The translations under genes were made by a program, and so were the position numbers. 64,000 bases of DNA from Candidatus Nomurabacteria bacterium (GTDB lineage Bacteria > Patescibacteriota > Minisyncoccia > Phycocordibacterales > UBA5272), in the NCBI GenBank assembly GCA_037134695.1, contig JBAXLU010000001.1, forward strand, positions 11,551-75,550, read 5' to 3'. The notes under the pieces were generated by a model. That model saw nothing but the letters and a program-made list of their open reading frames with translations, searched no databases and was not told the origin of the DNA. Positions 1-64,000 of the stretch are shown here, one piece after another; positions within the stretch are counted from its first letter, which is position 1; each line of letters begins with the position of its first letter.

Positions 1-184
1 TTTTTCCTGTGTCCCTTCGTAGCATAATCGCGAAGTGGGATCTGTAACAATTTTTTCTGTTTTATAATTCTCGTACTAATCTCAATTTTATTCTAATCGA
101 ACCAACCCAGATACATTTTACCAGCTTCGGGTTATAATTTCTCTAACTCCTAATTTATCCCGCCAAGGCGGTGACTCCTAACTC

Positions 185-1144
185 CTAAATTATTTCCCTA
201 ATCCCTTCTTCTAATGTAACAATTGGATTCCACCCAAGAGCATTTTTTATTTTTGTATTATCACCGACAAATCTTCTGGGTTCTATTCTTGGTGCAATAT
301 GAATTATTTCTGCATTTGCATTATTTTTTTCTCTTATAATATTTGCCACCAAATTAGCAATATCAATAACTTTGCTTTCAATACCAGAGCAAACATTAAA
401 TACTTCGCCTCGCACCTTTTCCTTATCAATATTTTCTAAGATTTTTGTATTCGCTTTTACAACATCATAAACATGTATGAAGTCTCTGGTCTGCTCACCA
501 TCACCACAAATTGGCATCGGGCTATTATTTTTTGCTTCTTTTATAAATCTTCCTATGGCTGGCGCATAACTGCCACTGTCATGTTGATCAGGACCCCAGA
601 CATTTGAATATCTCACACAAGTTACATTTATTTTATATAAATCATTATAAAGTTTACCAAGTTGTTCGTCTATAAATTTGCTTAATCCATAAGGGTTTTC
701 TGGGTGAGTCGCATCATTTTCATTTTTTAAGCCATCTATACTTCCATAAACTGCTCCTGAACTTGTTAAGATAACATTATTACAGCCATTATTTCTTGCA
801 GATTCTAAAACATGTAAAGTTCCTTTGATATTAGTATCAAAAGCTTTTAATGGGTTATTTATACTGTTTGGTGAACTTATAAAAGCTGCCAGATGAATTA
901 CTCCGTAAGCATTATTAAAAATAGGGGATATTTTTTCATAATCCAAAATATCTATTTTATGAATATTATTTTTAATAAAATTATCATCAAAATACTTTAA
1001 TAAAATATCGTTCGATATTTTCTCACCAGTAAATTCATCCATCAAAAAATCAATCACATGCACTTCATAATTTTTCTCTAAAAGAGATTTAGCTAAATGT
1101 CTCCCAATAAATCCTGCACCACCAGTAACTATGATTTTTTGCAT
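185..1144 (-). CDS. NAD-dependent epimerase/dehydratase (UDP-sugar 4-epimerase-like, SDR fold)
   Basis: 319-aa ORF; N-terminal Rossmann motif VTGGAGFIGRHL; lies in a glycosyl-transfer cluster. Confidence 0.75.
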   Translation of the reverse strand: MQKIIVTGGAGFIGRHLAKSLLEKNYEVHVIDFLMDEFTGEKISNDILLKYFDDNFIKNNIHKIDILDYEKISPIFNNAYGVIHLAAFISSPNSINNPLKAFDTNIKGTLHVLESARNNGCNNVILTSSGAVYGSIDGLKNENDATHPENPYGLSKFIDEQLGKLYNDLYKINVTCVRYSNVWGPDQHDSGSYAPAIGRFIKEAKNNSPMPICGDGEQTRDFIHVYDVVKANTKILENIDKEKVRGEVFNVCSGIESKVIDIANLVANIIREKNNANAEIIHIAPRIEPRRFVGDNTKIKNALGWNPIVTLEEGIREII

Positions 1145-1147
1145 AGT

Positions 1148-2473
1148 TTAAATCCCACTTTTACTTAAAAGTACTTTAAAAGTTTTAAGAATTATTGCGA
1201 TGTCTAACATTAGATTACTGTGTTCAAGATAATACATATCATAAGCAAGCTTTGTTGACGTTTGTTTAATGTCTATACCAAACTTCGGTGCCTCATGTTG
1301 TTGTACTTGTGCCCAACCAGAAAGTCCAGGACGAACCATATGTCTTATATTATAAAATGGAATAGTTTTGTTATATTCCTCTACAAGATTTGGTGATTCA
1401 GGGCGGGGGCCAATTAGTGATACATCACCATGTATCACATTCCAAAGTTGTGGTAATTCATCTAGTCTTGTCTTTCTTAAGAAACCCCCAACTTTACTTA
1501 TTTTTTTTGTTTCATTTAATTCGTTAGCTTTTTTATCTTCCATTGATCTAAATTTATATATCGGAATTAATTTACCGTGTTTACCTACACGATTATGAAT
1601 AAAGAAAATATTTCCACCATCATTTATTTTTATAGCTAAAATTACAAATGGATAAACAATAAGAGAAACTATAAAAGCCGGAATAGATAAAATTAAATCA
1701 ATAAATCTTTTTGCGCTGTCATATCTTTGAGAATTACTAATATAACGGAATACCCATTCTTGATTTATCAAATTAAGAGGGACCATGTCAAAGACGTCCT
1801 CATAAACGTCTACTATATCTAGCACAGCTTGACCTTCCTGTATCTCATTATAAAGATCTCCGAAATATGGCTTGATTCTATCATCACGCATATCGACAAT
1901 TACTGAGTTTGGTTTTGTTGTTCGAAGTACCGTACCCAAGCTTTCCATATTATATGTATCAACATCAATTGTTGCTATTAAGGTAATCCCAGTGTGGGGG
2001 TTTCTTGTTAGTTCTTCGACAAGATTTTTAAAAGCATCACCACTACCAACTAATATACTTTTTTGTTTTTTATAACGTAGAACTATAGAAAATGCGAAAT
2101 TTCTCCAAATACTTATTAGAATAGAAGAAATTATTATGTACAGAAGAAGAATTGTTTTAGGTGCAATTCCGAGCGTTGGAAGTGAATAGAAAATAATGAC
2201 AGCGCCAAGAGCTGAAAGTATTTGACTTGTTAATATTCTCTTACTTAGCTCCCTTATAATCCTTAATGTCGGTTTATCATATAGTCCATAACTATAAAAT
2301 ATCGCGACGCTTACAGCAATTACAAGAGAAAAAGATGGAATAAAGCTAATAAAATCAAGGAAATTAGGTATTTCTCTAGTACGTAAAAAAAGTGCCCCGT
2401 ATAAAGATAAAAATAAAACGCTACAATCCACAATAAAAAGTAAAAGTCGTCCAGGTGTATGTCTTATTATCAT
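1148..2473 (-). CDS. polyprenyl-phosphate sugar phosphotransferase (bacterial sugar transferase, WbaP/EpsL-like)
   Basis: 441-aa ORF with N-terminal TM helices and a C-terminal bacterial sugar-transferase block (KFRSM...DELPQLWNV..GD.SLIGPRPE). Confidence 0.8.
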   Translation of the reverse strand: MIIRHTPGRLLLFIVDCSVLFLSLYGALFLRTREIPNFLDFISFIPSFSLVIAVSVAIFYSYGLYDKPTLRIIRELSKRILTSQILSALGAVIIFYSLPTLGIAPKTILLLYIIISSILISIWRNFAFSIVLRYKKQKSILVGSGDAFKNLVEELTRNPHTGITLIATIDVDTYNMESLGTVLRTTKPNSVIVDMRDDRIKPYFGDLYNEIQEGQAVLDIVDVYEDVFDMVPLNLINQEWVFRYISNSQRYDSAKRFIDLILSIPAFIVSLIVYPFVILAIKINDGGNIFFIHNRVGKHGKLIPIYKFRSMEDKKANELNETKKISKVGGFLRKTRLDELPQLWNVIHGDVSLIGPRPESPNLVEEYNKTIPFYNIRHMVRPGLSGWAQVQQHEAPKFGIDIKQTSTKLAYDMYYLEHSNLMLDIAIILKTFKVLLSKSGI

Positions 2474-2507
2474 ATATGTTAATATTACTTATATTACTAC
2501 TGTTAGC

Positions 2508-3611
2508 ATGAAAATACTATATCTCATAACAAAGTCGAATTGGGGAGGTGCACAAAGATATGTTTATGATTTGGCTGTAGCCTTTAAGTCTAAAGGATGT
2601 AATCCAATTGTGGCTTTTGGTGGACACGGACTTTTGGAAGAGAATTTAAATAAGGCTAATATTAAAACTGTATCTTTGAATAGTTTAATTCGTGATATAT
2701 CTTTAACAAAAGAAATTTTTGTAGTTAAAGAAATATATTCACTCATTAAAAAAGAGAAGCCAGATATTGTTCATCTTAATAGTTCTAAAGCGTCTGGCGT
2801 GGGGGCACTGATAGCTAGAATTTTAGGAGTTAAGAATATTATTGTAACCATTCACGGTGCACCATTTCGGGAAGATAGAAATATTATTTTAAAGAAAATT
2901 ATTTATTTTCTTACTTGGGTTACCTGTCTTTTGTCACATACAGTCATAACTGTCAGTAAACAAGATGAAGCTGATATAGGTACAATGTTTTTTATAAAGA
3001 AAAAATTAAAAACAATTTATCTTGGTCTCACTTATGACCCACCGCTAACTCGTATTACTCCAAAGTCTAAGGTCGTAAGAATAATTACTGTTGGGGATCT
3101 TACAAAAAATAAAGGCCATTTGTTTGCTTTACATGCTATTGAAAAATTAAGAGATAATAATGTTCCTTTTCATTACACAATTGTTGGAGAAGGGGAGGAA
3201 AGAAAAAGTTTAGAAGAATTTATTGCTTTTAAAAATTTAGGGGAATTTGTTGACCTGTTAGGCTATCAAGACGCTCGCTCTATTTTACATGAGTATGATT
3301 TATATTTACTTTCTTCTGTAAAAGAAGGATTGCCTTATATTTTACTTGAGGCTGGAAAGGCAATGCTTCCCGTAGTTGCCACAATAACAGGAGGTGTTCC
3401 TGAAATTATAAGACATGAAGAAACTGGTCTATTGGTTCAACCAAAAGATGTTGATTCTTTGACAAAAGAATTAAAGAGGCTTATTTCCGATAGGAAAATT
3501 GGCAAAAAGCTTGGACAGGGTTTACATGCTCATATTGTTCAGAATTTTTCACACAGTAAGATGTTGGTAGAAACTGCAAAGGTTTATGGCTTGATAAAAT
3601 CTAAAAAATAG
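2508..3611 (+). CDS. GT4-family glycosyltransferase
   Basis: 367-aa ORF; C-terminal EGLPYILLEAGKAMLPVVATITGGVPEII matches the GT-B/GT4 E-x7-E region. Confidence 0.8.
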   Translation: MKILYLITKSNWGGAQRYVYDLAVAFKSKGCNPIVAFGGHGLLEENLNKANIKTVSLNSLIRDISLTKEIFVVKEIYSLIKKEKPDIVHLNSSKASGVGALIARILGVKNIIVTIHGAPFREDRNIILKKIIYFLTWVTCLLSHTVITVSKQDEADIGTMFFIKKKLKTIYLGLTYDPPLTRITPKSKVVRIITVGDLTKNKGHLFALHAIEKLRDNNVPFHYTIVGEGEERKSLEEFIAFKNLGEFVDLLGYQDARSILHEYDLYLLSSVKEGLPYILLEAGKAMLPVVATITGGVPEIIRHEETGLLVQPKDVDSLTKELKRLISDRKIGKKLGQGLHAHIVQNFSHSKMLVETAKVYGLIKSKK

Positions 3612-4267
3612 TGTATAATTCCACAACTATGATGCAAATCACCACAGCGCCACGCGCACCAAAAGAAACAAAGAAAGATGGTTTTATTCCAGCTGTATAT
3701 TACGGCGCACAACAGGCCTCAACTCCTATTTTTATAGATTTTATTGAATTTAAGAAGGTTTTAGCAGACGCTGGTGAATCAAGTTCAATTACTCTTATTA
3801 CAGAGCATGGTAACGAAGTTGCTATGATTCAAGATGTTCAGCTTGATCCAGTAAAGGGTAACGCTGTGCATGCAGACTTTTACATTCTTAAAAAGGGACA
3901 AAAAGTACACGTTAAAACCCCAATTATTTTTGTTGGAGAGTCACAAGCTGTTAAAGAAGGTGGTGTGCTTGTAAAAGTAATGTATGAACTTTCTGTTGAA
4001 GGAGATCCAACTAAACTTCCTCATGAGTTCTCTGTAGATATTTCTGCTCTTGTTAATAAAGATAGTGTTATTCATGTAAAGGATTTGATTCTTCCAGCAG
4101 GTGTTGAGCTTTATCATGTAGATCCTCTAGATGCTGTTGTTTCTATTTCAGTTGCTCAGGAAGAAATTGCGATAGATGCTCCAGTTGCTGATTTATCAAC
4201 TATTGAAGTTGAAGCTAAAGGTAAGAAAGAAGGCGACGCGGAAGAAGGTGGAACAGACGCAGAATAA
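3611..4267 (+). CDS. rplY: 50S ribosomal protein L25 / general stress protein Ctc (long form)
   Basis: 218-aa ORF; N-terminus APRAPKETKKDGFIPAVYYG is typical L25/Ctc; acidic tail partly encoded by an ACGCAGAA/ACGCGGAAG repeat unit (4236-4275). Confidence 0.8.
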   Translation: MYNSTTMMQITTAPRAPKETKKDGFIPAVYYGAQQASTPIFIDFIEFKKVLADAGESSSITLITEHGNEVAMIQDVQLDPVKGNAVHADFYILKKGQKVHVKTPIIFVGESQAVKEGGVLVKVMYELSVEGDPTKLPHEFSVDISALVNKDSVIHVKDLILPAGVELYHVDPLDAVVSISVAQEEIAIDAPVADLSTIEVEAKGKKEGDAEEGGTDAE

Positions 4268-4293
4268 CGCGGAAAAATTCAAAAAAATACTAA

Positions 4294-4325
4294 AAGCGCG
4301 ACCTTCGGTCGCGTTTTTGTATTTT
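4294..4325 (+). terminator. intrinsic terminator after rplY
   Basis: hairpin GCGCGACC-TTCG-GGTCGCG followed by TTTTTGTATTTT. Confidence 0.55.
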
Positions 4326-4413
4326 AATTGAAAATTGGAAATCAAAAACCTGCCTCGCCGGCAAGGCGGGTTAAAAATTCCCCCGCCTCAAGCAGGGATG
4401 CTATACTATATGT

Positions 4414-5766
4414 ATGAGAAATCGTTTCGCTATTTTTGTTTTTGCTATTTTATTTGCACTTGTACCTATACAAGGAAATATACATGTTTTTGCTCAAACA
4501 CGAGCAGAGCTTGAAAATGATTTGGCAAATTTGGAAGCTCAAATAAAAGCCTTAACAAACAGTATTACGGAAACAAAACAACAAGGAGTATCACTTAAAA
4601 ATGATATTTCTGTTTTAGCTAAAAAAATTGAACAAAGTAAATTAAAAATAAAAGCTCAAGATGCAGCCATTGCAAGACTTACTCAAAATATTTCAGAAAA
4701 AGATAGGACATTGAATTCTCTTAATGACAAAATGGATAGAGAGAAGGACTCTCTTGCCCAGATTATGAGGAAGACAAGATATTTAGAACAATATTCTTTG
4801 CTTGATTTTGGTCTTCAGTCAGATAGTTTGTCTACTTTCTTTTCTGATGCAGATTCCTTCTCCACTCTTAATCGTGCTTTAACTAAAAGTTTTGAAGATA
4901 TTCGTAATACAGAAGATGAGATAAACCAAGTTAAAATTCAGCTTGAAGATTCAAAAGATGAAGAAACTCAAAAGAAATTAGCCCAACAAGCTGTAAAAAA
5001 ACAAGTTGAATTAAATCAAAAAGAAAAAAATAGTTTACTTACTATTACAAAAAATCAAGAAGCGCAATATAAAAAAGTTTTAGCTGATCGTGAAAAAGAA
5101 GCAGCCACAATACGAGGAAGATTATTCGAACTTCGTGACGCTGGAAGTATTTCTTTTGGACAAGCTTATGATTTTGCTCTAGTTGCTAGTAAATCAACAG
5201 GCGTTCGCCCGGCACTTATCCTTGCAATTCTAATGCAAGAGTCTTCTTTGGGTATTAATGTTGGGGCATGCTATCTTCGTGATTATTCTACTGGTGACGG
5301 TGTTGGTATAAAAACTGGTGATATAAAAAGACGTGTAATGCATCCAACTCGTGATGTTCCAGTGTTTACGTCATTCCTTGGTAAACTTGGACGTGACCCA
5401 CAACAAACACCGGTCTCTTGCTGGATACCAATGTACAGTAAAGGAAGTCCAAGTGGATGGGGTGGAGCAATGGGTCCGTCACAGTTTATTCCGTCCACAT
5501 GGCAGCTTTTTGAAAATAGAATTGAGACTATAACAGGAGCCTCTGTTGCTGATCCTTGGAAACCATATCATGCAATTACCGCCACTTCTCTTTATTTGGC
5601 TGATTTAGGTGCAGTTACAGGTAATGAAGTGTCTGAAAGAAATGCTGCATGTAAATATTATTCTGGGAGGTCTTGTTCATCCTCATCTGCCGGTGCTGGT
5701 TATGGAAATTCCGTTATGAAAAAACTTTATAGTATGCAGGCAGATATCGACAAGCTACAAAGATAG
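4414..5766 (+). CDS. secreted coiled-coil protein with C-terminal lytic-transglycosylase-like (SLT) domain
   Basis: 450-aa ORF; signal peptide MRNRFAIFVFAILFALVPIQG; long heptad-like region; C-terminal ILMQESS...GAMGPSQFIPSTW resembles SLT catalytic and substrate motifs. Confidence 0.55.
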   Translation: MRNRFAIFVFAILFALVPIQGNIHVFAQTRAELENDLANLEAQIKALTNSITETKQQGVSLKNDISVLAKKIEQSKLKIKAQDAAIARLTQNISEKDRTLNSLNDKMDREKDSLAQIMRKTRYLEQYSLLDFGLQSDSLSTFFSDADSFSTLNRALTKSFEDIRNTEDEINQVKIQLEDSKDEETQKKLAQQAVKKQVELNQKEKNSLLTITKNQEAQYKKVLADREKEAATIRGRLFELRDAGSISFGQAYDFALVASKSTGVRPALILAILMQESSLGINVGACYLRDYSTGDGVGIKTGDIKRRVMHPTRDVPVFTSFLGKLGRDPQQTPVSCWIPMYSKGSPSGWGGAMGPSQFIPSTWQLFENRIETITGASVADPWKPYHAITATSLYLADLGAVTGNEVSERNAACKYYSGRSCSSSSAGAGYGNSVMKKLYSMQADIDKLQR

Positions 5767-5879
5767 TCTATAAAGTTGAAAGTCTATAAAGTGGTTGCGA
5801 AATTCCTTTTAACCTTAAGGACTTTATATACTTTTGACTGGTTGCAGGATGCAACTAAATATGTTATTATAGGCCGACT

Positions 5880-6086
5880 ATGAAAGCAGATATTCACCCA
5901 ACATATTATACAAACGCTACAGCAACTTGTGCTTGTGGTGCCACTTATAGTGTTGGTTCAACACAAGAAAAAATAGAAGTTGAAATCTGTCAGGCTTGCC
6001 ATCCATTCTATACAGGACAGGATAAAGTACTTGACTCTACCGGCCGCGTTGATAAGTTTAAGAAGAGAATGGCTGCTAAAAAGTAG
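5880..6086 (+). CDS. rpmE: 50S ribosomal protein L31
   Basis: 68-aa ORF MKADIHPTYY...C..C....CHPFYTG, canonical L31. Confidence 0.9.
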   Translation: MKADIHPTYYTNATATCACGATYSVGSTQEKIEVEICQACHPFYTGQDKVLDSTGRVDKFKKRMAAKK

Positions 6087-6257
6087 TCCATCTACTTTGT
6101 TGTGGAGCCTCTTTCGCTCGTCATCGTACTATTAAGTACGTCTCCTCGCTCACTTCTCCACGCCTCGTATCTGAACCATTTTTAGCAGCCATTATGGCTT
6201 GCTTTTTGGTATACTACAAAGCATCTAACTTTCAACTTTACGAACTTTATAAACTTT

Positions 6258-7226
6258 ATGGACTTATCTGACTTCAAATTAAATCCTCGCACAACATATC
6301 TCGCACAAGAATACGAGAGACTTTTAAATGCAAAAGAAGAAGCCGAAACTTTACTCGCCGACGATTCAATGAAAGAATTAGCTGAATCAGAAATCGCTAC
6401 TCTTACTCCACAATTAGAATCACTTTGGAAACAAATGGAAGAGACGGCAGAAGTTGCAAAAGAAGTAGAGGCTGCACCCAAGGCAATGATATTAGAAATT
6501 CAGGGTGGGGCAGGGGGTGATGAATCATCACTCTTTGCGGCTGAGCTTGCTTTAATGTATCAAAATTATGCAGAACAGCGTGGTTGGGGATGGAATAAAT
6601 TAGATGAATCTGTATCGGACGTTGGTGGATACAAAGATGTATCTTTTGAAGTAAAAGGAAAAGGTTGTTATGAAGCGTTAAAATTTGAAACTGGAGTGCA
6701 TCGTGTTCAGCGTATTCCAGAAACAGAAAAGAATGGTCGTGTACACACTTCAACAGTTACAGTTTCTGTAATGCCAATTCGTGCTACAACAAAAGTAAAT
6801 ATTCCAGCTAGTGATTTGGAATTCGAAACATCTCGCTCAGGTGGTGCCGGCGGACAGAATGTTAACAAAGTTGAAACTGCTGTGCGTATTATTCACAAGC
6901 CGACAGGTATTGCTATTCGCTGTACGATTGAGCGTTCTCAGTTAAAAAATCGCGAGCGTGCACTAGAAATGCTTCAAGCAAAATTAGATCAGCTTGCCCA
7001 AGAAGAAGATGATAAGAAACATTCAGATGAGAAACGTTCTCAAGTAGGAACGGGGGATAGAAGTGAAAAGATTCGTACATATAATTTTCCACAAGATAGA
7101 ATTACCGATCACCGTATTCGTCAGTCATGGCACGGGCTTCCAAAGATAATGGAAGGTCAAATGGGTCCTATAGTTGAGGCACTACAGAATTTTACCGGTG
7201 AGTTCGGAACAGACGAGGAGGAATAA
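6258..7226 (+). CDS. prfA: peptide chain release factor 1
   Basis: 322-aa ORF with GGQ motif (SGGAGGQNVNK) and an RF1-type tripeptide region (RIPETEKNGRVHTS, PxT-like, not the SPF of RF2). Confidence 0.8.
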   Translation: MDLSDFKLNPRTTYLAQEYERLLNAKEEAETLLADDSMKELAESEIATLTPQLESLWKQMEETAEVAKEVEAAPKAMILEIQGGAGGDESSLFAAELALMYQNYAEQRGWGWNKLDESVSDVGGYKDVSFEVKGKGCYEALKFETGVHRVQRIPETEKNGRVHTSTVTVSVMPIRATTKVNIPASDLEFETSRSGGAGGQNVNKVETAVRIIHKPTGIAIRCTIERSQLKNRERALEMLQAKLDQLAQEEDDKKHSDEKRSQVGTGDRSEKIRTYNFPQDRITDHRIRQSWHGLPKIMEGQMGPIVEALQNFTGEFGTDEEE

Positions 7227-7276
7227 TGTAAAGCAAAATATGGTATTATTATATATATAAATAATAATTTTTAACC

Positions 7277-8026
7277 ATGTACTATATCATTCTTGTCGTC
7301 ATTGTTCTCCTCGGGCTTTCCCTCCGTGTTGTTAAAGAATATGATAGAGGGGTCATTTTCTTTTTAGGTAAATGTACTGGCGTGAGAGGTCCTGGACTTA
7401 TTATTCTTATTCCTATTTTTGAACAAATGACAAAGGTTGCACTTCGTACCATTACGATGAATATACCTTCTCAAAAAATTATTACACGCGATAATGTGTC
7501 TATAGATATTGCTGCAGTTGCTTATTATCATGTTGTTGATCCACAAAAGTCAGTTGTTGCAATTGAGAATGTGTATGATGCAGTAAATCAGATTAGTCAG
7601 ACAACAGTGAGAAATATTGTTGGACAATTTCAACTTGATCAACTTCTTTCACAAACAGTAGATATCAATCAACAAATTAAATCAGTCATCGATGCACACA
7701 CAGAACCATGGGGAGTAGAAGTGACGGCTGTTGAAATTAAAGACATTACATTACCTGATAATATGCAACGTGCGATGGCAAAGGAAGCAGAAGCAGAAAG
7801 AGAGAGACGAGCAAAGATAGTAGCAGCACAAGGGGAATTTGAGGCCGCGGTGAAGCTCGGAGAAGCGGCAGATATCATTTCTCTTCATCCTGTAGCACTT
7901 CAACTGCGCACACTACAAACTATGGCAGAAATTAGTGTAGAAAAGAATTCAACAATTATTTTCCCAGCACAGTTTATGACGACCGTTAATGAAGCAATTT
8001 CTATGATACGAGGAGATGTGAAGTAA
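7277..8026 (+). CDS. SPFH/band-7 (stomatin/prohibitin-like) membrane protein
   Basis: 249-aa ORF, N-terminal TM helix, SPFH core, C-terminal [22 protein letters not shown] coiled coil. Confidence 0.75.
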
Positions 8027-8033
8027 TAAAAAT

Positions 8034-8462
8034 ATGAATTATATTATAAGTATTTTACAATATTTTCGATTGATAATTATTGTATTATTGTTTTGCAGTC
8101 TTATAATCAGTTTTGTAACAAATATGTCTTTTCTCGTAAAGATAGGTTTATTGAGAAGTAAACTAAATGAATTATTTCCTGGAAAATTTGATTTTACTTA
8201 TTCTAATCTTTCATTTAGTGAAAGGTTCTTTAAGGAGATTAAGGATAATCCATCAAGTAAATTAAATAATAATTTTTTCTTTTGGAATAAAGTAGAAAGT
8301 TGGTATTTCCCTGGAGTTGATATGTCTAGTATTAATGATACTGAAGCACAAGAAAAATATATTAGTTTAAAAAATAGCTATAAACTTACAAAGTTCTTTC
8401 ATCTTTTATCAATAATTTTATTTATATTAAATTTTATCAGTATTTTATTTTTACTAAATTAG
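8034..8462 (+). CDS. hypothetical membrane protein
   Basis: 142-aa ORF with hydrophobic N- and C-termini; no recognisable motif. Confidence 0.3.
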   Translation: MNYIISILQYFRLIIIVLLFCSLIISFVTNMSFLVKIGLLRSKLNELFPGKFDFTYSNLSFSERFFKEIKDNPSSKLNNNFFFWNKVESWYFPGVDMSSINDTEAQEKYISLKNSYKLTKFFHLLSIILFILNFISILFLLN

Positions 8463-8660
8463 TTTTTTAAGTTTAAATACAACAGATTGTAATCACTTCC
8501 CAAATAAGTGAAAATGTGCTATATTAAACCCGATTCATCCAATCGGGCAAATCAGGATTTGGACACCTGAGCATAACTTTCGAGCATCACTGACGCGTAC
8601 AAAACCTTGTACTTATGAGAAAGAGGAATAGATTTATTTTGCGAATTAGTTATTTGTATT

Positions 8661-8696
8661 TACTAATAACTAATAACCAATAACTAAAAACTACCC
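8661..8696 (+). promoter_or_regulatory. conserved AACTAnTAACCAnTAACTA...AACTACCC leader motif upstream of rpsB
   Basis: TACTAATAACTAATAACCAATAACTAAAAACTACCC; near-identical motifs precede tsf, typA and the 22371 gene. Confidence 0.4.
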
Positions 8697-8742
8697 TAAT
8701 GTGGCACGAGTAAATGTTTTTTATTAGTTTACTTAATTAAAT

Positions 8743-9420
8743 ATGTCAAAAATAACAAAAGAAGCTTTAGCTTCTGCTGGTTTACAATACGGCTACTCAC
8801 GTACTCGTCGTCACCCATCAGTAAAGCCATTTATAGAAGGTAATCACAATGGTGTTGATTTTATTAACCTTGATTCAACAGCCCAGCAATTAAACGATGC
8901 TATTACTTTCCTTAAGTCTGTACAAGGCGCAGGTAAGACTATTCTTTTCGTTGGAGTAAAGCCAGAAATTCGCCAAATGATAAAAGAAGTTGCTCTATCA
9001 TTAAATGCTCCTTATGTAGCAGAAAGATTTATCGGTGGTACTCTTACTAATTTTCCACAAATCAAGAAGCGTATTGAAAAACTTCATGACCTATTGAAGA
9101 AAAAAGAAACAGGGGAGCTTGCTGTTTATACAAAGAAAGAACAGCTTTTGATTCAGCGTGATATCGATCGTTTGGACCGTGACTTCGGAGGTATTTCTTC
9201 ATTAACAAATATACCTGCAGCAATTGTAATGATTGACTCTCGCCATGAAGATATGTGTGTTAAGGAAGCTAAAATTCTCCACATTCCTGTGGTTGCGCTT
9301 TGTAATACTGACTGTACAATAGAAGGTATCGAATACCCAATACTCGGAAATGATGGATCAGTAAGTTCTGTTCGATTTGTTCTTGAATCAATCAAGAACG
9401 CTCTTCAAATAGAAGCGTAA
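8743..9420 (+). CDS. rpsB: 30S ribosomal protein S2
   Basis: 225-aa ORF, GLQYGYSRTRRHPSVKPFI...GVDFINLDST is canonical S2. Confidence 0.9.
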   Translation: MSKITKEALASAGLQYGYSRTRRHPSVKPFIEGNHNGVDFINLDSTAQQLNDAITFLKSVQGAGKTILFVGVKPEIRQMIKEVALSLNAPYVAERFIGGTLTNFPQIKKRIEKLHDLLKKKETGELAVYTKKEQLLIQRDIDRLDRDFGGISSLTNIPAAIVMIDSRHEDMCVKEAKILHIPVVALCNTDCTIEGIEYPILGNDGSVSSVRFVLESIKNALQIEA

Positions 9421-9445
9421 GCATCGCATTAGTATTGTATTTGCA

Positions 9446-9483
9446 TTTACTATCAACTATTAACCAGTAACTATCAACTACCC
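9446..9483 (+). promoter_or_regulatory. conserved leader motif upstream of tsf
   Basis: TTTACTATCAACTATTAACCAGTAACTATCAACTACCC ends 2 nt before the ATG; no GGAGG Shine-Dalgarno. Confidence 0.4.
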
Positions 9484-9485
9484 AT

Positions 9486-9953
9486 ATGGATACTATAAAA
9501 GAACTTCGTGAGGAAACAGGATTATCATTTGCACAAATTAAGAAAGCTCTTGATGAAGCAAATGGAGACAAAGAAAAGGCACGTGCTGTCCTTTCAGAAT
9601 ACTCTGCAGCTCAAGCAGAAAAGAAGGCTGACCGTGAAGTGGCAGCTGGCGTTGTCTCAGCTTATATTCATGGAAATGCTACAATTGGTGTTCTATTAGA
9701 GCTTGGTTGTGAAACTGACTTCGTTGCAAAGAATGAAGAGTTCGTAGCTCTTGCAAAAGATTTAGCTATGCATGTATGTGCTATGTCACCAACTTCAATT
9801 GATAATGAAGATGGTTTAGGAGAAGAAACAGCTTTACTTAAGCAAGCCTTCATTAAAGATCCTTCTATGACTGTAGAGCAAAAAATTCAAGCTGCCGTAC
9901 AAAAGTTTGGAGAGAACACAAAAGTGATTAAATTCACACGCTACGCCATCTAA
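9486..9953 (+). CDS. tsf: elongation factor Ts (short form)
   Basis: 155-aa ORF; N-terminal UBA-like TIKELREETGLSFAQIKKAL; gene order rpsB-tsf conserved. Confidence 0.8.
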   Translation: MDTIKELREETGLSFAQIKKALDEANGDKEKARAVLSEYSAAQAEKKADREVAAGVVSAYIHGNATIGVLLELGCETDFVAKNEEFVALAKDLAMHVCAMSPTSIDNEDGLGEETALLKQAFIKDPSMTVEQKIQAAVQKFGENTKVIKFTRYAI

Positions 9954-9969
9954 GGCTTAGCAAAAAACC

Positions 9970-10362
9970 ATGCTTATCTATATTTTATTTATAAGTGGAC
10001 TAGTATCAGCTCTTGGGGCTGTTTCTATTGTTCTACTTCAATTTTATAAGATTAAGAGTGGACAAATAGTCGTCGATGAAAGTTTTGATGGACCAAAGCA
10101 AGTATATGCAACTTTAATTGTTATACTTAGATATTTTTTGCGCCGCACAGTTTACTTTCGTAAATTTGTTATGCAATATGCACTACATATAATCGTTAGA
10201 GGTATGTTTTATTTAGATAAAGGTTTTTCAAAACTTTACGCTGTATCTCGCGATATGTTTGTAAAAAATGCAGTTAGAAACAGAGGCACTGTCCCACATT
10301 TTTGGAATCACTTGAAGGTTTATAAGCAGGAGATGGATAAGGAAAAAGAGAATAAAGACTAG
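9970..10362 (+). CDS. hypothetical protein
   Basis: 130-aa ORF, one N-terminal TM helix, no motif recognised. Confidence 0.3.
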   Translation: MLIYILFISGLVSALGAVSIVLLQFYKIKSGQIVVDESFDGPKQVYATLIVILRYFLRRTVYFRKFVMQYALHIIVRGMFYLDKGFSKLYAVSRDMFVKNAVRNRGTVPHFWNHLKVYKQEMDKEKENKD

Positions 10363-10489
10363 AATATATTATATAATATTTAGTCCAAAAAAGATGACAA
10401 ATAACCTATTTTATGATAGGATATTGTAACGTTATTCTAGATATTTGACTGTTGTCTTATATCTGTTATCTAACGTATTTTTCTTTTTT

Positions 10490-10565
10490 GCCGCTTTAGC
10501 TCAGTTGGTAGAGCAACGGTTTTGTAAACCGTAGGTCCTCAGTTCGAATCTGAGAAGCGGCTCCA
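10490..10565 (+). tRNA. tRNA-Thr (anticodon UGU), CCA encoded
   Basis: hand-folded cloverleaf: acceptor GCCGCTT/AAGCGGC, D-arm GCTC-AGTTGGTA-GAGC, anticodon arm ACGGT-TTTGTAA-ACCGT, T-arm CTCAG-TTCGAAT-CTGAG, then TCCA. Confidence 0.85.
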
Positions 10566-10604
10566 TAAATAATGGTGGTAGCCTTATTTATTGCCGATTC
10601 AACA

Positions 10605-10744
10605 AATCAGCCTGCGCTGATTTGTGGCAGATTCGAATGGGCGCAGTGATGTTTCGCTAGCAAGCGAAACCACGAGCGGCGGGCTGCGAGTCTTGTGAGC
10701 GACGGCGAACAAGAACTTGTAGCCGAATCTGAGAAGCGGCTCCA
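10605..10744 (+). repeat. tRNA-adjacent structured element, copy A (ends with a 21-nt exact copy of the tRNA-Thr 3' end)
   Basis: ~80% identical to 53211-53342; hairpin AATCAGC-CTGC-GCTGATT, conserved core GGCAGATTCGAATGGGC..CTAGCAAG..AAACCACGAGCGGCGGGCTGCGAGT, second hairpin TCTTGT..ACAAGA, then CTTGTAGCC + CGAATCTGAGAAGCGGCTCCA (= 10545-10565). Confidence 0.55.
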
Positions 10745-10752
10745 ATACAGAT

Positions 10753-11499
10753 ATGATTGATACTAAAAAATACATTTTTACATTCGCTATAACATCTGCG
10801 ATCTTTGCGACCGCATTTTTTACATCAACCTTTTTTTCCAATAAAAGAATCGAGAGTGTTAAGTCTATTCAAGATAATATTGCTATAGATATTCTTTCTA
10901 GTGAAACACAGTTCTCTCTTCTTGGAGAAGTTCCTTGTTCAAATGTGGGTGAGGGCAGTCTATCACCAGAACTATCTACTCTTGGAGATAAACTTTCTCG
11001 TACAGAGGCTGATCGTGGTACAAAAGATAAAGATGTTATTTATTTAAAAAAATATTATTCGCTTCTTCAGATAAAGGATTATCTATTGTCAAAAAAGTTA
11101 GCTAATAAATGTGGAGTTACAAAAAAACCAATTTTTATAATTTATTTTTATTCTAATCAAGGTGACTGTGTTGATTGTGAAAAGGAAGGTTATGTACTTA
11201 CTCGTTTAAGAGAGATACATCCAGATTTACGTATATATTCATTTGATTACAATTTGGATCTTACAGCAATAGATTCTATGAAAACTATATATCGCGTTAA
11301 GTCTTCGTTGCCGGCTCTTGTTATTGAAGACAAAACTTATGTTGGATTTAAAACCGTTGAAGAACTTGAAAAACTCCTCCCTGACACACTTAAAGTAGCA
11401 ACTACTACTCCTAAAAAGGTTACTGTAAAATATAATCCACCTAAGGTTATAGTAAGTGGTACCACTACAGTAGCGACTACAACAAAAGTTGTAAATTAA
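10753..11499 (+). CDS. hypothetical membrane-anchored protein with CxxC (thioredoxin-like?) motif
   Basis: 248-aa ORF; N-terminal TM; YFYSNQGDCVDCEKEGY; Thr-rich C-terminus. Confidence 0.4.
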   Translation: MIDTKKYIFTFAITSAIFATAFFTSTFFSNKRIESVKSIQDNIAIDILSSETQFSLLGEVPCSNVGEGSLSPELSTLGDKLSRTEADRGTKDKDVIYLKKYYSLLQIKDYLLSKKLANKCGVTKKPIFIIYFYSNQGDCVDCEKEGYVLTRLREIHPDLRIYSFDYNLDLTAIDSMKTIYRVKSSLPALVIEDKTYVGFKTVEELEKLLPDTLKVATTTPKKVTVKYNPPKVIVSGTTTVATTTKVVN

Positions 11500-11503
11500 T
11501 TTT

Positions 11504-12766
11504 ATGATATATTCCATATTATATGGGCTCATGTATCCATTTCTATTTTTATCAATATATTTTCAAGTACTACTTTTAACTTCATTTTTTGAGAATAAAA
11601 AAAAGATTAAAAAGGAGGAAAAACATGAGATAAAAAATTATCCAACAGTAACTATTGTTGTTCCGTGTTGGAATGAAGAAAAAACACTTGCGTCTACTCT
11701 TGATTCACTGCTTGCACTTGATTATCCAAAAGATAAACTTTCAGTAATTGTTGTTGATGATGGAAGTAAAGATAGAACTCTTGCTATCGCTGAGATATAT
11801 GCATACAACAACTCAGAACAGATAAGAGTACTTTCAAAAGAAAATGGTGGTAAACATACCGCTGTTAATCTTGCTTTAGAAAATTCAAAATCAGATTTAT
11901 TTGGCTGTTTAGATGCAGACTCTTCAGTTGAAGTTAATACACTTAAAATAATGGTGTCATATTTTGATGCTGATAAAAGTGTTATGTCTGTAACTCCGTG
12001 TATACACATTCGTAACCCACGTACACTTATTCAACGATTACAAGCTACGGAATATTTAATAAATATATTTGTGCGTAAGGCATATGGACAGCTTGATTCT
12101 ATATTAGTGGCTCCAGGATCATTTTCTATATTCCGTAAAGAAGTATTTGAGATAGTTGGTAATTATAGCAAAGCTCATAATACAGAAGATTTCGAAATTA
12201 CTTTACGTATGCATAAAGCACATTTGAAGGTTATGAATTCACATAAAGCACTCGTGTATACAGTTGGTCCCGCAACAGCAAAAGGATTTTTTTATCAACA
12301 TTTACGTTGGGCTAGGGGATTTCTTGAAAACTCTATTAATTATCGCGAGTTATTTTTTAAAAAAGAATATGGTAATTTCGGTATGTTTACATTGCCTGTA
12401 GCTTTTATTTTTATATTTTATGGTTTGTATGCCACCATTTTTGCTGTTTATAGTATCTCGTCACAATTAATTATTTCTATTAACAGATGGGTTACGGTTG
12501 GTTTTCATCCACAAATGCCAATATTTGATCTTTTTTATTTTAATACCACAGTAATGTCGTTTATAGTAATGGTTATGTTTTCTATGCTTCTGTTAGTTCT
12601 TTATATCGGTAATACTCTTTCAGATGACAAACAACAGTTTTATATTAACTTTCCTATTTTTTTTGTTTTATACCCCATATTCGCTCCATTATTTTTTGGA
12701 CGTGCAGTTTTTGACACTTTCTTTAAAAGAAGAAATGAATGGGTGCTTCAGGATACGAAGAAGTAG
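11504..12766 (+). CDS. GT2-family processive membrane glycosyltransferase (cellulose/chitin/PNAG-synthase-like)
   Basis: 420-aa ORF; GT-A DxD (VVDDGSKDRT; LDADS), QxxRW motif (QHLRWARG), multiple TM helices. Confidence 0.8.
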   Translation: MIYSILYGLMYPFLFLSIYFQVLLLTSFFENKKKIKKEEKHEIKNYPTVTIVVPCWNEEKTLASTLDSLLALDYPKDKLSVIVVDDGSKDRTLAIAEIYAYNNSEQIRVLSKENGGKHTAVNLALENSKSDLFGCLDADSSVEVNTLKIMVSYFDADKSVMSVTPCIHIRNPRTLIQRLQATEYLINIFVRKAYGQLDSILVAPGSFSIFRKEVFEIVGNYSKAHNTEDFEITLRMHKAHLKVMNSHKALVYTVGPATAKGFFYQHLRWARGFLENSINYRELFFKKEYGNFGMFTLPVAFIFIFYGLYATIFAVYSISSQLIISINRWVTVGFHPQMPIFDLFYFNTTVMSFIVMVMFSMLLLVLYIGNTLSDDKQQFYINFPIFFVLYPIFAPLFFGRAVFDTFFKRRNEWVLQDTKK

Positions 12767-12810
12767 TCTATAAAGTTCATAAAGTTGAAAGTTTATAAAG
12801 TGGGTCCGAT

Positions 12811-12853
12811 GCGAGCGACCCCCAAGTGGTCGCTCGCGTCGTATTTTGGTTTA
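12811..12853 (+). terminator. intrinsic terminator after the GT2 gene, embedded in an AT-motif palindromic element
   Basis: GCGAGCGACC-CCCAAGT-GGTCGCTCGC then GTCGTATTTTGGTTT; flanked by inverted TTTATAAAGTTGAAAGT-type motifs (12767-12895). Confidence 0.6.
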
Positions 12854-12890
12854 CTTTCAACTTTATGAACTTTAAAAACTTTCAACTAAG

Positions 12891-13754
12891 ATGGCCGTTC
12901 ATAAATTTCATTTTTATGATAAAATGAAATTTATGAACGGCCATCTCCACCCCATTACTCTCGCAGTTGCACGTATTTCCGACATCTTTTCCAAGATGGG
13001 TTTTGATACAGTTGATGGTCCAGAGCTAGAAGATGAATGGCACAATTTTGATGCACTAAACGTTCCAGCTGATCACCCAGCGAGAGATATGCAGGATACC
13101 TTCTTCATCAGAATGGGTACTGATGAAGCGCAGACTAACGCAGAACGGACGCAGAAGGTCGCAGAAGGAATACAAAGGACAGGCATTAATAAATTCGGTG
13201 AACCCATGGGCTATGTTCTTCGTACACATACTAGTAACATGCAGATCCGCACTATGGAAAAATATACAGCGGAAGGTAAAGAATTGCCTATTGCTATTTG
13301 TTGCCCGGGAAAAGTTTTTCGCAATGAAGCAACAGACGCAACCCACGAAGCACAATTTCATCAAATAGAAATGTTATATGTTGCAAAAGATGCATCACTA
13401 GCTATGATGATAGGTGTAATTGAAAAGTTTTTCTCAGAATTTTTTGGAACAGATTTAGTGATTAGACTTCGTTCAAGTTATTTTCCATTCGTTGAGCCGG
13501 GCAATGAAGTGGATATGCAATGTTTTAAGTGTAAAGGTAGTGGTTGTAATATTTGTAAACAAACTGGTTGGATAGAAATAGGTGGTGCTGGAATGGTGCA
13601 TCCAAAAGTATTAGAAGCAGGAGGAATTAATCCAGCTGATTATCGTGGTTTTGCTTTTGGTTGTGGTATAGACAGAATGGTAATGCTTAAATATGGAATT
13701 GAAGATGTTCGTCTTTTGTATAATGGAGATTTAAGAGTGGTCAATCAATTTTAA
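12891..13754 (+). CDS. pheS: phenylalanine--tRNA ligase alpha subunit
   Basis: 287-aa ORF; class II motifs (LRTHTS, FRNEATDATHEAQFHQIEM, GAGMVHPKVL, GFAFGCGIDRM); alternative start at 12927; carries an in-frame short-repeat insertion at 13127-13185. Confidence 0.85.
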   Translation: MAVHKFHFYDKMKFMNGHLHPITLAVARISDIFSKMGFDTVDGPELEDEWHNFDALNVPADHPARDMQDTFFIRMGTDEAQTNAERTQKVAEGIQRTGINKFGEPMGYVLRTHTSNMQIRTMEKYTAEGKELPIAICCPGKVFRNEATDATHEAQFHQIEMLYVAKDASLAMMIGVIEKFFSEFFGTDLVIRLRSSYFPFVEPGNEVDMQCFKCKGSGCNICKQTGWIEIGGAGMVHPKVLEAGGINPADYRGFAFGCGIDRMVMLKYGIEDVRLLYNGDLRVVNQF

Positions 13755-13756
13755 TT

Positions 13757-15721
13757 ATGAAATTTTCTAAAGCGTGGTTACAAGATTATATTGTCGAGAC
13801 ACTTCCAGAAGATGGTGTGATTTCAGAGGCTTTTAATAAAAAATCTTTTGAAGTTGAAGAAACGCGGACTATCGCGGAACAAACGCAGAATGACGCGGAA
13901 GGAATACAAACTGACGATTATAAGGATACGGTTTTTGATATTAAAGTTTTACCAAATAGAGCCCACGATGCATTAGGCCACAGGGGTATGGCCCGTGAAC
14001 TTTGTGCAGATTTTGGTTTTACATTTAAGGAAGATGAGAGAATAAATAAAAACGAATCTTTTTTTGACTCAACTATTCCGGCTCCAGCAGTTTCAATAGA
14101 AAATGGTGAAAAATGTACTCGTTTTATGGGAATAAGAATAGATGGTGTAATGGTCACAGAAAGCCCAAAATGGCTCAGAGAAAGGCTTGAATCTATAGGA
14201 CAGCGAAGTATTAACAATATTGTTGATATCACTAACTATGTGCAGTTTTCGCTCAATAAGCCTATGCATGCTTATGACACAAGGAGTATTAAGGGTATTT
14301 TGGGTGCGCGCGTAGCGCGCACTGGTGAGATGCTAGTTACTTTGGATGAAAAGTCACTTAATCTTGATACTCAAACTCTTGTAATTGTAGATGATGAAAA
14401 AGTTCTAGGGCTAGCTGGAATAAAAGGAGGAAAATTTAGTGGTATACAATCTGATACAACAAGTGTTATTTTAGAGAGTGCAAATTTCGAACCAACCCTT
14501 ATCCGCAAGACTTCACAGAAATATGATTTAAGAACAGATGCTTCAAAACGTTTTGAAAATGGAATTGCAAACTCTTTAATTGAAGAAGGTTTATATATGA
14601 CCGCAAATCTAATTAAAGAATTATGTGCTGATGCGAAGGTTTCACTTGTAACAGATATTTATCCAAAGGTAGATGAGATATTTTCATTATCTGTTTCACT
14701 TGATGAAATTAATGCAATATTAGGTACAAAATATTCTAGGGAAGAAGTAGAAGAAACATTTAAAAAACTTTTATTTAAATTTACGACAAAAGGAAATGTT
14801 TATACAGTTGAAGTTCCATCTGAAAGACTAGATATACGAATTAAAGAAGATGTCACAGAAGAAGTGGGACGTATTATTGGATATGACAAACTTATACCAA
14901 CTCTTCCTGTTTTAAATCGCGTAGGTCTTCCTCATAAGAGAATGTTTTATGAAAATAAAATAAGAGAAATTTTAGTGAGAAATGGTTTCTCTGAAGTCAT
15001 GACTTATACTTTTGGTGATCAGGGTGAGGTGGAACTTGTAAAAGGATTGGCTCTAGATAAAGAAAAACTTCGTGACAGTTTAGGTAATGGTATATTAAAT
15101 TCTCTATCATTAAATCTTTACAACGCACCACTTCTCGGTGAAAAAACAATTAAGATTTTTGAAATTGGGAATGTTTTTGGAAAAGATACAGAGACAAGAC
15201 ATTTATCTCTTGCAATTGATGACGGTGCGAAGAAAAGTAATTTCACAGATGGAGTCGATATGATATTAGTTGAAATTAAACGCACTTTAGAATTGCCATC
15301 ACTTGAATGTACAACAGTTTCAACTAAACCTTATGTTATTGAAATTGATTTTGATACAATGATTGCATCACTTCCGGAGCCTACAAATTATGAAGCGCCT
15401 ACATTCACGTCTTTACCTTTCGTTAATTACAAATCAGTCTCGTCTTATCCGTTTATTGCCCGTGATATTGCTATGTGGGTACCTGCTGTTACAACATGGG
15501 AGAGTATCAATAATCTTTGTGCTGAAGTACGGAATACTCTTGTTACTCGTGTTGATCTTTTTGATACTTTCACGAAAGAAATAGAGGGCATAAGAAAAAC
15601 TTCTTTCGCATTTCGCTTAGTTTTTCAAAGTTATGAAAAGACATTAACAGATGAAGAGGTGAATGAAATGATGGAAGCTTATTATAAAGTTTTTAAGGAA
15701 AAAGGTTACGAGATTCGCTAA
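13757..15721 (+). CDS. pheT: phenylalanine--tRNA ligase beta subunit (short form lacking N-terminal OB domain)
   Basis: 654-aa ORF directly after pheS; B3/B4 and B5 and C-terminal anticodon-binding-like regions recognisable; in-frame short-repeat insertion at 13866-13912. Confidence 0.8.
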   Translation: MKFSKAWLQDYIVETLPEDGVISEAFNKKSFEVEETRTIAEQTQNDAEGIQTDDYKDTVFDIKVLPNRAHDALGHRGMARELCADFGFTFKEDERINKNESFFDSTIPAPAVSIENGEKCTRFMGIRIDGVMVTESPKWLRERLESIGQRSINNIVDITNYVQFSLNKPMHAYDTRSIKGILGARVARTGEMLVTLDEKSLNLDTQTLVIVDDEKVLGLAGIKGGKFSGIQSDTTSVILESANFEPTLIRKTSQKYDLRTDASKRFENGIANSLIEEGLYMTANLIKELCADAKVSLVTDIYPKVDEIFSLSVSLDEINAILGTKYSREEVEETFKKLLFKFTTKGNVYTVEVPSERLDIRIKEDVTEEVGRIIGYDKLIPTLPVLNRVGLPHKRMFYENKIREILVRNGFSEVMTYTFGDQGEVELVKGLALDKEKLRDSLGNGILNSLSLNLYNAPLLGEKTIKIFEIGNVFGKDTETRHLSLAIDDGAKKSNFTDGVDMILVEIKRTLELPSLECTTVSTKPYVIEIDFDTMIASLPEPTNYEAPTFTSLPFVNYKSVSSYPFIARDIAMWVPAVTTWESINNLCAEVRNTLVTRVDLFDTFTKEIEGIRKTSFAFRLVFQSYEKTLTDEEVNEMMEAYYKVFKEKGYEIR

Positions 15722-15722
15722 T

Positions 15723-17006
15723 ATGAAATTAACAGATTATAAAAATATACACTGCATCGGAATTGGAGGCATTGGACTTTCAGCTCTTGCTAGATATTGT
15801 CATGCAAATGGCTCAAGTGTTAGTGGTTCGGATGGGGTAACATCTGATATTATTGAAAAATTAAAACAGGAGGGATTAGATATTTTTATTGGACAATCTG
15901 CCTCTAATATTAAAGATAATATTGATTTAGTTATTTATACTATTGCAATTAGTGATGATAATGCTGAATTAGTTGAAGCAAGAAATAGGGGAATAAAGTG
16001 TATGACATATCCTGAAGCTCTTGGACTTTTAACAAAAGAATATACAACTATTTCTGTGTGTGGAACTCACGGCAAGACAACTACAACTGCTATGACTTAT
16101 TACGCGCTAAAAGCATGTGGTATTAATCCAACAATTATTATTGGTAGTTTATTATCAGATGGTGGAACAAATTTTATTGCAGGGGATAGCAAGTATTTGG
16201 TTGTTGAATCTTGTGAATATCGAAGATCATTTCTTAATTTAAACCCTCGTCATATTATTGTTACAAATATTGATGCTGATCATTTGGATTATTATAAAGA
16301 CATTGAAGATATACACGAAGCTTTTCAATCATTTGCATATAAATTAGATGAAGAAGGTTTTTTGGTAACACATAGTAATGTTTCTTTAAATACAAAAGCA
16401 AAAAAAATAGACGCGGATTGTATTGATAGAAAAAGTATTGAGTTAAGTGTCTTAGGTGAACACAATCAATCAAATGCACAGTTAGTTTGTGCTCTTCTAG
16501 AAGAACTCGGATTAGATGAAGAAAAAATACGTGAAGGCTTGAAGAATTTTCCAGGCACATGGCGTAGATTAGAATACAAAGGTAAAACAGAAAATGGTGT
16601 TGTAGTTTATGATGACTATGGTCATCATCCGAATGAAATCAAAGCGACACTGGAAGCTATTAGAGAAAAGTATTCAAAAGAAGATTATAAACTTCATGTA
16701 TTTTTCCAGCCACATCTTCACTCTCGCACTAAAGCTTTCTTTGAAGAATTTGGTGATGTTTTAAAAGAAGCAGATTTTGTTTCCTTGATGCCAATTTATA
16801 AAGCAAGACTAGAGACTGATTTGTCAGTTTCTTCAGAAGATTTGAGAGATTCAATTATTAAAAAAGGAGGACATGCAGAAACTCTTGTTTCTGTAACTGA
16901 TTTACCTGAATCTGTTATGTCTATTGTCGATTCTAATACTATTGTACTTAACATTGGAGCAGGGGACGCATTTGCAGAACTTAATAAAATTCCTCTTAAA
17001 AAATAA
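15723..17006 (+). CDS. murC: UDP-N-acetylmuramate--L-alanine ligase (Mur ligase family)
   Basis: 427-aa ORF; N-terminal IHCIGIGGIGLSALA and P-loop VCGTHGKTTTTAM typical of MurC. Confidence 0.7.
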   Translation: MKLTDYKNIHCIGIGGIGLSALARYCHANGSSVSGSDGVTSDIIEKLKQEGLDIFIGQSASNIKDNIDLVIYTIAISDDNAELVEARNRGIKCMTYPEALGLLTKEYTTISVCGTHGKTTTTAMTYYALKACGINPTIIIGSLLSDGGTNFIAGDSKYLVVESCEYRRSFLNLNPRHIIVTNIDADHLDYYKDIEDIHEAFQSFAYKLDEEGFLVTHSNVSLNTKAKKIDADCIDRKSIELSVLGEHNQSNAQLVCALLEELGLDEEKIREGLKNFPGTWRRLEYKGKTENGVVVYDDYGHHPNEIKATLEAIREKYSKEDYKLHVFFQPHLHSRTKAFFEEFGDVLKEADFVSLMPIYKARLETDLSVSSEDLRDSIIKKGGHAETLVSVTDLPESVMSIVDSNTIVLNIGAGDAFAELNKIPLKK

Positions 17007-17008
17007 AT

Positions 17009-18463
17009 ATGAAAAAAGAAATTTATTTGCCATATTTTGAAAATAAGAAAGTAACAGTAATGGGACTTGGTTTACTTGGTCGTGGATTAGGAGATACAGA
17101 ATTTCTTGCAAAAAATGGAGCAGAGTTAATTGTTACAGATAAAAAAACAGAGGCAGAATTAATTAATTCTGTGTCGATACTTTCAAAATATGAAAATATA
17201 ATTTATCATCTCGGTGAGCATAAAGTAGAAGATTTTGAAAACAGAGATTTTATTTTAAAAGCAGCAGGAGTTGCATTAGATAATCAATACATTGCTAGCG
17301 CGCGTGAAAAAGACATTCCTATTTATATGTCAGCATCACTTCTTTCTGATATCGTGATGAAGAATTTACCGAATGTAAAAATAATCGGTGTTACAGGTAC
17401 TCGTGGTAAGAGTACAACTACACAGTTAATTGCCCATATTTTAAAATCTGCGGGCATGAAGGTTCATCTTGGTGGGAATATTCGTGGAGTGGCTAATCTT
17501 CCATTGTTAGATGAAATAGAAGATGGAGATTATTTGGTTTTGGAATTAGATTCGTGGCAGTTGCAAGGATTTGGAGATATGAAAATTAGTCCTCATATTG
17601 CAGTCTTTACATCTTTCTTGGACGATCACATGAATTATTATAAGAATGATAAGGAATTATATTTTAATGATAAGGCAAATATTTATCGTAATCAAAAAGA
17701 ATTGGATATTTTAATAGTTAGCCCTGAAGCAGAAGAAGAAATAAAAAAAAGAGATCCTAATCAAGAGATGGTTATCGCTGTTAATAGCCATATTGAAACT
17801 AGTTTAATTGGTGAACATAATCAGATAGCCGCTAAATTAGCTTATGAAGTAGCTTCTCAATGTGGATTAGACGATACGACTATTCGTGAAGCCATAGCTA
17901 GTTTTAAGGCGGTGGAGGGGAGATTGGAGGATATGGGGTTCTATAAAACAAATCTTATTAATTTGGATGAAATTCAAGGAAAAGACAATGTTTCGAGTGA
18001 GGTGTACAAATCGTACAGTGAACGAGAAACAGAAGTTTTTGACGAAGAAGTTCGCCAAATTAATAAGATTTGTAAAGGAATAAGAGTATTTAATGACAAC
18101 AATGGCACAACTGGAGATGCAACCATAAAAGCATTGGAATCAATCAAGACAACTTTTAACATAAAACCTATCTTAATCGTTGGTGGTAAGGATAAAGGTT
18201 TACCAATAGAGAATCTTGAAAAATCAATTAAAGAAAATACTAAAGCCGTAATTTATTTATCAGGTACCGGAACCGACAGATTGAATCTTCTAAAAGAATA
18301 TGAGTTTGAAAAATTATCTGATTGTGTAGACAAAGCTTTTGCTCTAGCAGATGAGGGGGATATTATTTTATTTTCTCCAGCATTTGCATCTTTTTCAAAG
18401 TATTTTAATAATGAATATGAAAAGAATGATGAGTTTGTGAGAGCGGTAGTGAAATATAAATAG
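17009..18463 (+). CDS. murD: UDP-N-acetylmuramoylalanine--D-glutamate ligase (Mur ligase family)
   Basis: 484-aa ORF; N-terminal Rossmann VTVMGLGLLGRGLG...VTD and P-loop IGVTGTRGKSTTT. Confidence 0.65.
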   Translation: MKKEIYLPYFENKKVTVMGLGLLGRGLGDTEFLAKNGAELIVTDKKTEAELINSVSILSKYENIIYHLGEHKVEDFENRDFILKAAGVALDNQYIASAREKDIPIYMSASLLSDIVMKNLPNVKIIGVTGTRGKSTTTQLIAHILKSAGMKVHLGGNIRGVANLPLLDEIEDGDYLVLELDSWQLQGFGDMKISPHIAVFTSFLDDHMNYYKNDKELYFNDKANIYRNQKELDILIVSPEAEEEIKKRDPNQEMVIAVNSHIETSLIGEHNQIAAKLAYEVASQCGLDDTTIREAIASFKAVEGRLEDMGFYKTNLINLDEIQGKDNVSSEVYKSYSERETEVFDEEVRQINKICKGIRVFNDNNGTTGDATIKALESIKTTFNIKPILIVGGKDKGLPIENLEKSIKENTKAVIYLSGTGTDRLNLLKEYEFEKLSDCVDKAFALADEGDIILFSPAFASFSKYFNNEYEKNDEFVRAVVKYK

Positions 18464-18503
18464 CTTAATTGACAAAACTATACCATAATATATACTTTGG
18501 TAT

Positions 18504-18779
18504 ATGAATACAACAATGTTAATAAAAACAAATAAAGAACTTAAGAATGAAGCCTCACGCATTGCGAAAGAAATGGGAGTGCCTTTAACCACCGTGGTAA
18601 ATGCTTTTCTTGCACAATTCGTACGTGATAAGAGATTAAGTATTTCTATCGAACCAATGCCAAACAAAGCAAAACTTGCGCTATGGGAATCAATTAGTAA
18701 GGAATCTGATAAGGACATGAAGAACACAAAGAGTTATACGAACGCTGACGAATTGATTGCAGATTTAAAATTGATATGA
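18504..18779 (+). CDS. DinJ/RelB-family antitoxin
   Basis: 91-aa ORF; ribbon-helix-helix-like N-terminus (KELKNEASRIAKEMGVPLTTVVNAFL); 4-nt overlap with the downstream toxin gene. Confidence 0.6.
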   Translation: MNTTMLIKTNKELKNEASRIAKEMGVPLTTVVNAFLAQFVRDKRLSISIEPMPNKAKLALWESISKESDKDMKNTKSYTNADELIADLKLI

Positions 18780-19033
18780 TCGTAATTCGCACGAAGCACT
18801 TTTCGAAGGCTGTAACAAAGTTGCCAGCTACCGTAAAACGCGCACTAGCGGAGAGACTTAAGCTTTTTATGGAGGATCCATTTAATCGACTACTTAACAA
18901 TCACGCACTCAACGGTAATATGCAGACTTATCGAAGTATTAATATTACAGGAGATTACCGCCTTATTTATGAATTGTATGACACAGACATGGCACGTTTA
19001 ATCGACATTGATACACATAGTAATTTGTATTAG
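18776..19033 (+). CDS. YafQ/RelE-family mRNA-interferase toxin
   Basis: 85-aa ORF; LNNHALNGNMQTYRSINITGDYRLIYELYDTDMARLIDIDTHSNLY resembles YafQ/RelE. Confidence 0.65.
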   Translation: MIVIRTKHFSKAVTKLPATVKRALAERLKLFMEDPFNRLLNNHALNGNMQTYRSINITGDYRLIYELYDTDMARLIDIDTHSNLY

Positions 19034-19074
19034 ATATAAAACTTTAATTAAAGTAACCGGTATACTGTTTAGAT

Positions 19075-19485
19075 ATGGAAAACATAACACAAAGCTCAGC
19101 GGAGACTAATTTAATAAAAGAAGAGTATAAGTTTCCTAAGTTTTTAAAATATTTTTATTCTATTACAACATTATCGTTATTGATTATTTCTGTATTTGGT
19201 TTCCTTTTTCCAGTTTTTATACTTCACTCCGAACTTTGTTGGATAGTTCCTTTTGAGTATCCATACATCTTGGTTTTTTCTTATTTGTTTTTGTGCTGTT
19301 CGTTTTTTATTTTATTTTATGGAATTTTTCAATCTATTAAAAATAAAAAAGCATCTATATTTTTTATTATTTTAGTTTTATTTTGTATACAGTTTATTTT
19401 AGTAACTTTTACAAATGCTTATTGCGAGAATTTAGTATGGTCTAATGCCACATATCCTCTACCACCATCTCCTGTAGCATGGTAA
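19075..19485 (+). CDS. hypothetical multi-pass membrane protein
   Basis: 136-aa ORF, three or four hydrophobic segments. Confidence 0.3.
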   Translation: MENITQSSAETNLIKEEYKFPKFLKYFYSITTLSLLIISVFGFLFPVFILHSELCWIVPFEYPYILVFSYLFLCCSFFILFYGIFQSIKNKKASIFFIILVLFCIQFILVTFTNAYCENLVWSNATYPLPPSPVAW

Positions 19486-19580
19486 TTATTTTTTTATTAA
19501 AAACACTTAAAAATCCTTATAAATTAAGGTGAAAATAGTCACTTTATTGTCGCATTTTATAGGACGGTTATGCGACGTGA

Positions 19581-21752
<2,172 letters not shown>

Positions 21753-21756
21753 AAAT

Positions 21757-21790
21757 AAAAATCACCGCATATGCGGTGATTTTTGTTTTT
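21757..21790. terminator. bidirectional terminator between gyrB and a hemerythrin gene
   Basis: perfect palindrome AAAATCACCGCAT|ATGCGGTGATTTT flanked by A/T runs; a near-copy sits at 22885-22921. Confidence 0.6.
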
Positions 21791-22214
21791 ACTTCAAGCC
21801 GTGCTCATTAAAAAATAGAGAGTACTTTTTATCCATTGAAAGAATATGTTCAAATAGCCAGTTTCCAGCAAATAAACCACTTTCTTTTAGTGTGTCTTTT
21901 AAATCATAATTTCTATTACTTACCTTAGAAATTAATTCAGCAGATTTTACTCTAAAGTGATCATGTGATTTTATATGATCTTCCATATGTGGAACATTGT
22001 ATTTTTCAAAATACTCTTCTTCTGTACCTAAATGATACTTCGCATAATCACCCAATCTATTGATGGCGAGTACCGCTTCTGCTTGTGTAAATTTTATTTT
22101 TCCTTCAGATAATTCTAATAAATTGTTACATAAATTAAAAAACTCTTTATGTTGATTGTCTATTATTTCAATTCCAACAGAGTATTCTTCTGTCCAAATA
22201 AGTTCTTCGTACAT
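21789..22214 (-). CDS. bacteriohemerythrin-like protein, paralog 1
   Basis: 141-aa ORF; WTEEYSVGIEIIDNQHKEFF plus downstream H..E, HF, H..D metal ligands; ~85% identical to 22921-23346. Confidence 0.7.
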   Translation of the reverse strand: MYEELIWTEEYSVGIEIIDNQHKEFFNLCNNLLELSEGKIKFTQAEAVLAINRLGDYAKYHLGTEEEYFEKYNVPHMEDHIKSHDHFRVKSAELISKVSNRNYDLKDTLKESGLFAGNWLFEHILSMDKKYSLFFNEHGLK

Positions 22215-22316
22215 TTTAAAAAGTATAAATTAATATGATTATCAGTATAGCACCGGGTTTAATTTATAAATAGGGCTCAGTTATTAGAGATTTGTTTAAA
22301 TATGAAAAATAAACTT

Positions 22317-22370
22317 TTTGTATTAAACTATAATCTATTAACCAGTAACTACTAACTGGTAACTATTCTC
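22317..22370 (+). promoter_or_regulatory. conserved leader motif upstream of the SLOG-like gene
   Basis: TTTGTATTAAACTATAATCTATTAACCAGTAACTACTAACTGGTAACTATTCTC directly before the ATG; same motif as the rpsB, tsf and typA leaders. Confidence 0.4.
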
Positions 22371-22880
22371 ATGAAATGGATCATTTTTACTGGGACTTGG
22401 AAAAATACAAATGAAGAAGTAGAGCATGATGTTCGCGAGTCTGTTCGTGAAGTTTTGTCACGTGGGGACGGCGTCATTACTGGAGGAGCACTTGGGGTAG
22501 ATTTATTTTGTATGGATGAAGTTTTGAAAATAAATCCAGAGTGTACACATCTGAGAGTTATCCTTCCTTCTAAATTAGATATTTATATAAAACATTTTTA
22601 TACAAGACTTGTTGACAATGTTATAACAAAAAAGCAATTTGAATTTTTGGAGACAACTCTAAAAAACATTCAAAGAGTAAATCCATCAGCAATTTTAGAA
22701 ATGCATTTTAAAACAATAGAACAGAATGAATACAATGAACGTGATGCTGAAGAAGTTAAATATGGTGATGCACTACACGCCTTCCAGGTAAATAATTCAT
22801 CCGGTACACAACATACCATAGACGCTGGGATCATAAAAGGAATACCAATTTCATTACATAAGAAATATACAATAAATTAG
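22371..22880 (+). CDS. SLOG-superfamily (DprA/LOG-like Rossmann) protein, function unknown
   Basis: 169-aa ORF; ITGGALGVDLFCMDEVL resembles the DprA G-x-A-x-G-(I/V)-D nucleotide-binding loop; no other domain. Confidence 0.4.
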   Translation: MKWIIFTGTWKNTNEEVEHDVRESVREVLSRGDGVITGGALGVDLFCMDEVLKINPECTHLRVILPSKLDIYIKHFYTRLVDNVITKKQFEFLETTLKNIQRVNPSAILEMHFKTIEQNEYNERDAEEVKYGDALHAFQVNNSSGTQHTIDAGIIKGIPISLHKKYTIN

Positions 22881-22884
22881 AAAA

Positions 22885-22921
22885 AATAAAAATCACCGCA
22901 TATACGGTGATTTTTATTTTT
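22885..22921. terminator. bidirectional terminator (near-copy of 21757-21790)
   Basis: AAAAATCACCG-CATATA-CGGTGATTTTTATTTTTT. Confidence 0.5.
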
Positions 22922-23346
22922 TACTTCAAACCTTGTTCATTAAAAAACGGAGAGTATTTTTTATCCATAGACATAATATGTTCAAATAGCCAGTTTCCAG
23001 CAAATAAACCACTTTCCTTGAGTGTATCTTTTAAATCGTAATCTTTATTACTTACTTTAGCAATTAATTCAGAAGATTTTATTTTAAAATGATTATGTGC
23101 TTTTATATGATCTTCCATATTTTGTACATTATATTTTTCAAAATATTCCTCTTCTGTTCCTAAATGATATTTTGCGTAATCACCTAATCTGTTAATAGCA
23201 AGGACAGCTTCTGCTTGTGTAAATTTTGTTTTTCCTTCAGCTAATTCTAATAAATTGTTACATAAATTAAAAAACTCTTTATGTTGATTATCTATTATTT
23301 CAATACCAACAGAATATTCTTCTGTCCAAATAAGTTCATCGTACAT
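22921..23346 (-). CDS. bacteriohemerythrin-like protein, paralog 2
   Basis: 141-aa ORF, same motifs as paralog 1; part of a ~520-bp direct duplication. Confidence 0.7.
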   Translation of the reverse strand: MYDELIWTEEYSVGIEIIDNQHKEFFNLCNNLLELAEGKTKFTQAEAVLAINRLGDYAKYHLGTEEEYFEKYNVQNMEDHIKAHNHFKIKSSELIAKVSNKDYDLKDTLKESGLFAGNWLFEHIMSMDKKYSPFFNEQGLK

Positions 23347-23497
23347 TTTTAAAAAGTATAAATTAATATGATAAATAGTATAGCATTGGTATTTGCTTAA
23401 AAATAATTTAGTGTATGTTATATGTAGTAATTAAAGTTAATTTGACTTTATTTTAAATTATTGTTAGATTAGAGTCCTTGTTTTAAGGAGATATAAG

Positions 23498-23620
23498 ATG
23501 CCACAAAATCAAACATCGGCAGCTGTAACGATTCCGGTTTATACACAACCACAGCAGCAGCCAGACCGTTACAGTCAGGAGCAACAACAGCAACAGCAAC
23601 AGCAACAACAGCAGATGTGA
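23498..23620 (+). CDS. possible 40-aa Gln-rich small protein
   Basis: strong SD (TAAGGAG, 7-nt spacer) before ATG; MPQNQTSAAVTIPVYTQPQQQPDRYSQEQQQQQQQQQQQM; followed by hairpin AACCCGCGACA-GTTAA-TGTCGCGGGTT + T-run (23653-23696); not in the ORF track (<60 aa). Confidence 0.3.
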   Translation: MPQNQTSAAVTIPVYTQPQQQPDRYSQEQQQQQQQQQQQM

Positions 23621-23708
23621 TCGCCTTCGGTCAATTGCATCGCAACCACAGGAACCCGCGACAGTTAATGTCGCGGGTTAATTATTTCTTGTTTTCCATA
23701 AGAAAGAG

Positions 23709-25469
23709 TTATTTTTTACCCTTAATTTCCTCTGATAATTTTATAATTAAATCCTCAATTTTCATTTCTCCAATTTTACCATCCACTCTGTGTTCAAGTG
23801 TGACTGTACCATTTGTAATTTCGGCATCTCCAATAACTGCCCAATATGGAGTCTTCATTTCACGAGTATTACGAATCTTCTTTCCAAGTCCTTCACGAGA
23901 ATTATCAATTTTTACACGAATGTCAGAATTTTGTAATTTTTCAAAAACAGTATTTGCATATTCAGCGTGTTTATCAGCAATCGGAAGAATTGTAATTTGA
24001 TTTGGTGAAAGCCAAAGAGGGAAGTTGCCTGCGAAGTGTTCTATCATTACACCCATAAATCTTTCTATTGATCCAGAAATGGCTCGGTGTATAACAACTG
24101 GTCTTTCTTTCTTACCTTCAGCATTTATGAAATTCAAATCAAATCTTTCTGGTAAATTGAAATCACATTGAATTGTAGCTAGTTGCCACTCACGACCAAT
24201 TGCATCTTTAAACATAAAGTCTAACTTTGGTCCATAAAAAGCAGCTTCACCTTCGACTCTTCTATAATTTAGTCCATTAGCTTTTGCTGCTTCTTCAAGT
24301 GAACTTTCAGCCAAATCCCAAACCTCATCTGTTCCAAGATATTTACTTTTATCAGTCCCCCGAACTGACCATGATACCCAATAGCCGTCCATCATTCCCA
24401 TCGTTGTATAAAATTCTTTTATAATACCAACAATAGTTGAAACTTCTTGTTTAACTTGGTCTTGTGTACAGAAAAGGTGACCATCGTCTTGTGTAATAGC
24501 ACGCACACGAAGTAATCCACCTAATTGGCCAGACTTTTCATCTCTATAAACTGTAGCTGGCTCGAAATATCGTACAGGCATATCACGATAAGAGAATTGA
24601 TTATCTGCAAAGATTTGCATATGATGTGGGCAATTCATTGGCTTCATAATAAATTTATCTTCTTTTCCTTGTACACGGAAAAGTTCATCACCAAATTTTG
24701 CCGCATGACCAGAGGTTACATATAGAGCTTCTTTTGCAATATGTGGAGTCCAAACACGTGAATAACCTTTCTTAGAATGTAGTGACCATAAATAATCTTC
24801 AATTTCTTTTCTAATTATCATTCCGTTTGGTTGCATGAGTGGAAGACCTGCACCAATAAGAGGGGACACAGTGAAAAGTTTTAATTGAGCACCGATAATT
24901 CTGTGATCTCTTTTCTTAGCTTCCTCTTGTTGTAAAATATAGGCATCCAATTCTTCTTTTGTTTCAAAAGCTAGACCATATATACGTGTGAGCATTGGCT
25001 TTGTTTCATCTCCTCGCCAATAAGCACCAGCCAAATGACTAAGTATAAAACAATTAGTAGGAATTTCTTTCGTATTTTCTACATGTGGACCTTCACATAA
25101 ATCATAAAAATCCTCTCCCGTATGATAAAGAGTCACGTCCTGGCCTTCTTTTTCAATACCATCGATTAATTCTAATTTGAATGGATTAACTGCAAAAAGT
25201 GTACGAGCTTGGTCTGTAGAAACAGTTTCAACTTTGAAGTCTAAATTACGTTTTAGAATTTCACGCATTGTATCTTCTACTTTTTTTAAATCATCTACCC
25301 CAATTTTTACCCCTGGAGCAAAGTCGAGGTCATAGTAAAAACCAGTATCAGTTACAGGACCAATTGTAGGTAAAGCATGAGGAAAATTATGTTTAATGGC
25401 CATTAAAAGCACATGGGCAAGTGAATGGCGAACTTTAAATAATTGGTTTGGAGCTTCTTTTTGTGACAT
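23709..25469 (-). CDS. thrS: threonine--tRNA ligase (lacking N-terminal TGS domain)
   Basis: 586-aa ORF; editing-domain HSLAHVL motif, class II catalytic core, C-terminal anticodon-binding domain. Confidence 0.85.
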   Translation of the reverse strand: MSQKEAPNQLFKVRHSLAHVLLMAIKHNFPHALPTIGPVTDTGFYYDLDFAPGVKIGVDDLKKVEDTMREILKRNLDFKVETVSTDQARTLFAVNPFKLELIDGIEKEGQDVTLYHTGEDFYDLCEGPHVENTKEIPTNCFILSHLAGAYWRGDETKPMLTRIYGLAFETKEELDAYILQQEEAKKRDHRIIGAQLKLFTVSPLIGAGLPLMQPNGMIIRKEIEDYLWSLHSKKGYSRVWTPHIAKEALYVTSGHAAKFGDELFRVQGKEDKFIMKPMNCPHHMQIFADNQFSYRDMPVRYFEPATVYRDEKSGQLGGLLRVRAITQDDGHLFCTQDQVKQEVSTIVGIIKEFYTTMGMMDGYWVSWSVRGTDKSKYLGTDEVWDLAESSLEEAAKANGLNYRRVEGEAAFYGPKLDFMFKDAIGREWQLATIQCDFNLPERFDLNFINAEGKKERPVVIHRAISGSIERFMGVMIEHFAGNFPLWLSPNQITILPIADKHAEYANTVFEKLQNSDIRVKIDNSREGLGKKIRNTREMKTPYWAVIGDAEITNGTVTLEHRVDGKIGEMKIEDLIIKLSEEIKGKK

Positions 25470-25748
25470 ATGTCTATTTATAGTATCAGAAAAATGAAAG
25501 AGTCGAAAGTTTTAATTAGTTAAAAGTCCATAAAGTAGAAAGTTTATAAAGTTGATACGGGTCCGTATTTCCTTTTAGCTTTAAAGACTTTATAGACTTT
25601 TTACTGGATGTGTACTCACGTCCGTCCTTGACTTAACCCCCAGGTTTTGTACTATAAAGTAACTTGCAGGGCTTGGTATAATAAGAACACGAAATTAAAA
25701 ATAAGCAAGTATGCTTTCGGATTTATTATTGCAAGCGCCTAATACATT

Positions 25749-26678
25749 ATGTCTCCTGCTTATACACAACAATCCTCAAATATAAGAACCACATGGATTA
25801 TGATGACAGTTTTTTTCTTACTAGTTATTGTTTTTGGTTTTGTCTTGTCATTAATGTATGGTAATCCTTCTATTCTATATTATGCTGTTTTCTTTAGTCT
25901 AATAATGAATGTCGGTTCTTATTGGTTTTCGGATAAATTAGTTTTGTCTATGGCGGGAGCTACAAAAATAGAATCTAAAGATCAATATCCTGAGCTTTGG
26001 AATAGTATAGAAAATCTTTGTATTACAGCAGGGCTCCCAATGCCAGTGCTATATATTATTGATGATCCAGCACCGAATGCTTTTGCCACAGGAAGAAACA
26101 AGGAACATTCTGTGATTGCTGTTACAACTGGAATATTGCCACTACTTACAAAATCAGAGCTTGAAGGGGTGCTTGCTCACGAACTTTCACATATTGGAAA
26201 CAGGGACATGTTAGTTAGTACTGTTGTTGTAGTATTTGCAGGTGTTATATCTTTGGTTGCAGATATGGCATTAAGGGCTTCATTCTTTGGTTCCGGAAGT
26301 GATGAGAAGAAAAATCCTATTTTTTTCATTTTAGGAATCGTTGCAATTATTTTAGCTCCTATCGCTGCAACTATTATTCGTTTAGCTATTTCTCGAGAAA
26401 GAGAATTTTTAGCTGACAGTACTTCCGTTTCTATTACTCACTATCCCGAAGGGCTATCTCTAGCTCTTCAGAAAATTAGTAATTTTCATCAACCAATGAA
26501 GATACAACGTGCAGCTATTGCTCATCTTTTTATCTCTGATCCAACAGGAGTAAATGATGAATCTGAACTTCGTAATGATGAAAAAATTTCTTTTGTGGCT
26601 AAACTTTTTATGACACACCCGCCAATCTCTGAGAGAATTAGTCGTTTAACAAAAACAACAACAAACACATTAGAATAG
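25749..26678 (+). CDS. htpX: M48-family zinc metalloprotease HtpX
   Basis: 309-aa ORF, TM helices, HELSHIGNRD (HExxH) and downstream E ligand. Confidence 0.8.
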   Translation: MSPAYTQQSSNIRTTWIMMTVFFLLVIVFGFVLSLMYGNPSILYYAVFFSLIMNVGSYWFSDKLVLSMAGATKIESKDQYPELWNSIENLCITAGLPMPVLYIIDDPAPNAFATGRNKEHSVIAVTTGILPLLTKSELEGVLAHELSHIGNRDMLVSTVVVVFAGVISLVADMALRASFFGSGSDEKKNPIFFILGIVAIILAPIAATIIRLAISREREFLADSTSVSITHYPEGLSLALQKISNFHQPMKIQRAAIAHLFISDPTGVNDESELRNDEKISFVAKLFMTHPPISERISRLTKTTTNTLE

Positions 26679-26697
26679 CTGTATAGCAACTATATCT

Positions 26698-27282
26698 TTG
26701 TTTTGTTATAATTTAATATATATGAAAAATAAAATAATTATAGGTGTTGTAGTGGTTGCTATTCTTTTTGGTTTTTGGATAATGTCTTCATATAATAGTA
26801 TGGTAAAGGCTAATCTTGCAGTTGATACACAATGGGCCCAAGTTGAAACTCAATATCAAAGACGTTTTGATCTTATTCCAAATTTAGTTGAATCAGTTAA
26901 GGGTATGATGACTCAAGAGAAGGATATTTTTATATCTATTGCAAAGGCGCGCCAAGGATATGCGGGGGCAAAGACAGTTGATGAAAAAGCAGCGGCTGCA
27001 GGTCAACTAGAAAGCTCACTTGGAAGACTTCTTATGATTGTAGAGAGTTATCCACAACTCGCGTCCGGTGAGACTGTAAAAAATCTTATGACTCAACTTG
27101 AGGGTACAGAGAATCGTGTTTCTGTAGAGAGAACACGCTTCAATGACACTGTTGGATTATTCAATACTCATCTTGTTACTTTCCCGTCTAATCTCGTTGC
27201 TTCAATGTTTGGTTTTCAGAAGCGTGCCTTCTTTAAGGCTGATGAAGCAGCTGCAAAAGCACCAGCAGTTAAGTTAAATTAG
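26698..27282 (+). CDS. lemA: LemA-family protein
   Basis: 194-aa ORF; N-terminal TM then YNSMVKANLAVDTQWAQVETQYQRRFDLIPNLVESVKG, typical LemA. Confidence 0.8.
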   Translation: MFCYNLIYMKNKIIIGVVVVAILFGFWIMSSYNSMVKANLAVDTQWAQVETQYQRRFDLIPNLVESVKGMMTQEKDIFISIAKARQGYAGAKTVDEKAAAAGQLESSLGRLLMIVESYPQLASGETVKNLMTQLEGTENRVSVERTRFNDTVGLFNTHLVTFPSNLVASMFGFQKRAFFKADEAAAKAPAVKLN

Positions 27283-27287
27283 TAAAT

Positions 27288-28175
27288 ATGAAAAAGATAG
27301 CTGTTACGTTCGCTGTATTATTTTCCACAGCTTTATTTTCTTATGCTTTTACTATTCCTGATAAACCTGTCGGGTATGTAAATGATTATGCAAATATTCT
27401 ATCTGTTGATGCGAAACAAAATTTAGAAAATGAATTAAAAAATTTTACAGCAAGTAGTAGTAATGAAATAGCAGTTGTAACTATTCCTGATTTAGGAGGA
27501 GATGCTGTAGAAAATTATGCATCAAAACTTTTTTCAAGTTGGAAAATAGGAGATGCAAAAAATGATAATGGTATCTTACTTTTAATTTCTCGTGATGACC
27601 ATAAGCTTCGTATAGAAGTTGGTTACGGTTTAGAGGGTGCACTTCCTGATATTACAGCAAAAGATATTATTGATAATAAGATTACTCCATCATTTAAACA
27701 GGGGAATTATGACGAGGGTATTATACAAGGTGTAAAGGCTATAGAGGAGGTAACAAGAGGTGAATATAAGGCAACAGGTAAAAAATCTAGTTCTTCAATA
27801 AATGGAAATATGATTGAGTTTATTATTGTCTTTATTATTATTGGTTTACAATTTCTTGCTTCAATTCTTGGTAGAAGTAAATCGTGGTGGGCAGGAGGTC
27901 TTATTGGTGGAATAGGCGGAGTAGCTATAACATTTTTTGGTATTTTGGGAATTACTTTAATCTGGGGTTCCATTCTGACTGTTATATTTATCTTATTTGG
28001 TCTTTTATTTGATTATTTTGTTTCTAATGCTTATAAAAATGCAGTAAGTGGTGGATCATCAATTCCTTGGTGGATTGGAGGAAACAGAGGAGGTGGCTCA
28101 TTTGGTGGAGGCTCATCATTTGGTGGGTTTAGTGGTGGTTCTTCAGGCGGGGGAGGAGCATCCGGTAGTTGGTAA
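27288..28175 (+). CDS. TPM-domain protein (YgcG-like) with C-terminal TM and Gly-rich tail
   Basis: 295-aa ORF; signal peptide; AVVTIPDLGGDAVENYASKLFSSWKIGD...ILLLISRDDHKLRIEVGYGLEG matches the TPM fold; lemA-TPM pairing is common. Confidence 0.75.
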   Translation: MKKIAVTFAVLFSTALFSYAFTIPDKPVGYVNDYANILSVDAKQNLENELKNFTASSSNEIAVVTIPDLGGDAVENYASKLFSSWKIGDAKNDNGILLLISRDDHKLRIEVGYGLEGALPDITAKDIIDNKITPSFKQGNYDEGIIQGVKAIEEVTRGEYKATGKKSSSSINGNMIEFIIVFIIIGLQFLASILGRSKSWWAGGLIGGIGGVAITFFGILGITLIWGSILTVIFILFGLLFDYFVSNAYKNAVSGGSSIPWWIGGNRGGGSFGGGSSFGGFSGGSSGGGGASGSW

Positions 28176-28410
28176 AAATGCTAGAAAAAATGTGTGTGGT
28201 ACAATATAGCGCGAGCCTACCGGCTCGCGCTTGGTTTATGTTAAATATTGGAGAGCTGGCAGAGCGGTCTAATGCATTACATTGCTCCCGATTTCTTAGA
28301 TTGCTCCCGACTTTTTAATTTGTAACCAAATTGTTAAAGTCGCAGTCCTGGTGAGGGTACTCAGTCTGTTGAAATCGCAGTCCAGAACAAAACAGGTTTT
28401 GTATTTATAT

Positions 28411-28503
28411 GGCGGAGGCGTCGGATAGTGGTTTATTCCACCACCTTGGAAAGGTGGCAACCGGGTAACTGGTTCGAGAGTTCAAATCTCTCCGCCTCCG
28501 CCA
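28411..28503 (+). tRNA. tRNA-Ser (anticodon GGA), type II with long variable arm
   Basis: acceptor GGCGGAG/CTCCGCC, anticodon arm CCACC-TTGGAAA-GGTGG, variable hairpin ACCGG-GTAA-CTGGT, T-arm GAGAG-TTCAAAT-CTCTC; a 2-3 nt irregularity between T-stem and acceptor, so exact ends uncertain. Confidence 0.6.
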
Positions 28504-28700
28504 TGTAAATAGTTAGTTGTTTTGTTTCGGCGATTAGTAAATCGAACCGAGAGGAAGAAAGGTGGTAAGGTGAAAGCCTTCACGGGTTCGAATTCCATAC
28601 CATCTACTTTACGCGGGAGAAAATTGTTGTATCGTATGTAAGCTATAGGAAGGTAACTTTTATCTGTATTTATTTGCTTCTTTGCCTCTAATAGCATAGT

Positions 28701-29423
28701 ATGAGGTATATGAAAAATTTTCAATCCAGAGATAATAAAAGTGGTGGTTACCGTGGAGAAAGAAGCGGAGGCAGAGATGAAGGTAGAAGTCGACCATCAT
28801 ATGGTGATAAAAGAGGGGGAGATAGAGGTGGTGACAGAGAAGCTACAATGTTTCAAGCTACTTGTAGTGAATGTAAAAAGAATTGTGATGTGCCTTTCCG
28901 TCCAGCAAGTGATAAGCCGGTATATTGTAGTTCTTGTTTCAGCGCTAAAAGAGAGCGTGAAGATAAGGAATATAAATCTGGATCTTTTAATCGTGAACCA
29001 AAAAGATTTTCAAATGATAGACCAACACCTACGACTTCATTTGTTCGTCCAGAAGTTAAATCAATTGGAGCTGATGACTCTACAAAGAAGCAATTAGCAG
29101 ATATTAGTTTCAAATTAGATAAACTTATAAATGTTATTGAAAAAATGACAGCAGTAAAGAATGAAACCCCAGTTCATGTTGTTGTTCCAGCTAAGGCACA
29201 GGTTAAAGTTGCACCAGTAGTAATTGCAAAAGCAAAAGTTGTTGCTCAACCACACGTTGTGAGCACTCTTCGCGGGGCAAAGAAAGTAGTATCTAAGGTT
29301 GTAGAGGTGAAGAAATCTGCACCTAAAGTTGCGGAAGTAAAGAAGGTTGTCGCAAAAAAGGTTGTGGCAAAGGCTGTGGTAAAGACAGTAGCTAAGAAAG
29401 TTGCTGTAAAGAAAACAAAGTAG
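28701..29423 (+). CDS. zinc-ribbon protein with Lys/Ala-rich histone-H1-like C-terminal tail
   Basis: 240-aa ORF; Arg/Gly-rich N-terminus, CSECKKNC...CSSC four-Cys ribbon, C-terminus AKAKVVAQ...VAKKVVAKAVVKTVAKKVAVKKTK. Confidence 0.5.
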   Translation: MRYMKNFQSRDNKSGGYRGERSGGRDEGRSRPSYGDKRGGDRGGDREATMFQATCSECKKNCDVPFRPASDKPVYCSSCFSAKREREDKEYKSGSFNREPKRFSNDRPTPTTSFVRPEVKSIGADDSTKKQLADISFKLDKLINVIEKMTAVKNETPVHVVVPAKAQVKVAPVVIAKAKVVAQPHVVSTLRGAKKVVSKVVEVKKSAPKVAEVKKVVAKKVVAKAVVKTVAKKVAVKKTK

Positions 29424-29505
29424 TCTTTAAAGTATATATTTATACAGAAAAATCCCAAGGTTAATCCTTGGGATTTTTCTATGTTAAATATGTTAATATT
29501 AAAAA

Positions 29506-29976
29506 ATGAAAATTGTAGTAATAGATAATCTTCGCTCGGTATATAATGTTGGGTCTATTTTTCGCACTGCAAATGCAGTAGGAATTGATAAGATTATACT
29601 TTGTGGCACAACACCAACACCGCTTGATAAATGGGGTGATAAAAGAAGCGACTTTGCAAAAGTGGCACTTGGTGCAGAAGATGTAGTGGCTTGGGAATAT
29701 GAATCTTCAATTACTGAAGCACTAAAAAAACTTAAAGAAGAAGGTTGTTACATAATTGCTATTGAGCAAGATGAAAAATCAGTGGATTATAAAACTATAG
29801 AACTAGGAAAGCAAAACAGTGTAGCTTTTGTTATTGGTTCAGAAGTTGACGGAATGTCAAAGGAAAATCTAGAAATTTGTGATGTCATAGCAGAAATCCC
29901 TATGCTTGGCACAAAAGAATCTTTGAATGTAACTATAGCATTTGGAATTGCAGTTTATCGTATACTAGGAGTATGA
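29506..29976 (+). CDS. SPOUT-superfamily RNA methyltransferase (TrmH/SpoU-like)
   Basis: 156-aa ORF; RSVYNVGSIFRTANAVGIDKIILCG and C-terminal LNVTIAFGIAVYRIL knot motifs. Confidence 0.7.
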   Translation: MKIVVIDNLRSVYNVGSIFRTANAVGIDKIILCGTTPTPLDKWGDKRSDFAKVALGAEDVVAWEYESSITEALKKLKEEGCYIIAIEQDEKSVDYKTIELGKQNSVAFVIGSEVDGMSKENLEICDVIAEIPMLGTKESLNVTIAFGIAVYRILGV

Positions 29977-30611
29977 AAATTACAAAATTTGGACATTGTT
30001 GTCTTTTGATAGAGGAAAAAGAAATTCGCATATTAACTGACCCAGGAAGTTGGAACGATACACCGGATGCCAAAAATATTGATGTTATTTTAATTAGTCA
30101 TGAACATGCAGATCATATTCATATTGAAAGTCTGAAGACAATATTAAAATCAAATGAAAAAGCTGTGATTTATACCCATGAGGGAGTGAAGAAATTATTA
30201 GATAAAGAAAATATTTCTTGTGTGCTTATTGGAGATGGAGAAGAAATAAATATTAAAGGGGTAAGCATTATCAGTTTCGGTACTGACCATGCTTGTATTC
30301 ATCATGATATTTCTATTGTGCAAAATACTGGTTTTTATATTGCGAATAAGTTCTTTTATCCAGGGGATTCATTTCATAATCCAAATAAAGATATTGAGAT
30401 ATTAGCACTTCCGGTGGTTGCACCATGGATGAAAATTGAAGAAGCTATTGAATATGCAAAAGCTATAAAACCAAAAATAGTTTTTCCTGTTCATGATGGA
30501 ATGCTAAGGGAAGATAGGAGATTGTTTACTAGAATGATTCCAAAAAATTTACTTGAGAAAGATGGGATGCAATTTGTTGATCTTAAGGAAGGGGTAATGA
30601 CGGAATTTTAA
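29973..30611 (+). CDS. metallo-beta-lactamase-fold hydrolase
   Basis: 212-aa ORF with HEHADHIH (HxHxDH) motif. Confidence 0.7.
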   Translation: MKITKFGHCCLLIEEKEIRILTDPGSWNDTPDAKNIDVILISHEHADHIHIESLKTILKSNEKAVIYTHEGVKKLLDKENISCVLIGDGEEINIKGVSIISFGTDHACIHHDISIVQNTGFYIANKFFYPGDSFHNPNKDIEILALPVVAPWMKIEEAIEYAKAIKPKIVFPVHDGMLREDRRLFTRMIPKNLLEKDGMQFVDLKEGVMTEF

Positions 30612-30616
30612 AATTT

Positions 30617-30952
30617 ATGTATAAAGGTACTATTGTTGCAGAAAGTTTAAAAGATATAGAAATTCTTAATAATATAAAGGTTATAAGTCTTAAGGAGACT
30701 GATGATGAAAATGTTGCTGACAGGTGGCATATTTATTCTGTGCTTGTAACAGATGAAGAAATAGACATTTTAGAAAAACAGCTTAAAGAATCTTGGTATA
30801 CACATTTTTGGAATGAGACTAAACTTATTATTTTATTTTCTAATAAAAAATTTATTTGTGATATAAATGATAAAACATCATGGCAACCAGCAGTTGATTT
30901 CGGCCTATCTATAGGTATTCCAAAAGAGCAATTGGATTTCTTGATGGACTAA
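30617..30952 (+). CDS. hypothetical protein
   Basis: 111-aa ORF, no motif recognised. Confidence 0.3.
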   Translation: MYKGTIVAESLKDIEILNNIKVISLKETDDENVADRWHIYSVLVTDEEIDILEKQLKESWYTHFWNETKLIILFSNKKFICDINDKTSWQPAVDFGLSIGIPKEQLDFLMD

Positions 30953-30953
30953 T

Positions 30954-31604
30954 ATGAAATTAAATCATCCATATTGTGATTATGTTTCCAAATTAAATGA
31001 CGAAAATGATGTTGATAAAATTTATCACGATAATCATTATGGTGTGAGAATAGAAGATGACAATGAATTATTTGGACGTTTGATTATGGAAATAAACCAA
31101 GCGGGACTTTCTTGGAGAACTATTTTAATGAAAGAGAGTGGGTTTAGAAAAGCTTATAATAATTTTAATATTAAAAAAGTTGCAAAATATAGTGAAAAAG
31201 ATTTTCTAAGGTTAATGAATGATGAAAAAATAATTCGTAATAAATTAAAAATAAATGCAGCAATATATAATGCACAAGAAATAATAAAAATTCAAAAAGA
31301 ATTTGGAAGTTTTAGAAAATGGTTGGATATAAAGGATAAGGAGATTCAGTCTAGTATTTGTGTCATTCCCACGAAGGTGGGAATCCAGTTTCGCACTCTT
31401 GCATTTAGAATACTGGATCCCCGCATTCGCGAGGATGACAATACAAAAGATAATAGAGATGAAATTAAAAACATGTGGTTAAAACTTTTTAAAAAACATT
31501 TTAAATTTGTTGGTGGAGAAATAGTTGGAGAGTTTTTATTAAGTCTTGATATATTATCTGGCAATCACGACAAGAATTGCATAGTGAAAAAGAAAAACAA
31601 ATAA
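30954..31604 (+). CDS. tag: DNA-3-methyladenine glycosylase I with in-frame palindromic-repeat insertion
   Basis: 216-aa ORF; HDNHYGVRIEDDNELFGRLIMEINQAGLSWRTIL and KFVGGEIVGEFL match Tag; ~25 extra residues (ICVIPTKVGIQFRTLAF...) encoded by palindromic repeat copy C1 at 31360-31389. Confidence 0.75.
   Translation: MKLNHPYCDYVSKLNDENDVDKIYHDNHYGVRIEDDNELFGRLIMEINQAGLSWRTILMKESGFRKAYNNFNIKKVAKYSEKDFLRLMNDEKIIRNKLKINAAIYNAQEIIKIQKEFGSFRKWLDIKDKEIQSSICVIPTKVGIQFRTLAFRILDPRIREDDNTKDNRDEIKNMWLKLFKKHFKFVGGEIVGEFLLSLDILSGNHDKNCIVKKKNK
31360..31389. repeat. GTGTCATTCCCnCGAAGGnGGGAATCCAGT palindromic repeat, copy C1 (inside tag)
   Basis: hairpin ATTCCCAC-GAAG-GTGGGAAT; related copies at 36602-36635, 62602-62635, 62986-63016 and 63022-63055. 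Confidence 0.6.
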
Positions 31605-31831
31605 AACTTTTAGCATAAAAATTGCAGCTTTTGACCTGTATTTTGTATCGCTAAAGGCTACAAGCTACAGGCTGCTAACTACCCCAGCACTTCAACCCAC
31701 CTATAGATTTTGTAAAGATTTTTCTAGAATCGGGCATATTTTTCAAGACCTTTTATGTCCCCAGTTTTGTGGTTGCAGATAAGGTGAAGTGGGGCAATAA
31801 TAAGGTACCGGGGGACACATATTTATTTTGG

Positions 31832-31893
31832 CTAACGAGGAGCTAAATAGAAAAGTAATCTTTTATATTTAGTCCGAGTGACGACATAAAAAG
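31832..31893. repeat. left copy of 62-bp inverted repeat bracketing the nrdDG-iscSU block
   Basis: CTAACGAGGAGCTAAATAGAAAAGTAATCTTTTATATTTAGTCCGAGTGACGACATAAAAAG; reverse complement of 37699-37760 with 2 mismatches. Confidence 0.7.
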
Positions 31894-32003
31894 TTTCAAC
31901 ATGACGTAGATTGCTATACGCCATTATGAACAAAGTAGTTTCCTAAAAAATAACTCGTCAGCTTGCTGCGAGGAAACTTTATTAACGTTATTCTTGTACA
32001 ATT

Positions 32004-34169
32004 ATGCTTAAAACAATTATTAAAAGAACAGGTGAAAGAAAGGCTTTCGAAAAAAATAAAATTACTAAGGCTCTTACAAAGGCAGGTCTTGCCACAAAAG
32101 AGTTTGATGAAAATGAAGCAAATATTCTTACTGATAAAGTAATTTCTTTTTTGGAAACAAAAGCAGAAGATGGAGTTATTTTAATTGAGCAAGTACAAGA
32201 TGAAGTTGAACATGTCCTCATGACATCTCGTTTTAAGGTTACAGCAAAAGCATATATTCTCTACCGAGAGCAACATGCTGAGATGCGATCTTTTGCGACG
32301 ATGTCATCTCTTGGTTTGGTTGATAATTATTTAGGTAAATTAGATTGGCAAGTGAAAGAAAATAGTAATATGGGTTATTCACTTCAAGGGTTGAATAATT
32401 ATATTTTTTCTGAAGTTAGTAAAACATATTGGTTAAATAAAATTTACCCACAGGAAATTCGTACATCATATGAAAATGGTGATCTTCATATTCATGATTT
32501 AGGTACACTCGCTATTTATTGTGTAGGTTGGGATTTGATGGATTTATTGAAAGAAGGATTCCGTGGGGTTCCGGATAAAGTTGAATCAGGTGCACCAAAA
32601 CATTTTCGTACTGCATTAGGTCAGATTGTTAACTTTATGTATACGATGCAAGGTGAGGCTGCGGGAGCTATCGCATTTTCAAATTTTGATACACTACTCG
32701 CACCGTTTATTCGTTATGATAAATTGACTCAAAAAGAAGTTAAGCAATCAATTCAAGAATTCGTATTTAATATGAATGTACCAACACGTGTTGGTTTCCA
32801 GACACCATTTTCAAATATTACTCTTGATTTAAACCCTTCAGTTAACTTTAAAGATATGCCAATAATTATTGGTGGCAAAGAGCAATCAGAAAAGTATGGA
32901 GAATTTCAAACAGAGATGGATATGTTAAATGAAGCTTTCTTTGAGGTTATGGGAGAAGGGGATAAAGCAGGAAGAGTGTTTTCATTCCCAATTCCAACAG
33001 TGAATATTACAAAAGATTTTAACTGGGAGAATCAAAAATTAAAAGGTCTTTGGGAAATTACTGCAAAATATGGTATTCCATATTTCAGTAATTTTGTTAA
33101 TTCAAGCATGAAGCCAGAAGATACACGCTCTATGTGTTGTCGTCTTCGTCTTGATCTAGAAGAGTTGGATCGTCGTGGTGGTGGTCTTTTTGGAGCAAAT
33201 GCTCTTACTGGTTCAGTTGGTGTTGTTACAATCAATCTTCCACGTATTGCTTATCTTTCTAAATTAAAGAATAAGGATTCATTAGAAAAAGCAAAAGCTG
33301 AATTTTATGAAAGATTAGATACACAAATGGATATCGCAAAGGAAAGTTTGGAAATAAAGAGAAAGTTGCTTGAGAAATTAACTGATGCCAACCTGTATCC
33401 TTATACAAAGTTTTATCTAAGAAATATTAAAAGTGGATTTGGTGAATATTGGAAAAATCATTTTTCAACAATTGGTCTTATTGGTATGAATGAAGTAACT
33501 ATGAATCTTTTTGGTGAAAATCTTGGTTCAGTAAATGGAAGAGCTTTTGGAGGTGAAGTACTTGACCATATGCGTCATCGATTAATTAATTATCAGCAAG
33601 AGACGGGTAATCTTTACAATCTAGAAGCAACACCAGCTGAAGGTGTGACTTACAGATTCGCTGCTCGTGATAGAAAGATGTATCCAGATATTATTGTTGC
33701 TAATGAAGCAGAGTCTAAAAAAGGAGCACAACCTTTCTATACAAACTCGTCACACTTGCCGGTTAATTTCTCAAATGACATTGTTGAAACACTTGATATT
33801 CAAGATGAGCTTCAAACCAAATATACAGGGGGAACCGTTATACATCTTTTCTTAGGTGAACGTGTTGCTGATTATCGCTCTGTACCAAATTTGGTTAAGA
33901 AAATTTGTGAAAATTATAAGTTACCATATTTCACCATTACCCCAACATTTTCTGTTTGTGGAAATCATGGTTATGTTACGGGTGAGCACTTTTCTTGCCC
34001 AACTTGTAGTTCAGCATGTGAAGTTTATTCACGTGTTGTTGGATACTTGCGACCAGTGAGTCAGTGGAATGATGCAAAGCAGGCAGAATTTGATTTACGA
34101 GAAATGTATATACCGGAATGTGCGCCAGCTAATGTCGAAGCACTCGGAGTAGCACAGACCGTAAGTTAA
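32004..34169 (+). CDS. nrdD: anaerobic ribonucleoside-triphosphate reductase (class III RNR)
   Basis: 721-aa ORF; N-terminal ATP-cone, C-terminal Zn ribbon CPTC..C and glycyl-radical motif SRVVGYLRP. Confidence 0.9.
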   Translation: MLKTIIKRTGERKAFEKNKITKALTKAGLATKEFDENEANILTDKVISFLETKAEDGVILIEQVQDEVEHVLMTSRFKVTAKAYILYREQHAEMRSFATMSSLGLVDNYLGKLDWQVKENSNMGYSLQGLNNYIFSEVSKTYWLNKIYPQEIRTSYENGDLHIHDLGTLAIYCVGWDLMDLLKEGFRGVPDKVESGAPKHFRTALGQIVNFMYTMQGEAAGAIAFSNFDTLLAPFIRYDKLTQKEVKQSIQEFVFNMNVPTRVGFQTPFSNITLDLNPSVNFKDMPIIIGGKEQSEKYGEFQTEMDMLNEAFFEVMGEGDKAGRVFSFPIPTVNITKDFNWENQKLKGLWEITAKYGIPYFSNFVNSSMKPEDTRSMCCRLRLDLEELDRRGGGLFGANALTGSVGVVTINLPRIAYLSKLKNKDSLEKAKAEFYERLDTQMDIAKESLEIKRKLLEKLTDANLYPYTKFYLRNIKSGFGEYWKNHFSTIGLIGMNEVTMNLFGENLGSVNGRAFGGEVLDHMRHRLINYQQETGNLYNLEATPAEGVTYRFAARDRKMYPDIIVANEAESKKGAQPFYTNSSHLPVNFSNDIVETLDIQDELQTKYTGGTVIHLFLGERVADYRSVPNLVKKICENYKLPYFTITPTFSVCGNHGYVTGEHFSCPTCSSACEVYSRVVGYLRPVSQWNDAKQAEFDLREMYIPECAPANVEALGVAQTVS

Positions 34170-34170
34170 G

Positions 34171-34860
34171 ATGCAATTCGGAGGATTTGAAAAGTTTACC
34201 CTAATAGACTATCCAACAAAGGTAGCATGTATGGTCTATACGATAGGCTGTAATTTTCGTTGCCCATATTGTCATAATCCAGAATTAGTTGATGAGACAG
34301 TTGAGACAAAAATTGATGAAAAAGAAATATTAGATTTCTTAAAAGGAAGAACCGGAATGTTAGATGGAATTGTTATAACAGGAGGGGAACCGACCATGCA
34401 TGGGGATGATTTACTTTCATTTATGCGTGAAGTAAAGAAACTTGGTTTTCTGGTCAAGCTTGATTCTAATGGTACAGATCCTGTAGTATTAAAGCGTGCA
34501 ATTGATGAAAAGTTAGTTGATTATATTGCAATGGATATTAAGTCTCCACTTTCTAAATATACAGAAACAGTCGGCCGACCTGTAAACGTCGATAACATAA
34601 AGAAAAGTATAGAAATAATTAAAGAAAGTGGTTTACCTTATGAATTTCGTACGACTATTGTAAAGTCGATGATCACATTTGAAGATATAGAACAAATTGG
34701 CAAAGAGATAAAAGGTGCCGAAAATTATTATCTTCAAAAATTTATTCCAACAAAAACAGTTAATCCACAATTTCTAAAAAAAGTTACTTACAGTGATGAA
34801 GAATTTGCTGCCTTAAAAAATATTATGGAAAAATATGTTTCCTTCTGTGGTATTAGATAA
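34171..34860 (+). CDS. nrdG: anaerobic RNR activating enzyme (radical SAM)
   Basis: 229-aa ORF with CNFRCPYCHN radical-SAM cluster motif and ITGGEPT glycine-rich region; adjacent to nrdD. Confidence 0.85.
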   Translation: MQFGGFEKFTLIDYPTKVACMVYTIGCNFRCPYCHNPELVDETVETKIDEKEILDFLKGRTGMLDGIVITGGEPTMHGDDLLSFMREVKKLGFLVKLDSNGTDPVVLKRAIDEKLVDYIAMDIKSPLSKYTETVGRPVNVDNIKKSIEIIKESGLPYEFRTTIVKSMITFEDIEQIGKEIKGAENYYLQKFIPTKTVNPQFLKKVTYSDEEFAALKNIMEKYVSFCGIR

Positions 34861-34865
34861 TATGT

Positions 34866-36056
34866 ATGAAAACTCCAATCAAAATTTACATGGATCACGC
34901 AGCTACGACACCCACACGAGCAGATGTGCTTAATGTGATGTTACCGTATTTTAATGAGGAATATGGAAATCCTTCTTCACTTTATTTTTCTGGTAGAAAA
35001 TCTAATTCTGTAATAGAAAAATCGCGACATAATATTGCAAATATTTTAGGTGTTGAAAAGGATGAGATAATTTTTACAGCGAGTGGAACTGAGTCAGATA
35101 ATATGGCTATTTTAGGAATAGCAAGAGCAAATCGTGAATATGGTAATCATATTTTAATTTCTGCAATTGAACACAAAGCGATTATTGAATCTGCTAAGCA
35201 GTTGGAAAAAGAAGGTTTTATTGTTGAATATATTCCAGTAGATAAGTTTGGAATGATTGATATACAAGATGTTATATCTCGCATTACAGATAAAACTATT
35301 TTAATTTCTGTAATGTATGCAAATAATGAAATCGGCACAATACAACCAATCAAGGAATTGGGGGATGCCATAAAAAGCTACAAGCTACAGGCTAATGGCT
35401 ACCTGCTGTTCCATACCGATGCCTGCCAAGCGGCTGGCTGTCTATCGCTTAACATAAATGATCTCGGGGTGGATATGATGACTCTTAATGGTTCAAAAAT
35501 TTATGGTCCAAAAGGTATTGGTATTTTGTATAAAAATAAAAATGTAAAAATAGAGCCGATTATTTCAGGTGGTGGACAAGAGCGGGGACTGCGAAGTGGA
35601 ACACAAAATCTTCCAGCTATTGTAGGATTTGATTTTGCACTCACGCATGTTGAAGAAAGAAGAGAAAAAGAATCTCAGAGGCTTACAGAAATTCGTGATT
35701 ATTTTATCAAAGGATTGAGTACCTCAATTCCAGATTTGGTTTTAAACGGTCACCGAATATCTCGATTGCCAAATAATATTCATATTTCTATACCTGCTGT
35801 AGAAGGGGAATCAATGCTTTTAATGTTAGATGAGATGGGAATACAGGCTTCTACTGGTTCAGCGTGTTCTGCGTCAGATTTGCAGGTCTCACATGTGCTT
35901 TTAGCCATTAAACAAGATGTGTCACTTATGCATGGAAGCTTAAGGTTTACTATAGGTGAAAAGACAAGCAAAGAGGATTGTGATTATGTTATTTCTTCAT
36001 TAATTGATATTGTAAATAAACTAAAAAAGATTTCTCCGATAAAAAACCATGAATAA
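34866..36056 (+). CDS. iscS: cysteine desulfurase (class V aminotransferase, IscS/NifS-like)
   Basis: 396-aa ORF; PLP-lysine region LNGSKIYGPKGIGILY, active-site Cys loop STGSACSA; a 31-nt repeat copy lies in frame at 35371-35401. Confidence 0.85.
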   Translation: MKTPIKIYMDHAATTPTRADVLNVMLPYFNEEYGNPSSLYFSGRKSNSVIEKSRHNIANILGVEKDEIIFTASGTESDNMAILGIARANREYGNHILISAIEHKAIIESAKQLEKEGFIVEYIPVDKFGMIDIQDVISRITDKTILISVMYANNEIGTIQPIKELGDAIKSYKLQANGYLLFHTDACQAAGCLSLNINDLGVDMMTLNGSKIYGPKGIGILYKNKNVKIEPIISGGGQERGLRSGTQNLPAIVGFDFALTHVEERREKESQRLTEIRDYFIKGLSTSIPDLVLNGHRISRLPNNIHISIPAVEGESMLLMLDEMGIQASTGSACSASDLQVSHVLLAIKQDVSLMHGSLRFTIGEKTSKEDCDYVISSLIDIVNKLKKISPIKNHE

Positions 36057-36486
36057 AATTACTCCTACAACATGTGATGTAACAGATTGGCTCTACAGTG
36101 ATATTGTAAAAGATCATTTTTTCAATCCGAGAAATATTTTACTTGATGATAAAGATTATGTAGCTGACGGTTGTGGGGTTGCTGGTAGCCCACTTTGTGG
36201 GGACATGATGGTTGTTTGGGTAAATGTGAATAAAGAAACAAATAAAATTACAGAATGTAAGTGGCGTACATTTGGTTGTGCTTCTGCTATTGCTTCCACT
36301 TCTATGATGTCAGTTATAGCAACAGAAAATGGTGGTATGACAATTGCTACTGCTAAACGTATGACACCAGAGTCAATCATAGATAGATTGGGTGGGCTTC
36401 CTGATAGGAAATATCACTGTTCTGTTTTGGGACATGAGGCTCTACGTAAAGCAGTTGAAGACTACGAAGGAACATTACATACTTGA
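36049..36486 (+). CDS. iscU: Fe-S cluster assembly scaffold (IscU/NifU N-terminal domain)
   Basis: 145-aa ORF with the three scaffold cysteines (GSPLCGDMM; FGCASAIASTSM; HCSVLGHEAL). Confidence 0.8.
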   Translation: MNKITPTTCDVTDWLYSDIVKDHFFNPRNILLDDKDYVADGCGVAGSPLCGDMMVVWVNVNKETNKITECKWRTFGCASAIASTSMMSVIATENGGMTIATAKRMTPESIIDRLGGLPDRKYHCSVLGHEALRKAVEDYEGTLHT

Positions 36487-36590
36487 CGACCTTCTTCGTT
36501 AAAGTGAATATTTTTTCGTCACTGTACTATTAAGTACACCTCCTCAAAAATCTTCACTTTGCCTCGAATCTCATTCAAGTCTGTAAGTTC
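36487..36590. repeat. 3'-UTR repeat family E, copy after iscU
   Basis: conserved CGTCACTGTACTATTAAGTACACCTCCTC and CCTCGAATCTCATTC blocks inside an AAAGTGAA/TTCACTTT inverted repeat; relatives at 6070-6192, 42617-42735, 47095-47215, 49032-49172, 60495-60625. Confidence 0.55.
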
Positions 36591-36649
36591 CGAAGACCCA
36601 GGTGTCATTCCCGCGAAGGCGGGAATCCAGTGTTGGCATTAAATAAATC

Positions 36650-37348
36650 ATGGAAAATAACATTACATACACAATAAAAGAAGTTAAAAAAGAAACAGAA
36701 AATGTTTTTACTTTAACCTTGGCTTATGACGGCGTAATAAAAACATTTAGAGCAGGACAATATATTACAGTATTTTTCCCAGAAACTGGTCACGTTGAGG
36801 GCAAGTCATATAGTATTTCAAATATTATTTCAGCCAACTCTTTTACTATTACAGTAAAAGGCATAGGAATATTTTCAAATAAAATAATTGAATTAAAGGC
36901 AGGGGATAAATTATCTGCATCTATGCCATATGGATATTTTTATACAGAATCCGAAACGAGTCCACTTGTTTTAATTGCAGGTGGTATTGGTGTTGCTCCT
37001 TTTAAAGCAATAATAGAAGAATCAGTGTTAAAGACTCCTAATCGTAAAATAATGCTTTTTTATTCAAACAAAATGGTTGATGATATTATTTTTAAAAATG
37101 AATTAGATGAATTGGTTGAAAAATATCCAAATACTTTAAATGTAAATTATTATATTACTCAAGAAAATGTAGAAGGTGTGATGAAAAATGGACGTATTCC
37201 GGTTGCAGATATAATTGAACAATCAAAAAATCTTTCTGACCCAGAATTCTTCCTTTGTGGATCCATTGCTTTCGTTCGTGACTATTGGCGAGGATTAAAA
37301 GATGGGGGTGTACCAGAGATTTCTATTTACACAGAGGCATTTTTTTAA
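36650..37348 (+). CDS. FAD/NAD(P)-binding oxidoreductase (ferredoxin-reductase-like)
   Basis: 232-aa ORF; FAD motifs RAGQYITVFF and GKSYSISN, NAD(P) motif IAGGIGVAPFKAI. Confidence 0.6.
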   Translation: MENNITYTIKEVKKETENVFTLTLAYDGVIKTFRAGQYITVFFPETGHVEGKSYSISNIISANSFTITVKGIGIFSNKIIELKAGDKLSASMPYGYFYTESETSPLVLIAGGIGVAPFKAIIEESVLKTPNRKIMLFYSNKMVDDIIFKNELDELVEKYPNTLNVNYYITQENVEGVMKNGRIPVADIIEQSKNLSDPEFFLCGSIAFVRDYWRGLKDGGVPEISIYTEAFF

Positions 37349-37468
37349 GCTCTCTTTTATGCTAGAATAATAAAGTGGGTGGAAACATCCGCACGCAAAT
37401 TTAAGTAACAAACATAGGAGATGCCTATGGTTAAATGAAACCATATGTGAATTACAAGTTTGCACTTA

Positions 37469-37503
37469 CCCCGAGCATGAGCTCGGGGTTTCCTTTTTTT
37501 TTA
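37469..37503 (+). terminator. intrinsic terminator after the flavoreductase gene
   Basis: CCCCGAGC-ATGA-GCTCGGGG followed by TTTCCTTTTTTTTT. Confidence 0.7.
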
Positions 37504-37698
37504 TTAATTGTATTGGAATATATACTTGTATTTAAACAAACCCCATCTTTCTTTTTAAAAAGCGCATCGGAGGGCGGGTAGCCGAGATAGAGTGCCTTTT
37601 CTAGCAAGAAAAGGACACGGCTTTTTAAAATGAAAGATAAAACAAGAAAAGAAATTTGAATAAAGGTTTCTCGTAGTAATCTACGAGGCATTTAAACC

Positions 37699-37760
37699 TT
37701 TTTATGTCGTCACTCGGACTAAATATAAAAGATTACTTTTCTATTTAGGTCCTCGCTAGA
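37699..37760. repeat. right (inverted) copy of the 62-bp repeat bracketing the nrdDG-iscSU block
   Basis: reverse complement matches 31832-31893 at 60/62 positions. Confidence 0.7.
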
Positions 37761-37784
37761 CAAAATAAAATAAAGTATTAATTT

Positions 37785-39800
37785 ATGTTAGAATATAGAA
37801 CTATGAAAACAATTCCTTATACAGCAAAATATTTTACTTGGGTGAAAATGACCCCTTCACTTATGAAGAAGCAGGCTGATCTTTATATTCTTAATAAGAA
37901 AAAAGTCTATGGAGATATAAAGAAAATTCTTCCTGAGAATAGAACATTTTTAAATACACTTTATGCGTTAGAAAGATGCGATGATTCTTTTGAAAGCTTT
38001 TTCAATAAGATGGGATTGCTCTCTGAGATTTCACCAAAAAAAGAAGTTCGTGATGCTGCACACGCTGTTGCAACAGAAATGTCACAGAAACTCGTCGATA
38101 TAGAATATGATAGAGATTTATTTATTGCACTCTGTGAATACTATGAAGGAAATTTTGAATATGAGAAGAAGAAACTTCGCAAGGAAGATATAAAACTTCT
38201 TGAAGAGACACTTCGTGAATATCGTCGCATGGGATTTGACTTGCCCGAGGCCGTGCAAAAGAAATTGAAAGTTTTAATGAAAAAAGTCGGTAAATTATCT
38301 ATTGCTTTCAGACAGAATATTAATGATTATCAAGATTATATTTTGTGTACAAAAGAAGAGCTTGCTGGATTATCCGAGAGATTTATTTCTACACTTCCAA
38401 AGCACCCTAATGGTAAATATATTGTTTCACTTCAATATCCTCACATTGGTCCTTTTATGTCAGAGGCCGAGAATAGAAAAAAGCGTGAAGAGTTAGCTCT
38501 TAAAAATTTGAAAAAGGGAGGAATGAAGAATCTTAAAATTATTGAGGAGTTAGTAAAACTTCGTCAAGAAATTGCACATATTTTAGGATATAAACATCAC
38601 GCTGATTTCAGACTTGAAACTCGTATGGTAAAGACGGCTAAAACGGCTGAGGATTTTCAAAATTCGCTTTTAAAAACTCTTGCCCCACTCGCCAAAAAAG
38701 AAAGTGTGGATATAAGTGCTCATGCTAAGACGCTTGGAATTAAGAAGGTTGAACATTATGATATTGGCTATGTTTCTACAAATTTAAAAAAGAAACTTTA
38801 TGACCTTGATCCAGAAACAGTGAGAAGCTATTTTCCACTTGAACATGTAAAGCGAGAACTATTTAATCTTTGTGAAAATTTATTTGGAATTGTGATTGCA
38901 GAGTATCATATGACGCTTTGGCATAAAGATGTGAAGATGTATCAAATAAATAATGGTGACGGCACACTTATTGGATATTTTTCAATGGATTTGTTTCCAC
39001 GAGAAGGGAAGTATAGTCACGCGGCGATGTTTGATGTAGTTGTTTCTCATGAACATGGCTATGGAACCGAAGAATATGTCGCACCATATTCTAGTATGGT
39101 TTGTAATTTCCCAGCACCAAATAAAAAAGTTCCATCATTGTTATCACTTGTTGAAGTAGAAACACTTTTCCATGAATTTGGTCACCTTCTTCATATGACT
39201 CTCACTCGCGCAAGACTAGAGTCACAAGCCGGTGCGAATGTCGCGTGGGATTTCGTTGAAGCACCATCTCAGATTATGGAAAACTGGGTATGGGATAAAG
39301 AGGTTATGGAAAAATTATCGAAGCATTATGAAACAGGGAAGCGTTTACCAACTGATATGATAGACAGAATTATAAAAGGAAAGATTTTTCAAAATGCTTA
39401 CTTTTACACACGACAGCTTATTCAAGGAAAACTAGATCTTGAACTACACACTGGAAAAGTAAAAGATGCACGCACAGCCTATCGTAAGATGAATAAAATG
39501 TATTTCAATATTGACCTTCCAGAAAAGGAAACATTATTCCCAGCAGGCTTTGGTCACTTAGTTGGATATGATGCAGGATATTATTCTTATCTTTGGGCAC
39601 TTGTTTATGCATGTGATGCATTCGAATCATTTAAGACAAAAGGAAATAAAAATGTAATGACAAATACTGAAGTCGGTATGAAGTGGCGTCGCGAAGTATT
39701 AGAAAAGGGGAGTAGTGAAGATGAAATGAAACTTGTTAAAAATTTCCTAGGACGTGTACCGAATCAGAAAGCATTTTTGAAGGAAATAGGGATAAAATAG
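37785..39800 (+). CDS. M3-family zinc oligopeptidase (thimet oligopeptidase / Dcp-like)
   Basis: 671-aa ORF with HEFGHLLH (HExxH) and downstream E ligand in an M3-like context. Confidence 0.75.
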   Translation: MLEYRTMKTIPYTAKYFTWVKMTPSLMKKQADLYILNKKKVYGDIKKILPENRTFLNTLYALERCDDSFESFFNKMGLLSEISPKKEVRDAAHAVATEMSQKLVDIEYDRDLFIALCEYYEGNFEYEKKKLRKEDIKLLEETLREYRRMGFDLPEAVQKKLKVLMKKVGKLSIAFRQNINDYQDYILCTKEELAGLSERFISTLPKHPNGKYIVSLQYPHIGPFMSEAENRKKREELALKNLKKGGMKNLKIIEELVKLRQEIAHILGYKHHADFRLETRMVKTAKTAEDFQNSLLKTLAPLAKKESVDISAHAKTLGIKKVEHYDIGYVSTNLKKKLYDLDPETVRSYFPLEHVKRELFNLCENLFGIVIAEYHMTLWHKDVKMYQINNGDGTLIGYFSMDLFPREGKYSHAAMFDVVVSHEHGYGTEEYVAPYSSMVCNFPAPNKKVPSLLSLVEVETLFHEFGHLLHMTLTRARLESQAGANVAWDFVEAPSQIMENWVWDKEVMEKLSKHYETGKRLPTDMIDRIIKGKIFQNAYFYTRQLIQGKLDLELHTGKVKDARTAYRKMNKMYFNIDLPEKETLFPAGFGHLVGYDAGYYSYLWALVYACDAFESFKTKGNKNVMTNTEVGMKWRREVLEKGSSEDEMKLVKNFLGRVPNQKAFLKEIGIK

Positions 39801-40110
39801 TTTATATAAAAAGTAAAATCCCTGCAGCGCGTTGCTACAGAGATAGTGATCAGCGTTTTTCAGCTGCTTATCGGTATAATGTGACTCACAAATACATTAT
39901 GACCGGTGTGACATGTTGTCACGAAGATATTCCGAGGACTTTCATCAACTCAAGAAACATCTTAAAAACTCAAACTCAAACCATAAAATCCAAATAAAGA
40001 ACTCACTCGATATCATTTGTCATAATTGCACAAACGACGACTAACTAAAACAAAAAGAAACTAACTATCTGTCTAACAACTAACTTTCCTAGAAACTAAG
40101 TCATCCGATT

Positions 40111-40572
40111 TCAGAAAGGACGAACCGAGATTCCCGAGCCACCCATATCTTTCGTCGTATAAACGAACCATGGACGCTCTCTTCCTGCTGGAACAATTGT
40201 AAATTCGTGTGTCACTGGCCGACTAGGCTTTGTGAGAAACAAATTCACCAGTATGTATTCCCGACCATCAGCCAATTTCTTGACGACGAGTTCGAGTTCA
40301 CATACAGCTGGCATTCCAGATTTTGCTAAACCTTCAATGGTTTTGCGATTACCGTAGACCTGTACGTTCACCGGATTCGACCTTGGCATGAGTTTATGTC
40401 CGTAGTGGGCATATTCACACCTCAGGAATTCCGAAACGCACCACCGAAAGTCCCACTCGCCAACGCGAGGCAGGGACAGAGAAATGACAATTGGCTTTTG
40501 GTATGGAAAACAATTGCTGGGATTGCGCCCAAGAATTGTTTCATAAACAGCCGGCTTATGTTGCTTGTCCAT
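40111..40572 (-). CDS. hypothetical protein with locally elevated GC
   Basis: 153-aa ORF; Cys/His/Trp-rich, no motif recognised; GC visibly higher (~45-48%) than its neighbours. Confidence 0.35.
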   Translation of the reverse strand: MDKQHKPAVYETILGRNPSNCFPYQKPIVISLSLPRVGEWDFRWCVSEFLRCEYAHYGHKLMPRSNPVNVQVYGNRKTIEGLAKSGMPAVCELELVVKKLADGREYILVNLFLTKPSRPVTHEFTIVPAGRERPWFVYTTKDMGGSGISVRPF

Positions 40573-40779
40573 TTTCTGGACCTTTCATTACAAAGAAGTT
40601 AACCCTCTTTACACCCGCAAAGAGGTATGACAATTATAGCATATTTAATGCTAAATGTCAATAGTAATTTCGTCCATACCCATAAAGCACTAGCGTATTT
40701 GGTAAAAATGTGTTATCATAGCTGACATTGGTAAAAGCGGTGCAACCGCAGGTTGCGTCGCTTTTACATTCATAATTAT

Positions 40780-40828
40780 CTGTATTTAAACTATTAACCA
40801 GTAGCTAGTAACTACCAACCATTCAACC
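40780..40828 (+). promoter_or_regulatory. conserved leader motif upstream of typA
   Basis: CTGTATTTAAACTATTAACCAGTAGCTAGTAACTACCAACCATTCAACC immediately before the ATG. Confidence 0.4.
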
Positions 40829-42616
40829 ATGCAACAAGAAATTCGTAACATCGCCATTATCGCTCACGTTGACCACGGCAAGACCACTCTTACAGATGGG
40901 CTTATGAAGCAGTGTGGTGTTGGTGTTGAAGGCCAAACAATGGACTCTAATCCAATGGAAAAAGAGCGCGGTATTACGATTACTGCGAAGAATACTTCTG
41001 TTCCATATAAAGGTGTAAAGATAAATATTTTGGATACTCCAGGTCACGCGGATTTCGGTTCTGAGGTTGAACGTGTTCTTCGCTCTATTGACTGTGTGTT
41101 GCTTGTCGTAGATGCCCAGGAAGGCCCTATGCCTCAGACACGTTTCGTATTAAAGAAGTCTCTTGAACTTGGTATTAAGCCAATTGTTGTTATAAATAAA
41201 ATTGATAAGCCAGCAGCTGACCCAAAGAAAGTTCACGATGAAGTTTTTGAATTATTTATGGAGCTCGGTGCTAACGATGAACAATTAGATTTTACAACCG
41301 TATATGCTATTGGTCGCCAAGGTATTGCAATGAGAAGTATGGATGATGAAAAGAAAGATTTAACACCATTACTTGATGTGATTCTTGAAAAAGTTCCAAA
41401 GGCAACAGGAAATATAAATAATCCATTTAAGGCGCAGGTGTTTAATCTCGCTTATGATAATTTCCTTGGACGTATGGCTGTAGCTAGAATTTATGATGGT
41501 ATAGCAAAAGTTGGTGAAGAAATTATTGTAAAGAAGGCAACTGGCGAAACAAGAAAAGGTAAAATTACAAAAATTTATACTTTTAATGGTATTGAAAGAG
41601 TGGATGCACAAACTGCTGAGGCGGGGGATATTGCTATGATCGCAGGATTTTCTGATATTTTTATTGGTGAAACTTTTATAAAAAATGCTGATCAGGAACC
41701 GATGGAGGCCATTCATATTGATGAGCCAACTATTGCTCTTCACTTCTTGGTTAATGATTCACCATTTGCTGGTAAGGAAGGAAAATTCGTAACAGGTCGT
41801 CAGATTCGTGATCGTCTTGAGAAAGAACTTGAAATAAACGTCGGTCTTCGTGTTGATTTTGATATGGATAAATATTTAGTTTATGGTCGTGGTGAACTTC
41901 ACATTGGTGTTTTGCTTGAGACAATGCGTCGTGAAGGTTATGAACTTCAAGTTTCACAGCCACAAGTTATTTTCCATGAAAAAGATGGAGTTAAGGAAGA
42001 GCCATATGAAGAACTTGTTATTGATGTACCAGTAGAATCATCTGGTATCGTTATGGAAAAGTTGGGACGCCGTAAAGCGATGATTACTGATATGTCAGAA
42101 AAGCATGGAGTGAATCGTATTAAGGCTGAGATTCCTACTCGTGGATTACTTGGATATCGTGGAGAGTTTGTTATTGATACAAAAGGTCTTGGTATTTTAT
42201 CAGCACGTTATTTAAAGTTTGCCTCATACGCTGGAGAAATTACTCGTCGCCTTGTTGGTTCTATGACTTCAATGGCGAATGGTAAGTCACTAGCTTTCTC
42301 TCTTTGGAATCTTCAAGATAGAGGAGTTATTTATATTCTACCTAACACTGAAGTTTATGAAGGTATGGTTATTGGTAATACTTCAAAAGGTGAAGAGATG
42401 ATGGTGAATCCAACAAAAGGCAAACAACTTTCAAACATGCGTTCTTCTGGTACTGATGAAGCCGTAACTCTTGTTCCAGCTTGGGAAATTACAATTGAAC
42501 GTGGTCTTGAAATTATGAATGCTGATGAATATTTGGAAGTTACACCAAAGTCAGTACGTTTGAGAAAGCAGCTTCTTACCGAGTCCGACCGCGCCAAAGC
42601 TGGAAGAAAGTCATAA
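40829..42616 (+). CDS. typA: translational GTPase TypA/BipA
   Basis: 595-aa ORF; G1 AHVDHGKTTL, G3 DTPGHADF, G4 NKID, EF-G-like domains. Confidence 0.9.
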   Translation: MQQEIRNIAIIAHVDHGKTTLTDGLMKQCGVGVEGQTMDSNPMEKERGITITAKNTSVPYKGVKINILDTPGHADFGSEVERVLRSIDCVLLVVDAQEGPMPQTRFVLKKSLELGIKPIVVINKIDKPAADPKKVHDEVFELFMELGANDEQLDFTTVYAIGRQGIAMRSMDDEKKDLTPLLDVILEKVPKATGNINNPFKAQVFNLAYDNFLGRMAVARIYDGIAKVGEEIIVKKATGETRKGKITKIYTFNGIERVDAQTAEAGDIAMIAGFSDIFIGETFIKNADQEPMEAIHIDEPTIALHFLVNDSPFAGKEGKFVTGRQIRDRLEKELEINVGLRVDFDMDKYLVYGRGELHIGVLLETMRREGYELQVSQPQVIFHEKDGVKEEPYEELVIDVPVESSGIVMEKLGRRKAMITDMSEKHGVNRIKAEIPTRGLLGYRGEFVIDTKGLGILSARYLKFASYAGEITRRLVGSMTSMANGKSLAFSLWNLQDRGVIYILPNTEVYEGMVIGNTSKGEEMMVNPTKGKQLSNMRSSGTDEAVTLVPAWEITIERGLEIMNADEYLEVTPKSVRLRKQLLTESDRAKAGRKS

Positions 42617-42735
42617 ATTATCCATCTACTTTGTCGCTACGAAATTTTTCTTCGTCAACGTAGACCTACTACGTCTCCTAGAAAAATTCCTAAGCTTCGC
42701 GTAGCTGGAGCAATTTCTGACTTTCTTTATAGATA
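42617..42735. repeat. 3'-UTR repeat family E, copy after typA
   Basis: CCATCTACTTTGTCGCTACGAAATTTTTCTTCGTCAACGTAGACCTACTACGTCTCCTAG; its reverse complement is found at 47095-47215. Confidence 0.55.
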
Positions 42736-42766
42736 TTTTTTGAAAATTTTTTGTTATACTTATTAA

Positions 42767-43504
42767 ATGAACAATGGATTTGCAAATACTGGTCCTACAT
42801 CTACTGAATTAAGTCTAGGAAATAATGAAACTTCTCTAGAAAAAAAACAACAAAAGTGGGATGAGAAAATGGCTGAAATGGTGAAACCAGACACATATGG
42901 ATATGTTTTAGATGAAGGAATAAGAGAGACTGTTGTTGCACTGCAATTACTAGGATTTAATACAACTCAATCAGATCAAGGTAATTATGGTAATTCACCA
43001 TGGGTAGAAGTTAAAGGAGTAACACCGGAATATTTTTATAAAGGAGAGAAAGAATTAAGAGTTAGTACTATGTTGCAATTAGGGATTTCACCTGATGAAG
43101 TTGATGAACGTTCTCAATTTTTCAATAAAGAAAAACAGGTTGATCTTGAAGAAGGCGTAAGAAAAAAACTTATGAATGATAATGCTCCATACACTGAGGA
43201 GTATAAAAAGTGGAGAGAAGAAACTCTTATACTTGCTGAGAGGTTAGAAAAAATCATTAAAGAATTTTATTTATCACCACAAAAATCTACAGAACCCTCT
43301 AATCTACATGTTTATGTGCAGTTTCCTTACCGTACTCATAATCATCCTCCATATATACAAGATACTCCGTTTCTTAAAGTAAAAACAAGTTCAAATGAAA
43401 ATCTTTCTGAAGAAGAAAGAAAACAGCTAGTAGCACAAGCTAAAAATGAAATGATACAATTTACGGAATTCCTAAAGGATAGGTATTTTACTGATAATAT
43501 TTAA
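42767..43504 (+). CDS. hypothetical protein
   Basis: 245-aa ORF, hydrophilic, no motif recognised. Confidence 0.3.
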   Translation: MNNGFANTGPTSTELSLGNNETSLEKKQQKWDEKMAEMVKPDTYGYVLDEGIRETVVALQLLGFNTTQSDQGNYGNSPWVEVKGVTPEYFYKGEKELRVSTMLQLGISPDEVDERSQFFNKEKQVDLEEGVRKKLMNDNAPYTEEYKKWREETLILAERLEKIIKEFYLSPQKSTEPSNLHVYVQFPYRTHNHPPYIQDTPFLKVKTSSNENLSEEERKQLVAQAKNEMIQFTEFLKDRYFTDNI

Positions 43505-43559
43505 AATATTATGAAATTGCTGTAAATATAGACAAATTAAAATATGTTAAACTTAAGTC

Positions 43560-44702
43560 ATGCTTCCGAAATCCTTAGAAGGTGATGAAAATAGACAAGA
43601 GGAAATTCCTCCTGAATCTTTTTCTCAATTACTTGCTTTTATAAATAATCTTGAGGTAATTTGTAGACCTCCACCAGAGGTTATTTTTGAAGAAGTTTAT
43701 AATTTAGTTAATAGCGTAATGCCTTATGATCTTAATGCTGCTGAAAAATATGAGAATAGTGTTCTTTTGGAAAGTGGTTTAGATGGATATAACCAAACTA
43801 GAAAAGTATCTTTAACAAACTATTTTAAACTTAATCGCTATGATGAATCTAAGGCAGTGTGCAAACATCAAGCCCTTTTAGTTTCAGTTTTAATTGAAAA
43901 ACTTGTTGAAAATCAAATACTCCCCAACGGGACAAGGGTCACTCGTGGTAGTAATATTGCTTATCTAAAAGAAGATGCCGATGGTCACGCTTGGACTGAT
44001 ATTTTCTTACCAAGGAATGTTGGTGAAAAAGAAAGAGTTTTTATTATTGATGTGGCTCAACATATTGTTGGTGAATTAGTAAATCTTAAAACAGGAAGTT
44101 ATATTAATGGTAAACAATGTAATTTGGGTGGGGAAAATGATGTTTGGTCAGATTCTAAGTTATGGCCGTATCAAAGATTTAATGATGGCGCATCCCCAAA
44201 ACACTTACAAGGAGCATATAGTTTAGTGCTTGAAAATAGACAGCCAGATTTTTTAAAAACAGAACAGCAAAGACATCTCATAACAAGAAATACGAGTGTT
44301 GATAAAGGATATGAATGGGCAGGAGTTGGTGATGCAGCCGTTGTTGTTGATTGGAATAAATATTACACTTCTGGATATAGTGAACTTGAAAAAAGACTTA
44401 CTTTTTCAATATATAAAAGAGTAAAAGAAGGTGATATCGTTATTAAAAAATATTTCTATAATGACTCTTCAGCGGAATCTCCAGAAATTAAAATACAAAC
44501 TGCTCAATCTTTTTCTGCTTTATATTTTTTTATAAATGAATTAGGCACTATACGTGGGAGTCGCCTTACCTATACACCAGAACAGCTTATAGATTTGATA
44601 GACAGGGTTAGAATTGGGAAATTACATTTAGATGTTATAACTTCATCTTTTGGAATACGTGATAAAGTTGAAGAATTACTTGGACAATTTGTAAAACCTT
44701 AA
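43560..44702 (+). CDS. hypothetical protein with transglutaminase-like Cys-His-Asp core
   Basis: 380-aa ORF; AVCKHQALLVSVL ... DGHAWTDIF resembles the papain/transglutaminase-like catalytic arrangement. Confidence 0.4.
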   Translation: MLPKSLEGDENRQEEIPPESFSQLLAFINNLEVICRPPPEVIFEEVYNLVNSVMPYDLNAAEKYENSVLLESGLDGYNQTRKVSLTNYFKLNRYDESKAVCKHQALLVSVLIEKLVENQILPNGTRVTRGSNIAYLKEDADGHAWTDIFLPRNVGEKERVFIIDVAQHIVGELVNLKTGSYINGKQCNLGGENDVWSDSKLWPYQRFNDGASPKHLQGAYSLVLENRQPDFLKTEQQRHLITRNTSVDKGYEWAGVGDAAVVVDWNKYYTSGYSELEKRLTFSIYKRVKEGDIVIKKYFYNDSSAESPEIKIQTAQSFSALYFFINELGTIRGSRLTYTPEQLIDLIDRVRIGKLHLDVITSSFGIRDKVEELLGQFVKP

Positions 44703-44731
44703 TTTAAGAAATAATAGGTTATACTATCTTA

Positions 44732-45238
44732 ATGTATAAACACAAATTAACTAGTAAAGAAAAAAGGGGAGCTATTTATTTTTTACTAGTAATAGGTTTA
44801 TGTTTCATATCTTTATATGGATACAAATGTGTTTCTACAAAAGTTTGTCGGCCATCATTTTTAGAAAATATAGTTCGTAGAAATGTAGAGATTACTTTTT
44901 CGGGCGGAAAAATAAATGCAGTGGTTGCCGACACAAAAGAATCTCGTGAAGAGGGGCTTTCTGGAAAAATTAGTTTAGATGATGGAAAGGGGATGCTTTT
45001 TGATTTTGGTATTCCTGGAAAGTTTGGTTTTTGGATGAAAGACATGCTTTTCCCAATTGATATTATTTGGATTAATAGTAATGGCATTATTGTTGATATT
45101 GTGGAGAATGCATCACCAGAAGATTATCCTACGACTTATATAAATAAAGCGCCAGCGTCTTATGTTCTTGAAATTGGTGCAAATAAAGCAAGAGAATACG
45201 GTTTATTTTTAGGTAGTAAAGTAAATATTGGGAAATAA
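44732..45238 (+). CDS. DUF192-family protein
   Basis: 168-aa ORF; N-terminal TM; GLSGKISLDDGKGMLFDFG...FWMKDMLFPIDIIWINSNGIIVDI matches DUF192. Confidence 0.6.
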   Translation: MYKHKLTSKEKRGAIYFLLVIGLCFISLYGYKCVSTKVCRPSFLENIVRRNVEITFSGGKINAVVADTKESREEGLSGKISLDDGKGMLFDFGIPGKFGFWMKDMLFPIDIIWINSNGIIVDIVENASPEDYPTTYINKAPASYVLEIGANKAREYGLFLGSKVNIGK

Positions 45239-45384
45239 TCTAAACTGGATAATCTGTAAAAGAAAATGCCACCCGTTAGGGTGGCATTCTCATGTGTTCT
45301 TCATCTATAAGCCGAGTTCTGTATTTGTATAGACATTTATCTTGTCTCTACATTGCTGTAAAGATCTAGCGACACTCTCCCAAC

Positions 45385-45515
45385 GCTCCGCATTGGGCGC
45401 AGAAGTACGCAGACTTAACGCTGACTGACGCAGAAGAATGCAATTTGTATTTTTCTGCGACCTTCTGCGTTCGTTCAGCGATGTTCTGCGCTTAATGCGA
45501 AGCATTAAGAGCACG
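45385..45515. repeat. imperfect ~110-bp palindrome built from ACGCAGAAG/ACGCGGAAG units (family D)
   Basis: left arm GCGCAGAAGTACGCAGACTTAACGCTGACTGACGCAGAAGAATGC, right arm is its near reverse complement; same units occur in frame in rplY, pheS, pheT and gyrB; ORFs 45305-45592(-) and 45438-45698(+) here are probably not genes. Confidence 0.6.
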
Positions 45516-45762
45516 GTCTTGCACACACGTATGTATTTAGCCGTTTCAGCCGGACTAAACCGGATCGTTTCTGTTCGCAACACAATGGTCACCCATGATG
45601 GGAATTACCCACTACGCTTGTTATGTAAACATAACTATGTGCTCGGACTTTCCTCACGATATTACTATCGCGCGTCTACCCAACAAAGAACTTTATAACG
45701 ATACTACATTTTTACTAGTATGTCAAAGTTTTTATTTAGTATATGTTATAATATATATTAAT

Positions 45763-47037
45763 ATGATTTTCAAGAACTCAGTATTGCTCGCCATATTTTC
45801 AATGCTTTCGGTATTGCTTGGTATTGTTCGCGACAGACTTTTATCTACCCACGTTGGCGTTGGTCCAATTCTCGATATTTACAATGCATCCTTTAGACTT
45901 CCTGATTTTCTTTATGCAATGTCTTTAGCTTTTGTAACAGCAGGAACTGTTGTTCCTTTTTTAACTATTGAAAATAAATCAGGAAATGTTATTGATTCAC
46001 GTCACAGACTTTCATCCATCTCACTTTTCTTTGCAGGGGTCGCATCGCTTGTTGGTTTATTTATAGTGGTGACAATACCATTTTATGCACATTTAATCGT
46101 CCCTGGATTTACAGCGGAACAGACTGTAACATTTATTAATGTTACAAGAATATTAATGATACAACCGATTTTGCTCGGTATCACATCTTTGATTTCATGT
46201 TTCGCACAAATGAAGAATCACTTTGTTCTTTACGGTATTGCGCCACTTGGTTATTCTCTCGGAATCATCGGTGGCATTATTTATCTTTATCCTATTTATG
46301 GAGTGCACGGATTAATTTATGGAGTAATTATTGGCGCTATTATTTCTTTTTGTATTCAGTTGTATTCATTACGAGGAACAAAATTTATTGAAGTACTTCC
46401 ATATTTTTCTTTCAAACATATTAAAGAACTTTTCAGACTTTCATTTCCACGTACTGGTGTAAATGTTTTGACACAATTAAGAACTATTTTCTTCACAGCT
46501 TTTGCAACGACATTAGGACCGGGAGCTCTTTCTAGTTATTTATTTGCACAAAGAATTACTGATGCTGTGACACAAATTATTCAACAAAGTATTACAACCG
46601 CAAGTTTGCCAGTTCTCTCAAAAGAGTTTGTGGAAAATAGAATACATGAATATAGACGTGTTGTGAAGCAGTATGTTATTATTCTCGGTGCTATTGGATT
46701 TTTTGCATCGGTTACAATTTATTCTTTGCAAGATATTTTTATCACAATTTTATATGGGAATACTCCCGCACATGATTTGATTGCTTTCTTTTTGGTTGGA
46801 TTTTTGATTGCATTACCACTTCAGATGATGATTGGCTATTATTCTATTTCACTTTATTCTGCCAAAGACACAAAAAGTGTTTTTTATTCAAACTTTATTT
46901 CTACATTAGTTGCAGTTTTTGCTTGTTATTCAACACAACAATTAGGTAATATAAGTCTGGTTTATGGAGTCATTGCCATGACCGTTTCTAATTTTGTAGT
47001 TATTTCTCTTTTGTATACCAAGAAAAGACTACTTTAA
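45763..47037 (+). CDS. murJ: lipid II flippase MurJ (MOP superfamily)
   Basis: N-terminus from 45763 (MIFKNSVLLAIFSMLSVLLGIVRDRLLSTHVGVGPILDIYNASFRLPDFL) matches MurJ; multi-pass membrane protein; the ORF-track start 45595 is probably a 5' over-extension into the repeat region. Confidence 0.7.
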   Translation: MIFKNSVLLAIFSMLSVLLGIVRDRLLSTHVGVGPILDIYNASFRLPDFLYAMSLAFVTAGTVVPFLTIENKSGNVIDSRHRLSSISLFFAGVASLVGLFIVVTIPFYAHLIVPGFTAEQTVTFINVTRILMIQPILLGITSLISCFAQMKNHFVLYGIAPLGYSLGIIGGIIYLYPIYGVHGLIYGVIIGAIISFCIQLYSLRGTKFIEVLPYFSFKHIKELFRLSFPRTGVNVLTQLRTIFFTAFATTLGPGALSSYLFAQRITDAVTQIIQQSITTASLPVLSKEFVENRIHEYRRVVKQYVIILGAIGFFASVTIYSLQDIFITILYGNTPAHDLIAFFLVGFLIALPLQMMIGYYSISLYSAKDTKSVFYSNFISTLVAVFACYSTQQLGNISLVYGVIAMTVSNFVVISLLYTKKRLL

Positions 47038-47094
47038 AAAAGAAGCCCATATAAAGAATTTTCCTTTATAATTTCTCTGTTTTCGTGTAGTATG

Positions 47095-47215
47095 TATTGT
47101 ATTAGAAACGTAGTTGTTTGGATGTAATACGCGAAGCACGGAGTTTTTGGAAGAAGACGTAGTAGACCTACGGCGACTGACAAAAACTCCGTGCGACAAA
47201 GTAGGACGCCAAACA
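47095..47215. repeat. 3'-UTR repeat family E, inverted copy upstream of lepA
   Basis: GAAGAAGACGTAGTAGACCTACGGCGACTGACAAAAACTCC is the reverse complement of the core in the 42617 and 60495 copies. Confidence 0.5.
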
Positions 47216-47229
47216 GGTACGTTTACCTT

Positions 47230-49032
47230 ATGGAGATTAGAAACTTTTCAATCATTGCGCATATCGATCACGGAAAATCTACCCTAGCGGATAGGTTACT
47301 TGAAGTTACCTCAACTGTAGACAAGCGTCACATGAAAGAGCAAGTTTTAGACTCAATGGAACTTGAACGTGAGCGTGGTATTACAATTAAAATGACACCC
47401 GTTCGTATGAATTGGAAAGGGCATGACGGCAAGGATTATATTTTGAACTTGATCGACACTCCAGGACATATTGATTTTTCCTATGAAGTATCACGTGCTC
47501 TTCAAGCTGTTGAAGGAACTTTACTTTTGGTTGATTCGACACAGGGCATACAAGCACAAACTCTTACAACTCTTGAGATGGCGAGAAATTCTGGATTAAC
47601 AATTATTCCAGTTATCACAAAAATAGATAGTCCAATTGCGAGACCGGACGACGTGAAAGAAGAAATAATGGAATTACTTAATTGTGAGGAATCTGAGATT
47701 TTAGCGGTATCTGGAAAAACAGGTGAAGGTGTAAAAGAATTGATTGAAGAAATCATTAAAAAAGTACCAGCTCCAAAAAGTGAATTCGTTGACGCTAATG
47801 GTAAAGAAACTCGTGCACTTATTTTTGACTTTGAATATAGTAATCACATGGGTGTTATTTTGTATGTGCGAGTACTTGATGGAAACATAAAAGCAGGCGA
47901 CACACTTTTATTTATTCAATCAAAAGCAAAATTTATTATTCGTGAAGTTGGTACATTTTCTCCAGAGAAGCGTGAGACTGGAGTTGTACAAGCAGGTGAG
48001 ATTGGTTATATAGTCACTGGAATTAAAGAGCCAGGTATCGCTCGTGTTGGAGATACTGTTACAACATTTTCAAAACCGCTTCCTGCTTTTCCTGGTTATG
48101 CTGAACCGGTACCAATTGTTTTTGCATCTATTTATCCTGAGTCACAAGATGAATTTAATGATTTAAGATCTTCACTTTCAAAATTAAAATTATCTGACTC
48201 ATCTCTTACTTTTGAAGAAGAATCTTCCGGCGCGCTTGGTCGTGGTTTTAGATGTGGCTTTCTTGGAATGCTTCACTTGGAAATTATTACAGAGAGACTA
48301 AGACGCGAATTTGATCAAGAGCTTGTAGTGACTACACCATCTATTACTTATGAAGTGACATTAAAAAATGGTGAGGTAGAAATGGTTTATACGCCTATAC
48401 ATTTTCCTGATCATGGTATGTATACATCAGTTCGTGAACCATGGATTATTTTGACCATTATCACCCCACATGATTATGTAAGCCCACTTATGCAACTCTT
48501 TCCACCACATGAGGCTACAGTGTCAGATTTAGCCGATTGGGGGCATGATAGAGTCAAGATAACCTTAAATATGCCTCTTCGTGAGCTTATGCGAAATTTC
48601 TTTAATGAAGTAAAATCTGCCTCAAGTGGCTATGCTTCTTTGGTTTATGAAAAAGGGGAAATGCGACCAGCTGATGTTACAAGATTAGACGTTTATGTAG
48701 CAGAAGAAAGAGTGGCTGCTTTTTCTCGTGTGATACCAGAATACAGAGCGCGTGAGGAAAGTGAGGAAGTTGTAGAGAAACTTGAAAAGATTTTACCAAC
48801 AGAAATGTTCCGTGTAAAAATACAAGCTTACGTTCATGGAAAAATTGTTTCTTCTCGTTCTATTGCGCCAATGAAAAAAGATGTGACTGGGTATATGTAT
48901 GGAGGAGATATTACTCGAAAGATGAAATTACGTGAAAAGCAAAAAAGAGGGAAGGATAGAATGGAGAGAGAGGGGAAGGTACACATATCTCATGATACAT
49001 TCCTCTCCATGATGAAACCAGGAGAGAAGTAG
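47230..49032 (+). CDS. lepA: elongation factor 4
   Basis: ORF 47191-49032; conserved start MEIRNFSIIAHIDHGKSTL at 47230; DTPGH, NKID, LepA-specific C-terminal domain. Confidence 0.9.
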   Translation: MEIRNFSIIAHIDHGKSTLADRLLEVTSTVDKRHMKEQVLDSMELERERGITIKMTPVRMNWKGHDGKDYILNLIDTPGHIDFSYEVSRALQAVEGTLLLVDSTQGIQAQTLTTLEMARNSGLTIIPVITKIDSPIARPDDVKEEIMELLNCEESEILAVSGKTGEGVKELIEEIIKKVPAPKSEFVDANGKETRALIFDFEYSNHMGVILYVRVLDGNIKAGDTLLFIQSKAKFIIREVGTFSPEKRETGVVQAGEIGYIVTGIKEPGIARVGDTVTTFSKPLPAFPGYAEPVPIVFASIYPESQDEFNDLRSSLSKLKLSDSSLTFEEESSGALGRGFRCGFLGMLHLEIITERLRREFDQELVVTTPSITYEVTLKNGEVEMVYTPIHFPDHGMYTSVREPWIILTIITPHDYVSPLMQLFPPHEATVSDLADWGHDRVKITLNMPLRELMRNFFNEVKSASSGYASLVYEKGEMRPADVTRLDVYVAEERVAAFSRVIPEYRAREESEEVVEKLEKILPTEMFRVKIQAYVHGKIVSSRSIAPMKKDVTGYMYGGDITRKMKLREKQKRGKDRMEREGKVHISHDTFLSMMKPGEK

Positions 49033-49172
49033 TTCCAAAAATGCTTCATCTACTTTGTTACGGGTCCCTGCTCGCTCGTCAATGTACTATTAAGTACTTC
49101 TTCTTTCAAAATTAACTTCGTCCAAGACGTGAACCTACTGGTTCAGCCTCGTATCTAAAGCATTTTTGGAAC
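49032..49172. repeat. 3'-UTR repeat family E, copy after lepA, bounded by 15-bp inverted repeats
   Basis: GTTCCAAAAATGCTT...CATCTACTTTGTT...CTCGCTCGTCAATGTACTATTAAGTAC...CCTCGTATCTAAAGCATTTTTGGAAC. Confidence 0.6.
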
Positions 49173-49283
49173 TACTTAAGTTCGAGATCTGAATAATATT
49201 AAAGCTATTATTATTCACCTAATATCTGAATCATTTTTAGTCCGATGGTAAGCCTAAAATATTTAGTGATATACTTTTAATAT

Positions 49284-49874
49284 ATGAAAACAATAAAGAC
49301 ATTAACACTGGTTTCTGTTCTTGTATTTGGAATGACTACCTCAGCTTTCGCATCATGGTGGAATCCATTTAGTTGGGGTTGGTTTAAAAAGAATTCTCCA
49401 AAAGTGCAAGTTGTTTAAACTGAAGTGGTAAGTTCAACTGAAAAAGTTAGTAATGATTTAACGACAGGAAATGCAACAGAAGAAATGAAGGGGTGGAAGA
49501 CTTATACAAATTCTCAGTATGGATTTGAGATTAAATTACCTTCTAGATGGGTAAATGTTCAAGATAAAGAGATTGTCGTTAATGATAAACATAAATATAT
49601 TAATTTTAATCTTAAAACAAAATCAGGAGGAATCGGTGCTGTTTTTTCAATAGACGTGTTTGCGGAGCAAGAGTGGGATAAATCAGTGAAAGAAGATCCT
49701 CTGTTTGGAGTGATAAAGATTGCAGAAAAAAATGGATATGTATTTGGATATACCAAAGGTCAAGACGATGGGGGTTATTTAGGCTTCCCAGAAGTTATAC
49801 CCAATGAAGCCTACAAGGGGCCTTATTATGATGTTAGTAATTTAATTATTCCAACATTTAAATTTATTAAATAA
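49284..49874 (+). pseudogene. secreted-protein gene interrupted by a single in-frame TAA (or sequencing error)
   Basis: 49284-49415 encodes a signal peptide MKTIKTLTLVSVLVFGMTTSAFA...; TAA at 49416-49418; the same frame continues as the annotated 49425-49874 ORF (GTG start). Confidence 0.4.
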
Positions 49875-49878
49875 AAAT

Positions 49879-50280
49879 ATGGTGTATTATGGACGAATTC
49901 CTTTTAGAAGACCAAAAAGCATTTCGACAGGACAGCTTGTTTTGTTGATGACAGCTTTTCCTTTTATTCTTGCTGTTTTATTTGTAGTCGCACGTGCTCT
50001 TACAAAATATGTAGTATGTCCAGCATTAATCAACACCAGTTCTCTTTGTGGAGGGTATTACAATGTAGGAATGTTACTGATTATATTTTTTACTTTTCTT
50101 ATAATTTCCTTCCTTATTTTTATAATTATAGTTGTAAAGAGATTTTCTAGTAGAAATAATCTTAAAAATCTTTCTCAATTTCAAGAGTCAAAAAATAAGA
50201 TTTTACAAATGGTAAAAGATTCTAATCCAAATATTACTGATGAAGAATTAGATAGAATAATGAAACAAGCAGGTGTTTAA
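49879..50280 (+). CDS. hypothetical membrane protein
   Basis: 133-aa ORF with two hydrophobic segments. Confidence 0.3.
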   Translation: MVYYGRIPFRRPKSISTGQLVLLMTAFPFILAVLFVVARALTKYVVCPALINTSSLCGGYYNVGMLLIIFFTFLIISFLIFIIIVVKRFSSRNNLKNLSQFQESKNKILQMVKDSNPNITDEELDRIMKQAGV

Positions 50281-50521
50281 AAATGCAGAACTAACGCGGA
50301 ATAATACAAAAAATAAAGGGTGACTCCTACGAAGCCACCCTGTATTTTCCATAAACTAGTAACCAATAACTATTTAATTAAGGCGATTAGTGAAAAACCA
50401 ACCATACCAACAATAGCTAGTATTGAAATTATGGCCCAGATCTTATGAAGAAGTTTTCTATTTTTTGATGTGAAAAGCATATATGTTTTTTTTGATATGT
50501 TAGAATAATACTAACAATAAT

Positions 50522-50914
50522 ATGAAAGAATATCAACAGAAGTATATATTGCGCACAGTCATCTATTCTAGAGTGACTATGGTTATTCTTTTTATTGTAT
50601 TGATTTTATTCATTAGGACTATAGTGGAATTAAATGACAAGAGGATAAGTGCTTCTAATTTAAGAGAGGAATCAAGTATTGATCGTAAGGATTTAGAGGG
50701 GAAAGTTACTAAAGCCACAGAAAAAGAAGATTCAATAAAAACAGATCGTGGTTTTGAAACATATGTACGTACAACTTACCCCATAGTCGGAAATGGGGAG
50801 GGTGTTGTAGTTATTTATGATGTACCGACTAGTCCAGTAACTCCAGTGCGTGAGGATATGACAGTTTGGGAGAGATTGCTAGTTTTGTGGCACCGTCTTG
50901 TGCCAACTAAGTAA
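50522..50914 (+). CDS. hypothetical protein
   Basis: 130-aa ORF with N-terminal TM helix. Confidence 0.3.
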   Translation: MKEYQQKYILRTVIYSRVTMVILFIVLILFIRTIVELNDKRISASNLREESSIDRKDLEGKVTKATEKEDSIKTDRGFETYVRTTYPIVGNGEGVVVIYDVPTSPVTPVREDMTVWERLLVLWHRLVPTK

Positions 50915-50937
50915 GACCTACAAAATTAGAAAATTTC

Positions 50938-51312
50938 TTTGTGCGGGATAGGAGACGTTATACTATCGAAAACAAAATGATTACATTTTGTTTTAGAAAC
51001 CCACGGTTTCTAACGTTCATGAGCACACTCACTGTTTCCCGACCCATTCCCAGTTCGATTTTCACGTAAAGTGGTTTAGACCACTTTACTCTATCCCACA
51101 CAAAAAAACTCACTTTGTCCTTGTTTTGTTGTGCGGGATAGGAGACGCTTCGCTATCGAACACAAAATGATTACATTTTGTTTTAGAAACCCACGGTTTC
51201 TAACGTTCGTGATTACACTCACTGTTTTCCTCCACGGGAAACTCACGTTTCCCGACCCCTTCCTAGTTCGATTCTCCTATCCCGCACGTTCAAATAAGCT
51301 AAAGCTTTTTTG
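50938..51312. repeat. two tandem ~185-bp units each beginning with a copy of the tRNA-Gly 3' end
   Basis: TGTGCGGGATAGGAGA at 50941, 51131 and inside the tRNA at 51311; units share AACAAAATGATTACATTTTGTTTTAGAAACCCACGGTTTCTAACGTT; unit 2 ends in a 20-bp perfect inverted repeat with the tRNA 3' end (51268-51287 vs 51312-51331). Confidence 0.6.
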
Positions 51313-51383
51313 TGCGGGATAGGAGAATCGAACTCCTGTCTCAACCTTGGGAAGGTCGCATTCTACCACTAAACCAATCCCGC
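51313..51383 (-). tRNA. tRNA-Gly (anticodon CCC), no CCA encoded
   Basis: minus-strand cloverleaf GCGGGAT-TG-GTTT-AGTGGTA-GAAT-G-CGACC-TTCCCAA-GGTTG-AGAC-AGGAG-TTCGATT-CTCCT-ATCCCGC-A. Confidence 0.8.
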
Positions 51384-51473
51384 ATTTAATTTGTATCTTA
51401 TAGGATATCATATTTTAATTAAATTTCATTTTAATTTGCGGAAAGTTAGCATGCTAAGGTATAATACATTTCT

Positions 51474-51740
51474 ATGGATACAAATAACACAAACACAACG
51501 GGGGCTAAGGTAGATATTTATAGTACAAACTCATGTCATTTTTGTCATATGGCAAAGGAATGGCTTACAGAGAAAAATATTCCATATAATGATTTTAATG
51601 TTGGAATGGATCAAGTGAAAAGAAAAGAAATGGTAGAGATAACAGGTCAGCTAGGTGTACCAGTTATAAAAATTGGAGATGATGTAATGATTGGATTTAA
51701 TCCAGAGAAGATGGCGAGTTTATTAGGGATTGCAGTTTAA
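51474..51740 (+). CDS. glutaredoxin-like small redox protein
   Basis: 88-aa ORF; CHFC active-site-like motif after a beta strand (VDIYSTNSCHFCHMAKEWL), glutaredoxin/NrdH-like length and GVPVIKIGD motif. Confidence 0.6.
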   Translation: MDTNNTNTTGAKVDIYSTNSCHFCHMAKEWLTEKNIPYNDFNVGMDQVKRKEMVEITGQLGVPVIKIGDDVMIGFNPEKMASLLGIAV

Positions 51741-51841
51741 GATAAGTATAGAATACAAAAAGCAACATCATATGATGTTGCTTTTTGTATTCTGTTGATA
51801 TGTATATATACTTAATCCTAAGATATGGTATATATACATAT

Positions 51842-52477
51842 ATGGGAAAACCAAAAATAAAAGAAGATATTTTATATAAATTAAAATTACTGAGAGAGTC
51901 AGGTAAATCTATTGCGGAAATAGTTAATGAATTAGGTTTGGGTAAGGGAACAGTTGGCAAATATTGTAGAGATATAAAATTAAATAAAAAAGCAAAACAA
52001 GTTTTAGAGACAAAAAGGTATCCATCAAGAAGAGTTTCATTAGAACAAAAATTAGAATCTAGAGAACATGCATCTAAAATTATTAAATCGTTAAACGATA
52101 GAGATATGTTTCTTATTTTTAGTGCTTTATATTGGGGCGAGGGAACCAAGAGTGAGCTTAATATAATCAATGGTGACCATAGATTAATAGATTTTTTCGT
52201 TAAAGGTCTAATATCTTTAGGGATTGAAAAGAAACGTATTAAAATCTCTATTCGTTTTTATTCAGGTCAGAATAAAAAAGAGCTTATTTCATTTTGGTTA
52301 AAATTACTTGCTTTAGATGAGTCAAATATAGTAGGCTTTGAAAAGGTGGAAGGAAATGGGAAAACAAATAAACTAATACATGGCATGTGTAGGGTAAGAG
52401 TACAAAAAAGTTCTTATTATCACAAACTAGTTACTAGTGCTATAGAAATAATATCCTCCGGTAGTTCAAATGGATAG
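51842..52477 (+). CDS. hypothetical HTH-domain protein (possibly mobile-element related)
   Basis: likely start MGKPKIKE at 51842 (ORF track starts 51785); N-terminal HTH (SGKSIAEIVNELGLGKGTVGKY); 3' end overlaps a tRNA-like structure; sits between tRNA-Gly repeats and a putative tRNA-Arg. Confidence 0.35.
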   Translation: MGKPKIKEDILYKLKLLRESGKSIAEIVNELGLGKGTVGKYCRDIKLNKKAKQVLETKRYPSRRVSLEQKLESREHASKIIKSLNDRDMFLIFSALYWGEGTKSELNIINGDHRLIDFFVKGLISLGIEKKRIKISIRFYSGQNKKELISFWLKLLALDESNIVGFEKVEGNGKTNKLIHGMCRVRVQKSSYYHKLVTSAIEIISSGSSNG

Positions 52478-52525
52478 AACAGAAGCGTCCTAAGCTTTTA
52501 ATGTGGGTTCAATTCCTGCCCGGGG
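52453..52525 (+). tRNA. putative tRNA-Arg (anticodon CCU), low quality
   Basis: acceptor CCTCCGG/CCGGGGG (one G-U), D-arm GTTC-AAATGGATA-GAAC, anticodon arm GAAGC-GTCCTAA-GCTTT, T-arm GTGGG-TTCAATT-CCTGC (two G-U); G32 is atypical. Confidence 0.4.
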
Positions 52526-52550
52526 GACAATGTGGTGATATACTAAATAT

Positions 52551-52889
52551 ATGAAAGTATCAGATTTAACCAATCAAGAAAAATTAGAGGAGATTTTTGA
52601 AATGACGAAAGAGAATCATGATGTTCTTATTGGCATAAGACGCCAGCAGTATGTCGCTAATGCTTTTCGTTTATTAACATGGGTAGTTGTCTTTGCTTCT
52701 TTGGGCGGTGCTTATTATTATGTAAAACCAGTAGTGGACAGTTTCAATCAAAATAAATCAAAGATTGATGACACTATAAAACAATTCAATGATTTGCGTT
52801 CTCAGTTACCAGAAACTAAATTACTTGATCAAGTATTACAGGGCATAAAAAAAGCTACTGGTAATACAGCGACTACTACGAATCAATAA
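52551..52889 (+). CDS. hypothetical membrane protein
   Basis: 112-aa ORF, one TM helix. Confidence 0.3.
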   Translation: MKVSDLTNQEKLEEIFEMTKENHDVLIGIRRQQYVANAFRLLTWVVVFASLGGAYYYVKPVVDSFNQNKSKIDDTIKQFNDLRSQLPETKLLDQVLQGIKKATGNTATTTNQ

Positions 52890-53084
52890 AATATATCTTT
52901 TGTTTTAGCTGTTTTTATGATAGGATATTAAGACCTTTTAAATAGTTAAGAGGGAAGAGTTTAGAGAAATAAAGTAGATAAAACATGCTGGGATAGCTCA
53001 GTTGGCAAAAGAATTATTTGACATTTGCCGGCAAATGCTAAATTGGCATAAAGATAAAAACGTTTAGTGAGAAAAAGAATATTT

Positions 53085-53157
53085 GCTGGGATAGCTCAGT
53101 TGGTAGAGCATTTGCCTGAAGAGCAAGGGGTCGGCAGTTCGAGCCTGCCTCCCAGCA
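53085..53157 (+). tRNA. tRNA-Phe (anticodon GAA)
   Basis: GCTGGGA-TA-GCTC-AGTTGGTA-GAGC-A-TTTGC-CTGAAGA-GCAAG-GGGTC-GGCAG-TTCGAGC-CTGCC-TCCCAGC-A. Confidence 0.85.
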
Positions 53158-53164
53158 CAAAAAA

Positions 53165-53199
53165 CAAAAACGAAGTCACATGACTTCGTTTTTGTATTT
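53165..53199 (+). terminator. intrinsic terminator after tRNA-Phe
   Basis: AAAAACGAAGTC-ACAT-GACTTCGTTTTT then GTATTTT. Confidence 0.7.
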
Positions 53200-53210
53200 T
53201 GTGCTGGGAG

Positions 53211-53342
53211 AGTACGACGCCTGCGCGTCGTACGTGTAGGTTCGAATGGGCCTAAGTGTGCTTTCACTAGCAAGAAAAACCACGAGCGGCGGGCTGCGAG
53301 TTCGTCGAGTGGCGACGAGATGAAACTTGTAGCCGAGCCTGA
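53211..53342 (+). repeat. tRNA-adjacent structured element, copy B
   Basis: hairpin GTACGACGC-CTGC-GCGTCGTAC, core GTAGGTTCGAATGGGCC..CTAGCAAG..AAACCACGAGCGGCGGGCTGCGAGT, hairpin TCGTCG-AGTGG-CGACGA, then AACTTGTAGCCGAGCCTGA; ~80% identical to copy A with compensatory changes in both hairpins. Confidence 0.55.
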
Positions 53343-53471
53343 TTAGTATTGTTTCGACTTTTCTTCACCTTTTCCTATTTTTGTGGTATTGTAATAATGC
53401 GTACAGTTCAATAGAGTAAATAGTCTTAAAATGACTTAATTTATCAGTCGTTTTCAGCATAGATATTCTAT

Positions 53472-53750
53472 GTGGGATACATGACTGATAGCTTTGACTA
53501 TTGGACTGTACGCATCCACTGGGGTGCCTATTTTGTTTTTATACTAAAAATTAAATTCATGAAAATTAAAATTGAGAGTATTGTTGAGGATTTAGATTAT
53601 GGCTTTAAAAGAGCCTTAGAGGAATCGGTCATTGAGATTTTACCATCTATTTCAGTTGACCGAAATATTTTATTTAAAGCTTTTATTAGATCTGTTGGTC
53701 GTAAGTTTAATACATGGGAAGAAGTTAGAGATGATTATATTCAAAAATAA
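53472..53750 (+). CDS. hypothetical protein
   Basis: 92-aa ORF, no motif. Confidence 0.3.
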   Translation: MGYMTDSFDYWTVRIHWGAYFVFILKIKFMKIKIESIVEDLDYGFKRALEESVIEILPSISVDRNILFKAFIRSVGRKFNTWEEVRDDYIQK

Positions 53751-53976
53751 TTTTTAATTTTATGCTTACACTAGGACTTATATTAATCGTATTATTTTTT
53801 ATAATAGTAACGATTACAAATATTTTTAAAATAGAACCGGTTGATGTTATTTCAGGTATTACAGTTTTAATATTTGTGCTATTGGTTATTTTTGGGTTTT
53901 TTATCTTTACTCAACTTTAAAATATGGAAACATCAAATAACTTGGTGATAAAATTTACAATAAATAAATTGAAAAC

Positions 53977-54771
53977 ATGAAAAAATTTTGTAATCAATGC
54001 GGTTCTGATATAGAACATGAAAGTAAGTTCTGTTCCTCTTGTGGTATTAAGGTTAAGAAGGTTGAAGAAGAGATATCTGTAGAAAGAGTAGTAGAGAAAA
54101 CTAATAGACACTTTAAAGATATTGGTGGATGGTTATGGCTACCCATTATTGGACTTTGGGCTTATCTTATTATCAGTTTTATAGATTTGTTCATTGCTCT
54201 AAAATCTTTGGATCCTTTTGATTTTATTTTTACATTAGTAAATTTGTGTGCATTAGCCTATTTACTTTTGCTTGTAAAAAATAGAGATCATAGATTCCCG
54301 AAGTATTTTATTTATTATAGCGTTGCATCTATTTTGATCAATGCACTTGCTGTATTGATCATCTACAATACTGGAGGTTCTTCAAAAATTGAGACATGGT
54401 ATTTTCAGACAACCGATATTTATCGGGAGCTTACTAGAAGTGTTATTTTTGGGGTTATTTGGACTTGGTATTTTAGTGCATCTGAGAGAGTGAGTTTAAC
54501 ATTTGTTAATGGTTCTGATGGAAAATTTTCAAAAATACCTAAGTTATATTTTTTTTGTAAAAATTGTAATGTTCACTATTTCTCTGAAAAGGAGGTATGT
54601 CCAGAGTGTAATAATATCTCTAATAGAGATTTTGAATCGAAAAATACATCAAATAAAGAATATGAAAAAGAAATAGAAAACTCTATTTCTTTTGCTAATG
54701 GATCCATTATGGATATTATGTTTTTTAGTTTTATTATTTTTTTGATCGCTGCTATTATTTTTAGATTTTAA
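53977..54771 (+). CDS. membrane protein with N- and C-terminal zinc ribbons
   Basis: 264-aa ORF; CNQCGS...CSSCG at N-terminus, CKNCN...CPECN near C-terminus, four or five TM helices. Confidence 0.4.
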   Translation: MKKFCNQCGSDIEHESKFCSSCGIKVKKVEEEISVERVVEKTNRHFKDIGGWLWLPIIGLWAYLIISFIDLFIALKSLDPFDFIFTLVNLCALAYLLLLVKNRDHRFPKYFIYYSVASILINALAVLIIYNTGGSSKIETWYFQTTDIYRELTRSVIFGVIWTWYFSASERVSLTFVNGSDGKFSKIPKLYFFCKNCNVHYFSEKEVCPECNNISNRDFESKNTSNKEYEKEIENSISFANGSIMDIMFFSFIIFLIAAIIFRF

Positions 54772-54787
54772 TAAATACTAGTTAATA

Positions 54788-55330
54788 ATGTTTATCCACC
54801 ACAGTATGGAAAATAAAATTGAACCAAGTCTTGAAAATATATCAGGATATATAAAATACACTATTCAAATAAGAGAGAAATTAACTGATAATTATTTGAA
54901 GGAAATGAATCAAATCTTTCAGTATATTCAGTCTTTGATGGGTACTCTTGGAATTATAGCGGGGTTTGGGTTTACAGCTTTTCAGTTCATTGAAAGTAAA
55001 TGTTTATTTTTTATAGGTGAATTTTTAGTTGTTGGTTCAATAGTATTTTTGATATATAAACTAAAAATATATGTAGCAGGACAACCAATGAATACAGAAC
55101 AGCAAATAAATAATTATTCAGAAGAAGCAAGAAAAGTTAAGGGGGCAATTTTAAACAATGATGAATTAGAGCTTAAAAATTTTGTGGATGGATTTAGTAA
55201 AAAAGTAAATGATGTTTCTATTATATTACCACTTAAGATGGCGAAGATAATAAATGAATCTTTGGAAAAGGCATTTTTATGTAGTGTTTTTGGAATTATT
55301 TTAATTTTTCTTTCATTTTGGCATTTTTAA
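54788..55330 (+). CDS. hypothetical membrane protein
   Basis: 180-aa ORF, hydrophobic segments. Confidence 0.3.
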   Translation: MFIHHSMENKIEPSLENISGYIKYTIQIREKLTDNYLKEMNQIFQYIQSLMGTLGIIAGFGFTAFQFIESKCLFFIGEFLVVGSIVFLIYKLKIYVAGQPMNTEQQINNYSEEARKVKGAILNNDELELKNFVDGFSKKVNDVSIILPLKMAKIINESLEKAFLCSVFGIILIFLSFWHF

Positions 55331-55351
55331 AAAAAGGATTAAACTCATTTT

Positions 55352-56101
55352 ATGACCCTAAAAAATCTTAAAAATAAATTTCTCTCAAAACTATCAACCT
55401 ACAACAGTAGGAATATAGTATTTAGAATATTTCTTATTATTTTTAGTATTGCTTTATTAAGTATTTTTCTTAATTTCCAAAATAAGAGAAATGAAGATTT
55501 ATATAAAAATTATATAAAAATTGCTGAACAGCAAATATCTGATGGTAAAAATAAGGAAGCTATTGAAACTCTTAACGGTGCTATAAAATTAAAACCAAAA
55601 GAACAAGTGGGTTATGTCATGAGAGCTTTTTCTCTTGGGCATGAAGGAAGATACAATGAAGCATTACAAGATACTGATTCAGCAGTTTCTATTAATGGTA
55701 TTAAGTCTGCAGAGTTTTATAATTTGAGAGGTATTTTATTAAGAAATGATAAAAGGCTAGAAGAATCTTTAGATTCATACAGTAAGGCATACGAATTAGA
55801 ACCTTTGAATAGAGATATTGTACATAGTTATTTAGGAGGATTGATTTATTTTGATAAAGACAAAGATGCTTATCCTGTAATTATGAATTATATAAATAAT
55901 ACTAATAAAGATGATTATTGGAATGATGTAGATATATGGGTAGATAAAGCTACTATTGAATTAGCTATAAAAAAGTGTAGTGATGCTGGAGCTAGTGCAT
56001 GGCATGTGCTTATGAGATCTGAGGAAGGTAGTGATACTAACAAAGTGGCAGGGGCAATAATGAAGCTATCTTTAGAAAAAAGTAATTGTTCAGATAAATA
56101 A
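55352..56101 (+). CDS. TPR-repeat protein with N-terminal TM anchor
   Basis: 249-aa ORF with TPR-like 34-residue repeats. Confidence 0.5.
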   Translation: MTLKNLKNKFLSKLSTYNSRNIVFRIFLIIFSIALLSIFLNFQNKRNEDLYKNYIKIAEQQISDGKNKEAIETLNGAIKLKPKEQVGYVMRAFSLGHEGRYNEALQDTDSAVSINGIKSAEFYNLRGILLRNDKRLEESLDSYSKAYELEPLNRDIVHSYLGGLIYFDKDKDAYPVIMNYINNTNKDDYWNDVDIWVDKATIELAIKKCSDAGASAWHVLMRSEEGSDTNKVAGAIMKLSLEKSNCSDK

Positions 56102-56141
56102 TTTGAAATGGTTTAGAGTTTTCTATCGAATACACAAATAC

Positions 56142-56176
56142 AAAAAACCAGTCGTAAGACTGGTTTTTTGTATTTC
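56142..56176 (+). terminator. intrinsic terminator after the TPR gene
   Basis: AACCAGTC-GTAA-GACTGGTT followed by TTTTGTATTT. Confidence 0.7.
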
Positions 56177-56303
56177 CGTATTATATAAGTCAGAAATTAT
56201 TTTAGATACAAGGCACGGAGAAACATTTTTAGGAGACGTACGAGGGAGTACGTTGAGTAAAAATGAGAGGCTCCGTAACGCAGTAGATGAAACAATTTAT
56301 GAC

Positions 56304-56861
56304 TTATATACTTTTAACTTTAAGTTTGGTTTGTCTCGCCTTATCAACTTTCGGTAATCTGATAATGAGTAATCCATGCTTTTCAACAGCTTCAGCTTCT
56401 TCAATTTCAACTTCATGTGGAAGTAAAATTGAACGAGTGAAACTTCCCCAGTAGAGCTCTTTGTAGAAATAGTCATCATGAGTAACTTGGGTGTTTCCAT
56501 CACGACGTCCTTTGATAGTAACCATATCACGAGTGATAGATAGGTGAAGGTCTTCTGGTTTTACACCTGCAACCATAGCCTCGATAATTATCTCTGTATT
56601 AGTTTGGTAGACATCAACAGATAGTTCTCCTTCTTCCATATCAGCTTCTTCTTCATCGTCATAAGTTATATGGGTAGCTGTCTTTGGTATAGACATAGCA
56701 CTGCTTTTAGCTTTGGCAGGGACATGTTTTATTGGAAGCTCTTCCTCTTCTCCACCCTCTTGTTCAAATGGCATGATTGGTTCATCCTCATCGTCAACAC
56801 TAATTGAACCTGCAAGTCTTTCAAAAAATGATTTTTTTTCTTTAAGCATAATAATTACCAA
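56304..56861 (-). CDS. Hsp20/alpha-crystallin small heat-shock protein
   Basis: 185-aa ORF; acidic N-terminal extension; alpha-crystallin domain; C-terminal LLIIRLPKV. Confidence 0.75.
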   Translation of the reverse strand: MVIIMLKEKKSFFERLAGSISVDDEDEPIMPFEQEGGEEEELPIKHVPAKAKSSAMSIPKTATHITYDDEEEADMEEGELSVDVYQTNTEIIIEAMVAGVKPEDLHLSITRDMVTIKGRRDGNTQVTHDDYFYKELYWGSFTRSILLPHEVEIEEAEAVEKHGLLIIRLPKVDKARQTKLKVKSI

Positions 56862-56995
56862 GTTAGATGTGTATGAATATAGTATACAACTAGTAATGTT
56901 AATAAATATGAAAAGTTATACACAGTACGACGAGCGAAGGCGAGGAAGTCACTGAGCATAGCAATGTGAAGTGTCGGGCAGATGTTTAGAAATAA

Positions 56996-57133
56996 TCGAA
57001 AGTTCATCAAGTTTGAAGTCGAAAGTTTATAAAGTTAGTAAAGTTGAAAGTCATACAAAATACATTGGCGACACCTTCGGTGTCGCCAATGTATTTACTT
57101 TATGAACTTTAAAACTTTATAAACTTTCAACTA
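56996..57133. repeat. AT-motif palindromic element (family B) around a bidirectional terminator
   Basis: GAAAGTTTATAAAGTTAGTAAAGTTGAAAGT ... ATTGGCGACACC-TTCG-GTGTCGCCAAT ... ACTTTATGAACTTTAAAACTTTATAAACTTTCAAC. Confidence 0.55.
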
Positions 57134-57136
57134 GAT

Positions 57137-59272
57137 CTACCATTTAGTTACAATCAATAAATCATCCTCCTCCGTCTTTACATACTTCCATAATTCTTCA
57201 GAAATGAAAGGCATGAATGGGTGAATAACTATAAGTTGTTCACGAAGCAATTTTAATAATAAAGCTTGAGCACTGGCCTTATCTTTATCCTCTAATATTC
57301 TAGTCTTTCTTGTTTCTATAATGTCATCACAAAAGACTTTCCAGAAATAGTCATATATTTTCTCTGATGCAATATGCAATTTAAAGTCCTCAATATCTTT
57401 TGTTATGGCATCTTTTTTCTCACACCATGCATCATACACTGCTTGGTCCTCATCATTTAATTCCGCACCGCCTTCATAGTCAGTAGTCCTTTCAAGTACG
57501 AATCGTGATGCATTCCAAATTTTATTTGCAAACTTTTTATAAGCCTCAACTTTTTTTGGATCAAGATTCATATCAACTCCAGGAGCATTGTTTACAATTA
57601 ATCCCATGCGAAGAGCGTCCGTCCCATATTGATTTGATATATCAAGAGGGGAAATAACATTCCCTTTACTCTTACTCATTTTCTTTCCTTTTGCATCACG
57701 CACTAGCCCGTGAAGATAAACATGACTAAATGGAGTTTTGCCAGTTACATATATTCCAAGCATCATCATACGCACAACCCAGAATAGTAGTATGTCGAAA
57801 CCCGTCTCCATAACTTGCGTCGGATAATATTTTTCAAAATCCCCAGGCTTGGTATTTTGTAATGTCGCAAATGGCCACTGACCAGATGAGAACCATGTAT
57901 CGAATGAATCAGGGTCTTGCATTAGCTCGCCATTACATTTTTCACACACAGTTAATTTATTATCTAGGTCTACATATCCAGCATCACAGTTGTGACACAG
58001 TTTTGCAGGAATTGGTATCCCCCAGACAATTTGTCTTGAAATATTCCAGTCTTGAATATTTTCCATCCAATGATAAAAGATTTTTTCATGTTGCTCAGTT
58101 AAGATTTTTGTCTCACCATTTTTCACGGCTTCGATTGCTTTTTCAGCCAACGGTTTCATTTTTATAAACCACTGTGGTTTAACTTGTGGTTCAAGTTCGC
58201 GTTCACATTTATAACAAACAGAAACATCGTGAGAGTATTCATTATCTATTTTTACAAGTAATCCTTTTGCATCTAATTTCTCTACAATTTTCTCGCGCGC
58301 ATCTTTTATACTCATTCCAGAGAATTCTCCTGCGATAGGTAGCAACTTTCCTCTCTCGTCGATTATTTGTTCAAAATCTAAATCATATTTTTTTGCGATA
58401 TCGAAGTCAACTCCCGAATGCCACGGAGTAATAGTCATCGCACCGCTACCAAATTCTGGATCACTTGCCTCATCTTTGATAATTGTTGCTTCTATTGGTC
58501 CATTGATCCACTCAACCGTTAATTTGTCACCGTGTTTGTATTCCTTATAACGCTCATCATCCGGATGCATTACAACATACTTGTCTCCGAACTTTGTTTC
58601 AGGACGAACAGTTCCAATAGTAAAAGGTCCATATTTAAAATAATAGAATGGGTCTTTTCTTGTTACGTGTTCAGTTTCCAAATTAGAAAGTGAAGTTTGA
58701 TGTTTTGTACACCAATTAACTATTCTTTTTCCACGATAAAGAAGTTTGTCATCGTCTAGTTTCTTAAAAGTATTGTAAACAGTTTTTATTATTCCATCGT
58801 CTAGTGTAAAGACTTCACGTGACCAATCACAACTAGCACCTAGCTGGCGGATTTGTCCTTCCATAAATGATTTATTAAAAAGAGTAAAGTCCATAATCTC
58901 TTTATATAAATCTTCACGCTTCATATCAAATCGTGAGCGTCCTTCTTTCTCTAATTTTTTTTCATAAACAGTCTGTGTCTCAAATCCAGCATGGTCAGCA
59001 CCAGGAAGCCATAGTGTGCGCTTGCCATTCATACGATTGAAACGAATCAAAATATCTTCTACTGTTACGAAAAGTGCATGCCCTGCGTGTAGTGAGCCGT
59101 TAGCATTAGGAGGCGGCATTATTATGGTGTAAGTTTCTTTTCTCTCACCTTTTAAATTGTCAGGATTAAAGTATCCTCCTTTTTCCCACATTTCATATAA
59201 AGAAGGCTCAACCATTTTTGCATCAAATGGTTTCATTAATTGTTCTAAGTTTTTTTCGGGTGATTGCTTCAT
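57137..59272 (-). CDS. valS: valine--tRNA ligase (short form without C-terminal coiled coil)
   Basis: 711-aa ORF; HIGH-region PPPNANGSLHAGHAL, KMSKSKGNVISPLD and GTDALR tRNA-contact motif favour ValRS over IleRS or LeuRS. Confidence 0.7.
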   Translation of the reverse strand: MKQSPEKNLEQLMKPFDAKMVEPSLYEMWEKGGYFNPDNLKGERKETYTIIMPPPNANGSLHAGHALFVTVEDILIRFNRMNGKRTLWLPGADHAGFETQTVYEKKLEKEGRSRFDMKREDLYKEIMDFTLFNKSFMEGQIRQLGASCDWSREVFTLDDGIIKTVYNTFKKLDDDKLLYRGKRIVNWCTKHQTSLSNLETEHVTRKDPFYYFKYGPFTIGTVRPETKFGDKYVVMHPDDERYKEYKHGDKLTVEWINGPIEATIIKDEASDPEFGSGAMTITPWHSGVDFDIAKKYDLDFEQIIDERGKLLPIAGEFSGMSIKDAREKIVEKLDAKGLLVKIDNEYSHDVSVCYKCERELEPQVKPQWFIKMKPLAEKAIEAVKNGETKILTEQHEKIFYHWMENIQDWNISRQIVWGIPIPAKLCHNCDAGYVDLDNKLTVCEKCNGELMQDPDSFDTWFSSGQWPFATLQNTKPGDFEKYYPTQVMETGFDILLFWVVRMMMLGIYVTGKTPFSHVYLHGLVRDAKGKKMSKSKGNVISPLDISNQYGTDALRMGLIVNNAPGVDMNLDPKKVEAYKKFANKIWNASRFVLERTTDYEGGAELNDEDQAVYDAWCEKKDAITKDIEDFKLHIASEKIYDYFWKVFCDDIIETRKTRILEDKDKASAQALLLKLLREQLIVIHPFMPFISEELWKYVKTEEDDLLIVTKW

Positions 59273-59330
59273 ATATATAGTATGTGATAATCTTATACTT
59301 TCTTATTTATATAGTAATCCTACCACAAAC

Positions 59331-59828
59331 ATGTTCAAAAAACAGTCTAAAGTTCTAAAACAAGGCTCAAAGACCTTGGCACAAAAAATTAGTAAAATTT
59401 CTCCAAATAAAAAACAGCTTCCAGATCATCATTTCAAGATTGTTAAGGTTAAGCGTGGATTAGATGGAATGGGATTATTTGCTGGAGAAGATATTAAAAA
59501 AGGGGAGATGATAATTGAATATATTGGTAATATCATAACCACAAAAGAGGCTAATGATATGACAGAGAATCAGTATCTTTTTGAAATAAATACGAGAAAG
59601 ACAATTGATGGATCACCAAAATGGAATATCGCACGTTATTGTAACCATGCATGTGGAGATGATGCAAATGCCGAGAGTGATATAAAGAAGGGAAGAGTTT
59701 TTGTAATCGCTACTAAAGAAATAAAAAAAGGAGAAGAAATTGTTTATGATTATGGAGAAGAATTTGTTAAAGAACACATCGCACCGAGTGGATGTAGATG
59801 TAGAGCAATTAAACATCATTATGTTTAA
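59331..59828 (+). CDS. SET-domain protein (putative protein-lysine methyltransferase)
   Basis: likely start MFKKQSK at 59331 (ORF-track start 59157 overlaps valS); GMGLFAGEDIKKGEMIIEYIG, ARYCNHACGDDANAE (NHxC), EEIVYDYG, Cys-rich post-SET GCRCRAIKHH. Confidence 0.6.
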   Translation: MFKKQSKVLKQGSKTLAQKISKISPNKKQLPDHHFKIVKVKRGLDGMGLFAGEDIKKGEMIIEYIGNIITTKEANDMTENQYLFEINTRKTIDGSPKWNIARYCNHACGDDANAESDIKKGRVFVIATKEIKKGEEIVYDYGEEFVKEHIAPSGCRCRAIKHHYV

Positions 59829-59898
59829 TTGCAGACAGTAGATTTTAGAAATCACCGCTGAGTGGGATAAATTAGATTTTAGATTAGATACAAATACA

Positions 59899-59936
59899 AC
59901 AAGAGTGGCACCTACGGTGCCACTCTTGTTGTATTT
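59899..59936 (+). terminator. intrinsic terminator after the SET gene
   Basis: ACAAGAGTGGCACC-TAC-GGTGCCACTCTTGT then TGTATTT. Confidence 0.7.
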
Positions 59937-60185
59937 AAAGTCTTTTTTAGTGTTTAATCTAACATCTAAAATCTAATGTCTAAAGTCTGTTCTTGCCAAT
60001 GCTTCGCATTTGCATTTAGTAGAAAAATAAAAATTTTAAAATAAAAAAGTTATCCACAAGTAAAAAATATTTTTTGCTTGTATGTATATGTATGAGTGTC
60101 ATACTTAGTGTATCGAGAGTAATGATCGCGGTCGTGATCAAAAAAATTACAAGTACTCTCTGATTTGTATAATAAAAATATTTTT

Positions 60186-60287
60186 ATGGCAGCAAAAAAG
60201 AAAGCGGTAAAGAAGGTAGCCAAGAAGGCAGTAAAGAAGGCAGCCCCAAAGAAGAAAGCCGCAAAGAAGTCAGCAAAGCGCGCATAG
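60186..60287 (+). CDS. possible 33-aa Lys/Ala-rich basic protein (histone-H1-like)
   Basis: MAAKKKAVKKVAKKAVKKAAPKKKAAKKSAKRA; followed by terminator AAAGCATCCA-CTCCCA-TGGATGCTTT + T9 (60308-60348); not in ORF track (<60 aa). Confidence 0.4.
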   Translation: MAAKKKAVKKVAKKAVKKAAPKKKAAKKSAKRA

Positions 60288-60643
60288 TCGCATTTGTGAA
60301 CTTAGAGAAAGCATCCACTCCCATGGATGCTTTTTCTTTTTTTTTATTCCAAAACTATTTCATTTACTGCGTTAGGAAAAGTTTTTACTCCTGGTTGTAC
60401 GTCTTGTACATCTTAGTCGTAAAAACTTTCTCTGCCTTGTATCTAAAACAGTTTTGGAACAAAAATATTGATTAAAAAACTATTCCATCCCAGCCAGAGG
60501 CTGGTCAGCCTCTGGCTGATACTTTTTGTCGTTACGAAATTTTTGTCAGTCAATGTAGGTCTACTACATCTCCATCTAAAAATTTCTAGACTCCTCGTAT
60601 CTGAAACAATTTTTTGCCAAAGAGGCTTCTTCACCAAAGATGA

Positions 60644-61249
60644 CTACCTCTCTATTTTTTCTATTATAGTATTTAGATCTTCGTCCTTTTCAAAATCTAA
60701 ATTTTCTCTTTCTACTATTATTAATTTAACAGAAGGTGATGCAAGATTAATAATTTCTTCATATTTTTTCTGCAATGGCGCAATCTGTGACTCATAAAAT
60801 CCTTCAGCTTTATCAAAATCTCTGTCATCAATTTCTAAAAATTTCTTAGTTCCTTCTTCTGTGTTTTTTAAATAAATTATAATATCTGGCCAAATGTTGT
60901 TTTTACGGTCTATTCTGGTTAAATCATTTATAACTTCTTTATCGTCTCCATCAAGCAACATGTCGACATACATTTGATAGTCTATCCAAAAAGTATCAAG
61001 CACAGAGCCTTTGCCTTGTTTTTTTAAATCTAAAGCATTTAAAAAATTATTAAGTTGTTTATTTCTAAACCATATAGTTCGACGTAAACCATTTGTATTA
61101 TTTTTTATATCTTCTTTGATAAAAGTTGGGAAGTCACCATTTTCTCCCTCAAGAAGAGTTTCATAGTTTAATTTTTTAGCGAGTTTCTTAACAAGAAAAC
61201 TTTTCCCACTTCTTTGTGCACCTATTATGGCTATAATTTTTGGTTCCAT
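60644..61249 (-). CDS. P-loop kinase, deoxynucleoside-kinase-like
   Basis: 201-aa ORF; Walker A IIGAQRSGKSFL; lid-like DRKNNIWPD; overall dNK/dCK-like layout. Confidence 0.45.
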   Translation of the reverse strand: MEPKIIAIIGAQRSGKSFLVKKLAKKLNYETLLEGENGDFPTFIKEDIKNNTNGLRRTIWFRNKQLNNFLNALDLKKQGKGSVLDTFWIDYQMYVDMLLDGDDKEVINDLTRIDRKNNIWPDIIIYLKNTEEGTKKFLEIDDRDFDKAEGFYESQIAPLQKKYEEIINLASPSVKLIIVERENLDFEKDEDLNTIIEKIER

Positions 61250-61251
61250 GT

Positions 61252-62208
61252 TTATTTCTTCTCTCTTAATTCTTTACTTAATGATTTCAAATCAAAGAGG
61301 CCATTTAAATCTCTTACAACATAATCAGGTAAATACATACTTAAACGCTCTTGTTCTATTTGTCCACGAGCAATAGCTATAGTTTTTACTCCCTCTACTT
61401 TTTGGGCGTCTTTAATATCACTTGGTAAATCTCCAATCATAATAGTTCTCCCTTGGTCTCCTTCATCAGCAATTAACTGTATCATTTTTGTTTTACCGTG
61501 AGATTCTGCATGTATATTTTTTTCATCAAAATATTCAGTAAGGCCGTATTTAATTAGATTCTCTTTTACTTGTTCTGGTGAACTAGCAGAGACTATATGT
61601 AATTTTAGTTTTGGATTATCTATTTTTGCTGCTCTTAATCTATCTAATACTTCTTTAACTTCTGGATAAAAATTTGCCTGAGTATGATGTTCTTTATCTA
61701 TCTTTGCTTGAAGATCCCTAAAGTCTTTTTTGAAAGTTTCTTCTCCTTTGTGTTCCATGGCCAAACCTAGTTTTTTATTATGATCTGGTATTATACCGAA
61801 TCTCTTGTAATAATCTTGGTAAGGTGCTTGATATGCATTGGCTATTTCTTCAATTGTCTGCGGTACAGAGACTCCTTTCTCGGCTTCTTTTTCGATAGTC
61901 AGTTTGACTGCCGTATATATAGAATGAGTGGTGTCATACAGAACACCATCAAAATCAAAGATTATATTATCGAAAAGAGTAGTTATTGGTCCTTCAGGAG
62001 ATTCTCCTTTAATAAAAGAATCTATTCTTTCTTTATAAAGCTTTGCATCATTTAAATCTACGGGTTGAATAGTTCCGTGTATTCCACCCTGTCCTTCCAT
62101 TATAGAAAGTAGATATTTAAAATCTTCACGGTCTTCTAAATCTTGTTCTGTTAATTTTGCCACTTCAGGAGTTGGCATTTGTGGTGCTCCAGGTTGTTTC
62201 ATTTGCAT
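61252..62208 (-). CDS. HAD-superfamily hydrolase with N-terminal extension
   Basis: 318-aa ORF; motif I IIFDFDGVLYDT, motif IV MIGDLPSDIKDA. Confidence 0.65.
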   Translation of the reverse strand: MQMKQPGAPQMPTPEVAKLTEQDLEDREDFKYLLSIMEGQGGIHGTIQPVDLNDAKLYKERIDSFIKGESPEGPITTLFDNIIFDFDGVLYDTTHSIYTAVKLTIEKEAEKGVSVPQTIEEIANAYQAPYQDYYKRFGIIPDHNKKLGLAMEHKGEETFKKDFRDLQAKIDKEHHTQANFYPEVKEVLDRLRAAKIDNPKLKLHIVSASSPEQVKENLIKYGLTEYFDEKNIHAESHGKTKMIQLIADEGDQGRTIMIGDLPSDIKDAQKVEGVKTIAIARGQIEQERLSMYLPDYVVRDLNGLFDLKSLSKELREKK

Positions 62209-62317
62209 AATGTGAGTATATCAATCATTTGTTTTTAATAGAAACAGGGGATAGAAGCAATTGACATTATACCCCTAGGGGGTATAATGGATACATTAAT
62301 AAATTAAATGCAATCCA

Positions 62318-62575
62318 ATGATGTATTATTATAACGATTTCACACCTTATCATATGTTTGGTTTTGGTTCTATAGTTATGGTTTTATTTTGGTGTTTCTG
62401 TTTATGGGCTTTATTTTCATTTTTTAGACATGGAAAATGTGCGGGTGGACATTGCGGGCGACATAATTCTATGGATAGTAAGCAAGGAGATGCAATAAAT
62501 TTTCTTAAAGAACGTTATGCAAGAGGAGAAATTACAAAAGCAGAGTTTACTTCAATGAAGAAAGATCTGGAATAG
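62318..62575 (+). CDS. SHOCT-domain small membrane protein
   Basis: 85-aa ORF; TM helix then C-terminal KERYARGEITKAEFTSMKKDLE typical of SHOCT. Confidence 0.5.
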   Translation: MMYYYNDFTPYHMFGFGSIVMVLFWCFCLWALFSFFRHGKCAGGHCGRHNSMDSKQGDAINFLKERYARGEITKAEFTSMKKDLE

Positions 62576-62703
62576 ACATTAGATTTCAGATTACACAACT
62601 ACAACACTGGATTCCAACTTTCGTTGGAATGACACGTATCTTCTGGAAACTTAATTTTTTTACTCCTAACCTCTAACTCCTAACCCCTAACTAATTTAAA
62701 AAC

Positions 62704-62967
62704 ATGAAACCATTAAATACAAAATTACTCCGTCGACTTAAAATTATAGAAGGCCAAGTGCGTGGATTACAAGAAATGGTGACTAATGATGTTTATTGCA
62801 TTGATATCATTACTCAAACCTCAGCTGTTAAACAAGCACTTTCTGGTGTAGAAGATGCTCTTATGGAAAGTCATTTAGGAACTTGCCTTGTTCATCAAAT
62901 TAAAAAAGGAAAAGAAAGTAAGGCAGTAGAGGAAATGTTGAAAGTCTACAGATTGAAAAGACGATAA
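62704..62967 (+). CDS. csoR: CsoR/RcnR-family metal-sensing transcriptional repressor
   Basis: 87-aa ORF; LLRRLKIIEGQVRGLQEMV, conserved C (YCID) and H/C (HLGTCLVHQ) ligand positions. Confidence 0.7.
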   Translation: MKPLNTKLLRRLKIIEGQVRGLQEMVTNDVYCIDIITQTSAVKQALSGVEDALMESHLGTCLVHQIKKGKESKAVEEMLKVYRLKRR

Positions 62968-63125
62968 TAATTGTTTTAGTATTTTGTGTCATTCCAAACT
63001 TGATTTGGGATCCAGGTTTAAGACACTGGATTCCCATTTTCATGGGAATGACAATACGGGAGAAGAATTACATTAAGTGTTGTATTAAATAAAAACTATA
63101 AAATATAAAAATTAATTTTAAATAT

Positions 63126-63686
63126 ATGACAAAAATTTCAATTTATTTAGCAAGTGCTTTAATTATAATCACAGGAATTATGGGTATTGCTGTCGGTTAT
63201 ATTCTTACACCATCATATTCTTTAAATATGTATGACAAAAATGTTATGGATTTAGGTCGTGCTGATAAATGGATAGATTTAAGATATGTAAATGCCATGA
63301 TATCTCATCATAGAGGAGCAATGTTGCTTGCAGAACAAGCACAAAAAAGTGAGCGTGTAGAAGTGCAGAATCTTGCAAAAGATATATTAAAAAATGAACC
63401 AGCTGCAATTGCTGAATTATACGCTTCCAAAAAAGCTTGGTATAACGATACAAAAAATGTTGCTGATCCAATAGGACCGAAGCTTGGTGTTTATGATGAA
63501 AAACTTGACCTTCGTTTTCTAAATGCATTAATTGCTCATCATCAAAATGGAATTATTATGACTAAAGATATTAGAACAAAATCTAGTCGATTAGAAGTTT
63601 TGAATAATGCAGATGCAGTGGAGGCATTTCTTAATGGGGGTATAAATATGTTATCTGAATGGAGAAAGAATTGGTATAACATTTAA
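63126..63686 (+). CDS. DUF305-family (ferritin-like, copper-associated) protein
   Basis: 186-aa ORF; TM anchor then duplicated FLN(A)MISHHRGAMLLAEQ / FLNALIAHHQNGIIMTKD halves. Confidence 0.6.
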   Translation: MTKISIYLASALIIITGIMGIAVGYILTPSYSLNMYDKNVMDLGRADKWIDLRYVNAMISHHRGAMLLAEQAQKSERVEVQNLAKDILKNEPAAIAELYASKKAWYNDTKNVADPIGPKLGVYDEKLDLRFLNALIAHHQNGIIMTKDIRTKSSRLEVLNNADAVEAFLNGGINMLSEWRKNWYNI

Positions 63687-63690
63687 AAAC

Positions 63691-64000
63691 ATGACTACAA
63701 AAACTTTTACTGTTAACGGAATGCACTGTGCGAGCTGTTCCGCGATTATTACAAAAAAACTTTCTAAATTAGACGGTGTTGATAATATATCTGTTAATTT
63801 TGCAACTGAAAAGGCAAATGTTAGTTTTGATTCTGGAAAAGTAAATTTAGAGACAATGAATAATGAAATAGGTAAGCTTGGTTATAATTTATCTTCCTCT
63901 TATGAAATGATGGATCCTAATATGAAAATGGAAGGTATGGATCATAGTGAACATTTAGGATTATTAGTATCTAAAGATACAAAAGAAAGAGAATTAGAAG
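63691..64000 (+). CDS. copA: copper-translocating P-type ATPase, N-terminal HMA domain (partial, runs off window)
   Basis: MTTKTFTVNGMHCASCSAIITKKLSKLDGV heavy-metal-associated GMxCxxC domain; downstream of csoR. Confidence 0.7.
   Translation, partial: MTTKTFTVNGMHCASCSAIITKKLSKLDGVDNISVNFATEKANVSFDSGKVNLETMNNEIGKLGYNLSSSYEMMDPNMKMEGMDHSEHLGLLVSKDTKERELE

What the first reader, a model, noticed from the sequence alone, without database searches (positions are those of the whole stretch)
13127..13912. Short ACGCAGAA / ACGCGGAAG repeat units inserted in frame in both pheS and pheT
Seen directly. pheS 13127-13185 reads GAAGCGCAGACTAACGCAGAACGGACGCAGAAGGTCGCAGAAGGAATACAAA, encoding EAQTNAERTQKVAEGIQ. 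pheT 13866-13912 reads ATCGCGGAACAAACGCAGAATGACGCGGAAGGAATACAAA, encoding [13 protein letters not shown]. The two segments share the unit structure and even the ...GCAGAAGGAATACAAA tail. In PheS the segment sits between the DTFF and LRTHTS motifs, where E. coli PheS has only about six residues. The same units occur in gyrB, in rplY, and as an intergenic palindrome at 45385-45515. One stretch there (ACGCAGAAGGTCGCAGAA) is identical to the pheS copy. This looks like a short sequence element that can land in frame in essential genes and be tolerated as a surface loop. That would be analogous to Rickettsia palindromic elements, but with units of only ~40-60 nt.
Basis: partly seen in the sequence, partly recalled or inferred. 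Interest (0 to 1): 0.7.

Follow-up and report, generated by a model that had tools for sequence, protein, structure and literature searches.

The report
Relic arms of nuclease-linked insertion cassettes
The short repeats inside pheS and pheT are leftover halves of a selfish DNA cassette, apparently undescribed, that is widespread in ultra-small (CPR/Patescibacteria) bacteria, sits in frame inside essential protein genes and inside rRNA and RNase P RNA, and in its complete form carries an uncharacterised "GxxExxY" nuclease gene.

Summary
pheS, pheT, gyrB and rplY each carry a 45-52 nt module of four CGCRGA units, spaced 10/11/10 nt, followed by a GGAATACAAA tail. The "intergenic palindrome" lies inside the RNase P RNA gene and consists of two such modules in inverted orientation.

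Codon bias does not explain the modules. Units are read in different frames, they occur in RNA genes, and the closest relative (PheS about 86-93% identical) has empty sites in both pheS and pheT.

An exact-pattern scan found the module in more than 118 loci, 62 of them labelled as CPR lineages. Full copies have this order:
- hairpin
- four units
- variable loop
- four inverted units
- hairpin

Full copies sit in 16S and 23S rRNA, in RNase P RNA, and are read through in frame in IF2, LepA, GatB, LeuRS, PheS, TsaD and other genes. In LepA and LeuRS the loop holds a complete PD-(D/E)XK nuclease (Pfam PDDEXK_3, TIGR04256 GxxExxY). Free-standing GxxExxY genes from other phyla carry the same inverted unit arrays.

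The window therefore holds relics: solo arms and one nuclease-less copy. Movement by nuclease-driven homing is my inference and is not shown. I found no published description.

The parts
13107..13124 (+). Short hairpin ATCAG-aatgggta-CTGAT at the 5' edge of the pheS insert. I read it as a remnant of the element's flanking hairpin A. The left half is the host Ile-Arg codons and the right half is their inverted copy.
   Evidence: Read from the sequence. Analogous hairpins flank full copies elsewhere.
13129..13166 (+). Alpha arm in pheS: CGCAGAC taa CGCAGAA cgga CGCAGAA ggt CGCAGAA. Four units spaced 10/11/10 nt, translated as AQTNAERTQKVAE.
   Evidence: (nhmmer E 2.9e-12). The segment is absent from the closest relative L207.
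13167..13176 (+). Tail GGAATACAAA (G-I-Q). It matches the left half of the apical mini-palindrome AATACAA..TTGTATT seen in full copies, so the half copy ends at the symmetry centre.
   Evidence: Compared with the RNase P copy and with L096, L076, L046 and L039.
13862..13912 (+). Alpha arm plus tail in pheT (ACGCGGAC tat CGCGGAA caaa CGCAGAA tga CGCGGAA GGAATACAAA), translated as [16 protein letters not shown]. It lies where relatives have a 7-residue linker.
   Evidence: E 1.7e-12. The site is empty in L207 and L208 and holds other variants in L001, L002 and L003.
4237..4283 (+). Partial alpha arm forming the last codons of rplY (GDAEEGGTDAE, then stop) and running into the 3' UTR.
   Evidence: (E 2.8e-5). 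Pfam identifies L25/TL5.
4291..4319 (+). G+C-rich terminator-like hairpin right after the rplY arm, in an A-tract / TTTTTGTATTTT context. It corresponds to the apical hairpin of the element family.
   Evidence: Compare L120, which has a GC hairpin between its two arms.
21427..21470 (+). Degenerate alpha arm in the acidic linker of GyrB, between the Toprim and C-terminal domains ([15 protein letters not shown]).
   Evidence: (E 7.4e-5). The orthologous linker in L001 has the same length but only faint units, so this copy is the least certain.
45292..45691 (-). RNase P RNA gene (bacterial type A), the host of the full short element.
   Evidence: Rfam RF00010, 104.1 bits, E about 1e-30.
45379..45509 (-). 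Full nuclease-less element inside the RNase P P15-P17 region.
- Hairpin: 45491-45509.
- Alpha-type arm, read on the minus strand: 45454-45490.
- Apical AATACAAATTGCATT.
- Beta-type arm, read on the plus strand: 45398-45434.
- Hairpin: 45379-45397.
   Evidence: both arms E about 1e-13. It folds as a rod at -61 kcal/mol, z -7.6. The arms are absent from the RNase P gene of the close relative L209.
50283..50341 (+). Two residual units (GCAGAA cta ACGCGGAA TAATACAAAAAA) directly after a stop codon, followed by a terminator-like hairpin at 50317-50341.
   Evidence: (weak, E 0.43). TAACGCGGAATAATA plus a hairpin is conserved in L209.

Best explanation
The pheS and pheT segments are decayed half copies (one arm plus the start of the apical loop) of a family of selfish insertion cassettes.

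The complete cassette has this order:
- a small hairpin;
- an alpha arm of four CGCRGA units, spaced 10/11/10 nt;
- a roughly 124-codon PD-(D/E)XK nuclease ORF of the GxxExxY / PDDEXK_3 family;
- an inverted beta arm of four units;
- a second small hairpin.

Shown:
- Cassettes and their nuclease-less derivatives sit in conserved housekeeping genes, where they are read through in frame.
- They also sit in helices of 16S rRNA, 23S rRNA and RNase P RNA.
- The units contain no stop codon in five of six frames and encode hydrophilic A/E/Q/T/R/G or S/A/P/R peptides. The arms can fold into a rod.

Inferred:
- These properties let the insert be tolerated either as a protein loop or as an RNA helix extension.
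- The nuclease drives copying into new or empty sites, by a double-strand break followed by repair from a filled copy (homing-like).
- Copies then decay in place: first the nuclease ORF is lost (short palindromic form, as in the window's RNase P RNA), then one arm is lost at the palindrome centre (half form, as in pheS, pheT, rplY and gyrB).

The window holds only relics and no nuclease gene.
For: 1. The element acts at the DNA level, not the peptide level.
- The module architecture is fixed in every copy.
- Units are read in two frames within a module.
- The arm is used in all three sense frames (9, 5 and 22 cases) and in antisense (12 cases) in ORFs of 200 aa or more.
- Copies occur in RNase P RNA and in rRNAs.

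2. Sites are filled in some close relatives and empty in others.
- L207 (PheS about 86-93% identical depending on the alignment, same gene order) has both sites empty, giving +60 nt in pheS and +45 nt in pheT in the window.
- L208 has a filled pheS site and an empty pheT site.
- The RNase P arms are absent from L209, which is about 85% identical at the nucleotide level.
- In a PheS tree, sequences with inserts are scattered among sequences without them.

3. Copying within a genome. In L001 the pheT copy and the C39-peptidase copy share 33 identical nt.

4. Breadth. More than 118 loci matched the exact pattern, and 62 are labelled as CPR lineages. By my reading of the translations, the in-frame hosts include IF2, GatB (3 sites), LepA, LeuRS, PheS, TsaD, Tgt, DnaG, TopA, UvrA/B, MnmA and RNase HII.

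5. Link to the nuclease.
- All 7 GxxExxY domains in the fetched loci lie exactly between an alpha arm and an inverted arm.
- All 5 free-standing GxxExxY genes, fetched by protein similarity alone, have inverted arrays of four GCAGA-type units on both sides.
- The D..E.K catalytic triad is invariant, including in the embedded copies.
- The predicted structure has a PD-(D/E)XK fold.

6. A decay series at a single site. In LeuRS, L026 has the nuclease, L106 and L113 have the short full form, and L006 has a half copy. In PheS, L069 is full, the window has a hairpin plus one arm, other relatives have an arm only, and L207 is empty.
Against: - No nuclease gene is present in the 64-kb window, so activity in this genome is unproven.
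- The loci used for the 7-of-7 count were selected by the arm pattern, which biases that count. Only the 5 free-standing genes are independent of it.
- Host sites are very diverse. A single sequence-specific homing nuclease does not easily explain that.
- The arms are conserved far more strictly than mere tolerance would require, which suggests a recognition role I could not identify.
- The spacers between units are not complementary between the two arms (within-element pairing 0.17-0.55, no higher than in shuffles), so the predicted rod is weak.
- The gyrB copy could be an acidic linker that only resembles the arm.
- No cleavage, expression or proteomic data exist.
Confidence: 0.7

Rival explanations
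1. The segments are ancestral, lineage-specific surface loops. Their nucleotide similarity comes from codon bias for an acidic/Ala/Gln peptide.
For: All four coding copies in the window use the same frame and give A/E/Q/T-rich peptides. The GyrB linker is acidic in a relative as well.
Against: - The closest relative lacks both inserts.
- Units are read in different frames within one module and in all frames across genomes.
- The same module occurs in RNase P RNA, 16S rRNA and 23S rRNA.
- The 10/11/10 spacing and the tail are conserved at the nucleotide level.
Confidence: 0.03
2. The short elements are ordinary MITE-like transposable elements. Their arms are terminal inverted repeats with multiple binding sites for a transposase encoded elsewhere, and the GxxExxY ORF is only a passenger or an accessory nuclease.
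For: Inverted arms made of four phased repeats resemble the multi-site ends of transposons such as Tn7 and Mu (from my own knowledge). Short copies far outnumber nuclease-bearing copies. An rRNA subfamily carries identical flanking hairpins (GTCAGTGC / GCCAATGC) at several different rRNA sites, so the whole unit including the hairpins seems to move.
Against: No direct target-site duplications were seen. Instead, the flanks show inverted copies of host sequence. No transposase was seen next to any copy. The nuclease ORF sits precisely between the arms in 7 of 7 embedded and 5 of 5 free-standing cases. Different decay stages share the same host site.
Confidence: 0.15
3. The unit arrays are functional cis-elements kept by selection in the host. 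They could be a phased binding array for a CPR-specific DNA- or RNA-binding protein, a processing or RNase III site, or a terminator module. On this view they are not selfish DNA.
For: CGC-N-GA and its spacing are conserved very strictly across deep CPR lineages while the spacers vary. The 10-11 nt phasing would place all units on one face of a helix. Partial copies are coupled to terminator hairpins at gene ends. Copies lie in 5' leaders of rRNA.
Against: Close relatives differ in presence or absence at the same essential-gene sites. Copies decay, for example to CACAGA/TATAGA in L002. Outside the modules the motif is not over-represented in the window. The occupied sites have no common function.
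Confidence: 0.08
4. The elements are removed after transcription, as a new kind of protein-dependent intron cut out by the PD-(D/E)XK enzyme acting on RNA, so their coding content does not matter.
Against: Every full copy found inside a long ORF is stop-free and keeps the host frame on both sides, and so do the nuclease-bearing copies. That is unnecessary for a spliced element. Half copies cannot form the rod, yet they persist in essential genes. No Rfam intron or ribozyme matched.
Confidence: 0.04

Closest known systems
Rickettsia palindromic elements (RPE-1 to RPE-8)
   Same: Both are interspersed palindromic repeats of about 100-150 bp, found between genes and in frame inside protein-coding genes, in small-genome bacteria. 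An RPE-7 insert even sits in Rickettsia PheT (Blanc et al. 2007, PMC1779305). The inserted peptides are tolerated.
   Different: - The host phylum differs (Patescibacteria).
- I did not test for sequence relatedness.
- The arms here are phased arrays of four 6-nt units with non-complementary spacers.
- Many copies sit in rRNA and RNase P RNA.
- To my knowledge, no nuclease-bearing autonomous form has been described for RPEs. This family has one (GxxExxY).
- The window's pheS and pheT copies are half elements.
Homing endonuclease genes in group I introns and inteins, and free-standing homing endonuclease genes
   Same: Both involve a nuclease ORF embedded at conserved sites of essential genes (translation GTPases, aminoacyl-tRNA synthetases, rRNA). 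The same site is occupied in distant hosts. Sites are filled in some relatives and empty in others. One site shows a decay series from nuclease-bearing to nuclease-less to empty, which is the classical homing cycle (from my own knowledge). PD-(D/E)XK homing enzymes exist, for example I-Ssp6803I (from memory).
   Different: No self-splicing intron was found (no Rfam hit). No intein or Hint domain was found: the LepA fusions carry only PF13366 and PF00009. The insert is simply read through. The conserved flanking unit arrays have no counterpart in known homing elements. Site-specific cleavage is untested.
Intervening sequences (IVS) in bacterial rRNA, and the short non-intron insertions in CPR rRNA catalogued by Tsurumaki et al. 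2024 (PMC11270868)
   Same: Both are extra stem-loops at helix tips of 16S and 23S rRNA. The CPR paper reports many short non-intron insertions at known IVS sites.
   Different: That paper does not describe the unit arrays, copies in protein genes, or a GxxExxY link: my search of its text for palindrome, hairpin and repeat found 0 occurrences. Excision by RNase III is unknown for this family.
Bacterial MITEs and REP-type repeats (Correia/NEMIS, ERIC, REP/BIME with RAYT)
   Same: Both are short, non-coding, palindromic, multi-copy elements that can be co-transcribed with genes and can supply terminators.
   Different: These elements are mostly extragenic. They have direct target duplications or a GTAG motif and DDE or HUH transposase partners (from my own knowledge). 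Here I saw no direct duplications. Copies are in frame within genes, and the partner is a PD-(D/E)XK nuclease.
Coding palindromes in Nematomorpha mitochondrial genes (PMC6649704)
   Same: Both are inverted repeats embedded in protein-coding genes with both arms translated (abstract seen).
   Different: They occur in animal mitochondria, have no unit arrays and no nuclease, and are unrelated in origin.

Membership tests
Rickettsia palindromic elements (RPE) | Interspersed 100-150 bp palindromic repeat | tested here: met
   Full copies are about 120-150 nt. The window's RNase P copy spans 131 nt. The pheS and pheT copies are only halves of 45-60 nt.
Rickettsia palindromic elements (RPE) | In-frame insertion in protein-coding genes, tolerated by the host protein | tested here: met
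Rickettsia palindromic elements (RPE) | Sequence homology to the RPE consensus families, and occurrence in Rickettsiales | not tested
   No RPE models were available. The host is a Candidatus Nomurabacteria MAG. I treat RPEs as an analogue and do not claim membership.
MITE (non-autonomous DNA transposon) | Terminal inverted repeats | tested here: met
   Inverted arms of four units each.
MITE (non-autonomous DNA transposon) | Direct target-site duplication | tested here: not met
   I saw no direct duplications at the junctions I read. Instead, the flanking hairpins consist of host codons plus their inverted copy.
MITE (non-autonomous DNA transposon) | Autonomous partner that encodes a transposase | tested here: not met
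   The only ORF found between arms is a PD-(D/E)XK nuclease, PF13366 / TIGR04256.
Homing endonuclease element (intron- or intein-borne) | Endonuclease ORF inside the element | tested here: met
   Met in relatives (7 loci). Not met in the window itself, where tblastn found no hit.
Homing endonuclease element (intron- or intein-borne) | Self-splicing intron or intein that removes the insert | tested here: not met
   No Rfam family matched a full copy. The LepA fusions carry only PF13366 and PF00009. ORFs read straight through.
Homing endonuclease element (intron- or intein-borne) | Site-specific cleavage of the empty allele, followed by copying through repair | not testable with these tools
   This needs biochemistry. 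The only indirect evidence is that the same site is occupied in distant hosts and that decay series exist.
rRNA intervening sequence (IVS) | Extra stem-loop inserted at a helix of rRNA | tested here: met
   Copies lie in 16S helix 6 and other 16S and 23S positions in relatives. No rRNA gene is present in the window.
rRNA intervening sequence (IVS) | Excision by RNase III, giving fragmented rRNA | not testable with these tools
   No RNA data are available.
GxxExxY / PDDEXK_3 nuclease cassette (family proposed here) | Inverted arrays of four GCAGA-type units at about 10-11 nt spacing, flanking the insert | tested here: met
   In the window, both arms are present in RNase P and single arms in pheS, pheT, rplY and gyrB. 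The same arrays flank 7 embedded and 5 free-standing GxxExxY genes.
GxxExxY / PDDEXK_3 nuclease cassette (family proposed here) | GxxExxY nuclease ORF between the arms | tested here: not met
   None in the 64-kb window. The window copies are nuclease-less relics.
Any Rfam RNA family | Covariance-model match at or near the gathering score | tested here: not met
   The only hit was a chance-level RAGATH-25 match, E 8.3.

The most novel reading that the evidence does not exclude
GxxExxY cassettes may be a previously unrecognised class of homing-type mobile element that needs neither an intron nor an intein.

On this reading, the phased, stop-free arms make the insert tolerable both as a hydrophilic protein linker and as an RNA rod. 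That would let the cassette colonise conserved sites of essential protein genes, rRNA and RNase P RNA across Patescibacteria, with variants in other phyla.

Insertion or maintenance would generate inverted duplications of the host flanks, seen as hairpins that covary with host codons. This would point to a hairpin or fold-back intermediate, or to template-switch correction. It would also give the large, function-unknown PDDEXK_3 family its first biological role.
Probability: 0.4. Interest if true: 0.9.

Novelty: new variant of a known kind. Interest (0 to 1): 0.78.

Why it matters
If the reading holds, several things follow.

- It gives a biological role to the widespread GxxExxY / PDDEXK_3 nuclease family, listed as function unknown in the 2012 superfamily survey (PMC3424549).
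- It accounts for part of the unexplained short insertions in CPR rRNA and RNase P RNA.
- It accounts for some of the lineage-specific inserts in CPR housekeeping proteins.
- It shows a third way, besides introns and inteins, for a nuclease gene to live inside essential genes: simple read-through of a frame-neutral cassette.

There are practical consequences too. The inserts can mislead gene callers: the RNase P RNA of the relative L209, readable by eye, fell below Rfam's gathering threshold. Arm-only relics inflate apparent protein divergence. Sites that are filled in some strains and empty in others could serve as strain markers in CPR populations.

Tried and rejected
- **Metagenome scan for PheS relatives.** It was useless for testing presence or absence.
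- **Structure prediction of the window PheS.** Mean pLDDT was 41, so I could not map the insert onto a model. I used alignments to solved PheS chains instead.
- **Rfam on 18 loci at once.** The call failed internally. I repeated it with 10 loci.
- **Rfam at a permissive E-value on a full copy.** No family matched.
- **DNA-uptake-sequence or Chi-like reading.** Rejected, because outside the modules CGCRGA is not enriched.
- **Simple perfect hairpin.** Rejected, because the spacers and the central base of each unit are not complementary between the two arms.
- **Pure "inverted target-site duplication" as a universal rule.** Weakened, because the rRNA subfamily carries the same flanking stems at different rRNA sites.
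- **Last contig look-ups.** One relative had no stored DNA. The window's terminal ORF was not on record. So the rest of the source contig and its accession were not obtained.
- **Literature searches.** I found no description of these elements.


Full report
**1. The observation**

The window is AT-rich, at about 33% G+C. Its PheS is named in NCBI as coming from a Candidatus Nomurabacteria MAG.

Each segment is a module with a fixed architecture: CGCRGA(M) N3 CGCRGAA N3-A CGCRGAA N3 CGCRGAA, followed by GGAATACAAA. The unit spacing is 10, 11 and 10 nt. The two modules align without gaps over 52 nt, match at about 42 of 52 positions by hand count, and are read in the same frame.

Further copies in the window:
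- the last codons of rplY (4237-4283);
- the acidic linker of gyrB (21427-21470);
- just after a stop codon at 50283-50310;
- two inverted arms at 45398-45490.

Chance does not explain this. ACGCRGAA occurs 13 times against 1.7 expected. Chains of three or more GCRGA units at 9-12 nt spacing occur three times, against none in 200 shuffles. Pfam confirms PheS, PheT, GyrB and L25.

Two corrections apply:
- The "intergenic palindrome" lies inside an RNase P RNA gene (RF00010, 45292-45691 minus strand), as an insertion in the P15-P17 arm.
- The match at 35867 falls in the cysteine-desulfurase gene, in a GSACSAS peptide that I take from memory to be its conserved active-site region, so I count it as a false positive.

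**2. A DNA-level element, not a peptide**

Because the spacing is 10/11/10 nt, successive units fall in different codon phases. In pheS they read A-Q, A-E, T-Q, A-E. In a relative's C39-peptidase gene the same module is read in another frame, as SADSRGTDAEQRGKNT. Across genomes the arm is used in all three sense frames (9, 5 and 22 cases) and in antisense (12 cases) inside ORFs of 200 aa or more. The same module also occurs in structural RNAs. Codon bias cannot produce this pattern.

**3. Filled and empty sites in close relatives**

Among 120 PheS homologues the basic length is 253 aa. About 40 carry inserts of 10-31 residues at exactly this site.

The closest relative is the contig L207. Its PheS is about 86-93% identical to the window's, depending on the alignment, and it has the same gene order (glycosyltransferase, pheS, pheT). 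Both of its sites are empty:
- pheS reads ...TGG ATT AAA | GAT AGA AAA GGA..., so the window has +60 nt.
- pheT reads FEVEE-IITTEIV-TVFDIKV, so the window has +45 nt.

Other relatives differ again:
- L208 has a filled pheS site and an empty pheT site.
- L001, L002 and L003 carry different variants at the same sites: CGCGGA-type, CGCAGAC-type with 9/10/9 spacing, or decayed CACAGA/TATAGA.
- In L001 the pheT and C39-peptidase copies share 33 identical nt, which indicates recent copying within that genome.

In a rough neighbour-joining tree, the window's PheS is sister to the insert-free P0009. Insert-bearing sequences appear in at least ten separate places next to insert-free ones. The tree has no support values and is only indicative.

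The RNase P gene of L209, which is about 85% identical to the window over 23 kb, has hairpin, 25 AT-rich nt, hairpin where the window has hairpin, arms, hairpin.

The inserts are not ancestral loops.

**4. The whole element and its distribution**

I ran one exact-pattern scan of 185,579 species-representative genomes with CGCRGAA N4 CGCRGAA N3 CGCRGAA. Counting the record titles by hand:
- 62 are labelled as CPR lineages: Nomura-, Vogel-, Wolfe-, Kaiser-, Harrison-, Giovannoni-, Yonath-, Zambryski-, Brenner-, Taylor- and Sungbacteria, Moraniibacteriota, Paceibacteria and Saccharibacteria.
- 16 are unclassified "bacterium" MAGs.
- 40 carry other labels. These mix G+C-rich matches that look like chance with apparent variants in Bacteroidota, Planctomycetota and Omnitrophota.

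By a looser count, 56 of the 129 pattern matches (which include copies in the window and L003) have inverted units (TCYGCG) within about 110 nt downstream. Thirty-eight physical copies have fully canonical spacing. Their order is:
- small hairpin A;
- four units (alpha arm, CGCRGAA-type);
- a loop of 3-37 nt;
- four inverted units (beta arm, more often CGCNGAC and CGCTGA);
- small hairpin B.

Stems of 6 bp or more lie next to the arms in 22 of 38 copies (hairpin A) and 31 of 38 copies (hairpin B). In shuffled sequence the counts are 2 and 5. There are 18 distinct A stems.

The arms pair only through the CGC and GA blocks. The central base of each unit and the spacers are no more complementary than in shuffled pairings (0.17-0.55 against 0.38-0.58). 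RNAfold still gives rods of -61 to -66 kcal/mol, with z-scores of -7 to -9.6. No Rfam family matches.

**5. Hosts**

Rfam and the flanking sequences place full copies at these RNA sites; the rRNA and RNase P positions beyond the Rfam gene calls are my reading of the flanks against the E. coli sequence:
- 16S rRNA helix 6 (L005, L064, L090);
- other 16S sites (L052, L053, L097);
- several 23S sites and rRNA leaders (L032, L042, L043, L044, L058, L075, L108);
- RNase P RNA at two different positions (the window, L007 and L047 at one; L076 at another).

At least 15 full copies lie inside long ORFs, are stop-free, and keep the host frame. By my reading of the translations the hosts are:
- IF2, in the G domain;
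- GatB, at three sites;
- LepA;
- LeuRS;
- TsaD, Tgt, DnaG, RNase HII, and ribosomal proteins S1 and S3;
- the PheS of a Saccharibacterium (L069), where a full copy lies in the same DTFW...LRTHTS loop as the window's insert.

Half copies occur in TopA, UvrA/B, MnmA, LeuRS, GatB and other genes.

**6. The link to a nuclease**

In six LepA genes and one LeuRS gene, the loop between the arms holds a complete domain of about 124 residues, in frame with the host on both sides. The domain matches Pfam PF13366 PDDEXK_3 (E 4.5e-34) and NCBIfam TIGR04256 "GxxExxY protein" (E 6e-36).

All seven such domains in the fetched loci have 3-5 alpha units upstream and four inverted units downstream. The cassettes span 456-524 nt.

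Those loci were selected by the arm pattern, so I also fetched five free-standing GxxExxY genes by protein similarity alone. All five have four GCAGA-type units at about 10-11 nt spacing immediately upstream and four inverted units downstream.
- In L203 the canonical CGCGGA/CGCGGA/CGCTGA/CGCAGA array ends 4 nt before the ATG.
- The Planctomycetota and Omnitrophota examples use variant units, (C)GCAGAT and CACAGAT.

**7. Decay series and the origin of half copies**

At the LeuRS site there is a nuclease-bearing cassette (L026), short full copies (L106, L113) and a half copy (L006). At the PheS site there is a full short copy (L069), a hairpin plus alpha arm plus tail (the window, L208), an arm plus tail (L001, L003 and many others), a hairpin only (the PFGTNGSPDQAKLGLGT-type inserts, as I infer from the L208 DNA) and an empty site (L207).

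The window's half copies end in GGAATACAAA. This is the left half of the apical mini-palindrome AATACAA..TTGTATT, which is present in the RNase P copy and in L039, L046, L076 and L096. One arm was therefore lost at the symmetry centre. That is what breakage or slippage at a palindrome tip would leave, but this is inference.

At gene ends (rplY, and 50283-50341) the residual units are followed by G+C-rich terminator-like hairpins in the same ATACAAA/TTTGTAT context.

**8. The flanking hairpins contain host sequence**

In the LepA cassettes, the left half of hairpin A is the host codons for P-(V/A)-R-M and the right half is their exact inverted copy. The two halves covary between loci:
- GTCAGGATGGTA | TACCATCCTGAC (L072);
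- GTGAGGATG..CATCCTCAC (L118);
- GTTAGAAT..ATTCTAAC (L066);
- GCAAGAATGTTG..CAACATTCTTGC (L045).

Hairpin B does the same with the host codons for Y-I-L-N-L. The LeuRS and GatB junctions, and the ATCAG...CTGAT hairpin in the window's pheS, behave alike.

Two explanations are possible:
- Insertion creates inverted duplications of the target flanks.
- Pairing is maintained afterwards, by selection or by template-switch "correction" of quasi-palindromes.

A caveat: an rRNA subfamily carries the same stems (GTCAGTGC / GCCAATGC) at several different rRNA sites, so in that subfamily the stems travel with the element.

At 16S helix 6 (L005 against L064) and in TsaD (L070 against L055, L089 and L119), the alpha and beta arms are swapped while the flanks stay the same. 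This is a flip/flop-like inversion.

**9. Mechanism, with confidence**

| Claim | Status | Confidence |
|---|---|---|
| The pheS and pheT segments belong to a repeat family acting at the DNA level and were gained or lost recently | shown | about 0.9 |
| The family's complete form carries a GxxExxY nuclease | shown | about 0.85 |
| The nuclease mobilises the cassette by a homing-like break-and-copy route, and short and half forms are in-place decay products | inferred | about 0.4-0.5 |
| The arms are tolerated because they lack stops and encode hydrophilic linkers or RNA rods | plausible | not estimated |

Tolerance alone does not explain the strict conservation of CGC-N-GA and its phasing. That conservation suggests a protein recognises the arms, and that part remains unexplained.

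**10. Comparison with known systems, and novelty**

The behaviour matches Rickettsia palindromic elements, which are 100-150 bp, occur in frame, and include an RPE-7 insert in Rickettsia PheT (PMC1779305). It also matches the homing cycle of endonuclease genes. However, there is no intron, no intein and no direct target duplication, and I know of no counterpart to the phased unit arrays.

Ten literature look-ups found no description. The CPR rRNA-insertion survey mentions only unclassified short insertions.

I rate this a new variant of a known kind (selfish in-frame or helix-tip insertion elements). There is a real chance that it is a new class of homing-type element.

Noticed in passing
window 12889-12946: A perfect 26-nt inverted repeat with a 6-nt loop. 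The right half contains the start of pheS (ATGAACGGCCATCT, encoding MNGHL), and the left half is its exact inverted copy. The palindrome is itself an in-frame, stop-free extension (MAVHKFHFYDKMKF...). It shows the same "host flank plus inverted copy" signature as the hairpins beside the cassettes. It would also sequester the start codon.
   Followed up: partly
window 12765-12887: An AT-rich palindromic element between the glycosyltransferase gene and pheS. It has 28-nt arms made of AAAGTT-type repeats around a G+C-rich terminator-like hairpin (12807-12841). The closest relative L207 has only a 36-nt spacer here, so this is an insertion. It may be a second element family with the same layout (arms plus central hairpin).
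   Followed up: partly
window 12891-13754 (pheS) and 13757-15721 (pheT): PheS here, and in all 120 relatives, is a core of about 253-290 aa. Alignments to solved bacterial PheS start at about residue 100 of those chains, so it lacks the usual N-terminal domain of about 100 residues. PheT is 654 aa in the window but 783-804 aa in relatives L001, L002, L003 and L208, whose products carry a (mostly weak) NlpC/P60 Pfam hit.
   Followed up: no
window 45292-45691 versus L209 about 9450-9950: The RNase P RNA gene lies between the DUF192 gene and murJ in both genomes, but on opposite strands. This is a local inversion between genomes about 85% identical. The L209 gene is readable by eye but fell below Rfam's gathering score.
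   Followed up: partly
window 49252-50289: A 1-kb segment with two small ORFs (149 aa and 133 aa; the second, the only one scanned, has no Pfam hit and looks membrane-like) is absent from the close relative L209. Its right edge abuts the residual CGCGGAA units and the terminator.
   Followed up: partly
L049 about 230-1100 (LepA of a Parcubacteria MAG): Upstream of the embedded nuclease, the LepA ORF carries several extra tandem alpha-arm-like repeats (MTQNNAEDHTATQP... repeated). Arms can therefore multiply in tandem.
   Followed up: no
L005 versus L064 (16S helix 6); L070 versus L055, L089 and L119 (TsaD): The host site and flanking hairpins are the same, but the alpha and beta arms are in opposite order. 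This is a flip/flop-like inversion of the inner part of the element.
   Followed up: partly
L014, L024 and L112 (Bacteroidetes MAG RA.bin83); L038, L109 and L111 (Bacteroidetes Skiv_18); L011, L033 and L071 (Planctomycetota MAG): Variant unit arrays (for example CGCTGAAATCCGCAGAAAGCACGCGGAAATCCGCAGA) without the flanking small hairpins, repeated on several contigs of the same non-CPR MAGs. The family, or a sister family, extends beyond Patescibacteria.
   Followed up: no
L043 2055-2404: A group I intron (RF00028) interrupts the 23S rRNA gene of a Paceibacter MAG that also carries a unit-array element in the 23S leader.
   Followed up: no
window 35858-35879: GTTCAGCGTGTTCTGCGTCAGAT resembles two inverted units. 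It encodes a GSACSAS peptide in the cysteine-desulfurase gene, which I take from memory to be the conserved active-site region. I count it as a chance match, not an element copy.
   Followed up: yes

What the first reader, a model, noticed from the sequence alone, without database searches (positions are those of the whole stretch)
21753..23400. ~520-bp direct duplication (terminator + hemerythrin gene + upstream region) flanking a SLOG/DprA-like gene that carries the 'ribosomal' leader motif
The two hemerythrin-like ORFs (21789-22214 and 22921-23346, both minus strand) are ~85% identical in protein sequence. Their bidirectional terminators and upstream regions are also near-identical (AAAGTATAAATTAATATGAT...AGTATAGCA). 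The ~510-bp gene between them encodes a small Rossmann protein whose ITGGALGVD loop resembles the SLOG nucleotide-binding loop (DprA/LOG/YpsA superfamily). It is preceded by the same AACTATTAACCAGTAACTA leader found before rpsB, tsf and typA. The arrangement looks like a gene captured between duplicated units. Homologous recombination between the repeats would delete or amplify it. An O2-binding hemerythrin pair around a nucleotide-binding SLOG protein could be a sensory pairing. It has not been described as far as I know.
Basis: partly seen in the sequence, partly recalled or inferred. Interest (0 to 1): 0.55.

Follow-up and report, generated by a model that had tools for sequence, protein, structure and literature searches.

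The report
Duplicated hemerythrin cassette around resident SLOG gene
A Nomurabacteria genome carries two diverged copies of a self-contained oxygen-binding hemerythrin gene on either side of a conserved small DprA-like gene that normally sits there alone; this looks like ordinary local gene duplication, not a new sensory system.

Summary
A ~503-bp unit occurs twice in direct orientation, 1132 bp apart (21751-22252 and 22882-23385). Each unit holds a palindromic bidirectional terminator, a 141-aa bacteriohemerythrin gene and its 5'UTR with a TGnTATACT box. The copies are 89% identical in DNA and in protein. Both keep all seven diiron ligands. dN/dS is 0.09 and dS is 0.54, so the duplication is old and both copies are maintained.

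The "captured gene" reading is backwards. In relatives whose GyrB is 92-100% identical, the order is gyrB, SLOG, a variable small gene, then thrS, with no hemerythrin. The SLOG promoter and heptamer leader are orthologous in those relatives. So SLOG is the resident gene and the hemerythrin cassettes are lineage-specific newcomers.

The "sensory pairing" is not conserved. None of 70 SLOG loci has a hemerythrin nearby, and none of 80 hemerythrin loci has a SLOG gene nearby.

The leader shared with rpsB, tsf and typA is confirmed. Overall the finding is ordinary, with a mildly interesting uncharacterised SLOG family.

The parts
19659..21752 (+). gyrB (697 aa). It is the conserved left anchor of the interval, and its stop codon abuts repeat copy A.
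   Evidence: ORF list. GyrB Pfam domains are recorded on the orthologous genes. tblastn identity to relatives is 92-100%.
21751..21790 (.). Bidirectional intrinsic terminator of copy A. The hairpin AAAAATCACCGCATATGCGGTGATTTTT lies at 21757-21784 and is flanked by an A-run and a T-run. It serves the convergent genes gyrB and hemA.
   Evidence: The sequence occurs only twice in the window and nowhere in the 168 fetched loci.
21789..22214 (-). hemA, a 141-aa single-domain bacteriohemerythrin.
   Evidence: NF033749 scores 89.9 bits (cutoff 84), TIGR02481 96.8 bits, and PF01814 has E=2.2e-12. The ligands H22, H61, E65, H80, H84, H123 and D128 are invariant in the family alignment.
22215..22252 (-). 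hemA 5'UTR plus an extended -10-like box (TGCTATACT = reverse complement of 22244-22252). This is the right end of repeat copy A.
   Evidence: Read from the sequence, the alignment and the boundary test. Promoter function is inferred.
22293..22370 (+). SLOG promoter region and Shine-Dalgarno-less heptamer-repeat leader: TTTTTGTATTAAACTA followed by (NNAACYA) repeats. It is orthologous to the region upstream of SLOG in close relatives.
   Evidence: No significant RNA fold in the rpsB, tsf and typA leaders; weak hairpin upstream of SLOG (z=-2.2). No Rfam hit.
22371..22880 (+). A 169-aa stand-alone SLOG-fold protein, DprA/YpsA-like. It is the conserved resident gene of the gyrB-thrS interval.
   Evidence: Synteny is shown. 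dN/dS against orthologs is 0.11-0.16.
22882..22921 (.). Bidirectional terminator of copy B. It is 95% identical to copy A's terminator and serves the convergent genes SLOG and hemB.
22921..23346 (-). hemB, a 141-aa bacteriohemerythrin and paralog of hemA. The two are 89% identical in protein, with dS 0.54 and dN/dS 0.09.
23347..23385 (-). hemB 5'UTR plus the TGCTATACT box (reverse complement of 23377-23385). This is the right end of repeat copy B.
23709..25469 (-). thrS (586 aa), the conserved right anchor of the interval.
   Evidence: ThrRS Pfam domains are recorded on the orthologs. Identity to relatives is 94-96%.

Best explanation
This is a lineage-specific, non-tandem segmental duplication of a minimal, self-sufficient bacteriohemerythrin expression cassette. 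The cassette runs from an extended -10 promoter through the 5'UTR and CDS to a palindromic bidirectional terminator, and is about 503 bp long.

The two copies lie in the two intergenic slots on either side of a resident gene. That gene is a conserved stand-alone DprA/YpsA-like SLOG protein. In this clade of Nomurabacteria it natively sits between gyrB and thrS.

Both hemerythrin copies are transcribed from their own promoters and are kept by purifying selection. By inference they make diiron O2-binding proteins that buffer or scavenge oxygen in an oxygen-sensitive fermentative cell. Two copies would give extra dosage or mild subfunctionalisation.

The SLOG gene is expressed independently, from its own promoter and a Shine-Dalgarno-less heptamer-repeat leader that it shares with rpsB, tsf and typA. 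By inference it binds a nucleotide or ssDNA ligand in the canonical SLOG pocket (GxD loop and S-x-G-T loop) and acts in DNA or nucleotide housekeeping alongside gyrase. It is not functionally coupled to the hemerythrins.

The direct repeats can recombine. Gene conversion is suggested, and deletion of SLOG plus one copy is possible.
For: Shown:
- The repeat boundaries, and the absence of any homology beyond them.
- The hemerythrin family thresholds are passed and all seven metal ligands are present.
- dN/dS is 0.09 and dS is 0.54 between the copies. That dS is lower than the gyrB/thrS dS of 0.69-0.93 to the nearest hemerythrin-free relatives. The duplication therefore postdates that split.
- The order gyrB, SLOG, variable small gene (SnoaL, a 133-aa, 172-aa or 66-aa ORF, or a methyltransferase), thrS is seen in eight independent close relatives, with no hemerythrin.
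- The ~80 nt upstream of SLOG, covering the promoter and heptamer leader, aligns with the orthologous upstream regions.
- The hemA ortholog (96% identical to A, 87% to B) lies convergent with gyrB in two other assemblies.
- No co-occurrence is found in 0 of 70 and 0 of 80 loci.
- The SLOG fold is supported. PF02481 matches 39 of 51 family members, mostly below threshold, and distant members pass the threshold.
- Across Patescibacteria the SLOG gene follows gyrB on the same strand in 24 of 70 loci, and in at least 10 the gap is under 60 nt. A UDG gene follows SLOG in 9 loci.
- Tandem or multiple hemerythrin genes are common elsewhere (PMC12607906).
Against: - No reads are available, so the two-copy structure rests on one metagenome assembly.
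- Which of the two copies came first is not resolved, nor is the route (one dispersed copy, or a tandem [SLOG+hem] duplication followed by loss).
- Promoter activity, O2 binding and the SLOG ligand are all inferred.
- Both cassettes start exactly at the stop codon of the upstream convergent gene. This precision is not explained by a random insertion model.
- YpsA, a structural neighbour of the SLOG protein, is linked to oxidative-stress protection in B. subtilis (PMC6459960). A loose physiological link with hemerythrin therefore cannot be formally excluded in this one lineage.
Confidence: 0.8

Rival explanations
1. First reader's model. The SLOG gene was captured between two pre-existing duplicated hemerythrin units, and the three genes form an O2-responsive sensory or effector module.
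Against: SLOG, with its promoter and leader, is the syntenic resident between gyrB and thrS in every close relative, and none of them carries a hemerythrin. None of 70 SLOG loci has a hemerythrin and none of 80 hemerythrin loci has a SLOG gene. The hemerythrin orthologs in two relatives' contigs appear without an adjacent SLOG gene.
Confidence: 0.04
2. Assembly artefact. The A-B-A layout is a chimeric path through strain variants in a metagenome graph. One variant would carry the hemerythrin next to gyrB and another would carry it next to thrS, so the true genomes would have a single copy.
For: The sequence is a MAG contig. The copies share exact stretches of 36-50 nt, which can confuse short-read assemblers. 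Relatives with an A-type hemerythrin next to gyrB and apparently no SLOG gene exist.
Against: The copies differ at 46 of 426 coding positions, with a coherent purifying-selection pattern. That pattern is not what collapsed or chimeric repeats produce. The hemA-upstream/SLOG-promoter junction would have to exist in some real genome anyway. The unique flanks on all four sides join cleanly, with no homology beyond the unit.
Confidence: 0.07
3. Same components, different route. A tandem duplication of the segment [SLOG + hemerythrin] gave SLOG-hem-SLOG-hem, and the first SLOG copy was then precisely lost. There was no single dispersed copy event.
For: The 1132-bp period of the repeat is compatible with a tandem unit of hem plus SLOG. 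Tandem hemerythrin arrays exist elsewhere.
Against: No remnant of a second SLOG gene or SLOG promoter is detectable. gyrB's stop codon is 36 nt from hemA's stop codon. Nothing beyond 23385 resembles the SLOG upstream region. This route needs two events, one of them precise.
Confidence: 0.15
4. The unit is a mobile gene cassette (integron-type cassette, MITE-like element or composite transposon) that inserted twice.
For: The unit is compact and self-contained, ends in a palindrome, and is present in two nearby sites.
Against: There are no terminal inverted repeats between the unit's ends, no target-site duplication, and no integrase or transposase among the neighbours. The palindrome is a perfect 12-bp stem with T-runs, typical of an intrinsic terminator and not of an attC site. 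The sequence is absent from the rest of the window and from 1.39 Mb of related loci.
Confidence: 0.03

Closest known systems
Single-domain bacteriohemerythrins (NCBIfam NF033749, Pfam PF01814), which often occur as several paralogs per genome, for example the diverse bhr genes of Methylomonas denitrificans FJG1 (PMC12607906)
   Same: The length is about 140 aa. The full H-HxxxE-HxxxH-HxxxxD diiron ligand set is present. HMM scores are above the curated cut-offs. Paralogy by local duplication also occurs elsewhere, as tandem arrays of 2-5 genes in loci L128, L129 and L165.
   Different: Here the two copies are not tandem but bracket an unrelated resident gene. The host is a reduced-genome Patescibacterium. 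The nearest relative outside the 90% cluster of these proteins is only 57% identical.
DprA/Smf Rossmann-fold domain (PF02481; PDB 3maj, 4ljk, 3uqz)
   Different: The protein is 169 aa with a single domain and has no SAM-like N-terminal or winged-helix C-terminal domain. The window protein scores 12.8 bits against a 29.6 cut-off for PF02481, and 19.8 against 191 for TIGR00732. ssDNA binding and RecA loading are untested.
YpsA (PF06908; PDB 2nx2), a stand-alone SLOG protein of Firmicutes involved in cell-division inhibition and oxidative-stress protection (PMC6459960)
   Different: The window protein has no PF06908 hit, and only 5 of 51 family members match, at E>=0.014. There is no gpsB, PRTase or NAD-salvage neighbour. 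The phylum is different.
ShosA / PsyrA, the DprA-like components of the Shosta and PsyrTA defence or toxin-antitoxin systems (PDB 8zva; PADLOC PDLC03961 and PDLC03927)
   Different: The window protein has no PADLOC hit. There is no PRTase partner gene. The housekeeping synteny (gyrB, thrS) and purifying selection argue against a defence island.

Membership tests
Bacteriohemerythrin (NF033749 / PF01814) | Family HMM score above the curated cut-off | tested here: met
   NF033749 scores 89.9 and 92.2 bits against a cut-off of 84. TIGR02481 scores 96.8 and 99.0 against 51.75. PF01814 scores 48 and 50.5 against 25.3.
Bacteriohemerythrin (NF033749 / PF01814) | Seven diiron ligands: H, HxxxE, HxxxH, HxxxxD | tested here: met
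   H22, H61/E65, H80/H84 and H123/D128 are present in both copies and invariant in the 11-sequence alignment.
Bacteriohemerythrin (NF033749 / PF01814) | Reversible O2 binding at the diiron site | not testable with these tools
   This needs purified protein and spectroscopy.
SLOG superfamily (Smf/DprA-LOG Rossmannoid fold) | The Rossmannoid fold superposes on solved SLOG members | tested here: met
SLOG superfamily (Smf/DprA-LOG Rossmannoid fold) | A glycine-rich loop after strand 2 (GGxxGxD/E) and a second small-residue loop (S/G-x-G-T) that line the ligand pocket | tested here: met
   T37, G38, G39, A40, G42, V43 and D44, and N141, S143, G145 and T146, are invariant or nearly invariant in 51 family members.
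DprA proper (PF02481 / TIGR00732) | Family HMM score above the gathering score | tested here: not met
   The window protein scores 12.8 bits against 29.6 for PF02481 and 19.8 against 191.15 for TIGR00732. 39 of 51 members match PF02481 at E<=0.1, mostly below threshold. Some distant fused members do pass, at 31.8-42.3 bits.
DprA proper (PF02481 / TIGR00732) | Multidomain architecture: the Rossmann fold plus an N-terminal SAM-like domain and/or a C-terminal winged-helix (DML1) domain | tested here: not met
   The protein is a single compact 169-aa domain. The family is overwhelmingly 165-175 aa.
DprA proper (PF02481 / TIGR00732) | ssDNA binding and RecA loading during transformation | not testable with these tools
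   This needs biochemistry or genetics.
YpsA (PF06908) | Family HMM match, and gpsB, PRTase or NAD-salvage neighbourhoods | tested here: not met
   The window protein has no PF06908 hit, and 5 of 51 members match at E>=0.014. The recurrent neighbours are gyrB, thrS, a methyltransferase, a CAP-domain protein and UDG.
LOG phosphoribohydrolase | PGGxGTxxE catalytic motif | tested here: not met
   The equivalent loop is N-x-S-x-G-T-Q-D-T. The position of the catalytic Glu is an invariant Thr, T149.
Shosta / PsyrTA defence system | ShosA/PsyrA HMM match plus an adjacent PRTase partner | tested here: not met
   The window protein has no PADLOC hit. There is no PRTase among the neighbours.
Mobile cassette (integron or transposon) | Terminal inverted repeats or attC, target-site duplication, and a recombinase nearby | tested here: not met

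The most novel reading that the evidence does not exclude
The 169-aa protein represents a Patescibacteria-wide housekeeping "mini-DprA". It would be a stand-alone SLOG protein that works with DNA gyrase, and in some lineages with a uracil-DNA glycosylase or a methyltransferase, in handling imported or damaged DNA or nucleotides. In this clade it would be co-expressed with translation genes (rpsB, tsf, typA) through a previously undescribed Shine-Dalgarno-less heptamer-repeat (NNAACYA)n leader. The hemerythrin cassettes would be incidental neighbours.
Probability: 0.25. Interest if true: 0.5.

Novelty: new member of a known kind. Interest (0 to 1): 0.25.

Why it matters
The finding shows how a tiny, streamlined CPR/Patescibacteria genome still gains and keeps paralogs. 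A promoter-to-terminator hemerythrin cassette was copied into the two spacers around a housekeeping-linked gene, and both copies were retained under purifying selection. This hints that oxygen buffering matters to these fermentative epibionts.

The work also gives a fold and a family context (SLOG, DprA-like, gyrB-linked) to a protein that GenBank calls hypothetical and that is widespread in Patescibacteria. It documents a clade-specific Shine-Dalgarno-less leader shared with translation genes.

None of this overturns current understanding. The proposed hemerythrin-SLOG sensory pairing does not hold.

Tried and rejected
- **Rfam.** A scan of the whole window at gathering thresholds found only RNase P and five tRNAs. 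Nothing matched at the leader or the terminators.
- **Collection scans with hemA.** Scanning GTDB representative genomes and JGI metagenomes with hemA found no relative. I could therefore not obtain DNA for the two relatives' contigs that carry the hemA ortholog. The look-up of encoding contigs lists them without DNA.
- **The 298-aa ORF in the relative's contig.** I searched with the ThrRS C-terminal 298 aa to test whether the partial 298-aa ORF next to the relative's hemerythrin is thrS.
- **Unavailable resources.** The afdb50 fold library was not available. The SLOG classification paper (Burroughs et al. 2015) is not in the held library.
- **Defence system.** There is no PADLOC hit, so a defence-system reading was rejected.
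- **Mobile cassette.** No inverted repeats, target-site duplication or recombinase were found, and no other copies exist.
- **Larger ancestral duplication.** I looked for homology extending beyond the unit and found none.
- **Palindrome in the SLOG leader.** The ACCAGT...ACTGGT palindrome in the SLOG leader could have been an operator. It is absent from the orthologous leaders and folds only weakly (z=-2.2).
- **Literature.** Searches for hemerythrin or SLOG in Patescibacteria/CPR, and for Shine-Dalgarno usage in Patescibacteria, found nothing relevant.
Full report

Yes. The repeat finder reports three co-linear direct-repeat segments with 1131-1133 nt spacing:
- the terminators, 21751-21790 vs 22882-22921 (95%);
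- the gene bodies, 21780-22079 vs 22912-23211 (86% over 300 nt);
- the upstream regions, 22214-22272 vs 23347-23405.

A MAFFT alignment is continuous, with only two 1-nt indels inside the unit. It runs from the first base after the upstream stop codon to the string AGTATAGCA. Past 22252/23385 the similarity is no better than shuffled sequence: 213 of 1000 shuffles score as well. There is no homology to the left of the terminators either. The unit is therefore about 503 bp: 21751-22252 and 22882-23385.

Each unit has three parts:
- a perfect 12-bp palindromic hairpin, AAAAATCACCGCATATGCGGTGATTTTT, flanked by an A-run and a T-run, which makes a bidirectional intrinsic terminator;
- a 141-codon minus-strand ORF;
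- 38 nt of 5' leader ending in TGCTATACT, an extended -10-like box.

The terminator sequence occurs nowhere else in the window. It is also absent from the 1.39 Mb of related loci fetched later.

**2. The two flanking genes**

Both proteins pass the curated cut-offs for bacteriohemerythrin. NF033749 scores 89.9 and 92.2 bits against a cut-off of 84, and TIGR02481 and PF01814 are also passed. Both keep all seven diiron ligands: H22, H61, E65, H80, H84, H123 and D128.

The two proteins are 125/141 = 89% identical. A Nei-Gojobori analysis gives dS = 0.54, dN = 0.049 and dN/dS = 0.09. The duplication is therefore old, and both copies are under purifying selection.

Divergence is uneven along the gene. 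The first 47 codons have pS 0.16 against 0.50 for the rest (Fisher p = 0.006). The adjoining leader is nearly identical between copies. A ~190-nt 5' tract has therefore been homogenised more recently, which suggests gene conversion, or it is constrained at the RNA level.

GenBank already annotates both genes as bacteriohemerythrin, as MEI6810451 and MEI6810453 in a Candidatus Nomurabacteria MAG.

**3. The middle gene**

The 169-aa protein belongs to a well-conserved family of 165-175-aa proteins that sources label "hypothetical". A word-indexed search found 130 hits. An exhaustive search found 390 cluster representatives at 50% identity. Wherever a name is given, it is essentially always Patescibacteria.

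Invariant motifs in the family are F-T-G-T-W, T-G-G-A-x-G-V-D, E50 and A-F-Q-V-N-x-S-x-G-T.

Several lines of evidence place it in the SLOG superfamily:
- The window protein itself gives only weak DprA hits: PF02481 E=0.066 and TIGR00732 E=3.7e-4.
- A family profile finds the Helicobacter pylori DprA Rossmann domain as the best PDB match, at E=3.4e-4 over residues 23-158.
- 39 of 51 members touch PF02481 at E<=0.1. Distant fused members pass its gathering score.
- An AlphaFold2 model built on the family alignment is very confident, with pLDDT 95.8 and pTM 0.90.

The protein is not a canonical DprA: it has a single domain and scores far below threshold. It is not YpsA: there is no PF06908 hit and the neighbours are different. 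It is not LOG: the catalytic Glu position is an invariant Thr. It is not a Shosta/PsyrTA component: there is no PADLOC hit and no PRTase partner.

**4. Who is the resident and who is the newcomer?**

I fetched genomic contexts for SLOG proteins that are 68-83% identical to the window's. Their flanking GyrB is 92-100% identical and their ThrRS is 94-96% identical. All of them show gyrB(+), SLOG(+), one variable small gene, then thrS(-), with no hemerythrin.

The variable small gene differs between relatives. It is a SnoaL-like protein in L001, L005 and L018, a 133-aa ORF in L017, a 172-aa ORF in L008, a 66-aa ORF in L014 and a methyltransferase in L016.

The ~80 nt upstream of the window's SLOG gene runs TTGTTTAAATATG...TTTTTGTATTAAACTA and is followed by heptamer repeats. 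It aligns with the regions upstream of the orthologs in L001, L005, L013 and L017.

SLOG is therefore vertically inherited at this spot. The hemerythrin cassettes occupy the gyrB-SLOG spacer (copy A) and the variable slot before thrS (copy B).

The hemA-hemB dS of 0.54 is smaller than the gyrB and thrS dS to those hemerythrin-free relatives, which is 0.69-0.93. This fits acquisition and duplication after that split. The "gene captured between duplicated units" reading is therefore reversed.

**5. Is hemerythrin plus SLOG a conserved pairing?**

No. A scan of GTDB species representatives with the SLOG family alignment returned 70 loci, essentially all Patescibacteria. None has a hemerythrin within 6 kb, either by tblastn or by a hemerythrin profile HMM.

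In the converse test, none of 80 metagenomic hemerythrin loci contains a SLOG family member. The nearest hemerythrin outside this protein's own cluster, P0122 at 57% identity, sits among unrelated genes.

Multiple hemerythrin genes in one place do occur elsewhere: a tandem pair in L128 and L129, and five in a row in L165. The literature also describes genomes with many bhr paralogs (PMC12607906).

**6. Recombination between the repeats**

The 90% cluster that holds hemA and hemB has two further members, from other assemblies. Both are 96% identical to copy A and 87% to copy B. Both lie convergent with gyrB, as copy A does.

On the 9.2-kb contig the hemerythrin is preceded, after a 347-nt gap, by a partial 298-aa ORF on the same strand. 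In the window, hemB is preceded by thrS on the same strand after 362 nt. That geometry fits a locus reading thrS, spacer, one hemerythrin, gyrB, with SLOG absent. This is the product expected from crossing-over between the two repeats within the homogenised 5' tract. The relative's protein is B-like at residue 3 and A-like from residue 36 onward.

This is inference only, for three reasons:
- No DNA was available for these contigs.
- Scans with hemA found nothing.
- My attempt to identify the 298-aa ORF by a ThrRS search was inconclusive.

**7. The leader**

The exact 14-mer TTAACCAGTAACTA occurs at 22338 and at 9460. Variants with 1-2 mismatches occur at 40794, 8673 and 50359. That is 5 hits against 0.99 expected. 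The downstream genes are EF-Ts, BipA/TypA, ribosomal protein S2 and an unknown 130-aa ORF.

The motif is really a run of three to five heptamers, NNAACYA, following a TTGTATT(T/A)AACTA box. A two-heptamer pattern gives 13 hits against 1.8 expected, and 12 of the 13 are on the + strand.

The rpsB, tsf and typA leaders lack a Shine-Dalgarno sequence and show no significant RNA structure. The SLOG leader also lacks a Shine-Dalgarno sequence but forms a weak hairpin (z = -2.2). None matches an Rfam family.

In 1.39 Mb of fetched loci, the pattern with three or more repeats appears only upstream of SLOG orthologs of the closest relatives, plus one other gene in L069. The motif is therefore specific to this clade, and conserved on this gene.

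**8. What does the SLOG protein do?**

This is inferred and my confidence is low. The evidence is contextual:
- Across the 70 loci the gene directly follows gyrB on the same strand in 24 cases. In at least 10 of these the gap is under 60 nt, which suggests an operon.
- A class-I SAM methyltransferase is adjacent in 14 loci.
- A UDG-superfamily gene follows immediately on the same strand in 9 loci.
- Rare fusions join the domain to a methyltransferase, an ASCH domain, a MazG-like domain or a Mur ligase.
- dN/dS against orthologs is 0.11-0.16. That is purifying selection, though the gene evolves several times faster than gyrB and thrS, whose values are 0.03-0.07.

My best guess is a ligand-binding or nucleotide-processing SLOG protein that acts in DNA or nucleotide housekeeping. 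It uses the GxD and S-x-G-T loops and the loop-1 tryptophan. The last two features are the ones highlighted for YpsA (PMC6459960).

**9. Verdict**

The sequence observation is confirmed and the fold prediction is correct. The evolutionary and functional interpretation is not. What is there is a lineage-specific duplication of a hemerythrin expression cassette around a resident, conserved, uncharacterised SLOG gene. The finding is ordinary in kind: a new member of known families. The SLOG family and the heptamer leader are modest leads for follow-up.

Noticed in passing
window 23442-23680 (+): There is a self-contained small gene between hemB and thrS. It has a TTGACT-17-TAGATT promoter-like site, a strong AAGGAG Shine-Dalgarno sequence, and a 40-codon ORF at 23498-23620 encoding the Gln-rich peptide MPQNQTSAAVTIPVYTQPQQQPDRYSQEQQQQQQQQQQQM. 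A GC-rich hairpin at 23653-23679 with a T-rich tail follows. It is absent from relatives L001 and L005, where a SnoaL gene abuts thrS.
   Followed up: no
window 8668-8742, 9455-9485, 22326-22370, 40789-40828, 50354-50375 (+): A clade-specific Shine-Dalgarno-less leader precedes rpsB, tsf, the SLOG gene, typA and an unknown ORF. It is made of 3-5 heptamer repeats (NNAACYA) after a TTGTATT(T/A)AACTA box. The rpsB, tsf and typA leaders are unstructured and the SLOG leader has a weak hairpin; none has an Rfam match. In 1.39 Mb of related loci it is found only upstream of SLOG orthologs of the closest relatives and one other gene (L069). Before rpsB the repeats are followed by two mini-ORFs (MWHE*, MFFISLLN*) ahead of the real start at 8743.
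   Followed up: partly
L019-L088 (70 GTDB Patescibacteria loci): The SLOG family has recurrent neighbours. gyrB lies directly upstream on the same strand in 24 loci. A class-I SAM methyltransferase is adjacent in 14 loci and a CAP-domain protein in 10. A UDG-superfamily glycosylase lies immediately downstream on the same strand in 9 loci. Distant members are fused to methyltransferase, ASCH, MazG-like or Mur-ligase domains.
   Followed up: partly
window 22371-22880 vs L001, L005, L013: The SLOG protein is only 67-83% identical between genomes whose GyrB and ThrRS are 92-97% identical. Its dN/dS is 0.11-0.15, against 0.03-0.07 for the flanking genes. Its dS is also higher (about 1.5 against 0.8 for L001 and L005), which hints at faster evolution or allele exchange at this gene.
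   Followed up: partly
L165:4120-6390; L128 and L129:5481-6420: Other metagenomic genomes carry tandem arrays of hemerythrin genes: five in a row in L165 and two in L128 and L129. Local hemerythrin amplification is therefore recurrent.
   Followed up: no
window 45292-45691 (-): RNase P RNA (bacterial class A) scores 104.1 bits, just above the gathering score of 100. The match overlaps the start of a listed ORF (45595-47037, +) on the opposite strand, which may be a spurious or mis-started ORF call.
   Followed up: no

What the first reader, a model, noticed from the sequence alone, without database searches (positions are those of the whole stretch)
31360..31389. Palindromic GTGTCATTCCC-CGAAGG-GGGAATCCAGT element inserted in frame in the tag gene; four more copies intergenic
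Seen directly. The Tag ORF (3-methyladenine glycosylase I) contains GTGTCATTCCCACGAAGGTGGGAATCCAGT, with hairpin ATTCCCAC-GAAG-GTGGGAAT. It encodes ...ICVIPTKVGIQF... inside a region where this Tag is ~25 residues longer than typical Tag proteins. Near-identical elements occur at 36602-36635 (after iscU) and at 62602-62635 (inverted). A back-to-back inverted pair forms a larger palindrome at 62986-63055. This is a second, independent case in the window of a dispersed palindromic element tolerated inside a coding sequence. It points to an RPE-like phenomenon in this lineage.
Basis: partly seen in the sequence, partly recalled or inferred. Interest (0 to 1): 0.65.

Follow-up and report, generated by a model that had tools for sequence, protein, structure and literature searches.

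The report
Known hairpin repeat inside tag gene
The 30-base palindrome in this DNA-repair gene is one copy of a hairpin repeat family already described across bacteria (CGTC-tagged REP, also called dRS3, RPE-6, NTS or SRM, the target of the Ssn single-strand nuclease); a head-to-head pair of copies sits in frame and is read as a floppy surface loop, which is a new host and a clear example rather than a new kind of element.

Summary
The insert is therefore a head-to-head dimer of two hairpin units (31361-31440), like the intergenic pair at 62987-63053.

The unit has a TGTC tag, an 8-bp stem starting AT, a 4-nt loop and a CCA tail. This matches the published CGTC-1 REP family (Di Nocera 2013), which equals Neisseria dRS3 and Rickettsia RPE-6. 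It also matches the NTS/SRM motif bound and cut as single-stranded DNA by the GIY-YIG nuclease SsnA (Chenal 2025).

An exact-pattern scan found the unit in many phyla and in viral contigs. Eight Ssn-like genes lay in the fetched loci, six of them flanked on both sides by units with tags outward.

The window comes from a Candidatus Nomurabacteria (CPR) contig. Of 120 Tag homologues, 87 have a canonical 12-residue loop and 12 carry such dimers in that loop, from at least four independent insertions. AlphaFold models the insert as disordered. Stems changed by compensatory substitutions after insertion.

In-frame CGTC-REP dimers are already documented. Verdict: new member of a known kind. No ssnA was seen in the window.

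The parts
30954..31604 (+). tag gene (DNA-3-methyladenine glycosylase I, 216 aa) that hosts the insert
   Evidence: ORF. Pfam PF03352, E 1.2e-38, with the match ending at residue 125. Identical to P0001, named as from Candidatus Nomurabacteria. The AF2 model matches solved Tag structures at TM 0.72-0.76 normalised by target length.
31329..31360 (+). about 31 extra nt upstream of the dimer (codons IKDKEIQSSI plus TG); origin unresolved (target duplication or co-transferred loop segment)
   Evidence: Filled versus empty alignment of window against L002. The canonical loop of the empty allele aligns downstream of the dimer. This segment is 63% identical to L001, against 88% for the gene.
31361..31388 (+). 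hairpin unit 1 in tag: TGTC tag, stem ATTCCCAC/GTGGGAAT, loop GAAG, tail CCAG; translated as (C)VIPTKVGIQ
   Evidence: The stem differs from the orthologous unit in L001 by two compensatory pairs.
31389..31412 (+). spacer between the two units (translated FRTLAFRI)
   Evidence: 68% identity to L001, against 88% for the gene core. Spacer length and sequence differ among orthologues.
31413..31440 (-). hairpin unit 2 in tag, inverted: TGTCATCCTCGCGAATGCGGGGATCCAG on the - strand; translated on the + strand as LDPRIREDD
Evidence: Exact match to the published SRM search pattern. 91% identical to L001.
36603..36630 (+). single unit in the iscU-downstream intergenic region: TGTCATTCCCGCGAAGGCGGGAATCCAG
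   Evidence: Matches the SRM pattern and the Neisseria NTS consensus at 27 of 28 positions. Present at the same site in L001 with a compensatory stem change. Absent in L002/L003, where the genes overlap, and in L004.
62607..62634 (-). single unit, inverted, in the intergenic region upstream of the small ORF at 62705-62967
   Evidence: Stem ATTCCAAC/GTTGGAAT, loop GAAA.
62987..63053 (.). intergenic head-to-head dimer: unit 62987-63015 (+, 5-nt loop CTTGA), 10-nt spacer, unit 63026-63053 (-, loop GAAA)
   Evidence: Folds as single-stranded DNA at -16.2 kcal/mol, z = -4.6.

Best explanation
The 30-mer is one unit of the CGTC-tagged REP family. Its other published names are CGTC-1, Neisseria dRS3/NTS, Rickettsia RPE-6 and 'Ssn-related motif' (SRM). 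The tag insert is a head-to-head (tags outward) dimer of two such units.

Shown here:
- Each unit has an unpaired (T/C)GTC tag, an 8-bp stem beginning AT, a 4-5-nt loop and a CCA(G) tail.
- The two units in tag face each other across a 24-nt spacer. Five of the unit's six reading frames have no stop codon, so the dimer is read through. It adds a disordered loop between two helices of an otherwise intact Tag fold.
- The same motif occurs in many bacterial phyla and in viral contigs. Where a roughly 93-aa GIY-YIG gene of the Ssn type is present, it sits exactly where the dimer's spacer is, flanked by units with tags outward.

Taken from the literature (Chenal 2025): SsnA binds the hairpin only as single-stranded DNA, only on the tagged strand, and cuts a few nucleotides 5' of the tag.

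Inferred:
- The gene-less dimer is the non-autonomous counterpart of unit-ssnA-unit, in the way a REPIN relates to a RAYT.
- It spreads through a single-stranded DNA intermediate without target-site duplication.
- Copies that land in frame in a permissive surface loop survive selection.
- After insertion the hairpins are kept by compensatory change, either through selection by a binding protein or through gene conversion between copies, while the spacer drifts.
For: Family identity:
- The unit anatomy matches Di Nocera's CGTC-1 definition, including the TGTC variant and HH dimers.
- 36604-36630 equals the NTS consensus CGTCATTCCCGCGMAVGCGGGAATCYRG over 27 of 28 positions. Two of six units match the SRM pattern exactly, against 0.1 expected.

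Breadth:
Hosts include Nitrospirota, Bradyrhizobium, Massilia, Desulfobacterota, Planctomycetota, Chloroflexota, a Rickettsia endosymbiont and many CPR. It hit the limit again in viral contigs.

Hairpin selection:
- In 243 units the three inner stem pairs, which the search pattern did not constrain, are all Watson-Crick in 92%, with 9 different triplets.

Ssn link:
- Eight Ssn-like genes lie in the 240 loci. Six are flanked on both sides by units with tags outward, 1-35 nt from the start and stop codons.

Insertion rather than ancestral loop:
- 87 of 120 Tag homologues have a 12-residue loop and 12 carry dimers.
- Insert-free sisters are very close in the protein core outside the loop: P0080 is 99% identical to insert-bearing P0036, and P0005 is 92% identical to the window protein. 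At the DNA level the window gene and its empty sister L002 are 90% identical.

Persistence:
- Window and L001 share one insertion. Between them, unit 1 changed CCCAC/GTGGG to CCCGT/ACGGG and the iscU unit changed CCCGC/GCGGG to CCCGT/ACGGG.

Protein tolerance:
- pLDDT is above 90 in the core and below 50 for residues 139-161. The phmmer alignment to solved Tags breaks at residues 124/178.

The phenomenon is general:
- In-frame units were confirmed by Pfam in TGT, Lgt, TruB, a class-I aaRS, a DNA methylase and others.
Against: No ssnA-like gene was found in the 64-kb window, in the Tag loci or in 17 CPR loci. The partner protein in this lineage is therefore unproven, and the copies may be orphans.

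Mobilisation of SRM dimers by Ssn has never been demonstrated. The 2025 paper shows cleavage and an effect on transformation, not transposition.

Four of the six window units have A/T-containing inner stems that fall outside the published SRM pattern. Chenal et al. report that changing the palindrome sequence while keeping the hairpin abolishes N. meningitidis SsnA activity, so these variants might not be substrates of a canonical Ssn.

The extra DNA in tag is 111 nt, more than the 80-nt dimer. The extra roughly 31 nt are unexplained.
Confidence: 0.85

Rival explanations
1. The dimer is a classical MITE, that is, a deletion derivative of a DDE-transposase insertion sequence, with the 28-nt units acting as terminal inverted repeats.
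For: It has TG...CA-type termini (TGTCA...TGACA), is about 80 nt long, has inverted ends and is dispersed in both orientations.
Against: 50 dimers from many phyla show no target-site duplication. The longest direct match between left and right flanks is 3.3 nt, against 3.24 +/- 0.12 for shuffled pairs. No transposase family recurs near the units in 120 loci. Units also occur singly, and each unit is itself a hairpin with covarying stems. The only gene found inside such a dimer is a GIY-YIG nuclease.
Confidence: 0.04
2. The insert is kept because the encoded peptide (VIPxKxGIQ...LDxRxRxxD) gives Tag a useful new loop. On this view the nucleotide palindrome is incidental.
For: The insert is in frame and free of stop codons in 12 orthologues, and it persisted through speciation between window and L001.
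Against: Different orthologues read the same unit in different frames: VIPAKAGIQ in most, but VSSSATTEDPV in L006 and L007. The segment is predicted to be disordered. The spacer peptide is not conserved. The substitutions are compensatory at the DNA level, which changes the peptide (TKV to VKT) while keeping the stem. The same DNA occurs in intergenic regions.
Confidence: 0.04
3. The units act at the RNA level, as transcript-stabilising or terminating hairpins or as regulators of translation, as has been proposed for REPs. The tag copy would then modulate tag expression.
For: The intergenic copies lie just downstream of genes (after iscU; around the ORF at 62705-62967). The loops are GNRA-like (GAAA, GAAG, GCAA) in most units.
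Against: Units occur in both orientations relative to transcription. No T-run follows them. No Rfam family matches. SsnA does not bind the RNA form. An RNA role does not explain the conserved unpaired tag and tail, or the link to a DNA nuclease gene.
Confidence: 0.07

Closest known systems
NTS / Ssn-related motif (SRM) with the SsnA GIY-YIG single-strand nuclease (Chenal et al. 2025, Nat Commun 16:2388, PMC11893778)
   Same: The sequence is nearly identical: 36604-36630 equals the NTS consensus at 27 of 28 positions, and two units match the SRM pattern. The units form hairpins with an orienting 5' tag. The unit-ssnA-unit architecture was recovered independently in the fetched loci.
   Different: The host is a CPR (Nomurabacteria) genome, a group the main text of that paper does not mention. 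No ssnA was seen in the window. Four of six units have AT-richer inner stems outside the SRM pattern. The copy studied here is in frame inside a gene, whereas the paper reports only 2% of NTS inside genes in N. meningitidis.
CGTC-tagged REPs, family CGTC-1 (Di Nocera, De Gregorio, Rocco 2013, BMC Genomics 14:522, PMC3733652); equals Neisseria dRS3 and R. conorii RPE-6
   Same: The units have the tag (C/T)GTC, an 8-bp stem starting AT, a 4-nt loop and a CCA tail. HH dimers (tags outside) predominate. That paper also describes in-frame intragenic dimers encoding 20-30 aa in housekeeping and repair genes (uvrA, uvrB, truB, recB).
   Different: That survey found CGTC REPs in 5 phyla and no dedicated enzyme. 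Here the family is seen in CPR and many more phyla. A tag-gene loop is hit repeatedly. Post-insertion compensatory changes are documented.
Rickettsia palindromic elements (RPE-1 and others; Ogata et al. 2000, 2002, from my own knowledge and as cited in PMC3733652)
   Same: These are palindromic repeats inserted in frame in conserved genes, translated, and apparently tolerated as surface segments. In the Rickettsia endosymbiont locus L097, three units of this very motif lie inside a class-I aminoacyl-tRNA synthetase ORF.
   Different: RPE-1 is a longer (about 100-150 bp), unrelated sequence family restricted to Rickettsia. Only RPE-6 and RPE-4 belong to the CGTC superfamily.
REP / REPIN elements with RAYT transposases (GTAG-tagged REPs)
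   Same: They have the same logic: a short hairpin with an unpaired tetranucleotide tag, inverted dimers that can fold into a larger hairpin, a single small gene flanked by two units, and no target-site duplication.
   Different: The tag here is CGTC/TGTC rather than GTAG. The associated protein is a GIY-YIG nuclease, not an HUH tyrosine transposase. REP sequences are species-specific, whereas this unit is nearly identical across phyla.

Membership tests
CGTC-1 REP (Di Nocera 2013) | [quoted passage not shown] | tested here: met
   All six window units begin with TGTC. Definition.
CGTC-1 REP (Di Nocera 2013) | 8-bp stem with complementary A-T at positions 1 and 2, and a 4-nt loop (5 nt in family 2) | tested here: met
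   Stems are ATTCCNNN/NNNGGAAT with loops GAAG, GAAT, GAAG, GAAA, GAAA. Unit 62987 has the 5-nt loop CTTGA, which is CGTC-2-like. Units 31413 and 62987 each contain one G-T wobble.
CGTC-1 REP (Di Nocera 2013) | Short unpaired 3' tail fitting CCA | tested here: met
   All six units end in CCAG.
CGTC-1 REP (Di Nocera 2013) | Predominantly HH dimers (tags outside), with spacers mostly of 20-100 bp | tested here: met
   Both window dimers have their tags outside, with spacers of 24 and 10 nt. 50 such dimers occur in the fetched loci, with spacers (measured CCA to TGG) of 3-82 nt. Definition of HH.
NTS / SRM (Chenal 2025) | Match to NTS CGTCATTCCCGCGMAVGCGGGAATCYRG or to the SRM pattern HGTCWYN(0-2)YYVSBRHN(0-5)WNVSBRGN(0-2)RNCYNB | tested here: inconclusive
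   Two of six units match SRM exactly (31413-31440 -, 36603-36630 +), against 0.1 expected. One unit matches NTS at 27 of 28 positions. The other four differ only at inner-stem S positions, with A/T pairs.
NTS / SRM (Chenal 2025) | Genome encodes a cd10448-type single-domain GIY-YIG (ssnA), typically flanked by the motif | not testable with these tools
   Only 64 kb of the genome is available. tblastn and an Ssn HMM find none in the window, the Tag loci or the CPR loci. In other genomes carrying the same motif, 6 of 8 Ssn-like genes are flanked on both sides.
NTS / SRM (Chenal 2025) | Bound and cut as single-stranded DNA by Ssn, strand-specifically, a few nt 5' of the tag | not testable with these tools
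   This needs a biochemical assay. Only the single-stranded DNA folding could be computed.
REP / REPIN-RAYT | GTAG tag and an IS200/IS605-like RAYT gene flanked by the repeats | tested here: not met
   The tag is TGTC. No recurrent transposase-like ORF lies near the units in 120 loci. The gene found between units is GIY-YIG.
DDE-type MITE | Target-site duplication flanking terminal inverted repeats | tested here: not met
   No excess of direct repeats between the flanks of 50 dimers.

The most novel reading that the evidence does not exclude
In CPR/Patescibacteria these dimers may not be inert relics. They would be an active, hairpin-selected system that repeatedly colonises one permissive loop of Tag. 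Four or more independent gains are supported, possibly with about 15 nt of target duplication or with allele-to-allele transfer of the filled loop. On this reading the stems are kept paired inside the coding sequence by a trans-acting single-strand DNA-binding nuclease that has not been identified in these genomes. That could be a divergent Ssn or another GIY-YIG protein, and it might be tied to the DNA-uptake lifestyle of CPR.
Probability: 0.2. Interest if true: 0.55.

Novelty: new member of a known kind. Interest (0 to 1): 0.3.

Why it matters
The result assigns an unannotated repeat in a candidate-phyla-radiation genome to a repeat family whose enzymology was worked out only in 2025. It extends that family to Patescibacteria and to viral contigs.

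It also gives a clean natural experiment, with filled and empty tag alleles at 88-90% identity and one insertion followed through a speciation. This shows that the hairpins stay paired by compensatory change even when they are translated.

For annotation, it explains odd 'VIPAKAGIQ / LDSRLRGND / WIPAFAGMT' peptides in many predicted proteins, and it warns against reading such loops as functional domains. It does not reveal a new kind of element.

Tried and rejected
- A full-text search for the encoded peptides (IPAKAGIQ, IPAFAGMT, SRLRGND and others) and for 'palindromic element' with Patescibacteria found nothing. The family was reached only after a GIY-YIG gene was found between units.
- The Rfam gathering scan of the window gave only RNase P RNA and tRNAs, with nothing at the units.
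- Clustering all ORFs of 100 aa or more from 120 loci to find a recurrent neighbouring transposase gave only generic families such as kinases and ABC transporters. The small GIY-YIG cluster was the one signal.
- A test for target-site duplication and for palindrome extension beyond the tags, across 50 dimers, was negative.
- The apparent GTATT...AATAC extension and the 'KEI' duplication in some tag alleles are therefore lineage- or site-specific and remain unexplained.
- A single ancestral insertion in Tag was rejected. The canonical 12-residue loop is found in 87 of 120 homologues, and the insert-free sisters are very close. The NJ tree itself is poorly resolved, with core identities of 80-92%. 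For that reason I claim only four or more independent events, not the roughly 11 the tree suggests.
- I tested whether the 19-residue 'mid' loops are footprints of decayed dimers. The P0020 DNA shares only a 12-mer, AATACAAAAGAT, with the window's right junction, which is inconclusive.
- A search for ssnA in the window and in CPR loci found none. The L125 GIY-YIG looks YhbQ-like rather than Ssn-like.
- The supplementary tables of Chenal et al. are not held, so the CPR genomes in their survey could not be checked.
- QMITE (Coxiella) was considered from memory, but those papers were not opened after the Ssn paper settled the identity.

Full report
**Observation.** The 30-mer GTGTCATTCCCACGAAGGTGGGAATCCAGT lies at 31360-31389. 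It is inside a 216-aa ORF (30954-31604, + strand) that is a clear DNA-3-methyladenine glycosylase I (PF03352, E 1e-38), and it reads ..ICVIPTKVGIQF... Allowing 3 mismatches, it recurs at 36602-36631 (+) and 62606-62635 (-), with none expected in shuffles. A looser pattern adds the pair at 62987-63015 (+) and 63026-63053 (-). The tag insert is therefore two inverted units separated by 24 nt, with the same architecture as the intergenic pair. As single-stranded DNA it folds into a cloverleaf of about -20 kcal/mol on either strand (z = -5.2 and -5.3).

**Source and orthologues.** The protein is identical to a database entry from a Candidatus Nomurabacteria (CPR/Patescibacteria) contig of 82 kb. 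Among the 120 best homologues, 87 have a 12-residue loop (xQxKExxxDKxx) between the helix ending in WLD and the helix starting with WLKLFKK. Thirteen have a 19-residue loop. Twelve have loops of 34-72 residues that contain VIPAKAGIQ...LDSRLRGND-type sequence.

DNA for eight filled and five empty alleles shows that every filled allele carries the same inverted dimer: TGTCAT[TC]C[CT]-stem-loop-stem-GG[AG]ATCCAG / spacer / reverse complement. The stem sequences differ between alleles but stay paired. The closest relatives lack the insert. Window and L002 are 90% identical at the nucleotide level, L007 and L130 88%, and the P0036 and P0080 proteins 99% in the core.

The insertion point and reading phase also differ between alleles. 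The distance from the WLD codon to TGTCA is 11 nt in L005 and L008, 31-32 nt in five alleles and 43 nt in L007. L006 and L007 read the unit in another frame, as VSSS..DPV. The core tree is poorly resolved, so I claim at least four independent insertions into this one loop and not more.

**Persistence.** Window and L001 share one insertion event, with 88% identity in the gene core. Between them the spacer is 68% identical. Unit 1 changed CCCAC/GTGGG to CCCGT/ACGGG, which is two compensatory pairs. The orthologous intergenic unit after iscU changed CCCGC/GCGGG to CCCGT/ACGGG. The hairpins are thus maintained after insertion, either by selection or by gene conversion between copies.

**Effect on the protein.** The AlphaFold model has a mean pLDDT of 86.8. 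The core is above 90 and residues 139-161 are below 50. The insert lies between helices 120-135 and 162-182. The model matches solved Tag structures at TM 0.72-0.76 normalised by target length. The sequence alignment to those structures breaks exactly at residues 124/178. All invariant Tag residues are retained. The consensus unit has no stop codon in five of its six frames, which explains why in-frame copies can survive.

**What the element is.** Hits came from Nitrospirota, Bradyrhizobium isolates, Massilia, Desulfobacterota, Planctomycetota, Chloroflexota, Bacteroidota, a Rickettsia endosymbiont, many CPR lineages and one MAG labelled Nanoarchaeota. A scan of viral contigs hit the limit too.

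In 243 units with a 10-nt inner segment that the pattern did not constrain, all three inner pairs are Watson-Crick in 92%. Nine different triplets occur, and most loops are of GNRA or GNRG type.

Clustering neighbouring ORFs revealed one specific partner, a roughly 93-aa GIY-YIG protein. In L080, L029, L128, L160, L204 and L207 its gene sits exactly where the dimer's spacer would be, with units 1-35 nt from the start and stop codons and tags outward.

**Literature match.** That lead reached two papers.

- Chenal et al. 2025 (PMC11893778) define the Neisseria NTS as CGTCATTCCCGCGMAVGCGGGAATCYRG, which contains dRS3, and a degenerate Ssn-related motif (SRM). They show that the 94-aa GIY-YIG protein SsnA binds the hairpin only as single-stranded DNA and on one strand, and cuts a few nt upstream. 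They report that 42% of ssnA homologues are flanked on both sides by the motif. They also discuss the IS-like and REP/RAYT-like architecture.
- Di Nocera et al. 2013 (PMC3733652) had classified the same repeats as CGTC-tagged REPs. Family CGTC-1 has a tag CGTC or TGTC, an 8-bp stem starting AT, a 4-nt loop and a CCA tail, occurs mostly as HH dimers with the tags outside, and equals dRS3 and R. conorii RPE-6. They documented in-frame intragenic dimers encoding 20-30 aa in uvrA, uvrB, truB, recB and other genes.

The window units meet each CGTC-1 criterion. Unit 36604-36630 equals the NTS consensus at 27 of 28 positions. Two of six units match the SRM pattern exactly, against 0.1 expected.

**Mechanism.**

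- Shown here: family identity, dimer anatomy, covarying stems, lack of target-site duplication, read-through as a disordered loop, and repeated independent presence in one loop.
- From the literature: Ssn recognises and cuts the tagged single strand.
- Inferred: the gene-less dimer is the non-autonomous counterpart of unit-ssnA-unit. It spreads through single-stranded DNA, and selection keeps only copies in permissive, in-frame positions.
- Open: no ssnA was found in the window, the Tag loci or 17 CPR loci. It is therefore unknown whether this lineage has the nuclease at all.
- Unexplained: the extra DNA in tag is 111 nt, against 80 nt for the dimer. The additional roughly 31 nt lie upstream of the dimer, while the orthologous loop lies downstream. 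This hints at a target duplication or at transfer of a filled loop between alleles.

**Generality.** Units lie in frame in other real genes in the fetched loci. Examples are TGT (Parcubacteria), Lgt (Kuenenbacteria), a glycosyltransferase and an O-antigen ligase (Patescibacteria), a DNA methylase (the MAG labelled Nanoarchaeota), an SLT-domain protein (Nitrospirae), TruB, and a class-I aminoacyl-tRNA synthetase in a Rickettsia endosymbiont. In CPR loci other than tag, 9 of 31 units lie inside long ORFs by a crude test, compared with the 2% reported for N. meningitidis.

**Verdict.** However, the element belongs to a family already described, named and partly characterised biochemically, and in-frame insertion of its dimers is already documented. 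What is new is the host group (CPR), the repeated use of one Tag loop, and the record of compensatory change after insertion. This is a new member of a known kind, of modest interest.

Noticed in passing
window 13121-13179, 13855-13913, 21440-21477, 4229-4287, 45453-45496(-): A second repeat family built of ACGCAGA/ACGCGGA motifs (about 40-55 nt). It lies in frame in a pheS-like ORF (..DEAQTNAERTQKVAEGIQ..), a pheT-like ORF (..[17 protein letters not shown]..) and a gyrB-like ORF (..[11 protein letters not shown]..). It also sits at the C-terminus of an L25-like ORF and inside the RNase P RNA call.
   Followed up: partly
window 10563-10745 and 53158-53345: A GC-rich element of about 180 nt, with an 88-nt core 76% identical between the two copies, lies directly after two tRNA genes (10490-10562 and 53085-53157). 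The first copy ends with a duplicate of the tRNA 3' end (GAATCTGAGAAGCGGCTCCA), as if a miniature element had integrated at the tRNA 3' end. There is no Rfam gathering hit.
   Followed up: partly
window 6079-6147, 36487-36590, 49037-49105: An element of about 70-100 nt with the palindromic core TCGTCAnnGTACTATTAAGTACnnCTCCTC. At least the 36487 and 49037 copies start directly after stop codons. The copy after iscU is conserved at the same site in L001 and L004, where L004 lacks the hairpin unit. It may be a terminator or a small RNA.
   Followed up: partly
window 31822-31899 and 37692-37769: A 78-nt inverted repeat, 94% complementary. One arm lies upstream of nrdD and the other upstream of the M3 peptidase gene, bracketing the nrdD-nrdG-iscS-iscU block.
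   Followed up: no
window 21780-22079 and 22912-23211: A 300-nt direct repeat (86%) that corresponds to two paralogous 141-aa ORFs on the - strand (21789-22214 and 22921-23346). Each is followed by the same hairpin, AAAAATCACCGCATATGCGGTGATTTTT.
   Followed up: no
L007 450-1160 (Tag orthologue P0036): Both hairpin units of this tag dimer carry an additional insert of about 30 nt inside their loops, giving a 72-residue protein loop. These are nested insertions into the element.
   Followed up: no
L253 944-1501 (P0020) and 12 other Tag homologues: Thirteen homologues have a 19-residue loop (xEDxKLKVEGGRNxDxKxx). The P0020 DNA shares the 12-mer AATACAAAAGAT with the window's right dimer junction. 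This may be a footprint of a decayed dimer, but the evidence is inconclusive.
   Followed up: partly
L097 (Rickettsia endosymbiont of Polydrusus tereticollis) 1-8000: Nine units of the same motif lie in 8 kb, several embedded in longer repeated blocks. Three are inside a 1137-codon open frame that matches a class-I aminoacyl-tRNA synthetase.
   Followed up: partly
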